A stretch of 64,000 nt of DNA from a virus (lineage: Duplodnaviria; Caudoviricetes). The position numbers and the translations under genes are program-made. Shown piece after piece: positions 1-64,000 of this stretch (the stretch's first letter is position 1; each line of letters begins with the position of its first letter). The notes under the pieces were generated by a model, which was not told where the DNA came from, ran no database searches, and was given only the letters and a program-made list of their open reading frames with translations. The stretch covers positions 1 to 64,000 of IMG/VR virus record IMGVR_UViG_3300014204_000146; one strand, written 5' to 3'.

Positions 1-1
1 G

Positions 2-379
2 TACGGCAATGCACGGGTGTTGTTTGGATATATTAATCAGAAATTTACTCTTAAATATTCTTTAGCTATGCAATTAGGTATATGTTTAATAAACAAAAAA
101 ATAACATTATATAAAAGAGTAAATAAAATTTCAGAAGGCAAATACTCGTCTTGTAGAGATAATAATTTTATTTATCAGGACGGAAAAACAGTAAAAGTAG
201 ATAATCCCGATTTATCAGATGCTTCTTGCTCTACGGGGATACATTTATCTACAGCGTTATATTGGTCCGAAGGTAATACATTAATTGCTTGTGAAGTAAA
301 AGAAGAAGATATTATAACAGTACAACAAGGAAAAGTAAGGTGCAAACAATGTAAAGTAATAGGAGAAGTTACTTTTTAA
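2..379 (+). CDS. 5'-truncated phage protein with YGNARV-type hexapeptide repeat and DUF7666-like C-terminal domain
   Basis: Frame is open from base 2 (YGNARVLFGY...). C-terminus has C-S-x-G-I-H and GKVRC motifs typical of this phage family. Confidence 0.6.
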   Translation, partial: YGNARVLFGYINQKFTLKYSLAMQLGICLINKKITLYKRVNKISEGKYSSCRDNNFIYQDGKTVKVDNPDLSDASCSTGIHLSTALYWSEGNTLIACEVKEEDIITVQQGKVRCKQCKVIGEVTF

Positions 380-404
380 AAATCAGAGTTTAAAAACAAA
401 TATT

Positions 405-1220
405 ATGAGAGACAAATTAAAATCATTCGAAGAATATTTGAAGATACAAAAGAAAAGCCAAACCTATATGGCATATCTCAGACCGTTTGTATCTTTTTTA
501 GAGTTGGAAAGTTTAACTTTCGAATCGGTTGACAAGTCGATTGTGATAAAATATCTGTCTGAAAATAGCAAATGGTCAGCTGGAACAACGTGTCTTTTTC
601 TTAATGCCGGAAGGCAGCTTTTTAAATTTTTAGATTTAAAGAATCCTTTTTTAGAAATTGAATTGCCTCAAACAGAAAGAAAGATAAAAGACTTTTTTAC
701 CTTGGAAGATATTGACAGAGCAGTTGCTTATTTGATAAGTGAATCTAAAAGAACGAATCCTTTACAGGCTAAAGCTATTTTCTATTTTCTTTTTTATACA
801 GGCTTCCGAGTAGGCGAAATGATTGGACTGGATAGGAAGGATTTTAATTTTGATACAGACCCATGTCAAGTTGTGGCGCGAGATACAAAAACAAAGACAG
901 ACCGCGTGGGATATTTTCCTACAAAAGAAGCGAAAATTATTAAAGCATATTTTGATAATGAACCGCAGGTACAGTGCGCGTTTAATATATCTTATCAGCG
1001 AGTTTATGATATGCTCAAAAAGACCAGACCATTGTTCCCGGACAAACATTTTTCTCCGCATAGTTTTAGACATGGAGGAGCAAAGTATATGTTCGCTCAG
1101 GGAATAGATTTGCCAAAAATATCTCGCATCTTAGGACATAAAAAACTTGAAACTACTATGATTTATTTGAATCCTGATGATAAATCTATTCAAGAAGCTT
1201 ACAAGGAGAAAATGAAATAA
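405..1220 (+). CDS. Tyrosine recombinase/integrase (XerC/D-like)
   Basis: Catalytic motifs TGFRVGE, HSFRH, LGH and terminal Tyr (TTMIY). Confidence 0.93.
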   Translation: MRDKLKSFEEYLKIQKKSQTYMAYLRPFVSFLELESLTFESVDKSIVIKYLSENSKWSAGTTCLFLNAGRQLFKFLDLKNPFLEIELPQTERKIKDFFTLEDIDRAVAYLISESKRTNPLQAKAIFYFLFYTGFRVGEMIGLDRKDFNFDTDPCQVVARDTKTKTDRVGYFPTKEAKIIKAYFDNEPQVQCAFNISYQRVYDMLKKTRPLFPDKHFSPHSFRHGGAKYMFAQGIDLPKISRILGHKKLETTMIYLNPDDKSIQEAYKEKMK

Positions 1221-1486
1221 TGTCAAATTCAAAAACCAAGAGAAGAAATAAGCTCGCTGTCATAGAAAGAAATGTTAAAAAATTTGGTTTATTGACATGT
1301 GAAATTTGCTTGGCTCCTTTAGATAAGAATTTAAGAAATGGAAAATATAGATTTACACTTGACCACATTAAACCAAAAAGTAAGGGAGGTACATTAGCTA
1401 TTAAAAATTTACAGGCAGCTCATGCGCGTTGTAATAGACTTAAAGGAAGAGATACTTTATATGTATTTGTAGGACAATCAGGATAA
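1220..1486 (+). CDS. HNH endonuclease
   Basis: CxxC ... TLDHIKPKSKGG ... NLQAAHARCN. Confidence 0.9.
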   Translation: MSNSKTKRRNKLAVIERNVKKFGLLTCEICLAPLDKNLRNGKYRFTLDHIKPKSKGGTLAIKNLQAAHARCNRLKGRDTLYVFVGQSG

Positions 1487-1495
1487 GGAGGAAAA

Positions 1496-1699
1496 ATGGG
1501 TTATATCAAGGCTAATCAAAGTTTAGTTGGTAAGATAGTAAGTTTGACAAAAGAGAAACAAAGTTTGGCAGGGCGGTTCACGATAGGCAGCATGGTGAAA
1601 ATAACCGAAGAAAACCCTCAGAGAGGTTATACCTTTGAAGACAGCGAAGGTAATCGTGTAATTGAAGCAGGCTTCGATGGATTTAAAGTTATTGAATAA
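1496..1699 (+). CDS. Hypothetical protein
   Basis: Strong SD (AAGGAGG) and tight operon packing. Confidence 0.7.
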   Translation: MGYIKANQSLVGKIVSLTKEKQSLAGRFTIGSMVKITEENPQRGYTFEDSEGNRVIEAGFDGFKVIE

Positions 1700-1711
1700 A
1701 AGGAGATTGTT

Positions 1712-2014
1712 ATGGAAAGGATTATTAATCCAAATAGATGTTGTAAATGGGTATGTTCTGGAGAGCGTTGGGATTTCTCTGGACATCAATGTAGAAGACC
1801 TATAAAAGTATGGCGGGAGGGGAAGGGATATTGTGCCACGCACGACCCAGATTATATTGCTAAGAAAAGAGAAGAAGATTTAAAACAGTGGGAAGCGGAA
1901 CGCAAAAGAAGTCAAGACTCGGCTGAAAGAAGAGAGTTAGAGCGAGAATATTGTGAAAGCTTATCTACCGAAGAATTAAAATCACGAACAGAACGTGGAG
2001 ACCGAGCAGCATGA
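1712..2014 (+). CDS. Hypothetical Cys/His Zn-binding protein with C-terminal helix
   Basis: SD AAGGAG; C..HQC...YCATH pattern. Confidence 0.65.
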   Translation: MERIINPNRCCKWVCSGERWDFSGHQCRRPIKVWREGKGYCATHDPDYIAKKREEDLKQWEAERKRSQDSAERRELEREYCESLSTEELKSRTERGDRAA

Positions 2015-2265
2015 AAATAACAAAGAAATTAAAAGACAGTTTATTCAGCTCCACGCGCCTGGAAATTTTAAATTCTATGTGTGCTATTATGTGTGGCTGC
2101 GTAAAGATTTTTATAGAATACGGAATCAGCCCGGAGACTTTATCTTTTATAGATGAAGGAATGAGAAGAATCTCAGAAGAAGTAAATCAAGCGTATAAGG
2201 AATTAAAGCTTGATGATGATTTTAAAAAAATAGTCAAAGACCTGGATAAAGGAGAAATAAAATGA
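2011..2265 (+). CDS. Hypothetical protein
   Basis: ATGA start/stop overlaps with both neighbours. Confidence 0.6.
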   Translation: MKITKKLKDSLFSSTRLEILNSMCAIMCGCVKIFIEYGISPETLSFIDEGMRRISEEVNQAYKELKLDDDFKKIVKDLDKGEIK

Positions 2266-2474
2266 AATTTATAAATTGGTTTTTTGTTGGTGTAATTTGG
2301 TTTGTGGGTATTAGTCTTATTCCCATTGCATTTTATGAATCCCATCAAACTCATTTTGGAGCCTTTATTTTATACAACTTGGGTTATATTATGATAGGAA
2401 CAGTTTGTTTATTAATAGGTACGTTGTTTGTGATTCCTTCGAGCGAAGGAGCATGGACATATTATTGTAATTAA
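2262..2474 (+). CDS. Small membrane protein (2 TM)
   Basis: SD AAGGAG; two hydrophobic segments. Confidence 0.65.
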   Translation: MKFINWFFVGVIWFVGISLIPIAFYESHQTHFGAFILYNLGYIMIGTVCLLIGTLFVIPSSEGAWTYYCN

Positions 2475-2493
2475 AAACTAAAGGAGAAATAAA

Positions 2494-2691
2494 ATGAAGG
2501 TATTCATTGGCATGTTCTGTATATTTTTAATTACTTCTCTTATTTACTGGATAGTAGGATTTTATTGTGGAGCGCAGCGGATGTTAGAAGATATAAAAAC
2601 GGGATATACTCTTATTAAAAAACCGTTGCCTGGAGGAAAATGTTTAAAATATAAAACTCATAAAAAAATATATGTTAAGAAAGGAAAGTAA
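2494..2691 (+). CDS. Small membrane-anchored protein
   Basis: SD AAGGAG; N-terminal hydrophobic helix. Confidence 0.6.
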   Translation: MKVFIGMFCIFLITSLIYWIVGFYCGAQRMLEDIKTGYTLIKKPLPGGKCLKYKTHKKIYVKKGK

Positions 2692-2692
2692 T

Positions 2693-2917
2693 ATGAAAAT
2701 TGACCATCTTTGTCAGGCAGCGAGAAAAGATTTTTTATATATTTTAAGACAGCTTTTAGTAAATCAATTTCCAAAAGTTGTTTCTCAAATGGGTTTGGAA
2801 GCAGCAGAAGAATGGTCGCTCAAGCAGATTAAAAAGGATGCGCTTATTATTAATTATGACCATTCTAATAATTGGCTCTGGTTGGAATGGAACAATTTAC
2901 AAAGGAGAATACAGTGA
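2693..2917 (+). CDS. Hypothetical protein
   Basis: ATG at 2693 after AAGGA; overlaps the next start. Confidence 0.55.
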   Translation: MKIDHLCQAARKDFLYILRQLLVNQFPKVVSQMGLEAAEEWSLKQIKKDALIINYDHSNNWLWLEWNNLQRRIQ

Positions 2918-3696
2918 AAAAAACCATTTGGTTTAGTGTTATTTTAACAGTGTTATTGTTATTGATGGTATCGGTTTCTTTTGCTTGTGTTGGTGCTGCA
3001 TGTAAAAAAGAAAGTAATATCGGTGATATTAATGATGGACAGCCTGGGAATATTCTTACCTATTATTGTGAAAAAGGAGCAGAATCTTTAGGAAAGTGGA
3101 CAGACCCGAAGGATATTCCTGAATTAAAAGGAGAAGATGGCAAAGATGGATATACGCCGATTAAAGGAGTAGATTATTTTGATGGTTTGAATGGCAAGGA
3201 TGGTATAGGTAAGGACGGAACAAATGGCGTAGATGGTAAAACTCCGGTTAAGAATGTGGATTACTTTGACGGATTGAATGGTATCAATGGCACAAATGGA
3301 AAAGATGTTGACCCTAAGTTGGTAAATTCTTTAACAGAAAAAAACAATGAGCAAGATAATAGGCTTAACAACGTTGAAAAAAGAATAAGCCAATTAGAGA
3401 AAACACAATATAAATTCCAGACAGAATTAAGGATTATAGATACCAAACGATTGACTGTATCTTCTTATGTAAGTCAGAACTATACCAGAAGTGGTATGGT
3501 AGACGAAGCTGGAATCCGAGTTGTTATTAAGGTAGGAAAAAGCTATGAAGAAACCATGATTGAAAAAACAAATAAACGCTTGAGCACTATCGAAAAGAAA
3601 CTTGGCAATGTTGTAATGATGGAGAGAATTGTTGACCAGACAGGAAAAACAATTAGCATGAATATTGGAAGCGTTGCAGTAGAAACAACTTTTTAA
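2914..3696 (+). CDS. Secreted collagen-like repeat protein with coiled-coil stalk
   Basis: GTG start after AAGGAG; signal peptide; two GKDG(Y/K)TP(I/V)KxVDYFDGLNG repeats; heptad region. Confidence 0.75.
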   Translation: MKKTIWFSVILTVLLLLMVSVSFACVGAACKKESNIGDINDGQPGNILTYYCEKGAESLGKWTDPKDIPELKGEDGKDGYTPIKGVDYFDGLNGKDGIGKDGTNGVDGKTPVKNVDYFDGLNGINGTNGKDVDPKLVNSLTEKNNEQDNRLNNVEKRISQLEKTQYKFQTELRIIDTKRLTVSSYVSQNYTRSGMVDEAGIRVVIKVGKSYEETMIEKTNKRLSTIEKKLGNVVMMERIVDQTGKTISMNIGSVAVETTF

Positions 3697-3783
3697 GACG
3701 AAGCGGAGAAGGAGCGGGATTCCACGCATAAAAATTGGGAGAATAGGAAACCTTTACCAAAACCTTCTCCGTGAGATTTAATC

Positions 3784-3862
3784 TGGGCTGTAGCTTAGTT
3801 TGGTTAGAGCAAGCGCCCTGTATAGGAGCGCAAGGTCGGTGGTTCGAATCCATCCAGCCCTA
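3784..3862 (+). tRNA. Atypical tRNA (class I body, 11-nt anticodon loop; possibly Tyr-GUA in an alternative register or a pseudo-tRNA); no encoded CCA
   Basis: Acceptor (T)GGGCTG/CAGCCC(T), D-arm GCTT..GAGC with GG, variable AGGTC, T-arm GGTGG-TTCGAAT-CCATC. Confidence 0.8.
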
Positions 3863-4508
3863 TTAAATTTGGAGAGTATCATGTTCACAAAATTTAGTCT
3901 CAATAAAGGTCGGTATCGTGGATGGAAAATATCATTTAAGATATTTGGATATTATATTTCTTTTGAGCGGATTGTAGGATTCGAAAAAGGAAAACACGTT
4001 CAAGACAACAAACTATGCTATGGAAAAGGATGGGAAAAATGAAAAATATAAAATTTCGTTGGTTTCAGTGGTTTAAATTTGGTTGGTATAATTTAGACGG
4101 ATGTTTTTGTGTTTTACATTTAGGATTTTTAAGCGTTTATTTTGATTATTACTAAAAACTATGAAAATAAAATGGTGGATACATTCTTATTGGAAGGATT
4201 TGAGAATTAGGCATATTGAATTACATCTTTTTCCAGGATTTTATTTGAGAATTAATAATAATTACACAGGATTTAAGTGTATTGTTACTATTTTAAATTT
4301 TGATTTTTTCTTACAAGGAAGTATAAAGGAGGAAAATAAAATGTTAACTCAATTACAGATTGTTTTACAGTATGGTGCAATTGTAGTTTTCTTTGGACTA
4401 AGCGCGATAAGTGGATTACAGCATCAATGGAATTCAGCTTTTATTAATTTATGTTTGGCTGTGTTTTATGTGTTTCTCTATCTTTCGCCCATAAAGTAAG
4501 AGGATTCT

Positions 4509-5522
4509 ATGACTGAAAAAATCTATGCAGCGGTAAATTCTATAATTCCTCAGCCTCTTTATTTGGTAGGAGGTTCAGTCCGAGATATGCTTTTGAACAA
4601 AGCACCAAAGGATTATGACTTTGCTACTCCTTTGTCTCCTGATGAAGTTGAAGCATTGATTTTAAAAGCCGGGAGACATGTTTATACTACAGGAAAAAGA
4701 TTTGGAACAATTGGATTTAAGGTAGAAGTTGAAGAAAAATTTTATTTTGTAGAAGTAACAACATTCAGAAGTGAAGTATATATGCCAGGAAGTAGAAAAC
4801 CTGAAGTTTCGTTTGAAAAGGATATAATTCTTGATTTAAGCAGAAGAGATTTTACGATTAATGCTATCGCATATCGCGAAGGAAATATAGTTGACCCATT
4901 TGGAGGACAGATAGATTTAAAAAATAAAGTTATTCATTGTGTTGGTAGGGCAAAGACGAGATTTAAAGAAGACCCACTTAGGATGCTCAGAGCTGCGCGG
5001 TTCTCTTCTCAGCTTGGATTTTTAGTAGATGAAGAAATTCATGGATTGATTTATAAGATGGCAGGGTCTATCTTAACAATAAGCAAGGAGCGTTGGGTTG
5101 TGGAATTGGATAAATTGTTGGAAGGATTTGCTGTCCGGGACGGACTTGAATTTGTGATGACTTCCAGATTGTTAAACTTTATGATTCCAGAGTTAAGCCT
5201 TCAGTTCAGATATGACCAGGATAGTCCTTATCACACGCTGGACTTGTGGGAGCATACGAAGAAGGTGGTCGAGGGAGTAGAAGGGCTTGAATTGCGGTGG
5301 GCTGCATTGTTGCACGATATTGGTAAACCTTTTGTCCGAACAAAAAATAAGAGAGGATATCATAATTATATCGAACATGAAAAAGTAAGTGCTGAGATAG
5401 TGGAAAAGATTGCTCATTATTTAAGATGGAGCAATGACAGAAGAAATAGCGTTAGAACTTTAGTGTTGACTCATATGAAAGAAGACAGTCCGTTAAAGCA
5501 AGCGGACGATTTAGCAAAATAA
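4509..5522 (+). CDS. cca: CCA-adding tRNA nucleotidyltransferase with HD domain
   Basis: YLVGGSVRD, KDYDF, RRDFTINA, EDPLRMLRAARF, ERW..EL and LLHDIGK motifs. Confidence 0.93.
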   Translation: MTEKIYAAVNSIIPQPLYLVGGSVRDMLLNKAPKDYDFATPLSPDEVEALILKAGRHVYTTGKRFGTIGFKVEVEEKFYFVEVTTFRSEVYMPGSRKPEVSFEKDIILDLSRRDFTINAIAYREGNIVDPFGGQIDLKNKVIHCVGRAKTRFKEDPLRMLRAARFSSQLGFLVDEEIHGLIYKMAGSILTISKERWVVELDKLLEGFAVRDGLEFVMTSRLLNFMIPELSLQFRYDQDSPYHTLDLWEHTKKVVEGVEGLELRWAALLHDIGKPFVRTKNKRGYHNYIEHEKVSAEIVEKIAHYLRWSNDRRNSVRTLVLTHMKEDSPLKQADDLAK

Positions 5523-5554
5523 GGAAAGGGATATATTCATAGAAGGGTTAAGAA

Positions 5555-5794
5555 ATGAAAACAGGGTTAATTATCAAAGTTGTTTTGGTAGAAATAAGAG
5601 CAGTAGATTATGCTCAGTGTTATACGGATGCTGATGGAGATTTTCATTGGCTGACAGGATGGAATAAAGCTTCAAATGTAAAAGTTGGAGATAGAGGCGT
5701 ATTAATTTACGAATCTACAAATCGTTATGGATTGCATTTTTTTCATAAAGAAGGATGTGATTGTAATTATTGTCGAGGTCATAATGAAAAATAA
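5555..5794 (+). CDS. Hypothetical protein
   Basis: Operon packing and plausible composition. Confidence 0.55.
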   Translation: MKTGLIIKVVLVEIRAVDYAQCYTDADGDFHWLTGWNKASNVKVGDRGVLIYESTNRYGLHFFHKEGCDCNYCRGHNEK

Positions 5795-6146
5795 ATTTTT
5801 AGAATTGGCAATTAAAATTGCAAGAAAGAACAACAATAAGCCATACAATTTTGTGGCTATTATTGTTGACCGAAAAAACAGAATACGTAGTATAGGATTA
5901 AACAGTTATAGCAAGACGCACCCGCTTCAGAAAAGATATGCCGATATAGTTGGGATGCCAGATAGAGAATTTTTACATGCGGAAATTCATGCGATTGTAT
6001 CTTTACAAGATTTTAGTTTGACAGATATTTATACAATCTATATTGCCAGGGTAAATAAACAAGGAAAAATCATGCCAGCGCAACCTTGTCCGATATGTCG
6101 AAAAGCGTTGGGAGATTATTTTATTGATAATATAATTACGACATAG
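5784..6146 (+). CDS. Cytidine/deoxycytidylate deaminase-fold protein
   Basis: HAE and PCxxC Zn motifs; ATG at 5784. Confidence 0.88.
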   Translation: MKNKFLELAIKIARKNNNKPYNFVAIIVDRKNRIRSIGLNSYSKTHPLQKRYADIVGMPDREFLHAEIHAIVSLQDFSLTDIYTIYIARVNKQGKIMPAQPCPICRKALGDYFIDNIITT

Positions 6147-6155
6147 GAGAAATAG

Positions 6156-6929
6156 ATGAACGAACAGATAATTGCATTGCAGAATATAATCTATAAGATT
6201 CAGATAGGCTCCGTCCTTTATGGAACGTATGTCGAAGGAAAGTCTGATAAGGATTTCGGTGGAATTTTTATTCCTAATATCGACTATACGTTGGGAATGA
6301 AAAGAATCGAACAGGTTCAGATGAACGAGAAGTTGACGAAGCAAATGAGAAATTCAGCCGGAGATACCGATTATACACTTTATGCCCTTCCAAAGTTTAT
6401 GCGTTTGTGTATAGAAAATAATCCCAATATCATTGAGTTCTTATATGCTCCAGAACATTGTATCATAGGAAAAACATCTGAAATGGATTTGATTTTGGAG
6501 AATAAAGATTGTTTCTTATCAAAGAAATCTTATCATACCTTCAAAGGATACGCTTACGCGCAGCGCATGAAGCTCAGGACGAAGTTGGAGAACATGACCG
6601 GACGCAAAGAGCTGGTAGCTGAATTCGGTTGGGATGTGAAATTTGGCTCTCATTTGATTCGACTGTTATTAGAAGGATTGCAGATATTGACTGAGAAGAC
6701 CTTGACGTTTCCATTGCCTGAAAATAATTTGGTGCGTGATATTAAAAGAGGGAAATTCGCCTTGGTTGAAGTAATCGAAAAAGCTGATAAACTCGAATCA
6801 TTAATTGATATGGCGTATATAAAATCAGACCTTCAATATCATGCTGACGAAGAGAAGATTAACAAACTTCAGATTAAGATATTGACTGATTTTTATATCA
6901 AGATGGAACAATTAAAGTGGGAGGTATAG
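6156..6929 (+). CDS. Pol-beta superfamily nucleotidyltransferase (Nuc-transf/RlaP-like)
   Basis: GSxLYG..SDxDxxG, NPNIIEFL, YDxK-like WDVKFGSHLIRLL. Confidence 0.85.
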   Translation: MNEQIIALQNIIYKIQIGSVLYGTYVEGKSDKDFGGIFIPNIDYTLGMKRIEQVQMNEKLTKQMRNSAGDTDYTLYALPKFMRLCIENNPNIIEFLYAPEHCIIGKTSEMDLILENKDCFLSKKSYHTFKGYAYAQRMKLRTKLENMTGRKELVAEFGWDVKFGSHLIRLLLEGLQILTEKTLTFPLPENNLVRDIKRGKFALVEVIEKADKLESLIDMAYIKSDLQYHADEEKINKLQIKILTDFYIKMEQLKWEV

Positions 6930-8237
6930 ATGATATATTCATTATTGGACAATGACTGGTATAAATGGCTTATGGCTCAGGTTGTTTATTTTTTCTTTCC
7001 TGATGTGCGTGTAACTTATAAATTCATCAATCGTGGAGGAGATAAGTTTCCACAGGGCTTTGATTCTTTGGTGTGGGTTGAATGTTGGAAATTATCCAAT
7101 CTAAAATTAACTGCACAAGAAAAGGAATGGCTGTTAAAACAAAAAGGAATGTATTCAGAATTTATAGAATGGTTTTCTAAATATCAATTTGACCCTAATG
7201 AGTTGACGATAGATTTAAGGGATGGAGATTTAACTATTGAAATTGCGGGAAGCTGGTTACGAACAATTTTTTGGGAAGTACCGCTGATGGCTATAATAAG
7301 CGAATTATATTTTAAGAATTATAAATTATCTACAAATTTATTAATGCAAACAGTAAAAGCAAAAAAAGAGTCTCTATGTTTTCCTTTTGTAGATTTTGGA
7401 ACTCGACGTAGATTGCGATTTGATACTCAAGAATATTTAGTATATAAACTTTCTCATACTCAATATTTTTTAGGAACGAGTAATCCTCTTTTGGCTATGA
7501 ATTATGATGTTCCTGTTATTGGAACATATGCTCACGAAGCAGTTATGGCTATGGAGCGATTATCTGTTTTTGATAGAGAACTTGATATATTATTTTGTAA
7601 TAGAGTGTGGTTAGAAAATTGGAGATTTGTTTATGGAAATAATTATGATATTATGCTAACTGATACCATAACGACGGATATTTTTATAAGGAAAGTAGAT
7701 ACTATCTATTGGAAAACTATGTCTGGAGTGCGATTAGATAGTGGAGACCCTTTTATTATTGGAGAAAAGATTCTTGCTCATTATAACAGTTTAGGAATAG
7801 ATACCAAAACAAAGACGTTGGTGTTTAGTGATAATCTCAATCCAGAAAAAGCGAGAAAAATATATGAACATTTTAAAGACCGTTGCAAAGTAATATTTGG
7901 AATAGGAACGAATTTAACAAATGATTATGGAGTAAAGCCGTTGAATATGGTGATTAAACTTGCTACCGTAGAAGGGCAAGGAGTGGTTAAACTTTCAGAT
8001 GAGCCTGGAAAATGGACTGGAAAATTTAAAGATATTGAAAAAGCAATAAAAATAATTGGAGGATTAAAAATGTTAGGACAATATCAATCACAAGAAAAGT
8101 GGAAATGGCATGACCATCTTAGATTCTGGTGGGATATGAATAAGAATGAGATTATACTCGGATTATTTTTCTTAGCAATGGCATTTTCTTTAATAGGATT
8201 TGGAATGAGTATTCAGATAATGGCAGGAGGAAGATAA
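6930..8237 (+). CDS. pncB: Nicotinate phosphoribosyltransferase (with C-terminal TM extension)
   Basis: SLLDNDWYK, DFGTRRR, GTSN, GTYAHE, RLDSGDP, VFSDNL, FGIGT, PLNMVIK and KLSDEPGK match enterobacterial-type PncB. Confidence 0.92.
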   Translation: MIYSLLDNDWYKWLMAQVVYFFFPDVRVTYKFINRGGDKFPQGFDSLVWVECWKLSNLKLTAQEKEWLLKQKGMYSEFIEWFSKYQFDPNELTIDLRDGDLTIEIAGSWLRTIFWEVPLMAIISELYFKNYKLSTNLLMQTVKAKKESLCFPFVDFGTRRRLRFDTQEYLVYKLSHTQYFLGTSNPLLAMNYDVPVIGTYAHEAVMAMERLSVFDRELDILFCNRVWLENWRFVYGNNYDIMLTDTITTDIFIRKVDTIYWKTMSGVRLDSGDPFIIGEKILAHYNSLGIDTKTKTLVFSDNLNPEKARKIYEHFKDRCKVIFGIGTNLTNDYGVKPLNMVIKLATVEGQGVVKLSDEPGKWTGKFKDIEKAIKIIGGLKMLGQYQSQEKWKWHDHLRFWWDMNKNEIILGLFFLAMAFSLIGFGMSIQIMAGGR

Positions 8238-8398
8238 TGCAAAAAGATATATTTGATAAAGCATTTGATTGTCAAGACAAATTATGTCCCTTTAAAAAAA
8301 GAGTTTTGTGTGATTATTGATATAAAACAAACAAAATTTTTTGGAACTGTGATTTGCTGTATCAGTGTTGATAAGCCACCTAAAGTAACGGAGGAAAA

Positions 8399-9025
8399 AT
8401 GAAAAATATTATTTTTGTAGCAGTAGATTGCCAGCGAGATTTTATGTTGCCGGACGGAGCCTTGCCAGTGCCAAACGCAATGTCAATCGCTCTCAATCTT
8501 GCAGAATTAACAAAGATTGCTCAGGAGTTTAATTTTTTAACAATTAATACTGTCGATTATCATAATGAGATGTCAAAAGAAATATCAAATGAACCAGATT
8601 ATATAAATACATTTCCTCCTCACTGTATGGTGGGAACAGCAGGACATCAATTGATTCCAGAAGTAGTAACGGCAGAACATTTCTTTACTTGCCACTACAA
8701 AGATTTAATGATTTATTTTGAGGATGTTGATGCTTATCGTAATATTATTATTGCTAAAGATAAGTTTGACGTATTTGAAGGAAATCCCCATACCAAAGCC
8801 ATAATAAAGCATATCAATCCCAAAAATGCGATTGTTTATGGCGTAGCCACTGATTACTGTGTCAAATTCGCCGTAGAAGGTCTGCTGAGTCTCGGAATTA
8901 ACGTGGTGGTTGTTTCAGACGCTATAAAAGAATTAAAGTCAGAATCAATGGGAGAATATGCGGATAAGCGAATAGGATTATTGAGAACTCAGGACGTAAG
9001 AGATTTTTGTTGGAATAACAAATAA
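8399..9025 (+). CDS. pncA: Nicotinamidase/pyrazinamidase (isochorismatase family)
   Basis: VDCQRDF, DYH, PPHCM.GT.G, K and GVATDYCV catalytic triad motifs. Confidence 0.9.
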   Translation: MKNIIFVAVDCQRDFMLPDGALPVPNAMSIALNLAELTKIAQEFNFLTINTVDYHNEMSKEISNEPDYINTFPPHCMVGTAGHQLIPEVVTAEHFFTCHYKDLMIYFEDVDAYRNIIIAKDKFDVFEGNPHTKAIIKHINPKNAIVYGVATDYCVKFAVEGLLSLGINVVVVSDAIKELKSESMGEYADKRIGLLRTQDVRDFCWNNK

Positions 9026-9120
9026 ATTAAAACTGTAGACTAAATCTGTTAGTCTATTTTGCCGGAGAGTAGGAGCAGAAAAACTCTCCGATTTGCTCAT
9101 GACGGAATGAGGGGGAAATT

Positions 9121-9369
9121 ATGTCAAGGATAAATAAAATGAAAAAGAAAAGTCCTTATATAGAAACAGAAGCAACCTTAATGCAGAAATTGGTAGAAGC
9201 AGTTAATTTGTTTCGACAGTTAGAATTAACACATCCCTCTCAAGAAGAAAAGTTTATTAATGGAATACATGAATGTCAGGATATTTTAATGCACCGAATT
9301 GTACAACGGGATTATCCAGAAGAATTTCCTACTTTTAAAAAAATAGATAATAAATGGATAAAACAGTGA
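9121..9369 (+). CDS. Hypothetical protein
   Basis: SD GAGGGGG; IHxCQ motif. Confidence 0.6.
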   Translation: MSRINKMKKKSPYIETEATLMQKLVEAVNLFRQLELTHPSQEEKFINGIHECQDILMHRIVQRDYPEEFPTFKKIDNKWIKQ

Positions 9370-9722
9370 GAACAAAAAAACAAAAAGGCAATGACCTTGA
9401 AAATTTAGTTATAGAGTACCTACGCCAAATAGATTCCTCTGTTAAAAGAAGCAGAGCCAGTGGGGCTTCTAATGATATTGGGGATATAGTATGCAAAGAT
9501 TTTTTTGTGGAGGCAAAAAATTGGAATAAAGAGAATGTAATTATAGACCAAAAAATATGGCAACACTTACTTAATCAAATGCCGATAAATAGTACAAAGA
9601 CCGCGCTTTTAATACAAAAGAGTAATAATGGTAGAATATTTGTAAGTTTAGAGATTAAAGATTTTTTTAATTTGCTTTATAAATTACAGGAATTGGAAAC
9701 TATAGTAGACAAGGTGTATTGA
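9354..9722 (+). CDS. Hjc-like PD-(D/E)xK Holliday junction resolvase, paralog 1
   Basis: KGNDLE...SGA...GDI...VEAKNW. Confidence 0.75.
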   Translation: MDKTVRTKKQKGNDLENLVIEYLRQIDSSVKRSRASGASNDIGDIVCKDFFVEAKNWNKENVIIDQKIWQHLLNQMPINSTKTALLIQKSNNGRIFVSLEIKDFFNLLYKLQELETIVDKVY

Positions 9723-9840
9723 AATAACGGCAGAGAATTGTGCCCACGACACTTTCCTCCCGCTCATCGTCGAAAAAGAGAGGGAGATTGAGAAGCTGAA
9801 ATCTCTGCTTAATGATATCGGATATAACGAAACTGAACAA

Positions 9841-10257
9841 ATGATAGCCAGAGAAAAAGGGCTTGTTTCTCTGTGGGATTACATGAGCAAAAGAATCAAA
9901 GACCTCGAATCCCAGCTCGTCGAAAAAAAGAAGGAGATTGAGGATTTAAAAAATAGACTTAAAGAATTAAATGACTTAAAACCTACGGGAATACCAACTG
10001 CTTTATGTCCTAAATGTGGTTATTATTCTTTTAAAGTTTTTAAGAATGACAAAAACAATGAACATCAATGCTGTAGATGCCAGCTTATATTCGAATCCCA
10101 ACTCTCCAACAAGATGACGCGGGAGAGGGTGGTGGAGATTATAAATTTACATGCCAAAAGTATTTATGTGGGAGCGTTACAAGAAACCTATTTAATGATA
10201 GAAAACAACGGGAAACTCGCCGACGCACTCATGGCGGAATGGGAGGAGGAAAAATGA
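9841..10257 (+). CDS. Coiled-coil plus Zn-ribbon protein
   Basis: Heptads followed by CPKC...CCRC. Confidence 0.55.
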   Translation: MIAREKGLVSLWDYMSKRIKDLESQLVEKKKEIEDLKNRLKELNDLKPTGIPTALCPKCGYYSFKVFKNDKNNEHQCCRCQLIFESQLSNKMTRERVVEIINLHAKSIYVGALQETYLMIENNGKLADALMAEWEEEK

Positions 10258-10314
10258 ATGATACCTTACAGGAAACAGTCATTAAGGCACAGCAATTTTA
10301 TACAGGAGGATTAT

Positions 10315-10926
10315 ATGAAAAAAATAGAAGAATTGGTTAAGCAATATAAAAAAACAAAAGATAGAAAGATTTCCAATCAAGTATTCGTTTTGTTGGATAA
10401 AATTTTGAGAGACAAGGCACATTATGTATACACTAAAAAAAATTTTTCAAAAAATAATAGCTGCGGAAGAGGAATTCTTACGTTAAAAATGTTGAACAGA
10501 TTCGACGAGGATGATGTTCTTCAAGAATTGAGAATTGAAGTATTGCAACTGATAGAAAATTATGATACAAAAAAATCATTTGCAGGATATTTTTATTCTA
10601 CTTTATGGTCGTGGACTCCAAAAGAATTATTTCATGCTACAAGTCTTTTTAGTCGTATTTCCGAACGCTCTTTAGATGCTTCTGAAATAGAGGAGGACAA
10701 GGGTTGGCTCAAACAATTAGTGATACAGCCTGAGATATTTAATAAAATAGAAATCCGTGATGTTTTTGTCGGATTGACAGATGAAGAGAGGGCAGTCGTT
10801 GAAATTTATTTAGCTATTCCAGAAATTAAACAGGTGGAAGTAGCTGAAATGCTTGGGATTACGCATCAAATGGTTTCTTTGAGATTACAAACTATAAAAA
10901 CAAAAAAAATAAACTTGCAAAAATAG
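10315..10926 (+). CDS. Sigma70-family-like transcription factor
   Basis: Region-2-like DDVLQE..IEVL...YD...F and region-4 HTH LTDEER...EVAEMLGITHQMVS; SD GGAGG before ATG 10315. Confidence 0.8.
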   Translation: MKKIEELVKQYKKTKDRKISNQVFVLLDKILRDKAHYVYTKKNFSKNNSCGRGILTLKMLNRFDEDDVLQELRIEVLQLIENYDTKKSFAGYFYSTLWSWTPKELFHATSLFSRISERSLDASEIEEDKGWLKQLVIQPEIFNKIEIRDVFVGLTDEERAVVEIYLAIPEIKQVEVAEMLGITHQMVSLRLQTIKTKKINLQK

Positions 10927-10950
10927 CAATTTTCGGGCATACTTACTATG
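10915..10950 (+). promoter_or_regulatory. Putative phage promoter, copy 1
   Basis: TTGCAA-N17-CATACT; GGGCATACTTACTATG is identical to the copy at 48159-48174. Confidence 0.7.
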
Positions 10951-10968
10951 ATAGGCTAAAGAAAGGAC

Positions 10969-12057
10969 ATGATGATGCAGTTTAATAAGACCGAAGAAAA
11001 AATTTTAAAATCCTTTAAAGAAATAACCCACGAAGACGTAGAACGCCTGGCTGGTCAATTGGGGCGGTCTATAGATTCAGTAGAAAAGAAATTCCGTAGG
11101 TTGGGCGTTCCTTATATTAATACAAGGAATCCCGGCTCCTCAAAGTCAAAAGTAGACTTAGCTCCTATTATCATTTCAACTTTAAAATCGGAATTATCAA
11201 GTATAGCTCCTTATATTGCTACACCTATAAAAATAAAAATAGAAGGAGATACGTTGGTAATTCAACTCACAGATTTACATGCTGGAAAAAATGTTAAAGA
11301 CCAGTATGGAAAAACTATTTATGATGAATACATTTTTCGTTCAAGATTTGATATTTTAGCCGGACAGATATTAAAACTACTTGACAATAATATCAGCAAA
11401 GGTGTGAAGATTACAAATGTGGTGATTCTTTCTACCGGAGACAACGCCAACGGAGAAAATATCTATGCAACACAAGCCTACGAACAAGAACTCGCCCCTC
11501 CCAAACAGGTGATGTTAGTTGTTGAAGTTGTTTCCAAGCTCATCAAAGCACTTTTAGCCAGAAATTTACGTGTAGATTTTTATGGAGTAAAAGGAAATCA
11601 CGGTCGTACAGGTAAAGATACCGACCCCACCGCGAATTGGGACTTGATGATTTATTTGATTCTTGATTTCTGGGCGAGATTGGTGCTTAAAAATCCCAAT
11701 TTAAAAATTACATATGCGGAAACAGATTACCTCACGCTAAACATTCGCGGTCATAATTATATGATTCGCCATATTGCTCCTGAGCAGCCAGATACGCCTT
11801 CAGGACGGGTTAAAATAAACGAATGGGCGAGGATGTACAATGCTAAAGGAATTGTTTATGGACATTGGCATCATTTCGGAATATTTGATGTTGACGGCAT
11901 CCGTGTGTTCCGAGGCGGGTCTATTGTAGGAGGAGATTCTCTTTCTGAATCAATGGCGAAGCACAGCGAACCGATTCAGCTGGTCTGGGGTGTGAATGAA
12001 GACCGTGTACACACATTTGCCTATGCGGTAGATTTAAATCAAAAATCAAAAGATTAA
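10969..12057 (+). CDS. Calcineurin-like metallophosphoesterase with N-terminal HTH-like segment
   Basis: TDLHAG, TGDNANG, GNHG and GHWH motifs. Confidence 0.85.
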   Translation: MMMQFNKTEEKILKSFKEITHEDVERLAGQLGRSIDSVEKKFRRLGVPYINTRNPGSSKSKVDLAPIIISTLKSELSSIAPYIATPIKIKIEGDTLVIQLTDLHAGKNVKDQYGKTIYDEYIFRSRFDILAGQILKLLDNNISKGVKITNVVILSTGDNANGENIYATQAYEQELAPPKQVMLVVEVVSKLIKALLARNLRVDFYGVKGNHGRTGKDTDPTANWDLMIYLILDFWARLVLKNPNLKITYAETDYLTLNIRGHNYMIRHIAPEQPDTPSGRVKINEWARMYNAKGIVYGHWHHFGIFDVDGIRVFRGGSIVGGDSLSESMAKHSEPIQLVWGVNEDRVHTFAYAVDLNQKSKD

Positions 12058-12058
12058 T

Positions 12059-12271
12059 ATGTACGAACCCAAAAATATTGATTATGATGAAGTTTTTAAA
12101 CGCGCTGGATTGATACAAAAGAAAATCAAAGCCAAGAAAATTATAGACATTAGAATTGCTCGCAGAGGTTGTTTTATTGCTCGATTTTATATGAAAACAA
12201 TCATTGTTAATGGAATAGAAGTAGATGTGATGAATGAAGTAAAATTGCACGATAATTTAAAGGAGAAATAA
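12059..12271 (+). CDS. Hypothetical protein
   Basis: Operon packing. Confidence 0.5.
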   Translation: MYEPKNIDYDEVFKRAGLIQKKIKAKKIIDIRIARRGCFIARFYMKTIIVNGIEVDVMNEVKLHDNLKEK

Positions 12272-12272
12272 A

Positions 12273-12977
12273 ATGAACTTTGCAATTAAAGATATAGGAT
12301 TAATAGTTGAAGGTCTGATTATTGTTTTTGTTCTTATCAAGGCTCGTAGTTTTTTATTTAAGAAAGCAACAGAGAAAGTAATTCCCAATATTGTAAAAAC
12401 TTACGAGCAACAGACAGTTACAGAAAAAATCGGGCACGACCTATCTCCGATGAAATGGTTTACGAGTACAATTAAAACTATTAGCATTGTGATGGTTATT
12501 GCTGGAATTGTTTATGCTGTTGGTTATTTTAGAGGCAAGATAACGTTACCGATTCAGGTGGTAGGTGTAGGAGGATTGGTAGGAAAATTTATTCCGATTG
12601 ACCACGGATTTCTTACGTTTACCGATAAAGGAGAAGTGCATATTGTAGACGCAGATAAAAAAACTATATTAAAAGTTATTAAAGCCAAAGATTTGCCAGA
12701 ATTAAGAAAAGCAATGAAGCCTTTTGGATTGCAATTTGAGCCGATTGCTGTGTTAGGAGCTGGAATAGGAAAGTCAGGAACCGGGTTTGAGGGTGGTGTT
12801 GGTGTTAGCTGGCTTAAATATTTTAAATGGAATATGGATAGTTTTTTGACAAACAGAGCTGTATATCCGCTTGGCGTATCCTATAAAATAACTCCGAACT
12901 CAGGAGTTGGTCTTGGTGGAGGATTGGGATATAAAGGAGACCAGAGGGCTATTATCTATTATAAATTAAAATTTTAA
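12273..12977 (+). CDS. Membrane protein with Gly/aromatic-rich C-terminal beta region
   Basis: Two TM helices; C-terminal alternating strands ending YYKLKF. Confidence 0.65.
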   Translation: MNFAIKDIGLIVEGLIIVFVLIKARSFLFKKATEKVIPNIVKTYEQQTVTEKIGHDLSPMKWFTSTIKTISIVMVIAGIVYAVGYFRGKITLPIQVVGVGGLVGKFIPIDHGFLTFTDKGEVHIVDADKKTILKVIKAKDLPELRKAMKPFGLQFEPIAVLGAGIGKSGTGFEGGVGVSWLKYFKWNMDSFLTNRAVYPLGVSYKITPNSGVGLGGGLGYKGDQRAIIYYKLKF

Positions 12978-12991
12978 TAAAGGAGAAATAA

Positions 12992-13372
12992 ATGTTAAAA
13001 ATAGTAGAGATTAATACCGGGTTATTTAAATTTTTACGAGGAGAATTTAAGAACAAACGTCCTGTGGCGAAAAGAATAAAAATTTTGCTTGACGTTGGCA
13101 AGCGATATATTCAATTGACCATAGGAGAATATCGGGCGTTCTTGAATATTCTTTCCAATGCCGAATATCGCGAAAAGATAAAAAAGTATCGCCGAATGAC
13201 TGAATTAAAAAACGAACTTCAGAAATGTATTAATCTAATGGGTGTAATCGATAAACGCATGATTGAAATGGGTGCGAATAGGTTCTATAGGAAACAATTC
13301 TGGCGGGATTTTGTTAAGAACGGAACTGTAAGAAAAGATTTCTTTGATGAACTTCTTAAACAGATAAGATAG
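12992..13372 (+). CDS. Hypothetical protein
   Basis: SD AAGGAG. Confidence 0.6.
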   Translation: MLKIVEINTGLFKFLRGEFKNKRPVAKRIKILLDVGKRYIQLTIGEYRAFLNILSNAEYREKIKKYRRMTELKNELQKCINLMGVIDKRMIEMGANRFYRKQFWRDFVKNGTVRKDFFDELLKQIR

Positions 13373-13666
13373 CCATGATAAAACGCAGAATTGAATATGA
13401 TGTTTATAAACAAGAATTTTATCTCGAAGAGCAAAATACTGAAACTAAAGAAGGAGTCTTATTTGTTATTACAAAAAAACAAGTAGAGATATTGTTAAAA
13501 AAATATTTTAGTATTTTTGGAACATTTGTAAAATGAAAGACAAATTCGAATCATACTTAAAGATTTATCGAACATGGAGTATCAATCCGAAGACCAGGAT
13601 AAAGAAAAGTAAGAAGATTTATAACAGAGCAAAACACAAACAAGAAATATTGAAAGAAGGATAAAA

Positions 13667-14050
13667 ATGCCATATATTAATTCTAAAGACGGGCGCAGAG
13701 AAGCGCTACAAAAAGGAGATATAGCTCGGACTGCCGGAGAGCTGAATTACCAGATTTATCAATATACTATCAATGTTAAAACTTTCCCCTGTGAATACCA
13801 TCGAGGCTTCCGGGTTCAGTCTGTGCATATATGGGAAAAAAATGTTATTGGGTTGGTTTCTCGATTTTTATGTTTTTCTCCTAATTATCAAAAATACAAT
13901 GATATGACTGGAGCTTTAATCCGCTGCCAAAAAGAGCTTTATCGTAGGAGAAAAATAATTGTTAATTTAGAAAAAATATCGAATCTGTGGGACGAAGAAA
14001 TAGCACAATATGAGGATATAAAAATAATCGAAAATGGAGATGTCGAATAA
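13667..14050 (+). CDS. Conserved phage protein (DUF6899-like)
   Basis: MPYI...GELNY...YN...G.L..C.KE.YRR...YED.KI.ENGDV pattern. Confidence 0.6.
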   Translation: MPYINSKDGRREALQKGDIARTAGELNYQIYQYTINVKTFPCEYHRGFRVQSVHIWEKNVIGLVSRFLCFSPNYQKYNDMTGALIRCQKELYRRRKIIVNLEKISNLWDEEIAQYEDIKIIENGDVE

Positions 14051-14393
14051 AATGGAAAAAGTAGTCGAACGCTGTACAATAAAACAAGCCATAGCTCATT
14101 CGCTTTATAAAGTGTACAAAATGCATCCTGATAAGAATGAAGAAGAGTTGTTTGTGCAGTTTTATTATGATATGCAAAAGAAAAAGGAGAGCCCATGAAA
14201 AAATATGTATGCGACCAATGTGGTAAAGATGTTGAGATTGAAGTAAGAGATTTTTCTATTCCTGCTCCTATTACAATGGAAGATAAACATTTTTGTGATT
14301 GGGCTTGTGTTTTAAAGTATGCAGCACATGAAGTAGCAAAGAAAAGAAATAGTGATAAAATTATTGGAAGATAAAACGACAATTTGAGAAAAA

Positions 14394-14642
14394 ATGAAAA
14401 AAATGTTGATTGTATTTATCACCGGGTTGGTCGAACAGACCTTGTACACTCTTTATATTTTGTCTGTAGGGCGGTATATGATACTTGCATCGACTGTGTT
14501 AATGATGACATATATGACCACATATTTATTGCTGATGAATTATGCGTTAAAGGACAATAAGGCGGTTAAACTTTTAATCACCTATGCAATTGCCTGTGGA
14601 GTGGGTAACTACTGCGCAATGGCTCTTAAAATAATTAAATAA
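14394..14642 (+). CDS. Small 3-TM membrane protein
   Basis: Hydrophobic throughout; YAIACGVGNY motif. Confidence 0.6.
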   Translation: MKKMLIVFITGLVEQTLYTLYILSVGRYMILASTVLMMTYMTTYLLLMNYALKDNKAVKLLITYAIACGVGNYCAMALKIIK

Positions 14643-14656
14643 TTTCAGAAAATAAT

Positions 14657-15400
14657 ATGAGAACAATCCGCTCCTACAATAAATTGGTTAATGAAATTAT
14701 CAATTTACAAATTCCTTTTCGTATTGAAATTGTAGGATATGTGAAGTATGATATTATTTATACTATGCTTGTTATTCGCCATGTCTCAAAAACGGCTAAA
14801 AAGAATGTTGTAATTAGTTCTGGTATTCATGGAGACGAATATTTTGCCGTTCATGTTCTTTTAAAATGGCTTCAACAATTTAATCCTGAAATACTTAAAG
14901 ATTTCAATTTTACTATATTTCCAATCTGTAATCCTTTTGGTTTTGCAAAATCAAGTCGCAAGAACGGCGCTCGTCAGATGGTAAATAATTCCAGTAAATT
15001 TTGTAAGGATTCTCCGGTACAAGAATTGGCAATTCTATATGACAATATGCCATCAAGCCCAGACCTTTATCTCGACATACATGGCGATACGGGCAAACAA
15101 GGTGTGTACGCATATGAAAGGACTCCTGACGGAAATAAGTCGATTGTAGCCCCTGCGCTGCTTGAAAATGACCTACTTTTGCCCTATGAGAAGGTAGGAA
15201 CCATCTATAAATGTAAAGTAACTGATGGGGTGATTATTACTCCGGCTGAAGACGTGGGATTAGAAGGAGTATTGGAGAGTGTAGGAGCCACATATACGAT
15301 AGCAATTGAGCTTCCAGGAAAATGTGATGGACAGAAGAGGATGCAGGGCGGTATTGCAATTATTAATTCTATTTTAAAAAATTTGCAGGGAATAAAATGA
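14657..15400 (+). CDS. M14-family zinc carboxypeptidase / succinylglutamate desuccinylase-like hydrolase
   Basis: GIHGDE, NPFG, RKN, DIHGD and terminal E motifs. Confidence 0.85.
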   Translation: MRTIRSYNKLVNEIINLQIPFRIEIVGYVKYDIIYTMLVIRHVSKTAKKNVVISSGIHGDEYFAVHVLLKWLQQFNPEILKDFNFTIFPICNPFGFAKSSRKNGARQMVNNSSKFCKDSPVQELAILYDNMPSSPDLYLDIHGDTGKQGVYAYERTPDGNKSIVAPALLENDLLLPYEKVGTIYKCKVTDGVIITPAEDVGLEGVLESVGATYTIAIELPGKCDGQKRMQGGIAIINSILKNLQGIK

Positions 15401-15534
15401 ACTATAAAAAAATAGCACAAAATATTGTTGGAGAGTGGGGTATGAAGAACCTTATTGGTGGAAGCCAATTGAAAAAGCTTTAAAAGAAGCTTATAATCGA
15501 GGTAAAGTTGATGGTTTAAAGATAAGGAGGAAAT

Positions 15535-16257
15535 ATGAAATCTAAATTTAAAGTAGGCGATAAAGTAAAATGTATAAATATAAAAAACATGTGTTATGAT
15601 AAGAGGAGTTGGAGTGATAGTATTAGTCTCTATATTGGACAAATTTTAATTATACAAACAATAACATCAAAAGGATTAATGTTTGAAGGAGGTTATGGAC
15701 AATGGACGGGGGTAGAATATAGACCTTCAGCATTTAAACTTGTTAAATCAACAGCAATAAAAAAAGAAATCCCCAAGAAAAAATTAATAAAACCAGACCC
15801 ATTAAAAGCAGCATGTTTTAAATGTGCTCATGAGCATGAATTGAGAATGACCAATAGTTTTTCTCCTTGTTGGAATTGCAAACCATTTTCTAAGAATCCT
15901 TCTGGATTTAGAGATAAGAAACTTCCTCCTATTCCAGACATCGAACAGGTAGGGATTTATCGAGCGGGATTGACTGGAGAAGAAATAAAGAAATATATTA
16001 CTGATTTTTATTTTTCCATGACAGACGCACAAAAAGAAAAGTTTTTAGGTTTTGGATTGAAGAAAGAAAACTACAATATTAGTCCAGATATTTTATATGT
16101 GAAGTTCTGTAATGTTTCTGGAGTGAACACACAAGGAGTTATTACTATTCAGTGTGAAGAATGTAAATGTTCTAAAATGGTGTCATTGATGTATCGTCAT
16201 GATGTTGAGCGATACACAAAGAAAATGTTTTTTAGAACTCAGACTTGTTTCGATTAA
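15535..16257 (+). CDS. Multi-domain hypothetical protein (KOW/SH3-like N-terminus, Cys clusters)
   Basis: SD AAGGAGG; KFKVGDKVKC; CxxC pairs; LMYRHDVER. Confidence 0.6.
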   Translation: MKSKFKVGDKVKCINIKNMCYDKRSWSDSISLYIGQILIIQTITSKGLMFEGGYGQWTGVEYRPSAFKLVKSTAIKKEIPKKKLIKPDPLKAACFKCAHEHELRMTNSFSPCWNCKPFSKNPSGFRDKKLPPIPDIEQVGIYRAGLTGEEIKKYITDFYFSMTDAQKEKFLGFGLKKENYNISPDILYVKFCNVSGVNTQGVITIQCEECKCSKMVSLMYRHDVERYTKKMFFRTQTCFD

Positions 16258-16816
16258 TATGACGATAATAATTCCAAGTTGGATAGGTTGGGTATTTGCA
16301 ATATGGGGAATTTTACAGATTATCGCACTTGTAGTAATTTTTATATTTATAAATTGGTGTGAACGAATGGGAGTTTAATATGTCATTTTTTAAAAAGAAG
16401 ATAAAATATTAACTTTTAATGCCTTTACGCATACAAAAATTTACTGTTGTGATTGTGAATATAATCATAATAGGTCTTGTTATCATTCTAACAATCTACA
16501 ATTAGACGAAAATTATGTTTATCGTCCGGTATATATTATTAAAGACAGTCAAGAAAAACTAAATAAGAAAAACAAATGTAATTTATTTCTTCAACGCAAG
16601 GAGTATTGTAATGAAAAGAAAACTAACTTGGGATGAAGTAAATTATATAATTAAGTTTGAAGATGCTTGTGGTGTATGTAATCTTTTACAATACCTATTC
16701 GCAGGTCGGCACAAAGCAATTTTAGGCATGAATGTAGATGTTCTTGCTGAAGTTGAAGAAAAAGACGGAAATCCATAATTGGAGAATATGAAGTTGTTGA
16801 TTTGGAGGAGAAACAA

Positions 16817-17047
16817 ATGAAAAAAATAATAATTATCATATCTATTTTTATTATCGTTGCAGTATTGATTCAGACCATGTGCTTGGCAATTGTTAATGAC
16901 GCACAGCAAAAATCAATCATCACGTTAAATCGTTGTATCGCTCATCAAATCAATATTAACGAATATTTCTTAGGAGAAGTTCTTACTTTAAAAAATGATG
17001 TTGCAAATTTAAAAGCATTAGTATGGTTGGAGAGGACTGAACTGTGA
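16817..17047 (+). CDS. Signal-anchored coiled-coil small protein
   Basis: SD GGAGG; MKK plus hydrophobic helix. Confidence 0.6.
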   Translation: MKKIIIIISIFIIVAVLIQTMCLAIVNDAQQKSIITLNRCIAHQININEYFLGEVLTLKNDVANLKALVWLERTEL

Positions 17048-17247
17048 GAGACCAAAAACGCATCAAAAGAATTCTTAAACTGCTGGAACAGATTTGGACA
17101 AAATATCCAGACCTTCGCCTCGGACAGCTTATTGACAATGCTGTAGTTATGTTTTCGGAAAAAATAATAGATATATACGAGTTAGAAGACAGTCAGTTAG
17201 AAGGATTTTTATTAATGTATTTAAAGAAGGTGGAAAATGAGCGATAA
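17044..17247 (+). CDS. DUF1040/YihD-like protein
   Basis: MRDxKRI..IL..L..IW..YPDLRLGQLI. Confidence 0.75.
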   Translation: MRDQKRIKRILKLLEQIWTKYPDLRLGQLIDNAVVMFSEKIIDIYELEDSQLEGFLLMYLKKVENER

Positions 17248-17857
17248 AAGAATAAAACATATGGTGTATTTTGCCGGATTCATAGAAGCTTCTCCCGGAC
17301 AGTCTGGTACATGGAGAGATATTTCTTATAAAGAACTTCAACACCAAGACCTTCTCATTTATTGTCCAGTTAGACAAGAAGCAATAAAAACAGGGAAAAA
17401 TGCCATAGACAATTGTGAGCAAATAAAACATTATAAACAAGGCGGTGCTTTTGATAAATTTTTCGACATTATGTGGAATATTTGGGCTGGGGTTATAGAA
17501 TACAAGCCGGGAATGGATTTGATTTCTCTATTTGTGGCTATGCGTATGAGAAAATATTTAGATGGAAATAGAGAGCGAGACCTGGCATTTATGGGGGATT
17601 GGGAGAGTGTTATTCGCTCAGATTTTGTTTTAGCATATCTGCCAAAAAATATTTTAACTGTAGGAACTCATTGGGAATTATTTTTATGTGTATTATTCAG
17701 AATCCCGGTTTATCTTGTGCTGCCGGATACTTCTCGAACTGATGCCAACTCCACAATGATATTCGGTAATATGTTAGCTTGTCAGGGAAAGGTGAATATA
17801 TTTTATTCTTTGCCGGAAGCTTTAACGGCAGTTAAGAAAGATTATAACTTAAATTAA
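17237..17857 (+). CDS. Nucleoside 2-deoxyribosyltransferase / NMP N-glycosidase-like protein
   Basis: VYFAG, D...V..SD.V.A, GT.WE motifs. Confidence 0.7.
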   Translation: MSDKRIKHMVYFAGFIEASPGQSGTWRDISYKELQHQDLLIYCPVRQEAIKTGKNAIDNCEQIKHYKQGGAFDKFFDIMWNIWAGVIEYKPGMDLISLFVAMRMRKYLDGNRERDLAFMGDWESVIRSDFVLAYLPKNILTVGTHWELFLCVLFRIPVYLVLPDTSRTDANSTMIFGNMLACQGKVNIFYSLPEALTAVKKDYNLN

Positions 17858-18008
17858 GAATGAGTTCGTCTGCTGCAAAGGGTCAGACGAGTCGTCAAGC
17901 GTACGTTCTGAGTGGTTGTTGTGCGAAAATCAACAGTCATGTTGAAGAACGAGACTTGGGTGGCGAACAAAAACAACGAGGCGTCCAACAGCAACGCCTA
18001 CATTCTTA
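17855..18008 (+). ncRNA. Candidate structured intergenic RNA
   Basis: Closing helix TAAGAATG/CATTCTTA; nested helices TCGTCTG/CAGACGA, CGTTCT/AGAACG, TGGTTGTTG/CAACAGTCA and AGGCGT/ACGCCT; GC-richer than its flanks. Confidence 0.55.
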
Positions 18009-18332
18009 TTAATCAACAAAGGAGGAACGTATGAAATTTTGTGTGAAGTGTCAAAAGACGGTTCCTACTCAGGCAGAAAAAATAGGTCTGAACAAAGACA
18101 AGATAAAAGAAGTTATTCACATTCATTGTATGTACTGCGGTCGTGTTATAGAAACAATTCAAAGAGATGTTAAGCCGGAGATAAATAATGATAATATTTG
18201 TTAGTGATTTGGCAAAATTGGCAGACGAAGAGAAAGTCAATATTAAAGAATTACTTTGCTGCTGTATGGCTCAGTATGATTTAGAATGGATGTGTTATAA
18301 CGGAAAGCATGTCTTGTGCGGATGGGATAAAG

Positions 18333-18566
18333 ATGAATAAATTAACCAAAGACCAGCAGTTGAATCTGATTGAAGGAATTTGTCTTCTTTATCAAGACGG
18401 AGTTCCGAGCAAAGAACGCGCCGAAAAGTTTATTGAGAGCATTTATAAAATTGCTCATTTGAATGGTACATGTGAAAATAAACACGAAGATTGGCATAAA
18501 GAAGGACTGGCATTAGGAGAAGCGTTAAACGGATATATTGATTTTAATAAAATAAGGAGAGAATAA
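18333..18566 (+). CDS. Hypothetical protein
   Basis: YxIAH...C...HEDW phage motif; packing. Confidence 0.55.
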   Translation: MNKLTKDQQLNLIEGICLLYQDGVPSKERAEKFIESIYKIAHLNGTCENKHEDWHKEGLALGEALNGYIDFNKIRRE

Positions 18567-18567
18567 A

Positions 18568-19161
18568 ATGACACAGGATTTCAATAAAGTAGTAGATTCA
18601 GGTAAAAGACAGGAATTTAATACTGGAAGTGTGCGCGATACAGCCGAAGGAAAAGGAACTCCACATTTGCTCGCAGGGGAAGCACTTCAAAGAATTTTAA
18701 ATCAATCCATGCCCTACGATGCGACTATTTCTTATTTAAAACAAATAGAAACAAATTTATTAGAATATGGAATTGTTAAACAAGCCAGAACCGACGGAGT
18801 GAATTTGTTATATACGGCTGGAAATCTTTGTTTAACATATATAAACAAAATAGAATCTGTTCCTTATTCTGGAGCGTTCAGGAGGTTATCTAAACATTAT
18901 GAGAACGGGGCAAAAAAATATGACAAAAACAACTGGCGCAAAGGGCAGCCAATTAGTAGATATTATGATTCTGCCATGCGCCATCTTTGGGCTGAATTCG
19001 ATGGAAAGACTGATGAAGACCATGCAGCAGCAATATTTTGGAACATTGTTGCTATGATTCAAACCAAGCTTGATATAGCACATGGATATTTGCCTAAAGA
19101 ATTGGACGATTATCCATTTACTGTTGAAGAAGTATTCGGAAAGAAAAATGACAAAGTATAA
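18568..19161 (+). CDS. dATP/dGTP diphosphohydrolase domain protein (DUF5664-like)
   Basis: SG.R.EF.TG.VRD, GAKKYDKNNWRKG, DSAMRH and EDHAAA..WN motifs. Confidence 0.85.
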   Translation: MTQDFNKVVDSGKRQEFNTGSVRDTAEGKGTPHLLAGEALQRILNQSMPYDATISYLKQIETNLLEYGIVKQARTDGVNLLYTAGNLCLTYINKIESVPYSGAFRRLSKHYENGAKKYDKNNWRKGQPISRYYDSAMRHLWAEFDGKTDEDHAAAIFWNIVAMIQTKLDIAHGYLPKELDDYPFTVEEVFGKKNDKV

Positions 19162-19256
19162 AGAAGGATTAGCCTGGGGAGCCATCATAGCATTATTTTG
19201 TGTTAATATACTCCTCGGATTGTTAGTTTTATATTTTTGGTAAATTAGGAGGAAAA

Positions 19257-19709
19257 ATGCGTTATACTGAACCGAGTGAATATTTTAAGAACAATGAAAT
19301 AATGGAATTGCTTGAAGATTGTAAGTCGTCTTTTGCAGAAATACGCAGTTATAGAGATAAGTTTCGCGAACGTGGATTTGTTGATATTGACGATTATGCT
19401 GCTGCCTTGGACGTTCTGACTGGATTGTATATGTTTGTCGAAGAGATTTATTCTTTAGCACAAGCATATAAAGAAATCTGCGAAGATGAAGCACATCATG
19501 ATTTACGATTAGAAGCAGAAAAGAGCGGGACAAAAATTACCGCAGATGCTTTAAAAGTAGAAGCACATCGAAGTGTAAGTTTGATTATCCGAGTGAGAAA
19601 TGAAGTAGAGGCGCATAAAAATTCATGTGAAAAAGCAATTATAACCATCCAATCAAATCTCAATCGCATGACCAGACAACAGCCCGGTTCTGGTGGAGGA
19701 AATAAATAA
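19257..19709 (+). CDS. Helical coiled-coil protein (possibly recombination mediator-like)
   Basis: All-helical; KITADALK motif; lies in the replication block. Confidence 0.45.
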   Translation: MRYTEPSEYFKNNEIMELLEDCKSSFAEIRSYRDKFRERGFVDIDDYAAALDVLTGLYMFVEEIYSLAQAYKEICEDEAHHDLRLEAEKSGTKITADALKVEAHRSVSLIIRVRNEVEAHKNSCEKAIITIQSNLNRMTRQQPGSGGGNK

Positions 19710-20299
19710 TGAATAAGAATGTCCTAATAAAAGAGCTTGGATATATTCAAGACATAAAAATACACGAATGGACAGCCAAGACCTTGCAGAACGCTCCTGA
19801 TTATTTCTTTACTGCATCTGCATCCAGTACAGGAAAATATCATCCTCCCTGTACACTTGGAGAAGGTGGCTTAATCGTTCACGTCCAACGAGCCGTATTC
19901 TTTGCTAATCGTTTATGCTCAGGACAGGGTGTGGTGGGAAGGAATAGAGATATTGTATTATCTGCTACAATTCTCCATGATATTGCAAAGACTGGACAGG
20001 GTTCTGGGGCTTATTCTGATTATGTTAATCATCCGATAAATGCAATAAAATATTTATATGGAGTTATTGTCGATGGAACAACGTTAAAAACAACGAACGC
20101 GGGTTTGGATTTAGGCAGTATAGTAGAAATTTATGACTGTATTCGCTTCCACATGACACTCTGGAGCCCGGAAAATATTAAGAAGCCGATTGAGCATTAT
20201 ACACAGCTGGAATTGATTGTAGGAACTGCGGATTATCTTGCAGCCACCAAAGAAGTAATTACACCAGAAGACGGAAAGAGGACTGAAAGTGGCAAATAA
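19709..20299 (+). CDS. HD-domain phosphohydrolase
   Basis: ASSTGKYHP, GGLIVH, LHDIAK, H, HM and ADY motifs. Confidence 0.88.
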   Translation: MNKNVLIKELGYIQDIKIHEWTAKTLQNAPDYFFTASASSTGKYHPPCTLGEGGLIVHVQRAVFFANRLCSGQGVVGRNRDIVLSATILHDIAKTGQGSGAYSDYVNHPINAIKYLYGVIVDGTTLKTTNAGLDLGSIVEIYDCIRFHMTLWSPENIKKPIEHYTQLELIVGTADYLAATKEVITPEDGKRTESGK

Positions 20300-21560
20300 A
20301 GTAGTGGTGATAGATTTAGGATTTCTTTGTTTTATGGCAATTCTAACTTTCCGCAAGACCTATACTATTCCTGCGGGTTATAATTATTTGAGCATGATTA
20401 TAGCTCGCTTGGGAATTATTGGTATTGATTTTGATGATTTAATTATTTTAGCAAAGGATTCAAGGGAAGGAAGTTGGCGCAAAAATATCGTGTCGGAATA
20501 TAAAGCTCAAAGAAAAGAAGCCCGTGAAAAACAAGAAGATAAAGATTGGTGGGATGAAATGTTTCGCGAAATAAACATTGTCAGTGATAAAATCAACGCA
20601 TATACATGCTGGCATGTGGTAGAACTTCCGAGAATGGAATGTGATGACATTGCATCTGTAGCCTGTAGAACGTTTCCTAACAAAGAGGTCATTCTTTGTT
20701 TGGGAGGAAGTACACATATAAAAATGTCGTCAGGTCGTAGTAAATTTATACAACACATTAAACCTGGAGATGAGATTTTAAGTTATGATAAAAAACTTAA
20801 TAAATTTAAAAATGTTTTAGTAAAAAAAACCTGGAAAATAAAAAAAACAGAAGTTGTCGATATTTATTTTAAAAACAATACGCAAAAATCTATAAGATGT
20901 GGAGTTGAACATAAGTTTTATACTAAAAATGGCTGGAAAGAAGCAAAACAATTGAGTGCTGGTGATGAAATTTTTTATAATGGCTCTACATATTCTCTTC
21001 ATATTGACAAAATGGAAAACACTTTAAAATTTTTTAGTATTGTTAAACCAGCGATATTAAGGAAATATCCAAAATGGAATTATTTTGCTAATTATCTCTG
21101 CAATGGTAAAAAAATAAGTAAAATAATTATAAAAAAATCAAAAACGCGTCCTTTTATTTTATATGATATAGAAGTTGAATCTCCCCATACTTATTTTGCT
21201 GATGGCTTGTTGACTCATAACTGTACCAGCGATTCTGATTGGAAGATGTTGCTCTCGTACCCAAATGTCCGGCTACTCTCTACCAAAACAAAAAAGTGGG
21301 TAGAGGTTCCTAATCCAGAAAAAATTCTCAAAGATAAGATTTTTAAAGGAGATGTAGCCGATAATCTCAAAGGTAGACCGAAAACCGAATTAGACTTAGA
21401 GAATCGTCGTACTGTCGTTAATTTGCTCGAATTGCCCGATTATATCGAGCAGCCGATAAAAGAAGTATTGTGGACACTTCCACAAAAAAATATGGTCTGG
21501 GATAGAATACCTTTTAAATCGTTAAGACCTCGCATACGAAAATTATATGGAGGAACGTAA
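20289..21560 (+). CDS. 5'-3' exonuclease/flap endonuclease (T4 RNase H-like), intein-containing
   Basis: VIDL, D...SWRK...YK..R, ECDD, SDSD and GDVADN motifs. Confidence 0.88.
   Translation: MANKVVVIDLGFLCFMAILTFRKTYTIPAGYNYLSMIIARLGIIGIDFDDLIILAKDSREGSWRKNIVSEYKAQRKEAREKQEDKDWWDEMFREINIVSDKINAYTCWHVVELPRMECDDIASVACRTFPNKEVILCLGGSTHIKMSSGRSKFIQHIKPGDEILSYDKKLNKFKNVLVKKTWKIKKTEVVDIYFKNNTQKSIRCGVEHKFYTKNGWKEAKQLSAGDEIFYNGSTYSLHIDKMENTLKFFSIVKPAILRKYPKWNYFANYLCNGKKISKIIIKKSKTRPFILYDIEVESPHTYFADGLLTHNCTSDSDWKMLLSYPNVRLLSTKTKKWVEVPNPEKILKDKIFKGDVADNLKGRPKTELDLENRRTVVNLLELPDYIEQPIKEVLWTLPQKNMVWDRIPFKSLRPRIRKLYGGT
20697..21221 (+). mobile_element. Mini-intein (175 aa) in the exonuclease
   Basis: Starts CLGGST, block B EHKFY, ends YDIEV...YFADGLLTHN followed by Cys; no LAGLIDADG. 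Confidence 0.92.
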
Positions 21561-21707
21561 TGAGTAAAGAATATACTTGTGGTTATTGCAGGGACTGTAA
21601 AAGATATACAGCTTTATTAAATAAACGCTGTAAAGAATGTAACGAAAAACTACAACAAATTCCAGATTTTTTAAAAAATTTAATGAACGGAACAGACGGA
21701 CAATGAT

Positions 21708-21950
21708 ATGAAAAAACAAACACTTAAAATAGAAATTTATGAATTGTTGATGGATGCTGGAAAAGATTATTCTAAGTGGGATACAGTTAACAAAATTATG
21801 GAAGCAATCAACAAACGAGCAAACAAAATAGACGTAGGAGAGTGTATAAAAACTTTGATGTGGGATGCAGATAAAAGACATCATCAAAGTCTTTCTTATG
21901 GAGATATAAGCGAATATATAGAAAATAAAATTGCCGAGGAGTTTAAATGA
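21708..21950 (+). CDS. Hypothetical protein
   Basis: Packing and composition. Confidence 0.55.
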   Translation: MKKQTLKIEIYELLMDAGKDYSKWDTVNKIMEAINKRANKIDVGECIKTLMWDADKRHHQSLSYGDISEYIENKIAEEFK

Positions 21951-22891
21951 ACAGACAAGATATTGAAAAACTCAAAAATAAAATAGAAAAATACTACTGG
22001 AAGAATGACCAACGTATCTCCGTTTCTACATATTATGCTATGTATGGAGATAAACGAGATTCTGGTTTTGAAATTTATTTGTGGGATAAAAAAGCAAATG
22101 TCGGGGAAACATATCTATTTCAAATAAAAAATTATAATGAATTTTATACTGTAATCGAGAATCCAGATAGAGCTCCTTCTAATTTGTGGGATGGATGTAG
22201 AGTTTCTTATGCTCCTGATTTTATTAATGGAGAGTATGGATTTGTATTTTGTTTGGCAAAATTTGATGGCATTACAAAAGAGGATATTTTAAAAGCATTA
22301 TCAAAATTTATTAGAGACGAATTGGGATTATGGCTTATTTTCAATTTTGAATGGGTAGAACAGAAAGAAGATTTTTTAATTGAAGAATCGTCAATAAAAA
22401 TTTCAGAACAAAGTTTTAATTGGTTTAAAAATGTTTTAAAAGCTTCTCCAAAAAAAATAAAAAAATTATATCGCGAGCTTCTTATCGCCAAAGAAAAATG
22501 TCCAGAACCTGACAAAACTGGAATATCTTGCTCACAAGGAGTTGCTTGTGATGCGTGTCATTTGAATAAAGATTTTATACAACAAGAAAAAAGATGTCCT
22601 GATTGTTTGATAAAAGCGAATTGTCCTTATAACCAATTGTTTGATGGAGAGTGCGGAGCTTTTCAATTTAAATATTGCACTCATTTTGATGGAGGACTTT
22701 GTTATAATAAAGAAGAATTTCCAAATGGAGTTCCTACTGAAATAAGCTCAGTTTATTGCGACAATGAATGTAAGTATCATAAAAGACAGAATAACATTAC
22801 AGTATCTGGTATATGTAATTATGGAACTAACTGTGATGATTGTGGATATAAAAATGAAGGATGTGGTTCTTTTCCGGGAGAGCACATATGA
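21947..22891 (+). CDS. Hypothetical protein with Cys-rich C-terminal third
   Basis: ATGA overlaps; many CxxC motifs. Confidence 0.65.
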   Translation: MNRQDIEKLKNKIEKYYWKNDQRISVSTYYAMYGDKRDSGFEIYLWDKKANVGETYLFQIKNYNEFYTVIENPDRAPSNLWDGCRVSYAPDFINGEYGFVFCLAKFDGITKEDILKALSKFIRDELGLWLIFNFEWVEQKEDFLIEESSIKISEQSFNWFKNVLKASPKKIKKLYRELLIAKEKCPEPDKTGISCSQGVACDACHLNKDFIQQEKRCPDCLIKANCPYNQLFDGECGAFQFKYCTHFDGGLCYNKEEFPNGVPTEISSVYCDNECKYHKRQNNITVSGICNYGTNCDDCGYKNEGCGSFPGEHI

Positions 22892-23169
22892 AAACTGTAG
22901 ACTTTAAAAGGTTATTTAAAAGCATTGATGAAGCTCGTAAAATTCACAAAGGTACAATGAAACCAAGTAGAAAATTTACTTTCAAAACCACAGTAGTTAA
23001 ATTTAGTCGTCAGGAATGGAAAGAACGAAGATTAGGATTGTCCATACGGGAAAGGCTCTCATTAGTTTTAGAATTGAGATTAAGAAGATTGGTTTCTTTA
23101 TATTCAATTACATACAAAGAAATAATCAAGAACAATGAAGAAATAGTATTTAAAGTTTGGTATAAATAA
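22888..23169 (+). CDS. Small basic protein with HigA/NadS-antitoxin-like N-terminal helix
   Basis: FKRLFKSIDEARKIHKGTMKPSRKF resembles antitoxin N-termini; no Cro-type HTH recognisable. Confidence 0.45.
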   Translation: MKTVDFKRLFKSIDEARKIHKGTMKPSRKFTFKTTVVKFSRQEWKERRLGLSIRERLSLVLELRLRRLVSLYSITYKEIIKNNEEIVFKVWYK

Positions 23170-23458
23170 GCATAAGTTTTAAAATTTGAAAGGAGGTAAT
23201 AATATGGATAAAGAACAAGGAATGACGTTAGCAATCGTCGCAGGAGCTACAATATTGTGTCTATTTTTATTTGTCGGAAGACATTATGTTATATTAGGAG
23301 CAGAAGTAGTTGCAGCAACTACGTATTTTTATTTTAAACTTAGCAAATAATAAACCTGAGACAGAAAACAATAACCGGGTATGAGACGTTGTTCTCAAAC
23401 ACTCGTAATGAGAGTAGTCGAGCCGGAGATTCTCTCAGTCTCTTATAAAGGAGGATGA

Positions 23459-23899
23459 ATGGCAGAAATAAAGGGTGTGTTACAATGTAAAGCAGGAAGT
23501 GGTTTAGCTTTTAAAATGGGAGATGAATGGTATGATGTTAAAGTCGAACCAGCACTCACTCAACTTAAAAGCGCAGAAAGAGGAAAAACATATCTTTTCG
23601 TTTATGATGTCAACGGAAAGAAAAAAATCGTTTCGAGTATTTTATCTATCACAGTAGACAGCGCTCCAGAAACAAAGTATCCCAATACCCCTCCACCAGC
23701 ACCTAAATCAGATGCCGGAACGGTGGTAGACAAAGGAAACAAATACAATCCTGATATTCAGGAACGTATTACTCGCGGTAATGCAGCAAACGCAGCCGGA
23801 GCAGCATTGTCTGGAAATTTTAGTTCTTCAGACCCGGAAGCTTTAGCTGAAGCTTTGATTATTCTTGCATTACGTATCGAGAAATACATTAGAGGCTAA
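23459..23899 (+). CDS. Putative OB-fold ssDNA-binding/annealing-associated protein
   Basis: Strong SD AAGGAGG; beta-rich N-terminus, Pro linker, helical C-terminus. Confidence 0.4.
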   Translation: MAEIKGVLQCKAGSGLAFKMGDEWYDVKVEPALTQLKSAERGKTYLFVYDVNGKKKIVSSILSITVDSAPETKYPNTPPPAPKSDAGTVVDKGNKYNPDIQERITRGNAANAAGAALSGNFSSSDPEALAEALIILALRIEKYIRG

Positions 23900-23906
23900 G
23901 ATTAAA

Positions 23907-23989
23907 GAGAATTGTGGTGTAAGTACGGTATAAACACGCCGGACGTTAGCTCGGAGATGTAGATTTGCGGAAATCTACCAATTCTCACC
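23907..23989 (+). tRNA. Non-canonical tRNA-like element (degenerate Asn-GUU-like), ending ACC
   Basis: 8-bp acceptor GAGAATTG/CAATTCTC, D-stem GTGT/ACAC, CCGG/TCGG anticodon stem, extended T-arm GTAGATTT/AAATCTAC. Confidence 0.6.
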
Positions 23990-23997
23990 TTTAATTA

Positions 23998-24117
23998 GAG
24001 ATAATGATAGTATGTAGGCGCTATATAAATAACTATATCCGTTAGCTACGGTTAGCATAACTAATCACTGTTATGGGCGGAATAGCAGGTGAAAAAGTGG
24101 AAGTCCTGCTTATCTCT
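23998..24117 (+). ncRNA. tRNA-shaped ncRNA with branched 60-nt central domain
   Basis: Acceptor GAGATAA/TTATCTC, D-stem ATAG/CTAT, T-stem GCAGG/CCTGC; central C(TACG)G hairpin and CATAAC/GTTATG hairpin. Confidence 0.55.
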
Positions 24118-24161
24118 TTTATTTAGATAGAATATTTAAACTGGTTCTTCTTGGAGGTCAT

Positions 24162-26045
24162 GTGAGTACAATTTACGATAGAATATTAGATTATCTCAAA
24201 AAGAACAATCCTCAGATAGAAATCAAATCTTATAAGGGCGAGTTTACCATTGCGTGTCCTTATCCTCACAAAAACAAATCTGCCCCGACCGCCACTATTA
24301 TACATTATGAGGCAGACAAACCTAAATTTCACTGTCCTGTTTGCGGTAAAAAACAAAATATTTTTGATTTGGTACGTGGATTAGAACCTGATAAAAATAA
24401 TTGGTCAGATGCACAAATCTCAGAATACCTTGATAAATTGTTAGAAGCAAATCTTTATCCTGAATTAGATAATTATAAGGAAAGAAATTGGACACTTACC
24501 TATGTAGGAAGAAACTCCAACGAACCAATTGAAAGAGATAGAAATCTCAAAACCCACTATGATAAAATCGAGTGGATTCGTTGGTTAAACGCAGGATATA
24601 ATATTGCTTTGGTAACTGGAAAGGTAAGTCAGGCTACTGCGATAGATATTGATGTGAATAAGCTACATTTAGTGAAGCCGGAAGACATGTCTTTGCGTGA
24701 GGAAATTATTAAAATGCTCGATGCACAGAATACTTTAGCAGCTATCTCAGCTCACAAAGGCACTCATTATGTTTTTCAGTATGAGTCGGAGTTCGCCAGT
24801 CCGGTTAATTTAGGAGGACTTCAGCTTGATATTCGTAATGATAATTTCACATTAGTAATTCAACCTTCAAAGATAGATGGTGCTCAATATACCTGGAAAG
24901 ACATCAATGCTCCGATTCAAAAGATGTCTCCTGAACTTAAAGCTAAGTTGTTGTCTCTCAAAAAAGTAGATGAAGGCAGAAACTCAATAAATTTAGATTC
25001 TTTGCCGATAGAAGACGGCATGAGACAAGTTCACGAAGGACAGGGAAGAAATTCTTTGTTGGTATCATTGGGAGGAGTAGTTTCTAAAATAATCCCGGAG
25101 ATGGATAAATGTGCTCAGATTTTATATTTGATTTCTAAAACTTTCTTTGTACCTCCCACACCAAAACCAGAAATTATTGAGATGGTAAAAAAACTTACAG
25201 ATTATCGCAAAGATGATAACGAAACACAGGAACAGGCTGTTTGGGATTATTGTAAACAAATGGAAACAGACCTTCATCCAGCCGATGTTGCCAGAGCGGT
25301 TTTTAATAATGACCTAAGTAAAAAAGATGTAGTATATACATATTTTTCAAAGTGGGTTATGGAAGGTAAACTAACAAGAGAAGGACGAGGGCGATATAAG
25401 GTCAGACAAGTAATTGCTTGGACAGATAAACCGCCTGACAATATTTCTGAACTTCCTTATAAAATACCTTATTTTCAGAATGTAGCATATTTTCAAGAGG
25501 GAGATATTTTTATTATTGGCGCTTATATGAATCAAGGAAAGACAACGTTAGCTTTAAATTTATTAAAAGGTTTTGTTGACCAAGGAATAAAACCGTATTA
25601 TCTTTATACAGAAGCCGGGTCTCGATTTGATAAGACTTCAGCAGTATTAGGAATTAAAGGAAAGTTCTGGAGATATTGCCATCCAGACCCTACTACAATT
25701 GAACTGGAGGCAGATGCTGTTACAATTATTGATTGGTTGTTTATTGGAGATAAATCAAAGACAGATTCTTTCTTAGGAGAACTCAACAAACAGATGCAAA
25801 AGAAAAAAGGATTGTTGATTATCATGGCACAGATAAGACAGGACAATACGTGGTTTGCGCCAGATTTAATCAATCAATTTCCAACCTATGCCGGAAGATA
25901 TATACGAGATAGCGCGGATGGAAAAGACAATCATTTTGACTTCGACAAGATAAAAGAACCAAAAGGCAATTTTCAAACTCGTAGAATTAATTTTGTTTAT
26001 GACTATCCGACTAAACTTATTTTGCCAAAGGACGAGCCATGCTAA
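24162..26045 (+). CDS. Primase-helicase (Zn-binding domain, bifunctional Prim-Pol, PriCT, wHTH, RecA/DnaB-like ATPase)
   Basis: CPYPH...CPVC; NIALVTG...IDID, GTHYVF, LDIR; GRNSLL; GKTT and IIDWL. Confidence 0.85.
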   Translation: MSTIYDRILDYLKKNNPQIEIKSYKGEFTIACPYPHKNKSAPTATIIHYEADKPKFHCPVCGKKQNIFDLVRGLEPDKNNWSDAQISEYLDKLLEANLYPELDNYKERNWTLTYVGRNSNEPIERDRNLKTHYDKIEWIRWLNAGYNIALVTGKVSQATAIDIDVNKLHLVKPEDMSLREEIIKMLDAQNTLAAISAHKGTHYVFQYESEFASPVNLGGLQLDIRNDNFTLVIQPSKIDGAQYTWKDINAPIQKMSPELKAKLLSLKKVDEGRNSINLDSLPIEDGMRQVHEGQGRNSLLVSLGGVVSKIIPEMDKCAQILYLISKTFFVPPTPKPEIIEMVKKLTDYRKDDNETQEQAVWDYCKQMETDLHPADVARAVFNNDLSKKDVVYTYFSKWVMEGKLTREGRGRYKVRQVIAWTDKPPDNISELPYKIPYFQNVAYFQEGDIFIIGAYMNQGKTTLALNLLKGFVDQGIKPYYLYTEAGSRFDKTSAVLGIKGKFWRYCHPDPTTIELEADAVTIIDWLFIGDKSKTDSFLGELNKQMQKKKGLLIIMAQIRQDNTWFAPDLINQFPTYAGRYIRDSADGKDNHFDFDKIKEPKGNFQTRRINFVYDYPTKLILPKDEPC

Positions 26046-26202
26046 ACTATCTTAACAAACAAATTGACCAGTTAGTGAATATATGTTTGGTATTGATAAG
26101 TATAATTACATTTTTTCTCTTATTGGGGCTGTGGAAATTTGGAGAAATTGTTATATGGATAATAAGATTATTGATTAAATTAATTTTTAAAGGAGGATAA
26201 TC

Positions 26203-26490
26203 ATGTTTTTTTGTAGAAACCATTCTTACGTGGTATTTTTTTGGAATAAAAAAAGATGTCCTGTTTGTAGCGACCTCGATGCTTATGGACGTATACATGC
26301 CGGATTAATAACAGAAAAAATGGAATTTGAAAATGATTTACAGAAACTTGCAGAAAAAATTGTTTATTTAGAAGAAGAAAAAAGGAGCTTGGAAAATGAA
26401 GCATGGAATTTAAAACAAGAAACAAATCAACTTAAAATAGATTTACAGGGTGTGGAGATGCGCTTAGCGCAGAAAGAAAAGAATGGATAA
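26203..26490 (+). CDS. Zn-finger/coiled-coil protein
   Basis: SD AAGGAGG; FC..H...CPVC followed by heptads. Confidence 0.6.
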   Translation: MFFCRNHSYVVFFWNKKRCPVCSDLDAYGRIHAGLITEKMEFENDLQKLAEKIVYLEEEKRSLENEAWNLKQETNQLKIDLQGVEMRLAQKEKNG

Positions 26491-27064
26491 CAGCCTCGTA
26501 CCTATTATAAAAGAGCTGGAAAGAGTTTATGATTATTTGGCTAAAGAATTCAATTTAACAGCAGACCGTCCGGTTCTTACTGTTCAAACCCGCAGCCGTC
26601 AGAAGAATACTCTCGGCTGGTTCTGGCATGATAAATGGAATCTCGATAAAAAAGATATTCCCGAAATAAATATATGTGCTGAGAATTTGAATAAAAATCC
26701 GATAGAGACCTTGGTACATGAGATGGTACATTATTCGTTGCATGTGGAGAAGGTTGATGACTGCAACGCGCAAGGCTACCACAATAAACACTTCAAAGCG
26801 CGAGCTGAATTGTACGGTTTAAACGTAGAAAAGAGCGGAAGACATGGATGGGCGTTTACTTCTATTTCTCCCAAGCTCGAAGACTTGTTAAAAAAGATAG
26901 AAATAAATTATGAAACATTTAAGATGGTAAGAAACATTACCTCCACCACGGTCGCTCCTACAAAGATGAAGAAGTGGACTTGTGATTGTACAACTGTACG
27001 TTGCGCGACTGATTTAAAAGCTAAATGTAACTCTTGTGGAAAAGATTTTAACGAGGAAGAATAA
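26483..27064 (+). CDS. SprT-like zinc metalloprotease domain protein
   Basis: TLVHEMVH, YHNKHFK and C-terminal CxC...CxxC. Confidence 0.88.
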   Translation: MDNSLVPIIKELERVYDYLAKEFNLTADRPVLTVQTRSRQKNTLGWFWHDKWNLDKKDIPEINICAENLNKNPIETLVHEMVHYSLHVEKVDDCNAQGYHNKHFKARAELYGLNVEKSGRHGWAFTSISPKLEDLLKKIEINYETFKMVRNITSTTVAPTKMKKWTCDCTTVRCATDLKAKCNSCGKDFNEEE

Positions 27065-27215
27065 ATGTTAAGACATTCTTTTAAATATCGAAAGGCTAAT
27101 TCTTGGATGGGAAGGTTCGGGGGTGGATGGCAATGGAAACTCGGAATTCAACAAGGTGGAAATAGTTTACTTATTAGTTTATTAATTTGTGAAATTTATT
27201 TTTGGATTGAATAAC

Positions 27216-27551
27216 ATGAGCACATACGAAAAAGGATTACAATTAGCATGTCTCATTGCCGAATGGCTCAAGCCCATTGATAAGAGAGCTCGTCCGACTA
27301 AAGGCAGTGGAAATAAAGGACAAGTAGCCGACGTACAAAATAAATATTTCATAATTGAGGCAAAGAATTGGGACGTTGGCAATATCATCATAGATAAAGG
27401 AATCTGGGATAAGTTATTGTCAGAGGTTCCGTCTTCATCTCAACGGTTGCCGATGCTTGTTCAGCAGAACGCACAGGGGGATATTGTAGTAAGTATGAGG
27501 ATTCAGGATATATTTTCAATTATTTATCAAGCATATCCAAAGGACGAATAA
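27216..27551 (+). CDS. Hjc-like resolvase, paralog 2
   Basis: KG...RP..GSG...ADV...IEAKNW. Confidence 0.75.
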   Translation: MSTYEKGLQLACLIAEWLKPIDKRARPTKGSGNKGQVADVQNKYFIIEAKNWDVGNIIIDKGIWDKLLSEVPSSSQRLPMLVQQNAQGDIVVSMRIQDIFSIIYQAYPKDE

Positions 27552-27552
27552 A

Positions 27553-28467
27553 ATGAAAACATTTAAACCTATGTTATGTCCAAATGAGGTTGTTAAAATA
27601 GAAGATATGAAGTACCCATTGTTTGCGTCGTATAAACTGGATGGATGTCGTCTACTTTTCAAAGACGGACAAATGTACAGTCGTTCGCTCAAACAATTCC
27701 CAAATATTCAGCTCCGTTCTCGTTTTGAATCTCTGGCAAAATTAACAAAAGAAGAAAATATTATATTAGACGGAGAACTTTTAGCAAAATCGCTCACCTT
27801 TAATGAACTCAGCGGATTAACTCGACAACTTAATAAGGAGCTTCCGCCAGACTTATATTTTTATTGCTTTGATTTAATAAACGATAAAAATTATGATGAA
27901 ACATTTGAGTATCGAATTTTGAATTTAATAAGATTTCAGGATATATTAGAGAAAGAATCCAAATATATAAAAATAATCCCACAAAAAATTATCAATAAAT
28001 CAGAAGAAATTAATTCTTTATATGAAGAAGCCATGGAATGGGGCTGCGACGGGCTGATATTGCGCGCTCCTGAAGGAAGATATAAATTAGGCAGAGCAAC
28101 AGTAAAAGAAGCATTGGCGTATAAATTGAAGCCATTCCAAACCTTTGATTCAACAATAATTGATATAATCCAAGCTACCGAAGTATTAGAAACAGCAGAG
28201 AAAAAAATCAACGAGCTTGGGCGGAGTGTAACTTCTAAAAAAATAAGAGACCGAGTATTAATTGATAAAGCATCTGCGTTTGCTGTTATGTATGAGGGAA
28301 AAGAATTAAAAGTAACAATTGCAGCGACTGACGAAGAAAAAGAAGAGATATGGAAGAATAGGAAATCATATATTGGACGTTGGATAGAATATAAAGGAAT
28401 GTTGGTCGGAGCAAAAGACTTACCACGTCATCCTACAACACTGAGGCTACGCCCAGACAAAGACTAA
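27553..28467 (+). CDS. lig: ATP-dependent DNA ligase
   Basis: KLDGCR, LDGEL, FDL, DGLILR, KLKP and PRHP motifs. Confidence 0.93.
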   Translation: MKTFKPMLCPNEVVKIEDMKYPLFASYKLDGCRLLFKDGQMYSRSLKQFPNIQLRSRFESLAKLTKEENIILDGELLAKSLTFNELSGLTRQLNKELPPDLYFYCFDLINDKNYDETFEYRILNLIRFQDILEKESKYIKIIPQKIINKSEEINSLYEEAMEWGCDGLILRAPEGRYKLGRATVKEALAYKLKPFQTFDSTIIDIIQATEVLETAEKKINELGRSVTSKKIRDRVLIDKASAFAVMYEGKELKVTIAATDEEKEEIWKNRKSYIGRWIEYKGMLVGAKDLPRHPTTLRLRPDKD

Positions 28468-28468
28468 T

Positions 28469-28699
28469 ATGGATAAATTAACTGCACAAATAAAACAACT
28501 TAATATTATTTATCGCAATATGACTGAGAATTATTCTATACTAAAAAAGACGTATAGAAATCATTCGTCTATCAAGCAGAAGTTCGTCCTATCAGAAGAA
28601 ATATTTTTACAGGGTTTGATGTTGATTCATGATAAAATAGAGGCAGCCGAAACCAAAAGAGAATTTACTCGTATTATAAAAGGAGCTAAAAATGGGTAG
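28469..28699 (+). CDS. Hypothetical protein
   Basis: Packing. Confidence 0.5.
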   Translation: MDKLTAQIKQLNIIYRNMTENYSILKKTYRNHSSIKQKFVLSEEIFLQGLMLIHDKIEAAETKREFTRIIKGAKNG

Positions 28700-29783
28700 A
28701 ACTAAAGGAGCTGTAGGAAAGAAAAATAAAAAACAAGATAAAGTTACTCAAGAGCTCTTATCCAAGGGAACAGATATAGTAAAAGAGTTTGATGAATCAG
28801 CCTCGGTTCTTGTTGTTCCAACAAAACAGGTTGATGTGATTGGGACTATAACCTTAGACAAAGAAGCTTTAAAAAATCAACAAGAAAAACTTGCCATAGC
28901 CAAAAAAGTCATGAAGGATATTAACCTTCAATATAAAGACCCTACAATGGTCAAGATGGCTGTCGATGAACCTCTAAAAGAAAGTGTTTATTTTGATATT
29001 CCAGACATTGATAAATTTTTTGATGGGGGAGCGGTAAGGGGAAATTATGTTATTTTTTGGGGCGGGGAAGGTGTAGGTAAGACTACCCTCGCGCTGCTTC
29101 AGATTGCCTGGGCGCAAAGGAATGGATTGGTCTGTGCTTATATTGATATGGAACATACGCTTGAAAAAGCAAGAATGACTGAATGTGGAGTGAATATTGA
29201 CGACCTGCTTTTAATTGAAGGTTGCGACAATGCAGAACAAGCAATGGATATTACTATAAAACTATCTACAGAAAAAGCCGTTGATTTGATTATAGTGGAT
29301 TCCATTCAAGCAATGTCTCCAAAAGAAGAACAGTTTGAAGGTAAGAAATTAAATAAAACCCGGTCAATGGAAAAGAATGAAGTTGCTTCATTGGCAGGAA
29401 AAATGGATAAATTTTTACGCAGAACTTCCGGTGCTGTTTATAAAGCCAAGATTGGCATATTCCTTATCGGACAGGTTAGAACTCAAGGCATTGGGTCTTT
29501 CTATACGCATGATGGATTGAGCGGAGGTCATGCTCTAAAACATTGGTCTGTACTCACTGTATATCTTCGCAAAGGACAAAAAGACGACGCTCCGTATGAG
29601 GAGATAGAAATCGACGAAAAGGACGATAAAGGAAAGCCAAAAAAAGAAAAGAGATATTTAGGATTCAATTGTGTTATGAAAATTGACAAAACCAAAAAAT
29701 CAAAATCAATGCCAGAATTATCTGAGCTACAAATCCCGTTTTGGTTCGAATCAGGATTTTTTAAACCAGAGGAGAAAAAATGA
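28692..29783 (+). CDS. recA: RecA/UvsX recombinase
   Basis: GGEGVGKTT, YIDMEH, IIVDSI, IGQVR and GGHALKH motifs. Confidence 0.92.
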   Translation: MGRTKGAVGKKNKKQDKVTQELLSKGTDIVKEFDESASVLVVPTKQVDVIGTITLDKEALKNQQEKLAIAKKVMKDINLQYKDPTMVKMAVDEPLKESVYFDIPDIDKFFDGGAVRGNYVIFWGGEGVGKTTLALLQIAWAQRNGLVCAYIDMEHTLEKARMTECGVNIDDLLLIEGCDNAEQAMDITIKLSTEKAVDLIIVDSIQAMSPKEEQFEGKKLNKTRSMEKNEVASLAGKMDKFLRRTSGAVYKAKIGIFLIGQVRTQGIGSFYTHDGLSGGHALKHWSVLTVYLRKGQKDDAPYEEIEIDEKDDKGKPKKEKRYLGFNCVMKIDKTKKSKSMPELSELQIPFWFESGFFKPEEKK

Positions 29784-29850
29784 ACTATCTTACTTTTTTA
29801 TATTGGAATAATTTTTATTATCTAACTGCAATATCCTAATAGGAGAACCT

Positions 29851-32800
29851 GTGAAACTTTTAAATATCAGCAATGAAAATCGATTAATAACTCTTTTTTG
29901 TCGAGAAGACAATGGAAAACAAGTAATCTATCCCATTGACTCTTATTTTCCTTATTTCTATAATTACGACGAAAGAGGACAGTTAATTGCTTACGATGGG
30001 AAGAGGGTCAAAAGAATTAATTGTAAGAATCCTTCTGATATTTACAAGATGAAAAAAGATGATAGTCCAGAATCAGATGTGATTTATTTTAAGAGATTCT
30101 TAATTGACCGCGTACCCGTAATTGAAAAGACGACAATCAAATATTTCTTTTTAGATACAGAAATGTTGACCAAAGAATTGCCAGACCCGCGCTTTCCTAT
30201 ACAGCCTGTGAGTTGTATGTCTATCTATAATTCTTTATATGAGAAGGTACAAACGTGGTACATATTGGACTATCCAGGAACACTCGAACAACAAGAACGG
30301 CAGCTCTTCCAGGATGCGATTAAGTATATCAAAAGCGAAGCGCCCGACCTTATTCTAATATGGAACCGAGATTTCGATTATGACTATCTTTATAATAGGT
30401 ATGATAAACTTTTCAATCCTGATGTTGATACCAGTAATAAATATCACATGACAAGAAACGATTTTGCAACGGCTATAAGTCCTATTATGAGAAATCGGTC
30501 AGGACATCGGGAAGCGGAAACAATGTATCCTGCTGGAATAAGTATTGTTGATTATCTTGAGTGGTATAGGAAGGTTTATAAAACTCTCATGTCATATGCT
30601 TTAGACGATGTTGCTCAAGAAGAATTGGGAGAAGTATCTTGGGGGAAGACAGACTTCTCAGTATTGTCTCCAGATATAAAAGCAAAAAATATAAATGATG
30701 TACTGAGGATGGCGAAAATAGAAAAGAAAAGACAGCTTATCCCTTATTATGACGAAACGAGACGAATGTCAAAAAGTGTTTGGGAAGACCTTCATTGGAA
30801 CTGTTTAGATGAACAAACAGAAATTCTAACAAAAAACGGTTGGAGAAATAGACTTACAATATCTAAAACCGACGAAGTGTTGAGTTTCAATTTATTTTCT
30901 AAAGAATATGAATATACTCCGATTATAGCAAAAATGGAAAGTTTTTATAAAGGAAACATGATTAATTATGAGCAAGGAAGAGTAAATTTCTGTGTTACTC
31001 CAAATCATAAATTTCCTATGATATTTACAAGAAATGAAGGAAAATATACAGGAACAGAAGAAATATGTTTTGAATATGCAAACTCTATTCCGACTCAAAG
31101 AAGAAGATTTATTTTGGGAAGTATGGGATATAAAGGAGGAAAGAATAATTATTTTAAAGATGAAGAAATTAAACTCTGTGCATGGATTATTACAGAAGGA
31201 CATTTTTTACCAGGAAGCACAAGAGAGTTTGGGGGAGGAATATACATATATCAATCAATTAAAAACGAAGAAAAACAAAATGAAATAGAAAAAATTTTAA
31301 AATCGTTAGATATTCCTTATAAGAAAAAAATTGATAGATTTTTTATTCCTTCTGCTTATGCCACAAAGTATAGAATATTATTAAACAATAAAAAACAAAT
31401 TCCTGAATTATTTTTTGAATTGCCAAATCATCAAATGAAATTATTCTTATCTGAAGCTATAAAAGGAGATGGGCATAAAGATGAATTTAGTCCGTCGGCT
31501 TATATTTGTACTTCGGACAAAATTTTGGTTGAACAATATCAAAGATTAAGCGTCTTAGCTGGGTATAATGCGTATATTAGACAAGAAGATGCTACAGAAT
31601 GTATGCACAAAAAGCTATTAAAACCCACAATTACATATTATGCTTGTATTTATATAGGAGATAATTATACTATCGAACACAGTCCAAAATGGAGAAAAGA
31701 ACTTTTTTATAATGGAATTGTGTGGTGTATTCAAACAAGTTTTCAAAATTTTATCATTCGACGTGCTGGAAAAGTAATGGTCAGCGGTAACTCAAAAATC
31801 ATCGACCAGCTTATTTTGTCAGAAGCCAAACTTCAAAACATTGTTCTTCCTAAAAAGAAATATGGAATGGATATTCCAGAAGGAGATGCTGAAACATTCG
31901 AAGGAGCATATCGCAGAGCAGAACCAGGACGCTATAAATCCACAGAAGAATTGAAATTATGGAAAGTAGATTTGGCTTCAGCGTATCCTCAAGCTATAAT
32001 AGATTTTTGTTTAGATACCAGCAATATTGCCAATGAAACAAATGCTTGTGGATTGGGAATAGCAATAAATGGCAATATTTTTCTTCAAAATCCAAATGCT
32101 CTTTTGCCATCTGTAGCAAGAAAATTGTTGATTAGAAAGGCAGACTTAAAAAAACAATTAAGTTTAGTTGACCCAGAATCTAAAGAAGGAAAAGACCTTC
32201 AAACTAAATATGACGCTGCCAAGGGTCTTGTTAATTCTTTATTTGGAGTTACTGGATTAAAGATTTTTAGATTATTTGATATTAGAGTGGCAGGAGCCAT
32301 TCCATTTCTTATTCGTGATGTACTGCATTATGTAGAAGACAATAATGGATTGAAAGTAGTTTATACAGACACTGACTCATTATTTATACTGTCAAAAGAA
32401 AATCCCACAGACAAATTAAATCTTCTGGTACAACAGTGGGTAAAAGAAAAATATGGAAAAGACAGTACCAATATCGAATTTGAATGTGAAGGCTACTTTG
32501 AAAAAATTCTTATTATCACCATGTGTAGATACAAGGGCTGGCTCAGAAAAATGAACGGTAAGTTAAAGGTAGAAATAAAAGGTATTGAATCGAAGAGGAA
32601 AGATTCTTCTACTTATATGAAAAAATTTCAAACAACGCTGATTGATAAGGTAGTAAATGAAGAGCCATATAATTCTACGCTTGCCTGGATTAAACAAGAA
32701 ATGGAAGCAATAAAGAAACAGCCAATAGAAAATATTGCATTTCCTTGTAAGATTGCAGCCGGGAAGGAATATGTCAACGAACCTATATTTGTCCGCGCTC

Positions 32801-33186
32801 TTAAATATGCTCAAGAACTGGCTCCGCTATTTAAGAAATATTCAGGAGATGTATTTTTCTGGTTGTATGTAAAACCATTTGGAACTGAAACTCGAATGGC
32901 TATGAGAACTCATAAGGGTGTTCGCGCTCAGGAAGAGATTAAAAAAGAAAAGGATGTTATAGCTTTTGATTTAGATAATAAACAACACGTACCAGAAATA
33001 GATTGGGATAAGATGATTGAACGTAATATCCTCAATAAAGTAGAAAATATATTTGAAGCTTTACAGTGGGATATGACCAGTTTATTGCCTCAAACAATTT
33101 CTAAAAAAGAACTTAACAAAGCAATAAAAGAAATAACTCAGGAAGATATATTAGAAGAATTAAAAAGACGGGGAGTTGTAAAATGA
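29851..33186 (+). CDS. polB: Family B DNA polymerase, intein-containing
   Basis: Exo FLDTE, WNRDFDY and NINDV; Pol DLASAYP, KGLVNSLFG and YTDTDS. Confidence 0.95.
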   Translation: MKLLNISNENRLITLFCREDNGKQVIYPIDSYFPYFYNYDERGQLIAYDGKRVKRINCKNPSDIYKMKKDDSPESDVIYFKRFLIDRVPVIEKTTIKYFFLDTEMLTKELPDPRFPIQPVSCMSIYNSLYEKVQTWYILDYPGTLEQQERQLFQDAIKYIKSEAPDLILIWNRDFDYDYLYNRYDKLFNPDVDTSNKYHMTRNDFATAISPIMRNRSGHREAETMYPAGISIVDYLEWYRKVYKTLMSYALDDVAQEELGEVSWGKTDFSVLSPDIKAKNINDVLRMAKIEKKRQLIPYYDETRRMSKSVWEDLHWNCLDEQTEILTKNGWRNRLTISKTDEVLSFNLFSKEYEYTPIIAKMESFYKGNMINYEQGRVNFCVTPNHKFPMIFTRNEGKYTGTEEICFEYANSIPTQRRRFILGSMGYKGGKNNYFKDEEIKLCAWIITEGHFLPGSTREFGGGIYIYQSIKNEEKQNEIEKILKSLDIPYKKKIDRFFIPSAYATKYRILLNNKKQIPELFFELPNHQMKLFLSEAIKGDGHKDEFSPSAYICTSDKILVEQYQRLSVLAGYNAYIRQEDATECMHKKLLKPTITYYACIYIGDNYTIEHSPKWRKELFYNGIVWCIQTSFQNFIIRRAGKVMVSGNSKIIDQLILSEAKLQNIVLPKKKYGMDIPEGDAETFEGAYRRAEPGRYKSTEELKLWKVDLASAYPQAIIDFCLDTSNIANETNACGLGIAINGNIFLQNPNALLPSVARKLLIRKADLKKQLSLVDPESKEGKDLQTKYDAAKGLVNSLFGVTGLKIFRLFDIRVAGAIPFLIRDVLHYVEDNNGLKVVYTDTDSLFILSKENPTDKLNLLVQQWVKEKYGKDSTNIEFECEGYFEKILIITMCRYKGWLRKMNGKLKVEIKGIESKRKDSSTYMKKFQTTLIDKVVNEEPYNSTLAWIKQEMEAIKKQPIENIAFPCKIAAGKEYVNEPIFVRALKYAQELAPLFKKYSGDVFFWLYVKPFGTETRMAMRTHKGVRAQEEIKKEKDVIAFDLDNKQHVPEIDWDKMIERNILNKVENIFEALQWDMTSLLPQTISKKELNKAIKEITQEDILEELKRRGVVK
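30802..31791 (+). mobile_element. Intein (330 aa) with LAGLIDADG homing endonuclease in PolB
   Basis: Starts CLDEQTEILTKNGW, block B VTPNH, LCAWIITEG and AIKGDG motifs; ends VWC...VSGN followed by Ser. Confidence 0.92.
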
Positions 33187-34016
33187 ATATAGATTTATCT
33201 AAATTATCGACAGAAGAATTATTAAAATTAGCATCTTTAAAAGAAGATAAATTCGCGGAGGAAGTGTCGAAACAGACACGCCCTGTTTCCAACGGGGAGA
33301 GTGAGGCGCAAGTCCTCAACTCCGCTCCAATTTTAATTCCAAAAATAAATAATTATTCTAATGATTTTGATTTATCTAAATTAATAATAAAAGAAATACC
33401 ATATTCCGAGGCAAAGCAATATATTAGTAAAAATCATTATAGCGGTTGTTTAGGAAGTTCTATAAGGACTTCTATTGGATTTTTCAATAATAATTTATTA
33501 GTTACAGCAGTAATTTATGGTTATCCAGTTGGGAGACGAGCAAGTAATTATTTATCACCAAATAAAATAGAAAATGCAGAATTGGTTAGATTGTTTAGTC
33601 AAGACGGACTACCTAAAAATACAGAAAGTTATTGTATTAGTAAATCATTTAAATTTTTAAAAGAAAACTATTCTGAAATAAAATATTTAATATCTTATGC
33701 TGATGGTGCTCATGGACATGTGGGATATATTTATCAGGCAACAAATTGGAAATATATAGGGTCGTCGAATCCGGGGAATGGAACATTTATTTTAGATGGA
33801 AAAAATATTCATCCACGAACGCTTTATGCAAAACATGGGACCAGTGATAGAAATAAAATAAAAACCATATACGGAGAAAGAGTAATCATAAAACATACCG
33901 AAGCAAAATATATTTATATAATGTGTTTAGGAAATAAAAAAGAATGTAGAGAGTGGTATTCTAAATTTAAGCAATTACCATATCCTAAAGCACTTAATGA
34001 TACAATTGTAAAATAA
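33183..34016 (+). CDS. mom: Mom-like DNA adenine modification enzyme (GNAT fold)
   Basis: HYS, G.F....L...VIYG.P, ELVRL, KNTESY.IS, LISYAD..HGHVGYIYQATNW.Y.G motifs. Confidence 0.85.
   Translation: MNIDLSKLSTEELLKLASLKEDKFAEEVSKQTRPVSNGESEAQVLNSAPILIPKINNYSNDFDLSKLIIKEIPYSEAKQYISKNHYSGCLGSSIRTSIGFFNNNLLVTAVIYGYPVGRRASNYLSPNKIENAELVRLFSQDGLPKNTESYCISKSFKFLKENYSEIKYLISYADGAHGHVGYIYQATNWKYIGSSNPGNGTFILDGKNIHPRTLYAKHGTSDRNKIKTIYGERVIIKHTEAKYIYIMCLGNKKECREWYSKFKQLPYPKALNDTIVK
33255..33329 (+). tRNA. tRNA-Gly(UCC) with non-canonical D- and T-loops, embedded in the mom-like ORF
   Basis: GCGGAGG/ACTCCGC acceptor, U73, encoded CCA; CCCTG-TT-TCC-AA-CGGGG anticodon arm; TGAGG-CGCAAGT-CCTCA T-arm; GTGTC/GACAC D-stem. 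Confidence 0.88.
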
Positions 34017-34032
34017 TAAATAGGAGAATATA

Positions 34033-34629
34033 ATGAAATTTAAATTATCACTTCCTCGTCTTGAAAAGGCGCTCGGTTTTAAACTTCGTAAAAATGTATT
34101 TGTTCTTTCATTTGATACCGCAACTACAACTGGCATTGTGAAAATGTTAACAGATGGAAAGACTGCATCTTTTGAAACATCTACTGTTAAACTTCCAGAT
34201 GTACCGGAAGATATAGAAGACAAGGCAGAAAAGTACGAAGAACGCTTGGATATGTTGTTGACTATCGTTCGTGATTTTAAAAAGACGCTGGATATAAAAA
34301 AAGATTATACTATTTTGGTATTGGAAAATTCTTATGCAGGAAAGAATGTTTATGGTTATGGATTTTTAAAAGGATTCATGGGCTTATTGTATGCAGAATT
34401 TTACGATGTAGTTGACCATGTAGATATTTTATTTGCTTCTCAGGCGAGAAAGGCAGCAGGATTTAAATCTTCCATTCCAAAAAAACATGGCATGAAGCCG
34501 AGTGAGGCAAGGAAAAAAAGAAAGGCTGAAATCGTTGCTTGGGTATCTCAAATATTAGGAAAAGATATTGAAAATGATGATGAAGCAGATGCGTTAATCT
34601 TAGCTTTCGCCGGAGCGAAGGAGAAATAA
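34033..34629 (+). CDS. RuvC-like Holliday junction resolvase
   Basis: SFDTATTTG, VLEN and DEADAL motifs. Confidence 0.82.
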   Translation: MKFKLSLPRLEKALGFKLRKNVFVLSFDTATTTGIVKMLTDGKTASFETSTVKLPDVPEDIEDKAEKYEERLDMLLTIVRDFKKTLDIKKDYTILVLENSYAGKNVYGYGFLKGFMGLLYAEFYDVVDHVDILFASQARKAAGFKSSIPKKHGMKPSEARKKRKAEIVAWVSQILGKDIENDDEADALILAFAGAKEK

Positions 34630-34795
34630 TGGAACATATACGTCCAGCACTGAGAGATAAATTTGGAAATACTATTTATCCTACAGGAAATGAATGGATT
34701 CTTGCTTTTGCTTTGAATGGATGTGAGTGGGCGAGAAATATAGTACGGCAGCAAACGAGTACGGAGATAGAAGAAAATATTAGAAAGGAGAAACA

Positions 34796-35296
34796 ATGAA
34801 GATAATTGTCGTAGTGGGAAATATTGGTTCGGGAAAGAGTACCTATATTCGTAAATTACATACAGCATTTAAGAACGATACTCCTCCTTATATTGTTATT
34901 GCGCGAGATACGATTCGTTATATGATGGGTGGGGGAAATTATGTTTTTAATCCAACTTTAGAAGAAGTTGTATGGCAGTCTGAGATGTATATGATTAGGA
35001 GATTTTTACAAAAAGGATGCAACATTATCGTTGACGAAGTTGGTATTAGCCGGGATATGAGAAAAAAATATATTCAATTGGCAAAAGAATTTAATTATGA
35101 TATTGAAGCTCATGTTTTTCCTCGTTTAACGATGCAAGAAAGTGTTGACCGCAGAATGAACAATCCACATGAATGTCCAGACAGGGAGCTGTGGGAAGGA
35201 GTTTGGAAGAAGTTCGATAATCGATATCAAGAACCTACAGTAGAGGAAGGATTTGCTTTTATTAGATACATGACCAGAGAAGAGATAGGAGTATAA
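34796..35296 (+). CDS. AAA_33 / polynucleotide kinase-like P-loop kinase
   Basis: GNIGSGKST, RDTIR, IVDE, R and EP..EEGF motifs. Confidence 0.85.
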   Translation: MKIIVVVGNIGSGKSTYIRKLHTAFKNDTPPYIVIARDTIRYMMGGGNYVFNPTLEEVVWQSEMYMIRRFLQKGCNIIVDEVGISRDMRKKYIQLAKEFNYDIEAHVFPRLTMQESVDRRMNNPHECPDRELWEGVWKKFDNRYQEPTVEEGFAFIRYMTREEIGV

Positions 35297-35758
35297 GATG
35301 AGATGTATCGTGTTAGAAAGTTTCACATTTGAGATTGCAGTTGGAGATATTGTTGAACCATTGGGTTATGTAGATAGGGATGGACTATGTTCGGCTGTGA
35401 TTTATCATGATGGTAAATTTAAATTAATACCTCTCTGTCATTTAGAAAAAGTAGAAGAATATCCAAACCCAAAAATTATTCCACCCAACTATGAAACTTT
35501 AGGAGGCAGTCAATGAAATTTAGAGACCAAGAATTTAATGAAGTAAAAGTAATATCGGCATTTAATGAATTTGATTTGTCTCAAAAAATATCAAATGTAG
35601 CAAATCAAAGAACTATTATAGATTTACAATTCGCTGTTAGCAAACAAATAATACCTGCTTATATGGATGAACAAACCCTAACGTATGTTTGAGAAACATC
35701 TCATTACGAATATTTTGCAATACTGTTGTTACAATAATAAAGAAAGGAGGAACAACGC

Positions 35759-35980
35759 ATGATTACAAGCTCAGGAGTAGAAAAGGACTATAACGATATA
35801 GTCAGAGACGAAAAACAGGACGGTCTTGGAAAGCTTTTGTCTGTATTTCGACTGGTGTTGAAGTTGATGGTCAATATCAGAACGAATACTGCTTTGCCAG
35901 AATCTGAAAAGGCTCGCTTGTTCGAAGAAGCAAAAAAGAAACAAACGGAACAGAACACCAAGAAAGAAGTAGGAAAGTAA
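35759..35980 (+). CDS. Hypothetical protein
   Basis: SD AAGGAGG. Confidence 0.6.
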   Translation: MITSSGVEKDYNDIVRDEKQDGLGKLLSVFRLVLKLMVNIRTNTALPESEKARLFEEAKKKQTEQNTKKEVGK

Positions 35981-36057
35981 TATCGATAGAGGTAGAGCTT
36001 TAGTCTCTGCCTCCCAACTATGCGTTTTATAAACCAAGTTCCTAAAAGGAGCCGACC

Positions 36058-36345
36058 GTGAGAGTTGTTTACTGCGACCTTTGTGGTACGCCTATTCGTG
36101 GAAAAAAATACGTCCAGATTCTTTGTGAGTGTAACGAGAATCCACAAGATTCTGAAGTAAAGAACAGTCTTGTACAGAACAGTGAAGCAAAAGAAATCTG
36201 TGAAAAATGCAGAGAAATTCTTTTGAAGATATTTGAGCTGCGGTTTGTAGATGGTTGTAAATTGACAGAAGAATTACAAAGACTTTATAATTTACCAGCT
36301 AAAAGAGAAGAACACAAAGCACATACAAAAGGAAAGAAAAAATGA
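36058..36345 (+). CDS. Zn-finger protein
   Basis: YCDLCG...EICEKC; SD AAGGAG. Confidence 0.65.
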   Translation: MRVVYCDLCGTPIRGKKYVQILCECNENPQDSEVKNSLVQNSEAKEICEKCREILLKIFELRFVDGCKLTEELQRLYNLPAKREEHKAHTKGKKK

Positions 36346-37325
36346 AAATAATGATAGCCTCAGATTTCCATATAGAAGAAAGTTCCTTCGGAGAAATAGA
36401 TTTTATTTTTGAAGAACTTATTGCGTTAAAAGAAAAAGAGAATATTGATGAACTTTATTTACTGGGAGATATATTCGATAAAATTTATCCGAGCCCTTTG
36501 GAAATGGATTGTTTTGCTTCTTTCATCAAAAAAATAGATTTACCTACAACCATTGTCATTGCTAAAAGTCATGAATCAGAATCTGCGGTCAGTTCTGTAT
36601 TAAACCATTTTGGTATTTTAAAAGACAATATAAAAACATATTTCGAATGGATAGAAGTAGAGCCACAGACAAATTATAAAATGGGATTGGGACATTTTTG
36701 TATTAAAGAATCCTTATGCGGATTTAATGAAACGCGCAGCATTAAAGATTTTGTTGGATTGCGTTTGGTGGTTGCCGGACATCAACATGTTATGCAGGTG
36801 GTTGGAGATTTCTTTTATCATATAGGGTCGGTAAGATATGTTAACTTTGATGAGGTAAGAGACAAATGTAAGTATGTGGGAATACTGACTTTAAGTAGTA
36901 GTATACGTGATTTCTCGTTAAAACCCCTAAAAACACCCTTTCCGATGGTGGACATATACTTTACTGTTTCCACTGAGAAGATGCAACAGTGGGTCTCCAG
37001 CAAAGAATTAGAAGGCAAAAACAAGGATAATGCCGAGTCTTTAGCTGTTTTGACCAAGAAGCTTGATAGAATACCACCTAACTCTAAGGTACGTATAGTG
37101 TTAGGAGATTTTGAAGCCTATAAACAATGGCTCACAGTAACCGAGCATTACCGCGAACGATTCTTTAAGATGAAAGAATTGAAAAAATTCGAAATAAAAC
37201 TTCAGAACATTCAGCCGGAAAAAAAGACTGCGATTCATCTGGAAAAAGACCTTGAGATATTTTTACAGAATCATCCAGCTCAAGAATCGATTAAATCTAT
37301 TTTGAGAGGAGTGGTAAAGAAATGA
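36342..37325 (+). CDS. Mre11/SbcD-like nuclease
   Basis: SDFH, LGDIFD, SHE, GH, AGHQH and GS motifs. Confidence 0.88.
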   Translation: MKIMIASDFHIEESSFGEIDFIFEELIALKEKENIDELYLLGDIFDKIYPSPLEMDCFASFIKKIDLPTTIVIAKSHESESAVSSVLNHFGILKDNIKTYFEWIEVEPQTNYKMGLGHFCIKESLCGFNETRSIKDFVGLRLVVAGHQHVMQVVGDFFYHIGSVRYVNFDEVRDKCKYVGILTLSSSIRDFSLKPLKTPFPMVDIYFTVSTEKMQQWVSSKELEGKNKDNAESLAVLTKKLDRIPPNSKVRIVLGDFEAYKQWLTVTEHYRERFFKMKELKKFEIKLQNIQPEKKTAIHLEKDLEIFLQNHPAQESIKSILRGVVKK

Positions 37326-37557
37326 AATGTAAAAATTGTAAATCAATGTGGAAAATAGAAACTGCTGGAGATGGATTTATTTGCGCTGGAATCAATAAAA
37401 AACCATCGGTTCATCCTTTAGATAAAATAAGACTTTGTATCAAAGCAGAAAAATGCTACAGAGAGATGGAACTCACACAAAGAGAGGCTGGTTATATTTG
37501 TTCAGCACTTTCAATGTGTTCGGCTATGTTATCCAAACCAATATTAACGAGGATAAA

Positions 37558-39021
37558 ATGAGACTAATAAAATTAAAGTTGACCAATTATCAACTATTCG
37601 AAAACTTAGAACTGACGTTTGATAAGATAAATTTTCTTATTGGAAAAAATTTCGATGTAGAAGACCAGAAAAACATTGGTTCCAATGGGTCTGGTAAGAC
37701 TTCAATCATTAATGCTATTCTTTTTGTATTGGGAATAGAAACAGGTATCAATCAGGCAGACCTTATTCATTTAGGTAAGAAAAATGCCGAAGTAGAACTC
37801 GAATTGGAGAAGGATGGAAAATCTTATCTCATTCGCCGTTCTATTCCTTCTTCTTTGTATCTTGCAGTAGATGGACAAGAAATAGAACTTAACACCGCCA
37901 CTCTCAAAGAAAAATATATCTTTGACCATATTTGTACCAAAGAATTATTTAAAGAGTTTCGTATGGTAGACACTAAGAAAGGTACGAATGTTCTTGATTG
38001 TGGAAGTGTGTCTTTAAGAAAAATGCTCATGAGCTGCTTGGAAGGGGAATTCAATACAATCAGAGCAAATCTTCAAGCAACTAAATTAGACCGCGAGCGT
38101 TTTAATGTCAATAAGAAACTTTATACCTTTACTCTTTCTGAGAGACGGTTAGATTATTTGACTGGAGAAGAAAAGAAATTATTAGGCATATTACCTCAAA
38201 CAGAAAATATCTGTCAAGACCAAGCAAAGATTATCAATAATTTATCTGGTCAGATTTCTGCCAGAGAACAGATGATATATAATAAAAAGAAAGAACTTGT
38301 TGATTCGCTCAATGGCGGAATTTGCCCCGTTTTAAAGAAGTCCTGTGCTGAACTAAAAAAACCAATTAGCGAAGAAACAAAAAAACTTGTTGACCAAGAT
38401 ATTAATAAATGGACAAAAGAAATAGAAGAATTAAAAGAACAGAAACAAGTCGAAGAAGAACTTCAACAGCGCTATTCTGAGGATAAAGAAATTATTCGTA
38501 AGAAAGGGAAGAAGTTAGAGACCTATATTATAAAACTGACTCAGGCATTTAAATTTGCTGAGTATAAATATACAGCTGCGGATGTCATGGAATATTCAGA
38601 GGCAATTAAGCTATTCGATGAGTTTGCTGCTTATGAAATAAACAATTGGCTTCAATCATTGGAAGAAGTTATCAATACTCTCCTTCTCAAAGTGAATATC
38701 TCGGTGAAGTTTAGTCCTGACAAGCAATTTTTAAAAGTAACAAATAACGGACAAGAATTAAAATGGGAACTTTTATCAGGTGGACAGCAGACCTTTCTCT
38801 CCATTGTCTTTAAGATGGCTATCATGCTTCAAAAAGAAATGTCTGGTATCATTCTTGCAGATGAAGGATATGGTAATTTAGATTTGGTTAATTTAAAAAA
38901 TCTTTTGGAAGTTATGAAAACCATACCTTTTCAGTTGATAGGCGTGTATCATAATATAGAAACAAATTTACCGGACGTAAAATTTATCACAGTAACCCGA
39001 AGAAATAATATTAGCCAATAA
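37558..39021 (+). CDS. Rad50/SbcC-like ATPase
   Basis: GSNGSGKT, CPV Zn-hook-like motif, LSGGQ and LADEG. Confidence 0.9.
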   Translation: MRLIKLKLTNYQLFENLELTFDKINFLIGKNFDVEDQKNIGSNGSGKTSIINAILFVLGIETGINQADLIHLGKKNAEVELELEKDGKSYLIRRSIPSSLYLAVDGQEIELNTATLKEKYIFDHICTKELFKEFRMVDTKKGTNVLDCGSVSLRKMLMSCLEGEFNTIRANLQATKLDRERFNVNKKLYTFTLSERRLDYLTGEEKKLLGILPQTENICQDQAKIINNLSGQISAREQMIYNKKKELVDSLNGGICPVLKKSCAELKKPISEETKKLVDQDINKWTKEIEELKEQKQVEEELQQRYSEDKEIIRKKGKKLETYIIKLTQAFKFAEYKYTAADVMEYSEAIKLFDEFAAYEINNWLQSLEEVINTLLLKVNISVKFSPDKQFLKVTNNGQELKWELLSGGQQTFLSIVFKMAIMLQKEMSGIILADEGYGNLDLVNLKNLLEVMKTIPFQLIGVYHNIETNLPDVKFITVTRRNNISQ

Positions 39022-39407
39022 GGAGGGCAAATGTATATTCATCACTTAATTGATATACAATATAAAAATATAAAATTTTGTTTAGATTTTGATAGTTTTT
39101 GGTTCTACGGAAAGTGGTTTAAACAACATATTATTCGCCGAGCTAATAAATCTTGGTATATTTGTGGAAATTTATTTAATCTAATGTGGTATTTTACACC
39201 TGAATATTTACCAAAGGAGTAAACATGGGAAAAATAAAGATATTCAAAACAATACTCAAAGACGAGTGTTGGGTATGTGGAGGAAAGAAATGTCCAGCGT
39301 GTCATAATACTGGATATTGGGAAACGAGTATTTTCTATCATGTTTTTAAAGGCAAAGATGGAAAAGAATATTGTATTGATGGAGATTCAATTAAATAAGG
39401 AGGAATC

Positions 39408-39761
39408 ATGCAGTATAATCAGGTTATGGTCAGTGCTCGCGTAACAAAGGATATTGAAGTTAAGGATGTAGGACAAACACAGGTTGTTAATTTATCGGTA
39501 GCAATAAATCGTAGCTACAAAGTCAAAGGCAAGAATGAACTTCAACAGGAAACTGTTTTTATTGAAATAGTAGCTTGGGGAAAACTTGCTCAAGACTGTG
39601 GTCATTTACTTGCGAAGGGTTCTGAAATTTTTGTTATTGGAAAACTCAAACAACAATCCTGGGAAGATAAGAATACTCATGAAAAAAAATCTAAGATTGT
39701 TATCGAAGCCAGCAAAATTATTCCTTTAGATGGTTCTGATACATCTACTGAAGAAGCATAA
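39408..39761 (+). CDS. ssb: Single-stranded DNA-binding protein
   Basis: N.V....R.TKD.E, AW...A, V.G.L...SW and acidic tail. Confidence 0.9.
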   Translation: MQYNQVMVSARVTKDIEVKDVGQTQVVNLSVAINRSYKVKGKNELQQETVFIEIVAWGKLAQDCGHLLAKGSEIFVIGKLKQQSWEDKNTHEKKSKIVIEASKIIPLDGSDTSTEEA

Positions 39762-39821
39762 CAATGAGACAACAAAAAATGCCAAGGCGATATGAAAGAC
39801 CTACTAAATATGGAGGAACAT

Positions 39822-40289
39822 ATGGCAATTAAAAATATAGTTACTAATATCAAAGAACTTCGCAAACCCTGCGCTCTTGTTGAAAAAGGAGAAGATATTA
39901 AATCCATCATCAAAGACCTCGAAGATACCTTAGAGAAGCATGGTGGATTTGGATTGGCTGCTAATCAAATTGGCATAAGCAAACAAATAGCCATTGTTCG
40001 TATTAAAGACCCAAAAACAGGACAGCTTCGTGCCAAAGAAGATTTGATTAATCCTAAAATAATAGAAAAAGGACAAAGAATAAAAGTATCTGAAGAATGT
40101 TTAAGTTTTCCTCATTTACCTCCTATTGAAGTAGATAGGCATGTTTTTATTCAAGTTGAAGATATGAGTAATAAACCTGTTATATTTGTGGGTATTGATT
40201 CTTGCGTTGTTGAACACGAAATACATCATCTTTGGGGTATTACTCTTTTGGATGATAAACATAAAGATGTTAATCGGAGGAAAAGATGA
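39822..40289 (+). CDS. def: Peptide deformylase
   Basis: GLAANQIG, EECLS and HEIHHL.G motifs. Confidence 0.92.
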   Translation: MAIKNIVTNIKELRKPCALVEKGEDIKSIIKDLEDTLEKHGGFGLAANQIGISKQIAIVRIKDPKTGQLRAKEDLINPKIIEKGQRIKVSEECLSFPHLPPIEVDRHVFIQVEDMSNKPVIFVGIDSCVVEHEIHHLWGITLLDDKHKDVNRRKR

Positions 40290-40476
40290 TAGGAATCTGG
40301 AAACAGAACCTAATCGGTAAAAAAATAAAACAAGGCAATCGTCTTCTAACTATAATCTCTTTAGATATGCGCCTGACAGGAAAGATAGATATTGAATTAG
40401 AAGACGAAAATCATTTACGTTTTGTTTCTGTTGTTACGGCAGAGCAATTAACAATAATTACAAAGAAGGCAATAGA

Positions 40477-41064
40477 ATGAATACTTGGTATACTTCCGAC
40501 CTCCACCTGGGACATGGCAATCTGATAAAATATTGCAAGCGTCCAGTATTACAGCCTATGGATTTATCGTTAAACGGAGATTGGATAAGTCCAGAACTTA
40601 TTCGTGAGCGTACTGCTGAGATGGATAAAATAATTATTGATAGGTGGAATAGTAGGGTCAAAACCGGAGACCTTGTTATTCATGCCGGAGATTTCTGTTT
40701 TAAAAATAGCACTGAGGCGATTGGTAGCCGTGGATTTGATTTTTATCGTTCTCAATTGAACGGAGATATTGTTTTTATTGAAGGTAATCATGACGGGAAG
40801 AGAAATGATGTAAGAACTGTTATTCAAAACATGGTTATTAAAGCAGGTGGGGAATTCATCTATATAACTCATAATCCAAAATTTGTTCCTATGAACAAAT
40901 GGAAGATTAACCTCATAGGACATGTTCATAATGCTTGGAAATATCAGAAACGGTCAGATGGTTCGATTTTAATCAATGTTGGAGTGGATGTTAATAATTT
41001 CATGCCAAAATCTATAAATGAAATATTGAACGAGCTTGCTACGTGGAGAAAATACGGAAAATGA
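40477..41064 (+). CDS. Calcineurin-like phosphoesterase
   Basis: TSDLHLGH, HAGDF, GNHD, GHVH and NVGVD motifs. Confidence 0.9.
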   Translation: MNTWYTSDLHLGHGNLIKYCKRPVLQPMDLSLNGDWISPELIRERTAEMDKIIIDRWNSRVKTGDLVIHAGDFCFKNSTEAIGSRGFDFYRSQLNGDIVFIEGNHDGKRNDVRTVIQNMVIKAGGEFIYITHNPKFVPMNKWKINLIGHVHNAWKYQKRSDGSILINVGVDVNNFMPKSINEILNELATWRKYGK

Positions 41065-41199
41065 CCTGGATTAAATTAATTATTTTATTCTTATTTTTAT
41101 ATTTTGTGGGAGTTCCTATATTTCTCACTATCGTGTTTTGTGGTACTGTTTATTGGAAAGACTTAAAGAAAATTTATAGTTTAATGTTTGGAGGAAACA

Positions 41200-41907
41200 A
41201 TGAAAAGCGCTTTAATTCTGGGAGGCACGAAGGGAATCGGTAGGGCTATTTCTTTAGCATTAATAGAAAAAGATTATGATGTAACGGTCATTTATGGACA
41301 TGACCATAACGCTGCGAGAGAGTTATTTCTTAATACAATAAAAAAAGGAAATTTAAGAGCTGTTCAAGCAGACCTATCTACTGCCAACGGATATAATAAA
41401 TTTATCCTCGACCAAACTCAACGATGGGATTGTGTTGTTTTTAATGTTGGAATAACCGATAGCACTCCTTTTGGAGAAATATCCTACGATTTTATACATA
41501 AGGTTATGGATACTAATGTTATCCTTCCTTTCTTAGCATTACAACAAATTAGTAATCAAATCAATGACAATGGGAGAATTATTTTTATCAGTTCTATCCT
41601 GGGAATATATCCCCATGCCCGGTCTATTTTTTATGGAGTTTCGAAGGCTGCGATTAATGCTCTGGTTAAGAATATGGTTAAATATCTTTCGCGAGGAATA
41701 ACTATCAATGCAATTGCTCCTGGATTCTGTGATACTGATTGGCATAATTCAAAATCTCCTGAAAGAATAGAATTTATTAAAAATAAAATAGCATTACATA
41801 GATTTGCCACTCCAGAAGAAGTCGCCAGTCTTTGTATGGAGGTAATAAACAATCAATATCTCAATGGACAGATATTAGAGATAAGTGGAGGATATTCATA
41901 TGAATAG
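41200..41907 (+). CDS. Short-chain dehydrogenase/reductase (FabG-like)
   Basis: GGTKGIG, NVG, ISS, YGVSK and NAIAPG motifs. Confidence 0.9.
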   Translation: MKSALILGGTKGIGRAISLALIEKDYDVTVIYGHDHNAARELFLNTIKKGNLRAVQADLSTANGYNKFILDQTQRWDCVVFNVGITDSTPFGEISYDFIHKVMDTNVILPFLALQQISNQINDNGRIIFISSILGIYPHARSIFYGVSKAAINALVKNMVKYLSRGITINAIAPGFCDTDWHNSKSPERIEFIKNKIALHRFATPEEVASLCMEVINNQYLNGQILEISGGYSYE

Positions 41908-42418
41908 AAGTTGGATTGTAAACTTTGACCCAAAAACTCTTTTATTTTCGACTAAAGTAAAAGAAGCATGTAAATCGTGCAAGCGATATGGAAAGAAACC
42001 CAATTGTCCTCCCTATACTGAATCTATAGAATATTATCATAGATTGCTCTCTAAATATAAAAGAGCATTTTTAATAGTGCATCAAGAATCAATCGAAGAT
42101 AAAAACGATTGGGAAACTTTAGGCAGAGAATCTTCAAAGAGAATGGCAGAACACTTATCTGAATTAAGACAGCAATTAATTGATAAGGGACATTACTTTA
42201 TTGTTTGTTTTGGTGCTGGAAGCTGTAAGAACTGCAAAAACTGTACAATTCCTTGTACACATCCAGACAAAGCATTTATGCCTGTAGAAGCGACCGGAGT
42301 CGATGTAGTAAAATTTTGTCAGGTTCTTTCTATAACATTAAAAGAGGAAGAGAAGATAAATATTACTTTTCCAGTCAAAGATACATTCTATCGCATTGGG
42401 ATGGTGATTTATGATTAA
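41900..42418 (+). CDS. DUF2284-like metal-binding protein
   Basis: C..C..YG...NCPP, GAGSC..C..C..PC.HP and VEATGVDV. Confidence 0.8.
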   Translation: MNRSWIVNFDPKTLLFSTKVKEACKSCKRYGKKPNCPPYTESIEYYHRLLSKYKRAFLIVHQESIEDKNDWETLGRESSKRMAEHLSELRQQLIDKGHYFIVCFGAGSCKNCKNCTIPCTHPDKAFMPVEATGVDVVKFCQVLSITLKEEEKINITFPVKDTFYRIGMVIYD

Positions 42419-42884
42419 ATCTAAGAAATTCAATATTTTATTTACCAGTGGAGGATTTGATATACTTCATGCCGGGCATATTGCCAATCTCGAAGAAATA
42501 AAATCAAGGTGCAGCAAATTAATTGTAGGTGTATCTTCAGATGAGCTTTTGAAATCTTACAAATATACTCCTCCAATCGTCCCTTTAAAACAGCGCATGA
42601 GAATGATTGCTGCTTTGAGATGCGTCGATACAGTAATGATACAAAAAGAATTTATGGATATTCAGATGTTTATTGAATCAAAGGCAGATAAATTCGCGCT
42701 GTGGACTGGATGGAAAGACAATCCTAAAATACCAGAGTGGTATATAAAGAACGATAAAATGTTATGGATTCCTTACAATTATGGACTATCTTCTACTAAA
42801 ATAAAAGAGCGCATCATTAAACAATCCTATAAAATAATCCGTTCGCAGTTACAGCGAGAACTTAAACAGGAGAACCAAAAATGA
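42411..42884 (+). CDS. HxGH cytidylyltransferase (TagD/RfaE-like)
   Basis: GGFDILHAGH, VGVSSD, R and LSSTKIK. Confidence 0.88.
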   Translation: MIKSKKFNILFTSGGFDILHAGHIANLEEIKSRCSKLIVGVSSDELLKSYKYTPPIVPLKQRMRMIAALRCVDTVMIQKEFMDIQMFIESKADKFALWTGWKDNPKIPEWYIKNDKMLWIPYNYGLSSTKIKERIIKQSYKIIRSQLQRELKQENQK

Positions 42885-45800
42885 CGATAGTAGAGAAATT
42901 TAATTTTATTCAATCTATTTTACGAGAAGCTGGAGTAACATATTGGTTATTCTGTGGTGGATTATTGTTAGCTTATAGAGACCATCGGTTGCCAGAAGAC
43001 GACATTGATTTTGGGTTGTTGATGACAGACTATGAAGCCACCAAAGCCATACTTTTAAAATATAAAGATAGATGGACTTTGTTTAATAGGCGCTCAAGAG
43101 AACTTACTATAAAATTAGAAGGAACTAAATTTGATTTTGTATTTCATGAAATCAATCAAGCAAAAAATCTAATTTATATGTATAGCTATAAACAAAATCC
43201 ATTTTGTAACATGAAATGGAATTATGAATGGAGAGCTATATTTCCTATTGATATATTTCTTCCCGTCAAAACAATGACATTCAATATATTTAATTCTACA
43301 GGACAAAATACAATATCTACTCCGGTGTTAGCGAAACCAGAAGAATACTTCGCTACAAATTATGAATGGAATTGGTATGTTCCTAAAGATGTAGGAAGTG
43401 CTTGTTGGACATATGACCTTAATCCGGCGAAAGATAAAAACTACAATCCTATAGCCGTTATCATGACTACTATAGCCAGGGATGAAATATTGTTAAAGGT
43501 ACTTCCTTCTTATCTCCAGTATCCGGTTAAATTATATTTACTTGACCAAGGAACTCCAACCAAAGAAAAAGATAAATATTATACCGAACTTAGGAGCAAG
43601 GGGCATTTTATAGAATATGCCAACGATATAGGACTTTCGGCTGCAAGAAATTATCTCTTAGACCAAGTGGAAGAAGAATTTATTTTTATGACTGAGGACG
43701 ATATAGAACTAACCACCAATCCTTATAGTTTATTTCAAAAATTTTGGAATAATAATTTAGGAATTCTTGGTGGTTTATTAATTCGTAATGGGAAAGAGCA
43801 GCATTACGAATATGCGCTTGAATTAAAAGATAACATTCTTAATTATGTTATCTCAGACAAAATCGACCTTTGTTTAAATTTCTTCTTAGCAAAAAAGAAA
43901 GTATTCGATGATATTCGATATGACGAAAATTTGAAACTCTGCGAACACACAGACTGGTTCCTTCGTTTAAAAGAACTTAATAAATGGAAGGTTGATTATA
44001 CCAGGAATCTTCAAGGAATTCATCATACTTTCAAACCACAAAACTATATGAACTATCGTGGAAGGGCAGAAGGTTTTGTTGAAGAATTCAAAAAGAAATG
44101 GGGAATTGTCGAAATAAACAAAAATAACGAACTCACCAAACAACAAAACAATTTAACCGTGTTCGTTCTGACTCACGACAACGAACCAAACTACGAACTC
44201 TGTATGGAAGCTTTAAAAAATCAAGGTATAGAATTCAAACTGGATGTTATTAAGAATTTTCATCCAATGAGCGCTGCCTTTCAAGAAATGTTGAATCGCT
44301 GTTCTACTCCTTATTATGTCGAGGTAGACAGTGATATGATTTTGGAACCGGACGCTATAGAAAGATTATACAATGAAATTATCACTTCTGACGAAAGAAC
44401 AGCCATGATTTGTCATAAACTTCACGACGTTCATCTGGATAAATCTATCGATGGAATAAAAATATATAAATACGACATATTCAAAAATTATCCCTATGAG
44501 AATGTCATGAGCTGTGAAATGGCTCAACTTGAAAAACTGGAAAAAGATGGATATAATTATATTAGGAATCCAGAAGTGATAGGAACTCATTGTCCTATTT
44601 GGACAAAAGGAACCATATTCGAGCGATACTTTAATTATATGGAAAAATTGAAAAAATTCAAATCTGATAAATATTCTTTTTTACTTAAAAAATTGTTATC
44701 AACTTTTCTGAACGACCAAACAAAAAATAATCTATATGCGTTCTTAGGAGCTGTTAGTAGTTCCATCATACCAGAACTTAAAAACGAAGAAAAAGATTAT
44801 ACCATTCCTATATTAACCAAGTTCGAATTATTAGATAAAACATTTGATGATTTTGTTTTTGATTCTAAACAAATAAAACCCATTCTTCAAGTAGAACCAA
44901 TACCAACTCCAATAGATAATCGTATCTTAGTTTTACAAATTGCCGGGATTCCATGTGCAAACAGACCTTACGACATTAACCGTTTGATAAATGCTCATTC
45001 AACAAAATATAGGTCTCGACATATATTAGGAGGACAATATTCTAAAAAACATGCAGATATTCCTTATAGAGAATTTCCATTTGATTTATTGTTAACAGAT
45101 GATAAAAAAGAAATTCTAAAACTTATTCAAGAAGCTAAAATCATTCATATTCATCATCGTATTGACAATTCTTTATTGCGAGAGATTCCCAAAAACAAAA
45201 AAATCATTTTTACGGTGTCTAATTTAGGTTCTTCTATTAAATTATATGACACACCAGAAAATGCAAACTATAACGAACATATTAAATCAATCACTAACAT
45301 TTTAACAGTAACTGACCAGCCCATGCAAAAATTAGCATATAACTATCTCACCACAAAAACACTACCTTTGGTCAAATTCCTTTTTGGTCAAGCATCAATG
45401 AAGAACAATCCCGAACCTATAATCGTTTTTGCTCCGACCAATAGACGTTTAGATGAAGCTACATCTAAAGGATATTATCGTGTATTGGGCGTTATTTATA
45501 AATTACAATTAGAAGGACTGAAATTCAAATTTGATTTGATTGAGGGAGTCCCTTATGAAGAAAATCTAAAAAGAAAACAAGTTGCTGATATTATTATTGA
45601 TGATGTTATCAATGAGAATTTTCACAATACGTCGATTGAAGGCGCTTGCTTTGGAGCTGCTGTTGTTACCAATTATCATGACGACAAATATCCATTCATA
45701 AAAACTACCTTAAATCAATTAGAAGACACGCTTCATAAACTATTGACCAATCCAGAAGCACTGAAATCCGCCCAACAAGAAATGATTAACTGGTCGAACA

Positions 45801-46261
45801 ATGTCTACACTCCAGAAAATATTCTTGCTCCATTTGAACATATTTATGATGAAGTTTTAAAAGAAACTCATCCAACTATAGAATCAAACATGTCTACAAA
45901 TTTAGTTCTACCTAAACAAGAAACCATTGTCGAACAAACGCATATCATGGAAGAATTGATTCAAACTCTTTCAGATATGAAAATATCTTATTGGGTGCTA
46001 AACGAAACATGCTTAGAAATAGTAAAGACCGGAGCCTTGTCAGAAGGAACAGACCTTCACTTCGGAGTAAGAACGATGGAAGAAAAGAATAAACTGCTCG
46101 CCATTACAGATGCGAAAAACATAAAAACTTCCATTTCAATAGAACCAACACGAAAAACAAAATCATACGGGCTTTATGGAACAACGATTCAAGTACCTGT
46201 TCCTTTAGTGCGATATTTAGAAAATCTATATCTCAAACCATTCAACGAAATAATAAAATGA
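42881..46261 (+). CDS. Multidomain LicD-like phosphotransferase plus glycosyltransferases
   Basis: WL..GGLL.AYRD...DDIDFG (LicD); two GT-A domains (TEDD, VDSD); GT-B-like domain; degenerate terminal NTase. Confidence 0.8.
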   Translation: MTIVEKFNFIQSILREAGVTYWLFCGGLLLAYRDHRLPEDDIDFGLLMTDYEATKAILLKYKDRWTLFNRRSRELTIKLEGTKFDFVFHEINQAKNLIYMYSYKQNPFCNMKWNYEWRAIFPIDIFLPVKTMTFNIFNSTGQNTISTPVLAKPEEYFATNYEWNWYVPKDVGSACWTYDLNPAKDKNYNPIAVIMTTIARDEILLKVLPSYLQYPVKLYLLDQGTPTKEKDKYYTELRSKGHFIEYANDIGLSAARNYLLDQVEEEFIFMTEDDIELTTNPYSLFQKFWNNNLGILGGLLIRNGKEQHYEYALELKDNILNYVISDKIDLCLNFFLAKKKVFDDIRYDENLKLCEHTDWFLRLKELNKWKVDYTRNLQGIHHTFKPQNYMNYRGRAEGFVEEFKKKWGIVEINKNNELTKQQNNLTVFVLTHDNEPNYELCMEALKNQGIEFKLDVIKNFHPMSAAFQEMLNRCSTPYYVEVDSDMILEPDAIERLYNEIITSDERTAMICHKLHDVHLDKSIDGIKIYKYDIFKNYPYENVMSCEMAQLEKLEKDGYNYIRNPEVIGTHCPIWTKGTIFERYFNYMEKLKKFKSDKYSFLLKKLLSTFLNDQTKNNLYAFLGAVSSSIIPELKNEEKDYTIPILTKFELLDKTFDDFVFDSKQIKPILQVEPIPTPIDNRILVLQIAGIPCANRPYDINRLINAHSTKYRSRHILGGQYSKKHADIPYREFPFDLLLTDDKKEILKLIQEAKIIHIHHRIDNSLLREIPKNKKIIFTVSNLGSSIKLYDTPENANYNEHIKSITNILTVTDQPMQKLAYNYLTTKTLPLVKFLFGQASMKNNPEPIIVFAPTNRRLDEATSKGYYRVLGVIYKLQLEGLKFKFDLIEGVPYEENLKRKQVADIIIDDVINENFHNTSIEGACFGAAVVTNYHDDKYPFIKTTLNQLEDTLHKLLTNPEALKSAQQEMINWSNNVYTPENILAPFEHIYDEVLKETHPTIESNMSTNLVLPKQETIVEQTHIMEELIQTLSDMKISYWVLNETCLEIVKTGALSEGTDLHFGVRTMEEKNKLLAITDAKNIKTSISIEPTRKTKSYGLYGTTIQVPVPLVRYLENLYLKPFNEIIK

Positions 46262-46318
46262 CTACCATAAAAGGCAATATTTAGGATTGTTGTAGACAAC
46301 GAACAGAGGAGCAAAACA

Positions 46319-47050
46319 ATGAAAATAGCAATTCTAATCACTACATTTTTAAGAGATGACCTCCTTTATAATACTGTTAAAAAAGCAATCGAATATTCCA
46401 ACGACGATTGTTTTATTTTAATAGGAGACCAGAATCCAACATGTATAAAAGCTAACTTTCTTGAAGAATTATCTGGAAAATTGGCATATTATAGTCTTCC
46501 TTATGACTGTGGACTGTCTTATGCCAGGAATCGTCTTGTTGAGGTCGCCAAAACGTTGGAATGTGATTATATTTTGCTGATAGCAGATAGTTTACAACTT
46601 TGTAAACCGCTACCTCCAATAGAGCATGTTGAAAGACTGTTTAATCAATATCCTGATGTTGGAATTATTGGATTTTCTATCAACGGGAGAAAGCCACATC
46701 CGCGCAATATAGATTTAATTCCCGGAAAGTATTTTTATCAGTCTATTCCACAAAATTTACCTTATTGTGATATGGTATCTAATTTCTTTATCGCAAAAAT
46801 TCGATGTTTATTAGACAATCCTTGGGACGAAAATTTAAAGCTATGTGAACATGAGGACTTTTTCTGGAGACTTAAAACCAAGACACCCTGGAAAGTAATA
46901 TTCAATAATACATATTCCTGCGATTATGTAAAAGACCGCTCTCCAGAATATAATGCAATGCGAGTGAGATTATATGGAGAATTCCAAGAAATACTTAGAA
47001 AAAAATACAACATTTCTGAATGGTGGAGAAACCAAAGTGGGTTGTATTAA
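46319..47050 (+). CDS. Glycosyltransferase family 2
   Basis: ITTFLR, GDQ, GLSYARN, WDE.LK..EHEDFF; paralogous to a domain of the upstream gene. Confidence 0.85.
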   Translation: MKIAILITTFLRDDLLYNTVKKAIEYSNDDCFILIGDQNPTCIKANFLEELSGKLAYYSLPYDCGLSYARNRLVEVAKTLECDYILLIADSLQLCKPLPPIEHVERLFNQYPDVGIIGFSINGRKPHPRNIDLIPGKYFYQSIPQNLPYCDMVSNFFIAKIRCLLDNPWDENLKLCEHEDFFWRLKTKTPWKVIFNNTYSCDYVKDRSPEYNAMRVRLYGEFQEILRKKYNISEWWRNQSGLY

Positions 47051-47062
47051 TAAGGAGGACTT

Positions 47063-47494
47063 ATGTACATAGTTTTAACCGGAGTTTTATATTTAAAATA
47101 TACCGCAGGAAAATTCAATATTTTAATCAACGAAAACAAAGAAGTATTTAAAAAATACTTTGGAATTTACTTGTATCCCGGCTCTTTAAATATTAAAATA
47201 TTAGAGCCAGAAAATTTAGCTCAGATACTCGACCAACAAATATTGAAGCCGTCCTTTGTCATTCCAAAATCTGAACTAATAAATATGCCGGAATATATTG
47301 GCAACGGACAAGCTTGGAAGTGCAAATTATCTTGTGATAAATTTCCCAAATATAAAGATTGCTGGCTCTTTCGTAGAGTAAATTCCAGGGTTAGGATAGG
47401 AACGTTTGAAATCGTAGCTGCTGAGGAATTCGTCAAACCGTTTGATTTAAAGGATGGAGACTCCATAACAATCGACATATATATTAATGAATAA
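47063..47494 (+). CDS. CTP-dependent riboflavin kinase-like protein
   Basis: LTG...A...F...FG..LYPGSLN and FEIVA...F.LKDGD. Confidence 0.65.
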   Translation: MYIVLTGVLYLKYTAGKFNILINENKEVFKKYFGIYLYPGSLNIKILEPENLAQILDQQILKPSFVIPKSELINMPEYIGNGQAWKCKLSCDKFPKYKDCWLFRRVNSRVRIGTFEIVAAEEFVKPFDLKDGDSITIDIYINE

Positions 47495-48152
47495 ACCCAA
47501 TCAAGCAATAATTATCGGTGGGGGCGCTTCTATCAAAGAAGGCATCTCTTTGGGCTTATGGGATATGCTTAAAGATAGATTTGTTATCAATTGCAATCTA
47601 TCCTTTCGGCATTTTTTGGGTACTTTTATGATTTGTGTTGATGGAGACGGATTTATAAAACGGACAGTTGAAATGCAAGCTCTACCGTTGATTTTTGCTC
47701 TTGACACTCATCAAGGCATTGAATATCCTTCGAATACTATTCTTTTTAAAGAAAGTCTTATTTATCATGAAAGAGATAGTTTTACAAAAGGTATCTATAT
47801 GCAATCCCTGGTGGGAATTCCGGCTATTGTAACTGCCATTCAATTGTTACAAGGAATCGGATATATTTTTTTATTGGGTTATGACTGGTCTAAATACACT
47901 ACCGACACTCATTTCTATCAAGACGAACATCGTGGACAGGGATTTACTGACTATTATGAAAAGCACAATCCAGATAAACAACTCGTTCCATTATTACAAG
48001 AAACAAATATCAAAATCTACAACGTATCTTTACAGTCAAACATTAATTGCTTCGAGAAAATTAGTTACCCAACAATGTTTAATATACTCGATGATGTTAG
48101 GTATGACCAAAATGAACTAAGAAAATACATAAATAAACTTGCAAAAAACTGA
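47487..48152 (+). CDS. MptE/Maf-like Rossmannoid protein of glycan loci
   Basis: IIGGGASI, VIxCN, ILLGYD and IYNVS. Confidence 0.65.
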   Translation: MNKPNQAIIIGGGASIKEGISLGLWDMLKDRFVINCNLSFRHFLGTFMICVDGDGFIKRTVEMQALPLIFALDTHQGIEYPSNTILFKESLIYHERDSFTKGIYMQSLVGIPAIVTAIQLLQGIGYIFLLGYDWSKYTTDTHFYQDEHRGQGFTDYYEKHNPDKQLVPLLQETNIKIYNVSLQSNINCFEKISYPTMFNILDDVRYDQNELRKYINKLAKN

Positions 48153-48174
48153 TTTTTAGGGCATACTTACTATG
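48139..48174 (+). promoter_or_regulatory. Putative phage promoter, copy 2
   Basis: TTGCAA-N17-CATACT with the identical GGGCATACTTACTATG core. Confidence 0.7.
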
Positions 48175-48204
48175 TAGGACTGAAGTTAACGATAAGGAGA
48201 TGAA

Positions 48205-48726
48205 ATGTTCAAATATTGTTCAAAAACCTCACAACATGCCAAACTTCCCACCGCCTTTAATGTAAGCTCACAATCTTCTCATCCATATTTTAAATTATTC
48301 AGTCCTTTTTCTACTGAATTTTCAATTTCTATGCCTCAAAGCCCTTCAACCAGAGTTGATTCTGTTGAACGACTCTGGCAAGGTAGTAAATGTAGGGATA
48401 TTGGAACTCCTAATTGGTATGTTCTTACAGGAAGAATAGATTGGAAAAAAGGTACAATTCCTGAATATGGAATTTGGTTAGGAGACAGTATCAGTACAGT
48501 AGATAAAGGAAAAGGAAGAAGAATTGTTTATATTCCTGCTTATATCGAATTTTGCAATCAAGTATTACTGCATCATCCCGAAATTTATGATAGCGTTAAA
48601 ATTATGGCACAAAGTTTAGAAATATTTTATCTCTATGATTTTGATTATTCTATAGATTATGATACTTCGGCTCCATTGTCTCATGCTAAAATATTGGTTG
48701 ATTATTTTAAACTGTTATTTAATTAA
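48205..48726 (+). CDS. DUF6939-like protein
   Basis: FSPF...SVERLWQG.K...R..VYIPAY...PLSHA pattern. Confidence 0.55.
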   Translation: MFKYCSKTSQHAKLPTAFNVSSQSSHPYFKLFSPFSTEFSISMPQSPSTRVDSVERLWQGSKCRDIGTPNWYVLTGRIDWKKGTIPEYGIWLGDSISTVDKGKGRRIVYIPAYIEFCNQVLLHHPEIYDSVKIMAQSLEIFYLYDFDYSIDYDTSAPLSHAKILVDYFKLLFN

Positions 48727-48736
48727 GGAGGATATA

Positions 48737-48970
48737 ATGAGTTGTTTAGCCGAACCGGAAGGATGGTATGAAAAAACACTATGGGAAAAATTACTCGACA
48801 TTGTAGCACATAGTATTTTATGGCTTGCAATTGTATGTATCGTAACTGCCTTGTTATTTGTCGGTATTATGTTTTTCATTGCAGACCCCATAGCTGGCGC
48901 TGCTATAGGATGTGGATTGATTATTATCATAAGTATTGGATGGGCGTGGAGACGTGTAGGAGACTTTTAA
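48737..48970 (+). CDS. Small 2-TM membrane protein
   Basis: SD AAGGAGG; two hydrophobic helices. Confidence 0.6.
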   Translation: MSCLAEPEGWYEKTLWEKLLDIVAHSILWLAIVCIVTALLFVGIMFFIADPIAGAAIGCGLIIIISIGWAWRRVGDF

Positions 48971-50151
48971 TGGCAAAATTAATAATTGAAATCTGTAAGA
49001 TAGAAGAAATCAAGCCAATCGACAAAGCAGATAAAATCGAACTCGCCATAATCAAAGGATGGCAATGTATCGTTTCTAAAGGACAGTATGAAGCTGGAAA
49101 TCTTGTTATCTATTGTCCTCCAGACTCCATCATTCCTCCTAATTTGATTGAAAAATATAAACTCGAATTTCTTAGAGACGACGGTCGAGTAAAAACTATT
49201 AAACTGCGCGGAGAGCGTAGCGAAGGATTGATTTTAGATATAGAGTGCTTATCTATTTCTCTTAAACATAAATTAGGAGACGATGTTTCTAAAGAACTTG
49301 GCATTGCGAAATGGGAGCCTCCAGAACGCCAAGGAGAGCCTAAACCAAAAGAAACCTTTCGCAGCATCTATGAGAATTATAAAGAAGGAAAGATGTCATT
49401 GCGCCGATTTTTAAGAAAAGAATTATCCTTGACTATTTCAACCATTCTTCCAAGCAAAAAGAATCGAAAAAATCCCGCTTTCAGAGAGTATACTGACATT
49501 GAAAATATCAAACATTATCCTGAGATTTTTGAAGAAGGAGAATCAATTGTTATCCAAGAAAAAATTCATGGAAGTAACAGCAGGGCTGGATGGCTTCTTA
49601 AATATAAAGATAATTTGTGGGGCAAATTTATGTCTTTATTTTTTGGAGAATGGGAATTTGTCTACGGCAGCCACACAGTTCAAAAACATCCCCTATCCTG
49701 GAATAAAGGATGGTATAAAGAAGACTTTTGGTTAGAGATGGTACATAAATATGATTTAAAAAATAAAATCCCAAAAGGATATGTTGTCTATTTCGAAGTT
49801 TATGGAGATAAAGTCCAAGACCTTACTTATGGACTTAAAAATGAACGCCGTATAGTCATATTTGATGTTATGAAAGACGGAACGTATTTAGACTTTGACA
49901 AGATGATTGAATTTTGTCGATTGTCGGAACTGCCTATTGCTCCTATTCTGAATTATGGAGGAGGATATTCTAAATATATTATTGATGAACATACTTTAGG
50001 TATGTCTTGTTTGTATTTAAAACAAATACGAGAAGGTTGCGTTGTTCGACCACTAAAAGAAACAATACACCAAAAAATAGGAAGAAAGATATTGAAAAGT
50101 ATATCAATAGATTATTTAACAAGAAAAGGGAATACTACGGAGTTTCATTAA
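48970..50151 (+). CDS. RNA ligase, DRB0094/Rnl5-like, with N-terminal OB domain
   Basis: IKPIDKADKIELA..GWQ.IV, KLRG..SEG, QEKIHGS, YFEVYG, FDV, REGCV and KSIS..YL. Confidence 0.9.
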   Translation: MAKLIIEICKIEEIKPIDKADKIELAIIKGWQCIVSKGQYEAGNLVIYCPPDSIIPPNLIEKYKLEFLRDDGRVKTIKLRGERSEGLILDIECLSISLKHKLGDDVSKELGIAKWEPPERQGEPKPKETFRSIYENYKEGKMSLRRFLRKELSLTISTILPSKKNRKNPAFREYTDIENIKHYPEIFEEGESIVIQEKIHGSNSRAGWLLKYKDNLWGKFMSLFFGEWEFVYGSHTVQKHPLSWNKGWYKEDFWLEMVHKYDLKNKIPKGYVVYFEVYGDKVQDLTYGLKNERRIVIFDVMKDGTYLDFDKMIEFCRLSELPIAPILNYGGGYSKYIIDEHTLGMSCLYLKQIREGCVVRPLKETIHQKIGRKILKSISIDYLTRKGNTTEFH

Positions 50152-50340
50152 TATGAAAAATCTATCTATTGTATGGGCTGTTTTAGTGTGGTTTTCTGAT
50201 TTTGCTCCAAGAGCCAATAAATCAATCTGGATAAGAAGGTGGGAATTTATAGGAAACTTAGTTGATAACGTACAATCTAAAAAACTATCACCAAATCAAA
50301 AAAATTTTATTAAATTTTTAAAAACTAAAAGCGGATTAAT

Positions 50341-50826
50341 ATGAAAATAATATTTCTCGATTTTGACGGAGTCTTAAACAGTGTCCGGTCGGCACATGCC
50401 TTTGGTGGCTATCCTTGGAATATTAACCCAGAAAGCATCAAACAATTCGACCCGATAGCATTAACTACTATTCGAAATTTCTGTAACGATTATGATATTA
50501 AAATCGTGGTCTCTTCTACTTGGAGGAAATCTTTTTCTCCAGAAGATTTAGGAAAAGCTTTAGACCTTCCTATTATAGACAAAACTCCAGACTTTCACAT
50601 GTCCCGCAGCAGAGGCTTAGAAATACAATCTTGGTTTGTAAACAATCCAGGAGAATACGAATATGCCATCATAGATGACGATTCTGACATGCTCGAAACT
50701 CAGTTAACGCGATTTATTCAAACAGACCCATATGAAGGATTTGGATGGAAGAATTTGATGCAACTATATTCACTGTTTAATATTCCCTATAGAAAGCGAC
50801 TCAATACTAAACAGAGGATAAAATGA
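50341..50826 (+). CDS. HAD domain protein (Swiss Army Knife RNA-repair-like HAD)
   Basis: FLDFDGVLN, VVSSTWR, RG.EI..W and IIDDDSDM. Confidence 0.88.
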   Translation: MKIIFLDFDGVLNSVRSAHAFGGYPWNINPESIKQFDPIALTTIRNFCNDYDIKIVVSSTWRKSFSPEDLGKALDLPIIDKTPDFHMSRSRGLEIQSWFVNNPGEYEYAIIDDDSDMLETQLTRFIQTDPYEGFGWKNLMQLYSLFNIPYRKRLNTKQRIK

Positions 50827-51140
50827 AAAAACCATGTATCGATTGTTGCGGAACGGGTCTTATTTATGAATTATCCTATCACATACCACCAAAAACAAGC
50901 AAAATCCAACTACTATTTTCTAAGTGGTTTCCAAGATATTTTTCTTGTTATCAGTATCCAAGTCAAGAATCGTTTAAACGTGTTAGATGTCCAGAATGTT
51001 TTGGATTAGGTTATACTGAACTTGCAGCGTGTTTTGAATTATATAGTGATTGTTTTTATTGTCCTTCTGTATCTCACTGTAGAGATAAATATTTATCAAT
51101 AGAACAAAAACAACAAAAATTATTGAGGAACCAGACATGA
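50823..51140 (+). CDS. DnaJ-type Zn-finger protein
   Basis: CxxCxGxG twice. Confidence 0.6.
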   Translation: MKKPCIDCCGTGLIYELSYHIPPKTSKIQLLFSKWFPRYFSCYQYPSQESFKRVRCPECFGLGYTELAACFELYSDCFYCPSVSHCRDKYLSIEQKQQKLLRNQT

Positions 51141-51493
51141 AAATAGGTATTGTAGGGTCTCGAAGAAGAAATCTTCGCTGTGATTGGGCTAAAATTTATA
51201 GAGAATTTGAACAAATCTATCAGCCAGGAGATATGATAATCTCTGGCGGATGTTGGGCTGGTGGAGATAGATTTGCAGAAGAGATAGCTAAAAAACTTCA
51301 AATCCCAATTACTATCTATTATGCTGCCTGGTATAAATTAGGAAAACGGGCAGGGATGCTTCGTAATGGAACTATAGCAAAAGAATCTGATATTCTTATC
51401 GCATGTGTTGCTCTGGATAGAACTGGTGGGACTGAAGATACTATTAAAAAATTTAAACAATTTCATCCAGATGGAAAATTAATATTATGTTAA
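51137..51493 (+). CDS. SLOG/YspA (DUF2493-like) protein
   Basis: GIVGSR, SGG..GGD.FAE, RAGMLRN and GGTEDT. Confidence 0.82.
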   Translation: MKIGIVGSRRRNLRCDWAKIYREFEQIYQPGDMIISGGCWAGGDRFAEEIAKKLQIPITIYYAAWYKLGKRAGMLRNGTIAKESDILIACVALDRTGGTEDTIKKFKQFHPDGKLILC

Positions 51494-51612
51494 CAATAAT
51501 AAATTTTATGGTTATTCCTAATTACATATCTATACAACCAATGAATTGTTTAGAAGATTTCGAAAGAAATTTAAATTATTCATGAATTAAAAAAATGGAG
51601 AGGGGTCATAAA

Positions 51613-51969
51613 ATGAGCTATCTTACAGAATTCCAAGACGGAACAAAATTTAGGGGTGGAGATTTGATTGATAGCAAATGGAATAAACAACCAAATAAAC
51701 CTATTAAAAAGTTATCCTGTACTCTTTTTGGCATAACAAAAGAGCTCGAAGGATACCAGTCTTATAATTATTTAATGGAGAAAAAAACAAAAATCAAAAG
51801 CGGAGCTATTATTCAATCCAACATCCCAACCAGGATTTTTATCTTAGGAAAGAAAGATGAAAAAGTAGATATGTGGATTTTTGATTTAAAAACAAAAAAA
51901 ATAGAATTTGAAACCACAATACTTGGTATGGAATATCAAAACGCTCCGACGACCGGATGGAGAAGCTAA
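51613..51969 (+). CDS. Hypothetical protein
   Basis: ATG after GAGGGG; last gene of the + strand block. Confidence 0.6.
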   Translation: MSYLTEFQDGTKFRGGDLIDSKWNKQPNKPIKKLSCTLFGITKELEGYQSYNYLMEKKTKIKSGAIIQSNIPTRIFILGKKDEKVDMWIFDLKTKKIEFETTILGMEYQNAPTTGWRS

Positions 51970-51971
51970 TA

Positions 51972-52478
51972 TCAGTCAAATCCAATACACAGCTTCACTC
52001 GCAACTCAGTGTATACTGGGGGAACCTCTTCCCACCAAGTATCATCAATTTCTATTCCGGCAAATAAGGTTAGATTGTAAGATTTATTTTCTATATTGTC
52101 ATCTATCGAAGCGTTATTCAATAAGAAAAATGAATTTATCTTTATAGCATCATTGTTGTCGGGAAATTTTTGTATACTATCAATCAAACTCTGAGCTCCT
52201 TCAAAAATAAAAATAGTAGAAATGAACGGAATTTTTTCGGCTGGAATTGAGTACATAGGAATTTCAAAAAAAGCAAAGTACTTATCCGTAACTGAATAAT
52301 CCATAATCTGCCATTCACTGACATATCTATTATCTTTCTTCATAGAGCCCATCGATGAACTCTTCATTTTTTTAATCAGTCGGGCTTGTTCTTCTTTTTT
52401 TTTGATTATATCATTTTCAGAAGTATCACTTTTAACAAAAATAGTTCTGATTTTATGCTTGTTATTTTCATATTGCAT
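51972..52478 (-). CDS. Tail-region protein (paralog family member 3)
   Basis: Shares the N-terminal Y..xK(H/N)KI motif with its upstream neighbours. Confidence 0.6.
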   Translation of the reverse strand: MQYENNKHKIRTIFVKSDTSENDIIKKKEEQARLIKKMKSSSMGSMKKDNRYVSEWQIMDYSVTDKYFAFFEIPMYSIPAEKIPFISTIFIFEGAQSLIDSIQKFPDNNDAIKINSFFLLNNASIDDNIENKSYNLTLFAGIEIDDTWWEEVPPVYTELRVKLCIGFD

Positions 52479-53481
52479 GTTTTTTTACCTCTTTAAAAAT
52501 ATTAGAATTGGTTAGACTTAAAATAAGTTTCAATTTAACCGTCTTTTCTACAGTGTGATAAGTAGAATAAGGAGCGGATACGGGCTCGACTGTTTCGCTC
52601 AACAAATCTCCGCCGGAAGAATTGTCTTCATAAAGTTCTATAAAACTATCTCCTGTTAAATACTTTGTTACTAAAATTACAGGAGTCATGACTGTTAAAC
52701 TTCCAGACACAATCAAACGATATTTATTTTCTCCTATCTTTATAAAATATTTACTTTTACTCCCACTTCCAACAGAAACAATACTTAAGTCCATATCCAT
52801 AAAATTGTCTGTTGAAAAAATTTTTTTATAAGTCCCTTGTAAATTCGATATATCCGTTCCGAATCTTAATTGTTTAGTAGGAGAAAATCGTTGATAAATC
52901 AGTTCTTGAATCATAGTAATAGGGCTTTTCCATCCTATAAAAGCTACATTAGAAAACTGCGGATAACCAGCAAAAACTTGATGTATTGGATATTTACAGA
53001 CTCCTCCATGAGCCGGGCTCAATAGATAATAATTTCCTCCAAATAAACGAGGATATGGAAGTCCTCCTTCATAAATTAATTCGCTTCCGCGATAAATCTG
53101 ATAATTAAATGTAGTAAAGGTTCTGATAGTTGCATTTTCTTCTAAATTATAAAAAACATTCAAATCTCCGCTATCGACAACAATATCTGCCTTTATATAA
53201 GGCAACAAATCCTCTGATATATCTAAATCCACATATGTGGTATAGTTAACAATTTCTGGATATAATTCAGTAAAATTTACAATTATTTCTCCACCATAAT
53301 CTAATCTATTTCCTCCAATCGCAAGAGACTGCCACGAAGTTTCGTAAATTTTATGGTTTAAGAAATAATTAGCAGGAACAATATCAGAAAATTTATTGAT
53401 AATACTTGATGTTTTATTTTCAATATTTTGAGACTTTTCCCACATTTGAGAGATTTTATGTTTATTTTGTAGATATTTCAT
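52468..53481 (-). CDS. Tail-region protein (paralog family member 2)
   Basis: Overlapping starts/stops; beta-rich. Confidence 0.65.
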   Translation of the reverse strand: MKYLQNKHKISQMWEKSQNIENKTSSIINKFSDIVPANYFLNHKIYETSWQSLAIGGNRLDYGGEIIVNFTELYPEIVNYTTYVDLDISEDLLPYIKADIVVDSGDLNVFYNLEENATIRTFTTFNYQIYRGSELIYEGGLPYPRLFGGNYYLLSPAHGGVCKYPIHQVFAGYPQFSNVAFIGWKSPITMIQELIYQRFSPTKQLRFGTDISNLQGTYKKIFSTDNFMDMDLSIVSVGSGSKSKYFIKIGENKYRLIVSGSLTVMTPVILVTKYLTGDSFIELYEDNSSGGDLLSETVEPVSAPYSTYHTVEKTVKLKLILSLTNSNIFKEVKKHAI

Positions 53482-53905
53482 TATATTTTCTCCAATTATT
53501 AATCTTTAAATAAAAATTACCAGACAGGTCTCCTCCCGCAAAAGAAAAAACAGATACATAAACAAAAACATAAAACTCGTCATTTACTTTTCTAACAAAA
53601 GTATTTATAGCATTAATTACAGGAAGAATACCATAACTTTCTTTTGTAGGATTGAATACAACAATAAGCTGCAATTCGGAAGAATTCGACTCTTCCCAGT
53701 TTTCTAATTTAAAAATACCATAATAAGGAACAGCCATTGTTATGGTAATATTTTCTTCTATCAAATAAGCTTCTGTATATTCTTTATAATTTATACTTTT
53801 TATTTTAATATTTAAATTTGTTATCTTGTCTATATCAATATCGTTTTTTTGACATGCTTCCCACAAAGTACCAATTTTATTTTTTGTTGCTTCATAGTTT
53901 TTCAT
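53462..53905 (-). CDS. Tail-region protein (paralog family member 1)
   Basis: SD GAGG; shared N-terminal motif. Confidence 0.6.
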   Translation of the reverse strand: MKNYEATKNKIGTLWEACQKNDIDIDKITNLNIKIKSINYKEYTEAYLIEENITITMAVPYYGIFKLENWEESNSSELQLIVVFNPTKESYGILPVINAINTFVRKVNDEFYVFVYVSVFSFAGGDLSGNFYLKINNWRKYNEISTK

Positions 53906-53907
53906 AA

Positions 53908-56900
53908 TTAATCCTCTGAGTCTTCTACATATTCTCCAGTAGACAAATCAAGCTTTCTATAATATCTTATTGAGTTATATGTATGAACCACTGGTTCTTC
54001 TGGATAGCCATCGTCATTTAAAGGAACAACAGTACCGTCTTCCAGAGTAATTGAGGTTAATTTATCTATTTCTGTGGATGTCATTGTGTTATCTAATGTC
54101 AAGACAACTTGCATAGCATTTGCACTTATGTTTATTCCTTTTATTCTCAAAGGAAATCCATTTTGATTGACATAGATATTAGGCTGAGTTGTATTAACTA
54201 TATTTATAGAATTCAATAACTGCAATTCATAAAACATATAACCATCAAGTGTCAATTTTATGCTTGCAGAGGTTTTTGGATATACCAACCCTGTCGCAAG
54301 CGTATTGATATTCATGTCTGTAAGATTGTTCGTAATTCTCTCACCACACAATTTTCGATACTCTACAGCAGCGACCGCTTTTGCATAATTAACATAATTA
54401 TAACTATCGTTTCTTACACGATATAATCCATCTGTTTTATCTTCCCACCTTGCTATAGATTTATAAAATCCATTTTTACAAGAGACTTCTTTATACGGAG
54501 CTTGACCTATATAGTAATATCCTAACTCTCCATTACTATCTGCCAAATAACTGCGTTGAGAACCATATGTAGCTTTTGTTATTTTAAATAAATCTCCAGT
54601 AGTCGAACTTAAACTTGTTCCAACATAGGCAAATGGAGTTTCTTCAGGAAGAACAAAGCCATATTTGGTTGTAGAAACAAACCAAAAATATTCTTTCCCT
54701 GGTTCAAATTTAAATGTTCCGGCATTAACTTGCTCTGCTATATCTTCAAAAGATAATCCAAAATCAGGAGAAGGTTCCCATTCTACAGCGCCTCCATTAT
54801 TAGCCGGAGGATTCTGTGTAACATTAATTCCCTCTACATAATATTCTCCCAAATCAATCATAACTCCTTTATAATCTTCATCTGACGCATCTGGAGTAGG
54901 ATTGTATATTTCAATATCATCCAGCAATATATCATAAGGACTAATCTGAGAATTTAGAGATGTCAATGGCAAATTCTTAACCATTGCCTGTGTTTGAGAA
55001 TCTTCTGTATCTTTACAGCTTACTTTTATTTTTTCTCCAGAACCCAAGCAATTTAATTGTTCTATTTTTCCACTGAAAATTTCCAGTCCCTGTAAATAAA
55101 TAATGACAGAGTTTTTTGCCGTTATTTGTGAATATACTCCTGCCAAGGTATAATCCATATTGTCATGATTGCGAGTCAATTCAAATACAGCAGTATTGCG
55201 TTCATCAGCAAGCTGTGATACTTCGATTGATGACAATATTAAATCTCCGGCTGCCAAGGCAACTCCATCTAAAGTAATAGAAAAATCTTCTCTTTTAATA
55301 AGCACAGGAGTTGTATATGGACTTGTCAAAAATCTTAAATCAGACTGTATTTGACTAAACCCTTCTTTCAAGAACTGAAAATCAACATTAATTTTGTATC
55401 CAAATATTATACTCAAATAAGACTTAAATGTTTTATAGTACTCTTTTAAAAAATCAAAAGAAGAATTTATTTTTCCATAAGAAGCCTCATCAATAACAAA
55501 TAATTCTCCATGATATTCATCAGTTCCTATATACGTCGTACGATAATCTTCTCTATTAATAACATTTAACATCTGACTTGAGTCAGACAAGTCAAACTCA
55601 GTTTGGGAAGACAAATCAGACAAATCAAATTTAACTACTTTTCCAGCATCCAAAGCAATATATCCTTTTTCCGTAGAAAAATTGATTGCCAAATCCTTAG
55701 CTTTATTTTGAGTCAAAACTTGATTATTATATGTAGGAATCGCATCATCTATATTAACTTTAATAATCTTAGCGGGAGTAGTATCAGTAACAATATATAA
55801 CTGTCCGTTATGAATAAACTTTCCTTCATATTCTTTCACAAATCTAATATCTGAATTTAAATCAGTATGAATCAAACCACTAAACCAAACATTCGAATCT
55901 AAATATGCAAATCGATGCATAGAAAACCAAACATTAGAAATTATTGTACGAGAAATATAATTTAAAAAACTAATACCAGAATAAATATTTTGAAGTCCTT
56001 TTGACAATATGAATTTAATATCTGAGGGAATATGTGCTTTCTTTCCAACAACTCTAAAAATAATATCTGACACTATGTTCTCTATATATTGATTGTTTAC
56101 AAAAAATGATAATGAGTCTATAGCTTGCGTATCAGTATTAAAAAATTTAATATTAGATGTCAAATGCTCTATACGAGTTGCATCTAACACATATCGAATA
56201 TCGGATTCGATATTAAACTGTCCAACAAACATCGAATACGCAGACAATGAACATTTCATCAATCGATATGTTACATATTCTGGTTCATAATTCCACAAAT
56301 CGACGGTATCAGAGGTCAAAGAATAATGATGCGTATGATGCATCATTCCTTGATTGTGATAACCGCCCTGACCCCAGGTTTCTATTTCTTCTCCTGTGTC
56401 TCCTGAAATTGTATGAGAATCAAATTCTCCTTTTGCATATATTCTTAATTCAGCAATAGCAAACCGCACACCATACCAATGTGTAGATTGTGTTTTTATC
56501 ATATAATAACTATAACTATCATTATTTGCAATATCAAAAGTCTTAGTTTCTCCGGTTGTCCAAGTAAGACCAGTCTGAGTATCTAATACAGTCCAATTTG
56601 TTCCATCATTACTTCCCTCAAAATAAAAATCATACATCGTACTGCTATCTTTACATGTTAATTTATAGCGCTGTACTATTCGAGGAGCTGTTAATGACAA
56701 ATAAAGAAACCTGACTGAATCTGCACCATTGTAAAATTTATCAGAATAATATGTAGACTCATTTTCGTCTATAGAATTACTTGCTGGATATAATTCATCT
56801 GGATAATATCCACCATGAGCTGTAATTCCGGTAACTTGTGCCAGAGTCCCAGTATCTAATTGGTCTCCAGTAGTTGGAATGGTATTTCCTATTTTTAAAT

Positions 56901-58506
56901 ATCTATCAGCATAAGCAGTAACATCTTCCCACCCTTTTGGAGCAGTTCCTGTATTTCTATATAAACAATGAGCATAGCCAGAAGGAGTAATATCACTACC
57001 TATTTTTTTGATAAAATTAAATGCCACGTTATCAACTTCCCAAGTATCGTGCGTTGACTCAGAACTAATTCCGATAACCGGATGTTTATGTATTTTTGCA
57101 GTATTTCCGTTTCCTTGGTCAGAATCAATTCCTAAACTGGTATAAGGGTCTGTATAAAAACTATAGTTATGAGAATGAATTGAAGAAATTCCACTACCTA
57201 ACGTACTTGTTCCTAAACGAATATAATACCCATCTAAATTTAACGACTCCCATCCAATAGGAACATCGGCTACATCTATCATTAAAATAGCTCCAAGCGG
57301 GAAAATATACTCATCAGTAAGACTGTTTTTATAAAATAATCTATATTTAGAATGACGAGGAACTACTTCAGAAGAATCTAAAGCTCCAGAAACATAATGC
57401 TGATGGTCAATAAAAGTACTACATTCTTCATAATTATCGCCACAATTCCAATCATCACCAATAGACATATCTACATTCCCAGCAACACTATGGTTGTGTT
57501 CAGTTGTTCCTCCAGTTTGCAAAGGAGTAGCATCAAATTTAATAAACCTTCCGTCATATGCTGTTTCTTCAGTCCATCCAATACCAGGATTGGTTGATTC
57601 ATCATCCCAAAAAATACAAAGCCCTTCCGGGATTTTTATTCCTTTAAAATTAATAACAGAATCTATTGTTTTTTGTATTGTCTGAAAAAATAAAATTATT
57701 GAATTTATCGTAGTTGAAAATGTCTCTATAGAAGATACACATTCATAACAGCCTATATCTGGAGCATCTCCTTCATAGTCTTCTATATATCCAGCAACCA
57801 CAACTCCGGCATCTATACAGGGAGAATCGCTTTCTATTTCCGCAGAAGTAGCAGACACTAATTTTGGATTAGAAATTATATCACCAACTCCAGCACTAAA
57901 TCCTAAAGTAGTGTTACCATAATAACAATTATATTGAGACGTAATAGAATCTGTTCCTCCATATTTCTCATATACTGTATTATTTCCCTTAAAAATACAA
58001 TCCTTATGTTCTAATGTAATATTATAACCAGAAATTGCATGTTTACATCCCTGAATTGTAGACTTATAAATTTTTATATTAGCACTTTTAGCCGAATACC
58101 CTTGATAAAATGCTGCATAATTAGGATAATTGGAATTAGTTGAATATATTAATCCGCGAGCAAAAATAATAGACATAGAACCATCACTCCGAATTAAAGT
58201 ATCAACCAATCCGACAACTATCGTTACGTCTAATACCGTAACCCCGCCAGCTTTAATTCTCCATAAATTTGTAGTTCCCGAAGTAGTAATTATTACTTTG
58301 GTATAATCTTCAGAATAAGATTTAATAGTAATATTATAATAAATATCTGCCAGAGACGTTTCTGTATAGGTTCCATCTAAACAAATAACAACATCTCCAT
58401 TTGAAGTACAAGAAGAAATACCCTTTTTTATAGTTAGATATGGATTTTCTAAGCTACCGATTCCCGTAGTATCGTTTCCAGTTGGAGAAATATACCAATT
58501 TGCCAT
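53908..58506 (-). CDS. Large tail/receptor-binding hub protein
   Basis: N-terminal beta-helix (YISPTGND..G....PY.TI; SPCIDAG...PDIGCYE), three tail-collar-like repeats, discoidin-like insert, I.SDI.F repeats, tail-hub-like C-terminus. Confidence 0.75.
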   Translation of the reverse strand: MANWYISPTGNDTTGIGSLENPYLTIKKGISSCTSNGDVVICLDGTYTETSLADIYYNITIKSYSEDYTKVIITTSGTTNLWRIKAGGVTVLDVTIVVGLVDTLIRSDGSMSIIFARGLIYSTNSNYPNYAAFYQGYSAKSANIKIYKSTIQGCKHAISGYNITLEHKDCIFKGNNTVYEKYGGTDSITSQYNCYYGNTTLGFSAGVGDIISNPKLVSATSAEIESDSPCIDAGVVVAGYIEDYEGDAPDIGCYECVSSIETFSTTINSIILFFQTIQKTIDSVINFKGIKIPEGLCIFWDDESTNPGIGWTEETAYDGRFIKFDATPLQTGGTTEHNHSVAGNVDMSIGDDWNCGDNYEECSTFIDHQHYVSGALDSSEVVPRHSKYRLFYKNSLTDEYIFPLGAILMIDVADVPIGWESLNLDGYYIRLGTSTLGSGISSIHSHNYSFYTDPYTSLGIDSDQGNGNTAKIHKHPVIGISSESTHDTWEVDNVAFNFIKKIGSDITPSGYAHCLYRNTGTAPKGWEDVTAYADRYLKIGNTIPTTGDQLDTGTLAQVTGITAHGGYYPDELYPASNSIDENESTYYSDKFYNGADSVRFLYLSLTAPRIVQRYKLTCKDSSTMYDFYFEGSNDGTNWTVLDTQTGLTWTTGETKTFDIANNDSYSYYMIKTQSTHWYGVRFAIAELRIYAKGEFDSHTISGDTGEEIETWGQGGYHNQGMMHHTHHYSLTSDTVDLWNYEPEYVTYRLMKCSLSAYSMFVGQFNIESDIRYVLDATRIEHLTSNIKFFNTDTQAIDSLSFFVNNQYIENIVSDIIFRVVGKKAHIPSDIKFILSKGLQNIYSGISFLNYISRTIISNVWFSMHRFAYLDSNVWFSGLIHTDLNSDIRFVKEYEGKFIHNGQLYIVTDTTPAKIIKVNIDDAIPTYNNQVLTQNKAKDLAINFSTEKGYIALDAGKVVKFDLSDLSSQTEFDLSDSSQMLNVINREDYRTTYIGTDEYHGELFVIDEASYGKINSSFDFLKEYYKTFKSYLSIIFGYKINVDFQFLKEGFSQIQSDLRFLTSPYTTPVLIKREDFSITLDGVALAAGDLILSSIEVSQLADERNTAVFELTRNHDNMDYTLAGVYSQITAKNSVIIYLQGLEIFSGKIEQLNCLGSGEKIKVSCKDTEDSQTQAMVKNLPLTSLNSQISPYDILLDDIEIYNPTPDASDEDYKGVMIDLGEYYVEGINVTQNPPANNGGAVEWEPSPDFGLSFEDIAEQVNAGTFKFEPGKEYFWFVSTTKYGFVLPEETPFAYVGTSLSSTTGDLFKITKATYGSQRSYLADSNGELGYYYIGQAPYKEVSCKNGFYKSIARWEDKTDGLYRVRNDSYNYVNYAKAVAAVEYRKLCGERITNNLTDMNINTLATGLVYPKTSASIKLTLDGYMFYELQLLNSINIVNTTQPNIYVNQNGFPLRIKGINISANAMQVVLTLDNTMTSTEIDKLTSITLEDGTVVPLNDDGYPEEPVVHTYNSIRYYRKLDLSTGEYVEDSED

Positions 58507-58507
58507 T

Positions 58508-59026
58508 TTAAGCTCCTACAACAAAATTACCATCTCTGTCTATTTGATAAATTATTTTATGATTGTTTCCAGCATTGTCATTCCACTGTAATCCTAAAAT
58601 AAAATAATTAAATACAACACCTTTTACTTGTGCTTGAGTAAAAACAACTCTGCGCCTTTTTGTATATATCAAACGAATATTATTTTTCGTATCGAATTCG
58701 AATATTGGTTGTTTCTGCTGTTCCAAAAATAAATATTCCTGCAATGATTGATAACTACTAAAAATTAATCCATGTACCAAATCCACTATAAATGCTTTGT
58801 TTTTCTTTCCATCATCTAAAATGAAATATTTTAAATCATTGAATCTCTGTTTCACTTCTTCAAAATGATTATCCATATTATCTTTTCCAAATTGTGATAG
58901 ATGGGTCTCATCTTTATATATTGCCAACCAAAAAAAACCAAATTCCTGCAAACATTTTTGTATTATATCGTTTTCCATTTGAATTCCCTCAATAAAGTGG
59001 TTTAATATTGTATTATGTTCCCACAA
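58508..59026 (-). CDS. Hypothetical tail-region protein
   Basis: W.A.Y.D...L.Q pattern; probable start at the internal ATG after GAGGG. Confidence 0.6.
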   Translation of the reverse strand: MWEHNTILNHFIEGIQMENDIIQKCLQEFGFFWLAIYKDETHLSQFGKDNMDNHFEEVKQRFNDLKYFILDDGKKNKAFIVDLVHGLIFSSYQSLQEYLFLEQQKQPIFEFDTKNNIRLIYTKRRRVVFTQAQVKGVVFNYFILGLQWNDNAGNNHKIIYQIDRDGNFVVGA

Positions 59027-59055
59027 AAAACATTGAATTGTCTATTCTTTATTTT

Positions 59056-59538
59056 TTACTGCTCGTCCCACTGAACCGTAAGAGTTTTTTGATTTCCTGC
59101 TCCAGTAGGTGTAGAAATTGTCGAAGTTGTCTGAGCTACGATATATTTAGAATATCCAGCAGTAGTAAATTTAGTGGCAGTGCCTTCAGTAGACTCAATA
59201 TCCAAAGCACTTCCTACAGAAGTTGGAATAGCCGAAACAGCAACAATCGAAGTAGTAACAACAGGAGTCGCGAAAGCTTGATTCGTTATTGCATTGATAA
59301 CTTCTCCTGTTAACAATGTTCCTGCCGATTTCCAAATCTTCATATTACTCAGCTCTGTAAAAGAACCTCCTACCTTAACTCTAAAATACTTTTCATATGA
59401 ATTTTCTCCAATCACGATAGGATAAGAAGAGGTATTCAGATTTGGAGCATCAGTACTTCCAAAATTAAGATTAGTTAAAGAATCAGTTACGCTTTCTCCA
59501 GCACCATTTGATTCGCTAAATGTAATTACTGCACTCAT
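59056..59538 (-). CDS. Virion structural beta-sandwich protein
   Basis: SD GGAGG; Ser/Thr/Gly-rich; ends W.E. Confidence 0.6.
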   Translation of the reverse strand: MSAVITFSESNGAGESVTDSLTNLNFGSTDAPNLNTSSYPIVIGENSYEKYFRVKVGGSFTELSNMKIWKSAGTLLTGEVINAITNQAFATPVVTTSIVAVSAIPTSVGSALDIESTEGTATKFTTAGYSKYIVAQTTSTISTPTGAGNQKTLTVQWDEQ

Positions 59539-59580
59539 AGTTATTTTCCTCCTTTTTCAATATTTTGTTCTATTATCTTT

Positions 59581-60159
59581 TTAACTTAATGTCCAAGATG
59601 TAAAATCATAAAACAATCCACTCAATAAAAAAACTTTTGTCAAAACTGAAGTAGTTGATAAATTAGATACTACCCAAATATCTCCATTAAAGTCTATATC
59701 TATTTTTTTTGCATTTTCTACCAACGTTCCAGATTTTGTTAAACTGATAGTAGTGATATAACTTAAATCAGATTTTTGAATTATTACAATCTTTGTTGGA
59801 CTTCCAGCAATCAAAAAATAAATATAATTAGAATCGGCAACAATATCCACTACTTTCTCTGTTATACCAGCAGGAAGATTAATCCATGTAGCTGTACTTG
59901 TCGTTGTTTTATGAATCTGTTTTGCTAAATAAATATCGTCTTCCATGCCTACATATAGATAATCTCCAGAAATATATAAGGAGGTTATCTCATCAACATC
60001 AAGTTCTATATCCACCAATTTTACATCGGGGGAGGAAGCTTCTACCTGATGAAGATGACAAAAATCACTTCTGCGCTTATAAGACAGCCAAAGATACGGG
60101 TCATCTAAACAAAGCGCTGTAATTTGTTTTTCTGGGCGATATTCGAATTTTGTATTCAT
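59581..60159 (-). CDS. Beta-propeller-like tail-region protein
   Basis: SD AAGG; repeated strand-rich blades. Confidence 0.55.
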   Translation of the reverse strand: MNTKFEYRPEKQITALCLDDPYLWLSYKRRSDFCHLHQVEASSPDVKLVDIELDVDEITSLYISGDYLYVGMEDDIYLAKQIHKTTTSTATWINLPAGITEKVVDIVADSNYIYFLIAGSPTKIVIIQKSDLSYITTISLTKSGTLVENAKKIDIDFNGDIWVVSNLSTTSVLTKVFLLSGLFYDFTSWTLS

Positions 60160-60174
60160 ATTTTCCTTATAAAA

Positions 60175-60807
60175 TTAATTTGAACAATACTTTACAACAA
60201 AAACAGGAGATTCGCTTCCACCATATTGAAAACTTGCAGGAATAACTACCTTTAAGTTGCAATACAAAGTACCGGCAACAGACAGCGCTCCATTTTCATC
60301 GTTCAAATATAAAAAATGACCGTCTTCACTTCCTGCCAAATTACTTCCTACCCAATCAGCTCCTGGAGTAGCAGCAGTAGTCGTTATACCTTTTATCCAC
60401 GAATTATCGGCATTATCATCTCCAAGACATTTTAAATCAATAGAATCCATATCTTCATCATCCCAAACTTCCAAAACTGGTTCGCTGGCAGTCGCGCCAT
60501 CAAAATAAAATCCTAATACATATCGTTTATCTTTATTCCCCATGTTGTGAATTTCTTTTAATAAGTTTGCAGAAACATCAGCAAGAAAATATTTTGCCAC
60601 CGTTACCGCAACCGTAGAAATTAAAGTTCCCGCTTGCGTTAGCTGTGTAGCCGATGGAATAACTTCTCCATCTTTTACAGTATCACTTCCAGCAGAAAAA
60701 ATTAATGAATCGGTAGATAGCGCCATCAACGTCCAATCAATGCCAGATGACGGATAAGGAAAATCTTGTGTATCTGTGTTTACATATACACTTAATTGTG
60801 TTGACAT
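60175..60807 (-). CDS. Virion structural protein
   Basis: SD GGAGG; acidic and beta-rich. Confidence 0.6.
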   Translation of the reverse strand: MSTQLSVYVNTDTQDFPYPSSGIDWTLMALSTDSLIFSAGSDTVKDGEVIPSATQLTQAGTLISTVAVTVAKYFLADVSANLLKEIHNMGNKDKRYVLGFYFDGATASEPVLEVWDDEDMDSIDLKCLGDDNADNSWIKGITTTAATPGADWVGSNLAGSEDGHFLYLNDENGALSVAGTLYCNLKVVIPASFQYGGSESPVFVVKYCSN

Positions 60808-60882
60808 AAATTTATTCCTCCATTTATTTGCTTTCTATAAAATTCTATCCAATAAATCCTATTAAAAGTTGTTTTCATATTT

Positions 60883-61287
60883 TTACCAACACCCGGCTCT
60901 AAAAATTATAGTACATTCTTGATAATCTGTTCTCAATCCTTCTGCATATTCTATTGCGCTTATTCTTTTTACATTATAAGTGTAGTAAGTAGACGCTGTT
61001 TTATTGATTGATAGTACATATGGTGTATTGAGCACAATTGATGATTCTAATGTATCAATCAGAGCTGTCAATGCTTCATAATTCGCAGCTACCAATACAA
61101 ATTTAATTGTCAAATCCCACGAATTCTCACCTGCATCACTGATAACAGAACCTTTTCCTCTTAAATTAGTATGTTCAACGAACAATTTAGAAGAATGAGG
61201 ATAATTTGCTGACTGTACCAATGGAAATGTATATACTAACGTACTGCCATTGGAAGCATATAATCGAAAATAAACTGGTATACTCAT
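60883..61287 (-). CDS. Distal tail (Dit)-like protein
   Basis: Directly downstream of the tape measure gene; size and beta-rich composition fit. Confidence 0.55.
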   Translation of the reverse strand: MSIPVYFRLYASNGSTLVYTFPLVQSANYPHSSKLFVEHTNLRGKGSVISDAGENSWDLTIKFVLVAANYEALTALIDTLESSIVLNTPYVLSINKTASTYYTYNVKRISAIEYAEGLRTDYQECTIIFRAGCW

Positions 61288-61298
61288 GTTATTTCTCC

Positions 61299-63908
61299 TT
61301 AATATTTCTCTATAATGTCTTCTACAGCTTTATACATAGGAGACCCAGGACTGGTCAGTCCTTTTTGAATTTCATTGTTCATTTCAGTTACTGATTTTTT
61401 TAAATCTTCTGTTGTTTTTACCTCTCCAGATAAATTTACATCTATCTTACATTCAAGAGCTAAAGTACTTTTCTTTTCCTGTGTAGATTTAGAAGTGCTG
61501 CCATCAACACCGCTCAAAGAAGATATTTTTTTATTTTTAGATGATTCTGCACCACTTGTTGTACCTCCACTGATTGAATATTTACTTATTAACGAAGTCA
61601 AAGAATCTAAACTGGAAGTATTTGTAGGCATAATCAAATTTCTCAGATAAGAATTATATTTATAAAATTCATTAGCTTGATAGGTTTTATATGTATCAGC
61701 AAATTCTGTTTTAAATACTTCCAACGCATCTTTATCAAGACCTTTTATTCCTCCCCATCTTCCCTGTAAAGCTCCGGCAATATCTATAGCAGTACTCTCT
61801 CCATATTTCTGAGCAACTTCATATATTTTCATTGCATCAGAAGATATTTTATTCTGATTTAATTTTTCTTTAGAAATCGCCATCTCCATATCTAACTTTC
61901 TTTTTAATTTATCACCTTCTTGGTCAATTAATCCAAGAGCATCATGAAGTCTCGCTTCTTGTTCTAATAGTGTTCTTTCAGATGCGCCTCTGATAGTTAA
62001 CTTTTCCATTTCATTTTTAATTATTATTTCCGTCAATTTTATTTCCTCAGCCTTAGAAGCTTCACTGGCAGCTACTTCATCTTTTACCGCTTTAATGCCA
62101 TCTAAACGAGCTTTGACTCTTTTATTTGTTTCAGCTCCTTGTTCTTTCTCTAATTCAATAAGTTCTTTTTGTTTTTTTTCGTAATCTGAATATAGTTTTT
62201 TTACCATCGGGTCTGATTTTAATAAATTACCCAAAAATCCACCGGCTTCTATCGGAGCAATATCATTGACCAATGACTGTATCTCATCTTCTAATTTTTC
62301 TCTTTTTGGCTGAAATTCTAATAATATTTCTCGTACTACCGACCGAGTAGTAAAAATTTTAAACGTCTCATCTAATTTCTTATTAGCAGCATCTATATCT
62401 TTTGTATCTATAGAAATTAAAATAGAGGAACTATTTTTTAATTTTTCAATTGCTTTAGTAATTGTATCTAACATCTGATTATTCGCTGGAGTAGAAGCTG
62501 CCTTAGAATACGATTCTCTTAATTTTAACAATTCTTTTAAATTTACAATTTCTGATTTTCCTTTTTCTATTTCAGTAGATTGTTGAGCATATTGTTTAGT
62601 CAATTCTGCTCGATATAAAGCATATTTATTTACTAAAGCTGCGAATCCAAGCACTAACGCATTAACAGCATCTATCTTAGCTTTAAACACGTCTGTGTTT
62701 GCTATAGCTGTAGTCAATAAATTCCACGAAGCTGTTAATTGTTTTTGTTTATAAGCAGTAGTTTCTGAAATAATTCCTAATGCTTTTTCTGCCTGTCCAG
62801 CAGAAGAAAGAGAAGCAATACGAGCTAATAATGCGTTGTTATAATTTTGCATCATAGCCAAAAACGAAGTCATCTGCCGTTTTGATGCTATACCTGTAGC
62901 AATATCTAATTTCTGTTTTTCTGTTAAAGTGCTCCACTTAGCAGCAACATCATCTAAAATATCTCCAGCATTTCTATAAGCACCAGTAACCTGATTTGTG
63001 GCTTTGCCAGTCGCATCCATATATATAGGAACTCTCGCAATCTGTTCAATTGTTTGCTTTCCAGTCGTCAAGATACGAGCATACATAAATTGCAAAGAGT
63101 TTCCTGCTTCACTTCCTGATTTCCTGGTTACTTCTATAATACCAGTAACATGACCAAGGAAAGAATCAATTGATATTCCTAACTGATTTGCTGTAGCCCC
63201 AGCTCTTTTTGTAGCATCTGCCAAATCTTGAGCCGTAACAGCGAACTGTCTTTCAACATTTATCCACTTATCAACTACGGATATACTATTCTCAACCGGA
63301 ATAGCAAATCCTTCAACCGCAGCAGTCAAATTATCTACAGTTGTTTTTAAATCAGCCCCTAAAACATTTGCAGCTACCATTGCTATTCTGGTGAGTTGAA
63401 TAGTTTCAGCCACTGTACGTCCTTGTTGTGCAAATATTTTTGCAGCTTCCATTGCTTCAGATGCAGAAGTTCCATAAGCTTGAGCTAAAGCAACTAAAGC
63501 AGTTTTCATATGAGTATATTCTTCGGCTGTTCCTTTTCCTACTATTTGAATATGAGCCAATGCTGTTTCCATTTCAATCAAAAATTTACCTTGGTCTTTA
63601 ATCAAATTAAAAACCGCTTGCATAGCAGCGCGCATAGCCATCCAGACCGGAGCAACAATCAAGGCTCTTCGCATTGCTAAACCAAATTCATTCATAACAG
63701 ATTTTGATTTGGTTATTTTTCCATTAACAACATCAGAAGCCTGTCCAATAGTATTAAAATCCTGAACCGTAGCATCATGTCTCGCAGAATCCCATTTAAT
63801 GCTGTTTAGAGAAGTATCTACCTTATCAATGTCAGAAGTAACTTTCTCTGCACCAACAGATTGATAGATAATATTTATAAGATTATTAAAATTTGCCCCC
63901 AAAGCCAT
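61299..63908 (-). CDS. Tail tape measure protein
   Basis: 869 aa, helical and Ala-rich; TP901-type motifs (EAMEAAKIFAQQG, SGSEAGNSL). Confidence 0.88.
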   Translation of the reverse strand: MALGANFNNLINIIYQSVGAEKVTSDIDKVDTSLNSIKWDSARHDATVQDFNTIGQASDVVNGKITKSKSVMNEFGLAMRRALIVAPVWMAMRAAMQAVFNLIKDQGKFLIEMETALAHIQIVGKGTAEEYTHMKTALVALAQAYGTSASEAMEAAKIFAQQGRTVAETIQLTRIAMVAANVLGADLKTTVDNLTAAVEGFAIPVENSISVVDKWINVERQFAVTAQDLADATKRAGATANQLGISIDSFLGHVTGIIEVTRKSGSEAGNSLQFMYARILTTGKQTIEQIARVPIYMDATGKATNQVTGAYRNAGDILDDVAAKWSTLTEKQKLDIATGIASKRQMTSFLAMMQNYNNALLARIASLSSAGQAEKALGIISETTAYKQKQLTASWNLLTTAIANTDVFKAKIDAVNALVLGFAALVNKYALYRAELTKQYAQQSTEIEKGKSEIVNLKELLKLRESYSKAASTPANNQMLDTITKAIEKLKNSSSILISIDTKDIDAANKKLDETFKIFTTRSVVREILLEFQPKREKLEDEIQSLVNDIAPIEAGGFLGNLLKSDPMVKKLYSDYEKKQKELIELEKEQGAETNKRVKARLDGIKAVKDEVAASEASKAEEIKLTEIIIKNEMEKLTIRGASERTLLEQEARLHDALGLIDQEGDKLKRKLDMEMAISKEKLNQNKISSDAMKIYEVAQKYGESTAIDIAGALQGRWGGIKGLDKDALEVFKTEFADTYKTYQANEFYKYNSYLRNLIMPTNTSSLDSLTSLISKYSISGGTTSGAESSKNKKISSLSGVDGSTSKSTQEKKSTLALECKIDVNLSGEVKTTEDLKKSVTEMNNEIQKGLTSPGSPMYKAVEDIIEKY

Positions 63909-64000
63909 GATAGTCTCCTACGCTACTTTCTTTTTAGAAGAAGTACACATTAAATAAAGGTCTGGAGCTTTTTTATCTAAAGACTTGTTAGTCTTTTTAG

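Follow-up and report, generated by a model that had tools for sequence, protein, structure and literature searches.

A conserved but deformed glycine-tRNA look-alike within codons 25–49 of a phage mom gene, most likely a glycine carrier for the encoded enzyme

Results

Organization of the polB-mom locus

The stretch of DNA analysed here (the window) comprises 64,000 nucleotides, positions 1 to 64,000 of IMG/VR virus record IMGVR_UViG_3300014204_000146, from a tailed phage of ~90 kb. In its central part a gene for a family B DNA polymerase is followed on the same strand by a gene of the Mom (DNA-disguising) family, within which lies a 75-nt element resembling a glycine tRNA (Table 1). Because the stop codon of polB overlaps the start codon of mom (ATGA), the two genes are probably co-transcribed and translationally coupled. 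The same type of junction (TAATG or ATGA) was seen in relatives, where hits to PF00136, PF03104 and an intein lie on the upstream genes.

Table 1. Features of the polB-mom locus, in window coordinates.
Position	Strand	Feature	Observations
29851–33186	+	Family B DNA polymerase with an inserted intein	ORF list and sequence
33183–34016	+	Mom-family ORF, 277 aa: leader, tRNA-like segment, linker and Mom GNAT domain	45 homologues at E <= 1e-10
33183–33254	+	Leader, codons 1–24 (MNIDLSKLSTEELLKL...), translated	Predicted short helix at residues 10–19 (AF2)
33255–33329	+	Non-canonical tRNA-Gly(UCC)-like RNA, type 1, 75 nt, codons 25–49 (nt 73–147 of the ORF)	97 bits with covariance model R1, 62 bits with the type 2 model R2
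33255–33260 / 33320–33325	+	Acceptor stem	Six pairs
33264–33279	+	D arm	5-bp stem, GAAACA loop, no GG
33281–33297	+	Anticodon arm, TCC at 33288–33290	Loop UUUCCAA
33302–33318	+	T arm	Loop CGCAAGU
33326	+	U73	
33327–33329	+	Encoded CCA	
33330–33380	+	Linker, codons 50–66	Length varies among homologues by whole codons
33381–33989	+	Mom GNAT catalytic domain	AF2 pLDDT mostly above 80

To establish whether the ORF encodes a genuine Mom homologue, we searched it against Pfam and compared it with Mom of bacteriophage Mu. Residues 67–269 matched PF25680 with an E-value of 1e-42 and a score of 146.6 bits (cut-off 27.1), covering profile positions 2–202 of 202. The protein is 31% identical to Mu Mom, and its R136 and S149, which align with R111 and S124 essential in the Mu enzyme, are invariant in 19 homologues. 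The leader is conserved as protein in most relatives and carries a coding signature, with nucleotide identities of 0.76, 0.89 and 0.73 at codon positions 1, 2 and 3, although other leaders or none replace it in five related loci (L101, L103, L105, L086 and L132; L numbers denote the loci compared). The tRNA-like segment is in frame, and no in-frame ATG, GTG or TTG lies between it and the Mom domain. The peptide it encodes is predicted to be disordered, with pLDDT below 50 over residues 20–56.

A conserved cloverleaf missed by standard tRNA finders

The sequence-only reading of this locus had described a full cloverleaf with anticodon TCC, bacterial GlyRS identity elements and an encoded CCA, lying in frame within the mom-like ORF, and this observation is confirmed. 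The minimum-energy structure computed with RNAfold is a cloverleaf at -33 kcal/mol (z = -3.26 against shuffles). The acceptor contains G1-C72, C2-G71 and G3-C70 along with a G7/A66 mismatch, and pair 51-63 is A-U. The element forms an island of 57% GC in surroundings of roughly 25–30% GC. Nevertheless, ARAGORN did not call it at default thresholds, and the Rfam tRNA model (RF00005) gave no hit at E <= 10, whereas the phage's other tRNA scored 47.9 bits. We regard this as a property of the RNA and not as evidence against it. The four-arm architecture of a tRNA, with a 7-nt anticodon loop and a 5-bp T stem, is present in both the minimum-energy and consensus folds (the 7-bp acceptor being represented by six pairs plus the G7/A66 mismatch, which is invariant), while the conserved core nucleotides are largely lost. 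Position 8 is A, position 14 is C, G18G19 is missing from the D loop and, the T loop being C/U-G-C-A-A-G-U, only positions 54 and 58 are kept.

To exclude the possibility that the fold was a matter of chance, we aligned 22 distinct homologous versions, all of which are 75 nt long without indels. In this set 99.8% of cells are paired, as compared to 37–52% when partners are slid, 14 of 21 pairs show changes on both sides, and 0 of 500 shuffles reached the observed values. Further, identity at the three codon positions is flat (0.78, 0.76 and 0.74), which marks selection acting on the RNA. The TCC anticodon is kept in 22 of 22 sequences, although TCC makes up only 7% of Ser codons in this phage; U73, the third base of an Ala codon, is kept in 22 of 22, even though the search pattern allowed any base there; and CCA is kept in 21 of 22. 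The set of determinants listed for bacterial GlyRS (G1-C72, C2-G71, U73, C35 and C36; PMC7826273) is invariant in all 22 sequences. Positions 32 and 38 form a covarying Watson-Crick pair. In contrast, G3-C70 is A-U in 8 of 22 relatives, T-stem pairs 49-65, 50-64 and 51-63 vary, and the A-U pair at 51-63, which the sequence-only reading had listed among the deviations, is not a feature of the family, G-C being the commonest pair there.

A sister family and its linkage to Mom

To determine whether such RNAs occur independently of the mom sequence, we searched phage sequences with a pattern derived from the tRNA alone. This retrieved 45 loci, of which 34 carry Mom on the same strand, mostly with the RNA at the 3' end of the gene; of the misses, 5 are off-length chance hits and 5 are cut by contig ends. 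As a control, of 49 canonical phage tRNA-Gly(UCC) genes called by ARAGORN only 3 have Mom nearby, and all 3 are embedded in it. The sister family found in this way in IMG/VR phages (type 2) shares with the window element the UCC anticodon, G1-C72, C2-G71, U73, CCA, a U-G-C-A-A type T loop and the absence of G18G19, with the GlyRS set invariant in 21 of 21 sequences, 96% of cells paired and double changes at 15 of 21 pairs. Type 2 RNAs are, however, 76 nt long, have an invariant bulged A in the T stem and a 4-bp D stem, and mostly lie at the 3' end of the Mom ORF (54 of 60), whereas the window type has no bulge, a 5-bp D stem with a GAAAMA loop, and a position 5' of the Mom domain at a polB-mom junction.

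The placement of these RNAs varies. They are embedded in the 5' or the 3' part of mom, overlap its stop codon, lie 65 nt or 1.3 kb downstream, or are intergenic between polB and mom. In L184 the RNA lies between polB and mom with Mom starting after it, in L086 and L132 PolB, RNA and Mom are read as one ORF, and in 10 of 54 3'-side cases the RNA is downstream of mom and outside its frame. L088, on a contig of only 3.6 kb, keeps the RNA with a stop five codons later and no Mom domain at the locus, whereas L003 has two diverged Mom paralogues, each with its own copy. A relative with anticodon ACC (L001) keeps C35 and C36 but not base 34; L126 ends in CCG, L184 has no CCA, and L126, L105 and L052 keep canonical T loops. 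Rfam tRNA scores grade from 41.9 bits (L052) through 30.3 and 27.9 to no hit, suggesting descent from a canonical tRNA-Gly. Close Mom relatives with 47–57% identity (L181–L183) have no such RNA within the DNA available, and only 6 of the 80 Mom loci most similar to the query have one within 2 kb. A search of Mu mom (L178) with the R2 model likewise revealed no such element.

A scan around the locus found fewer promoter-like sites than in shuffles and five terminator-like sites (shuffle mean 2.6), neither of which supports the RNA having signals of its own. The phage encodes a class II CCA-adding enzyme, and GGA makes up 62% of its Gly codons. A pattern scan of GTDB genome contigs gave only chance matches of the wrong length and without a fold, and hence no clue to the host. 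One homologue (P0006) is labelled 'Lokiarchaeia' in NCBI, which could hint at an archaeal host; we set this aside as probably a binning artefact, since the phage has a bacterial-type RecA, the class II CCA-adding enzyme and U73. An origin of the element as an attP site or tRNA fragment was rejected because the cloverleaf is full-length and covaries among phages.

Discussion

Based on these data, we hypothesize that the 75-nt element is a phage-encoded, structurally deviant tRNA-Gly(UCC) serving as a dedicated, non-ribosomal glycyl carrier for the Mom enzyme encoded around it, a reading to which we assign a probability of about 0.6. The analysis itself demonstrates a conserved cloverleaf under RNA-level selection, retention of the bacterial GlyRS identity set and of a CCA end, and, for the element and its sister family, a specific linkage to Mom genes in many phage lineages; that Mu Mom uses Gly-tRNAGly as glycyl donor is established (Silva et al. 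2026, Nat Commun 17:4787, PMC13219725), as the sequence-only reading had noted. The remainder, including excision, glycylation, weak EF-Tu binding, use by Mom and the modification of DNA, is inferred. In this view, the RNA would be made as part of the polB-mom transcript, freed at its 5' end by host RNase P and trimmed at its 3' end back to the encoded CCA, with the phage's own CCA-adding enzyme also at hand. Host GlyRS would then charge it, and Mom would use it to glycylate N6 of adenine in phage DNA, giving carbamoylmethyl-adenine after rearrangement. Lacking the G18G19/T-psi-C elbow and having a Watson-Crick 32-38 pair, the RNA is expected to be a poor ligand of EF-Tu and the ribosome, so that the glycine supply of Mom would be insulated from translation. 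The variable placement of related RNAs fits a trans-acting molecule.

Some observations speak against this model, among them the absence of such an RNA from close Mom relatives (L181–L183) within the DNA available and from the 2-kb surroundings of most of the 80 Mom loci closest to the query, its presence without a Mom domain in L088, and the altered or missing CCA in L126 and L184. The aberrant elbow could also impair recognition by RNase P or GlyRS, and Mu Mom works with all three host tRNAGly isoacceptors and appears to read mainly the acceptor end, so a private tRNA is not chemically required. Moreover, in most type 1 members excision would destroy the mom message, an odd design if both products are needed together. 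The sequence-only reading had proposed an EF-Tu-avoiding glycine carrier dedicated to DNA modification and, because excision cuts the mom mRNA, built-in control of a toxic activity by a transcript yielding either enzyme or co-substrate; taken together, our findings support this interpretation only in part. In this phage the ORF must be translated through the tRNA sequence, hence a processed transcript could not make Mom and ribosome traffic should hinder folding and processing. While logical, such control cannot be the essential feature, because close relatives place the RNA outside the Mom frame, and the coupling is probably a consequence of tight packing rather than the selected function. 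A bolder version remains tentative: that several phage lineages evolved an orthogonal pair of a Mom DNA-glycyl-transferase and a private, ribosome-excluded tRNA-Gly written into one bifunctional transcript, in which competition between translation and RNase P processing sets the ratio of toxic enzyme to co-substrate and keeps DNA hypermodification from draining the translational Gly-tRNA pool. If true, this would be the first viral non-proteinogenic tRNA and the first tRNA gene shown to be read both as codons and as a tRNA.

Other explanations are conceivable but appear unlikely. The cloverleaf might stay in the mom mRNA as a cis-acting tRNA mimic bound by Mom, GlyRS or another tRNA-binding protein, thereby throttling translation of a toxic enzyme as the thrS operator mimics tRNAThr. 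In keeping with this, Mu mom is toxic and under tight translational control (PMC6483171, PMC3378877), in most type 1 members the element lies in frame between the start codon and the catalytic domain, where a structure of this stability occupies codons 25–49, and no promoter or terminator of its own was found. However, related elements located after the stop codon or between genes cannot gate Mom translation, L088 keeps the element without mom, and conservation of U73 and CCA at synonymous sites, together with the full identity set including the anticodon, points to a free, chargeable 3' end. Slightly less likely still, the element could be a degenerate elongator tRNA boosting decoding of the dominant GGA codon and placed in mom by genome compaction. 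Codon usage does not exclude this, the phage carries another tRNA and a CCA-adding enzyme, and some relatives keep canonical T loops; yet the missing G18G19 and T-psi-C, A8 in place of U8, the 32-38 pair closing the anticodon loop, the failure of Rfam and ARAGORN to recognize it and the ACC anticodon of L001 argue otherwise, as does the fact that canonical tRNA-Gly(UCC) genes are almost never next to Mom while the deviant form almost always is.

It is also doubtful that the element is mere tRNA punctuation, with RNase P cleavage separating polB from mom mRNA or setting their stability and releasing a product without a function of its own. Type 1 elements do always sit at the polB-mom junction, and the overlapping genes probably share a transcript, but a pure RNase P substrate needs no invariant anticodon, U73 or CCA, type 2 elements occur at the 3' ends of mom genes in quite different gene contexts, and cleavage would leave the coding part of Mom without a start codon. 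Finally, the possibility that there is no functional RNA, only a conserved N-terminal peptide (FA(G/E)EVSK...NxAP in protein alignments) and a coincidental fold of GC-rich codons, agrees with the negative tRNA finders but is already contradicted by the covariation, since the double changes that keep pairing alter the amino acids (RPVSNGE, CGTSSSE, LLASSEE), third codon positions are as conserved as the others, the peptide is predicted to be disordered, and the element occurs outside the Mom reading frame in L184.

The anatomy itself is not new. A 76-bp tRNA-Gly-like 'pseudo-tRNA' in the first 150 bp of a mom homologue of ~270 aa, conserved across elements and missed or flagged 'pseudo' by annotation pipelines, was described without a function in ssrA genomic islands of Dehalococcoides, which are integrative elements, at a time when the tRNA dependence of Mom was unknown (McMurdie et al. 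2011, BMC Genomics 12:287, PMC3146451), and the position of the window element in a 277-aa ORF of a tailed phage fits this description. The best functional analogy is provided by the non-proteogenic tRNAGly isoacceptors NP1-3 of Staphylococcus aureus, donors for FmhB/FemAB (Rietmeyer et al. 2021, PMC7826273), which are UCC isoacceptors that keep the GlyRS identity set but differ in the D and T arms, bind EF-Tu weakly and feed glycine to a non-ribosomal aminoacyl-transferase. Those are free-standing chromosomal genes of one bacterial lineage with a role proven biochemically, whereas the present gene is viral, lies inside the ORF of the enzyme and deviates more from canonical tRNA, its role being inferred from sequence alone. 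Mu Mom belongs to the same enzyme family with the same essential Arg and Ser, but Mu uses any host isoacceptor and controls mom through Com, C and Dam rather than through an embedded RNA. The tRNA-like structures of plant viral RNAs and operators such as thrS also engage aminoacyl-tRNA synthetases by tRNA mimicry, although they act in cis at RNA ends or ribosome binding sites, whereas the present element has a standard cloverleaf, an internal position in a coding region and relatives that are separate genes.

Mom was shown only in 2023–2026 to take glycine from charged tRNA. If some phages bring their own deviant tRNA-Gly for this purpose, it would explain a 'pseudo-tRNA' that has sat unexplained in mom genes since 2011, give annotators a marker that standard tRNA finders miss and offer a natural orthogonal tRNA/transferase pair for enzymology and tool building. 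It would also be a viral counterpart of the staphylococcal non-proteogenic tRNAs and would show that DNA hypermodification can be insulated from translation.

The mom gene and its embedded tRNA-like element

The 277-aa ORF is a Mom-family protein. Pfam PF25680 matches residues 67-269 at E 1e-42, and it is 31% identical to Mu Mom, with R136 and S149 aligned to the Mu residues R111 and S124, which were shown to be essential by Silva et al. (PMC13219725). Its ATG overlaps, as ATGA, the stop codon of a family B DNA polymerase (1111 aa) bearing an intein, with LAGLIDADG and intein hits in its relatives. This is one of two intein-bearing replication genes in the window, the other being a 5'-3' exonuclease-like ORF with Intein_splicing and HINT hits. 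Codons 25-49 of the mom ORF are a 57% GC island in roughly 25-30% GC DNA, and RNAfold folds them into a cloverleaf at -33 kcal/mol (z = -3.26). The details given by the sequence-only reading are correct, and the observation was confirmed: the element has an anticodon UCC, read in frame as a Ser codon, the pairs G1-C72, C2-G71 and G3-C70, U73, an encoded CCA, a D loop without GG and a CGCAAGU T loop, and no in-frame start codon lies before the Mom domain. ARAGORN does not call the element, and a search with the Rfam tRNA model gave no hit at E <= 10.

Coordinates of the features in the window and at related loci
Sequence	Feature	Coordinates	Strand
Window	Tyrosine integrase	405-1220	
Window	tRNA called Tyr-GTA by ARAGORN	3784-3862	+
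Window	Class II CCA-adding enzyme	4509-5522	+
Window	Nicotinate phosphoribosyltransferase	6930-8237	
Window	Metallophosphoesterase	10969-12057	+
Window	5'-3' exonuclease-like ORF with intein hits	20289-21560	
Window	Family B DNA polymerase with intein	29851-33186	
Window	Mom-family ORF	33183-34016	+
Window	75-nt tRNA-Gly-like element	33255-33329	+
Window	AAA_33/Zeta-type kinase	34796-35296	+
Window	Metallophosphoesterase	36342-37325	+
Window	1126-aa ORF with GT2 domain	42881-46261	
Window	RNA ligase	48820-50151	+
L001	Type 2 element	2028-2103	+
L003	Two tandem Mom paralogues	912-1883 and 2004-2900	
L086	Element within a PolB-RNA-Mom ORF	4904-4978	-
L088	Element without a Mom domain	644-718	-
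L132	Element within a PolB-RNA-Mom ORF	2132-2206	+
L184	Type 1 variant	1908-1982	+

Conservation of the element as an RNA

Protein homologues keep the odd N-terminal peptide even at 35% overall identity. We collected the corresponding DNA by protein look-ups and with a DNA pattern that left the discriminator base free, which gave 22 distinct versions, all exactly 75 nt long. When these were placed on the cloverleaf, 99.8% of cells paired, against 37-52% with slid partners; 14 of 21 pairs show changes on both sides, all five anticodon-stem pairs covary, and no shuffle out of 500 reached the observed values. Positions 32 and 38 also covary, as a Watson-Crick pair. Invariant or nearly invariant features are G1-C72, C2-G71, U33 (21/22), U34-C35-C36, A37, U73, which is the third base of an Ala codon, and CCA (21/22). 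TCC makes up only 7% of the Ser codons in this phage.

The compensatory changes alter the encoded amino acids. Further, nucleotide identity in the element is the same at the three codon positions (0.78/0.76/0.74), while the leader (0.76/0.89/0.73) and the Mom domain (0.58/0.65/0.51) show normal coding signatures. Residues 20-56 are predicted by AlphaFold2 to be disordered, so that the peptide looks like a passenger. As the linker after the element varies in length by whole codons, the frame is really translated through the RNA gene.

Association with Mom beyond this family

A covariance model of the element found related RNAs near distant Mom genes: at the 3' end of the Mom ORF in locus L001, 1.3 kb downstream in locus L037, and, as a nearly canonical tRNA-Gly, 1.9 kb upstream in locus L052. 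The L001 element lies in the last codons of its Mom gene, has the anticodon ACC (A34) and ends in UCA instead of CCA, while C35 and C36 are kept. We then searched with a pattern built only from tRNA features with the unusual GTGCAA T loop, which found 45 IMG/VR loci, 34 of them carrying Mom on the same strand. Of the 11 without Mom, 5 are off-length chance matches, 5 are cut by contig ends and 1 is unresolved. This RNA, here called type 2 (the window form being type 1), is 76 nt long with an invariant bulged A in the T stem, and it also covaries, with 96% of cells paired and double changes in 15 of 21 pairs. The model built from it scores the window element 62 bits, so the two types are related; the L001 element is of type 2.

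As a control, the same pattern was run with a canonical GTTCRA T loop and returned 49 ARAGORN-called tRNA-Gly(UCC) genes, of which only 3 have Mom nearby, and those 3 are themselves embedded in Mom. Across all pattern-found cases, 54 elements lie 3' of the Mom domain, 44 of them inside the same open frame, and another 6 lie 5' of it, 5 in frame. Rfam tRNA scores fall from 41.9 bits (L052) through 30.3 and 27.9 to nothing, which suggests descent from a normal tRNA-Gly.

Arrangements in close relatives of the window

The layout around the element varies among close relatives. Locus L003 carries two tandem Mom paralogues, strongly diverged in the catalytic domain, each starting with the same leader and an identical copy of the 75-nt RNA, which suggests gene conversion or a recent duplication of the 5' module. 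In loci L086 and L132, PolB, the tRNA-like segment and a Mom domain are read as one uninterrupted ORF, with more than 700 aa open upstream of the element, which would give a polymerase-Mom fusion protein; L132 has a second Mom (protein P0019) just downstream that lacks the RNA. In locus L184 the polB stop codon lies in the D loop, the T loop is near-canonical (UUCAAGC), the 3' end is GCUUUA with no CCA, and Mom is called from a TTG after the RNA. In locus L088 the RNA sits between polB and a RuvC-like gene, but a stop follows five codons later and no Mom domain is present in the 3.6-kb contig, so that it is either a Mom-less carrier of the RNA or Mom lies elsewhere in that genome. Locus L102 has a frameshift after the RNA, and loci L181-L183 are close Mom relatives with no such RNA within the DNA at hand. 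What is conserved is therefore the RNA and its co-transcription with mom, not the reading frame.

Genomic context

The class II CCA-adding enzyme of the phage has PolyA_pol head, RNA-binding and HD domains (E 3e-33). About 650 nt upstream of it lies an odd tRNA (Rfam 47.9 bits) with a U1/U72 mismatch, no CCA and an enlarged anticodon loop of 9 nt where the Rfam model expects 5. The RNA ligase (PHA02142 OB fold plus RNA_ligase), the AAA_33/Zeta-type kinase, which is only 0.8 kb downstream of mom, and the two metallophosphoesterases could together form an RNA (tRNA) repair set. The integrase makes a temperate phage possible; it, the nicotinate phosphoribosyltransferase and the ORF with a family 2 glycosyltransferase domain (Pfam E 5.6e-08) are accessory modules unrelated to the element. 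The CCA-adding enzyme and a bacterial-type RecA both fit a bacterial host. A 55%-identical Mom with the same embedded RNA (protein P0006) lies on a 93.6-kb contig deposited in NCBI as a Candidatus Lokiarchaeia MAG, but this is probably a phage contig binned by composition.

Relation to earlier work and proposed mechanism

A conserved 76-bp tRNA-Gly-like locus within the first 150 bp of the mom homologue of Dehalococcoides ssrA islands was described by McMurdie et al. in 2011 (PMC3146451), who proposed no function for it. In the literature searched, we found no paper linking such RNAs to the tRNA dependence of Mom. The window shows a distinct subfamily, 75 nt long, with no T-stem bulge, a 5-bp D stem and a 5' in-frame position at a polB-mom junction in a ~90-kb tailed phage whose relatives come from metagenome contigs.

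The interpretation offered by the sequence-only reading finds partial support. Its proposal that one transcript yields either enzyme or co-substrate follows logically for the arrangement in this phage, but the layouts of close relatives show that such coupling is dispensable, and we regard it as a side effect that may still matter. Rival explanations, each rated much less likely than a glycyl carrier, are a cis-regulatory mimic, an ordinary decoding tRNA (GGA makes up 62% of the Gly codons in this phage), an RNase P punctuation signal, and, contradicted by the covariation, conservation of the peptide only.

Mu Mom transfers glycine from Gly-tRNAGly to N6 of adenine, needs the terminal riboadenosine, rejects Gly-tRNAAla and accepts all three host isoacceptors (PMC13219725). 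The element keeps exactly what bacterial GlyRS needs (PMC7826273) and has lost what the ribosome, and probably EF-Tu, need. While the conserved fold, its covariation and its association with Mom genes are established by the sequence comparisons, release of the RNA, its charging and its role as glycine donor are inferred. U73 may also shield the glycyl ester from DTD, an inference drawn from PMC6097841. The best reading is that the element is a dedicated glycyl carrier, which would be excised from the polB-mom transcript, charged by host GlyRS and used by Mom, in functional analogy to the staphylococcal non-proteogenic tRNAGly.
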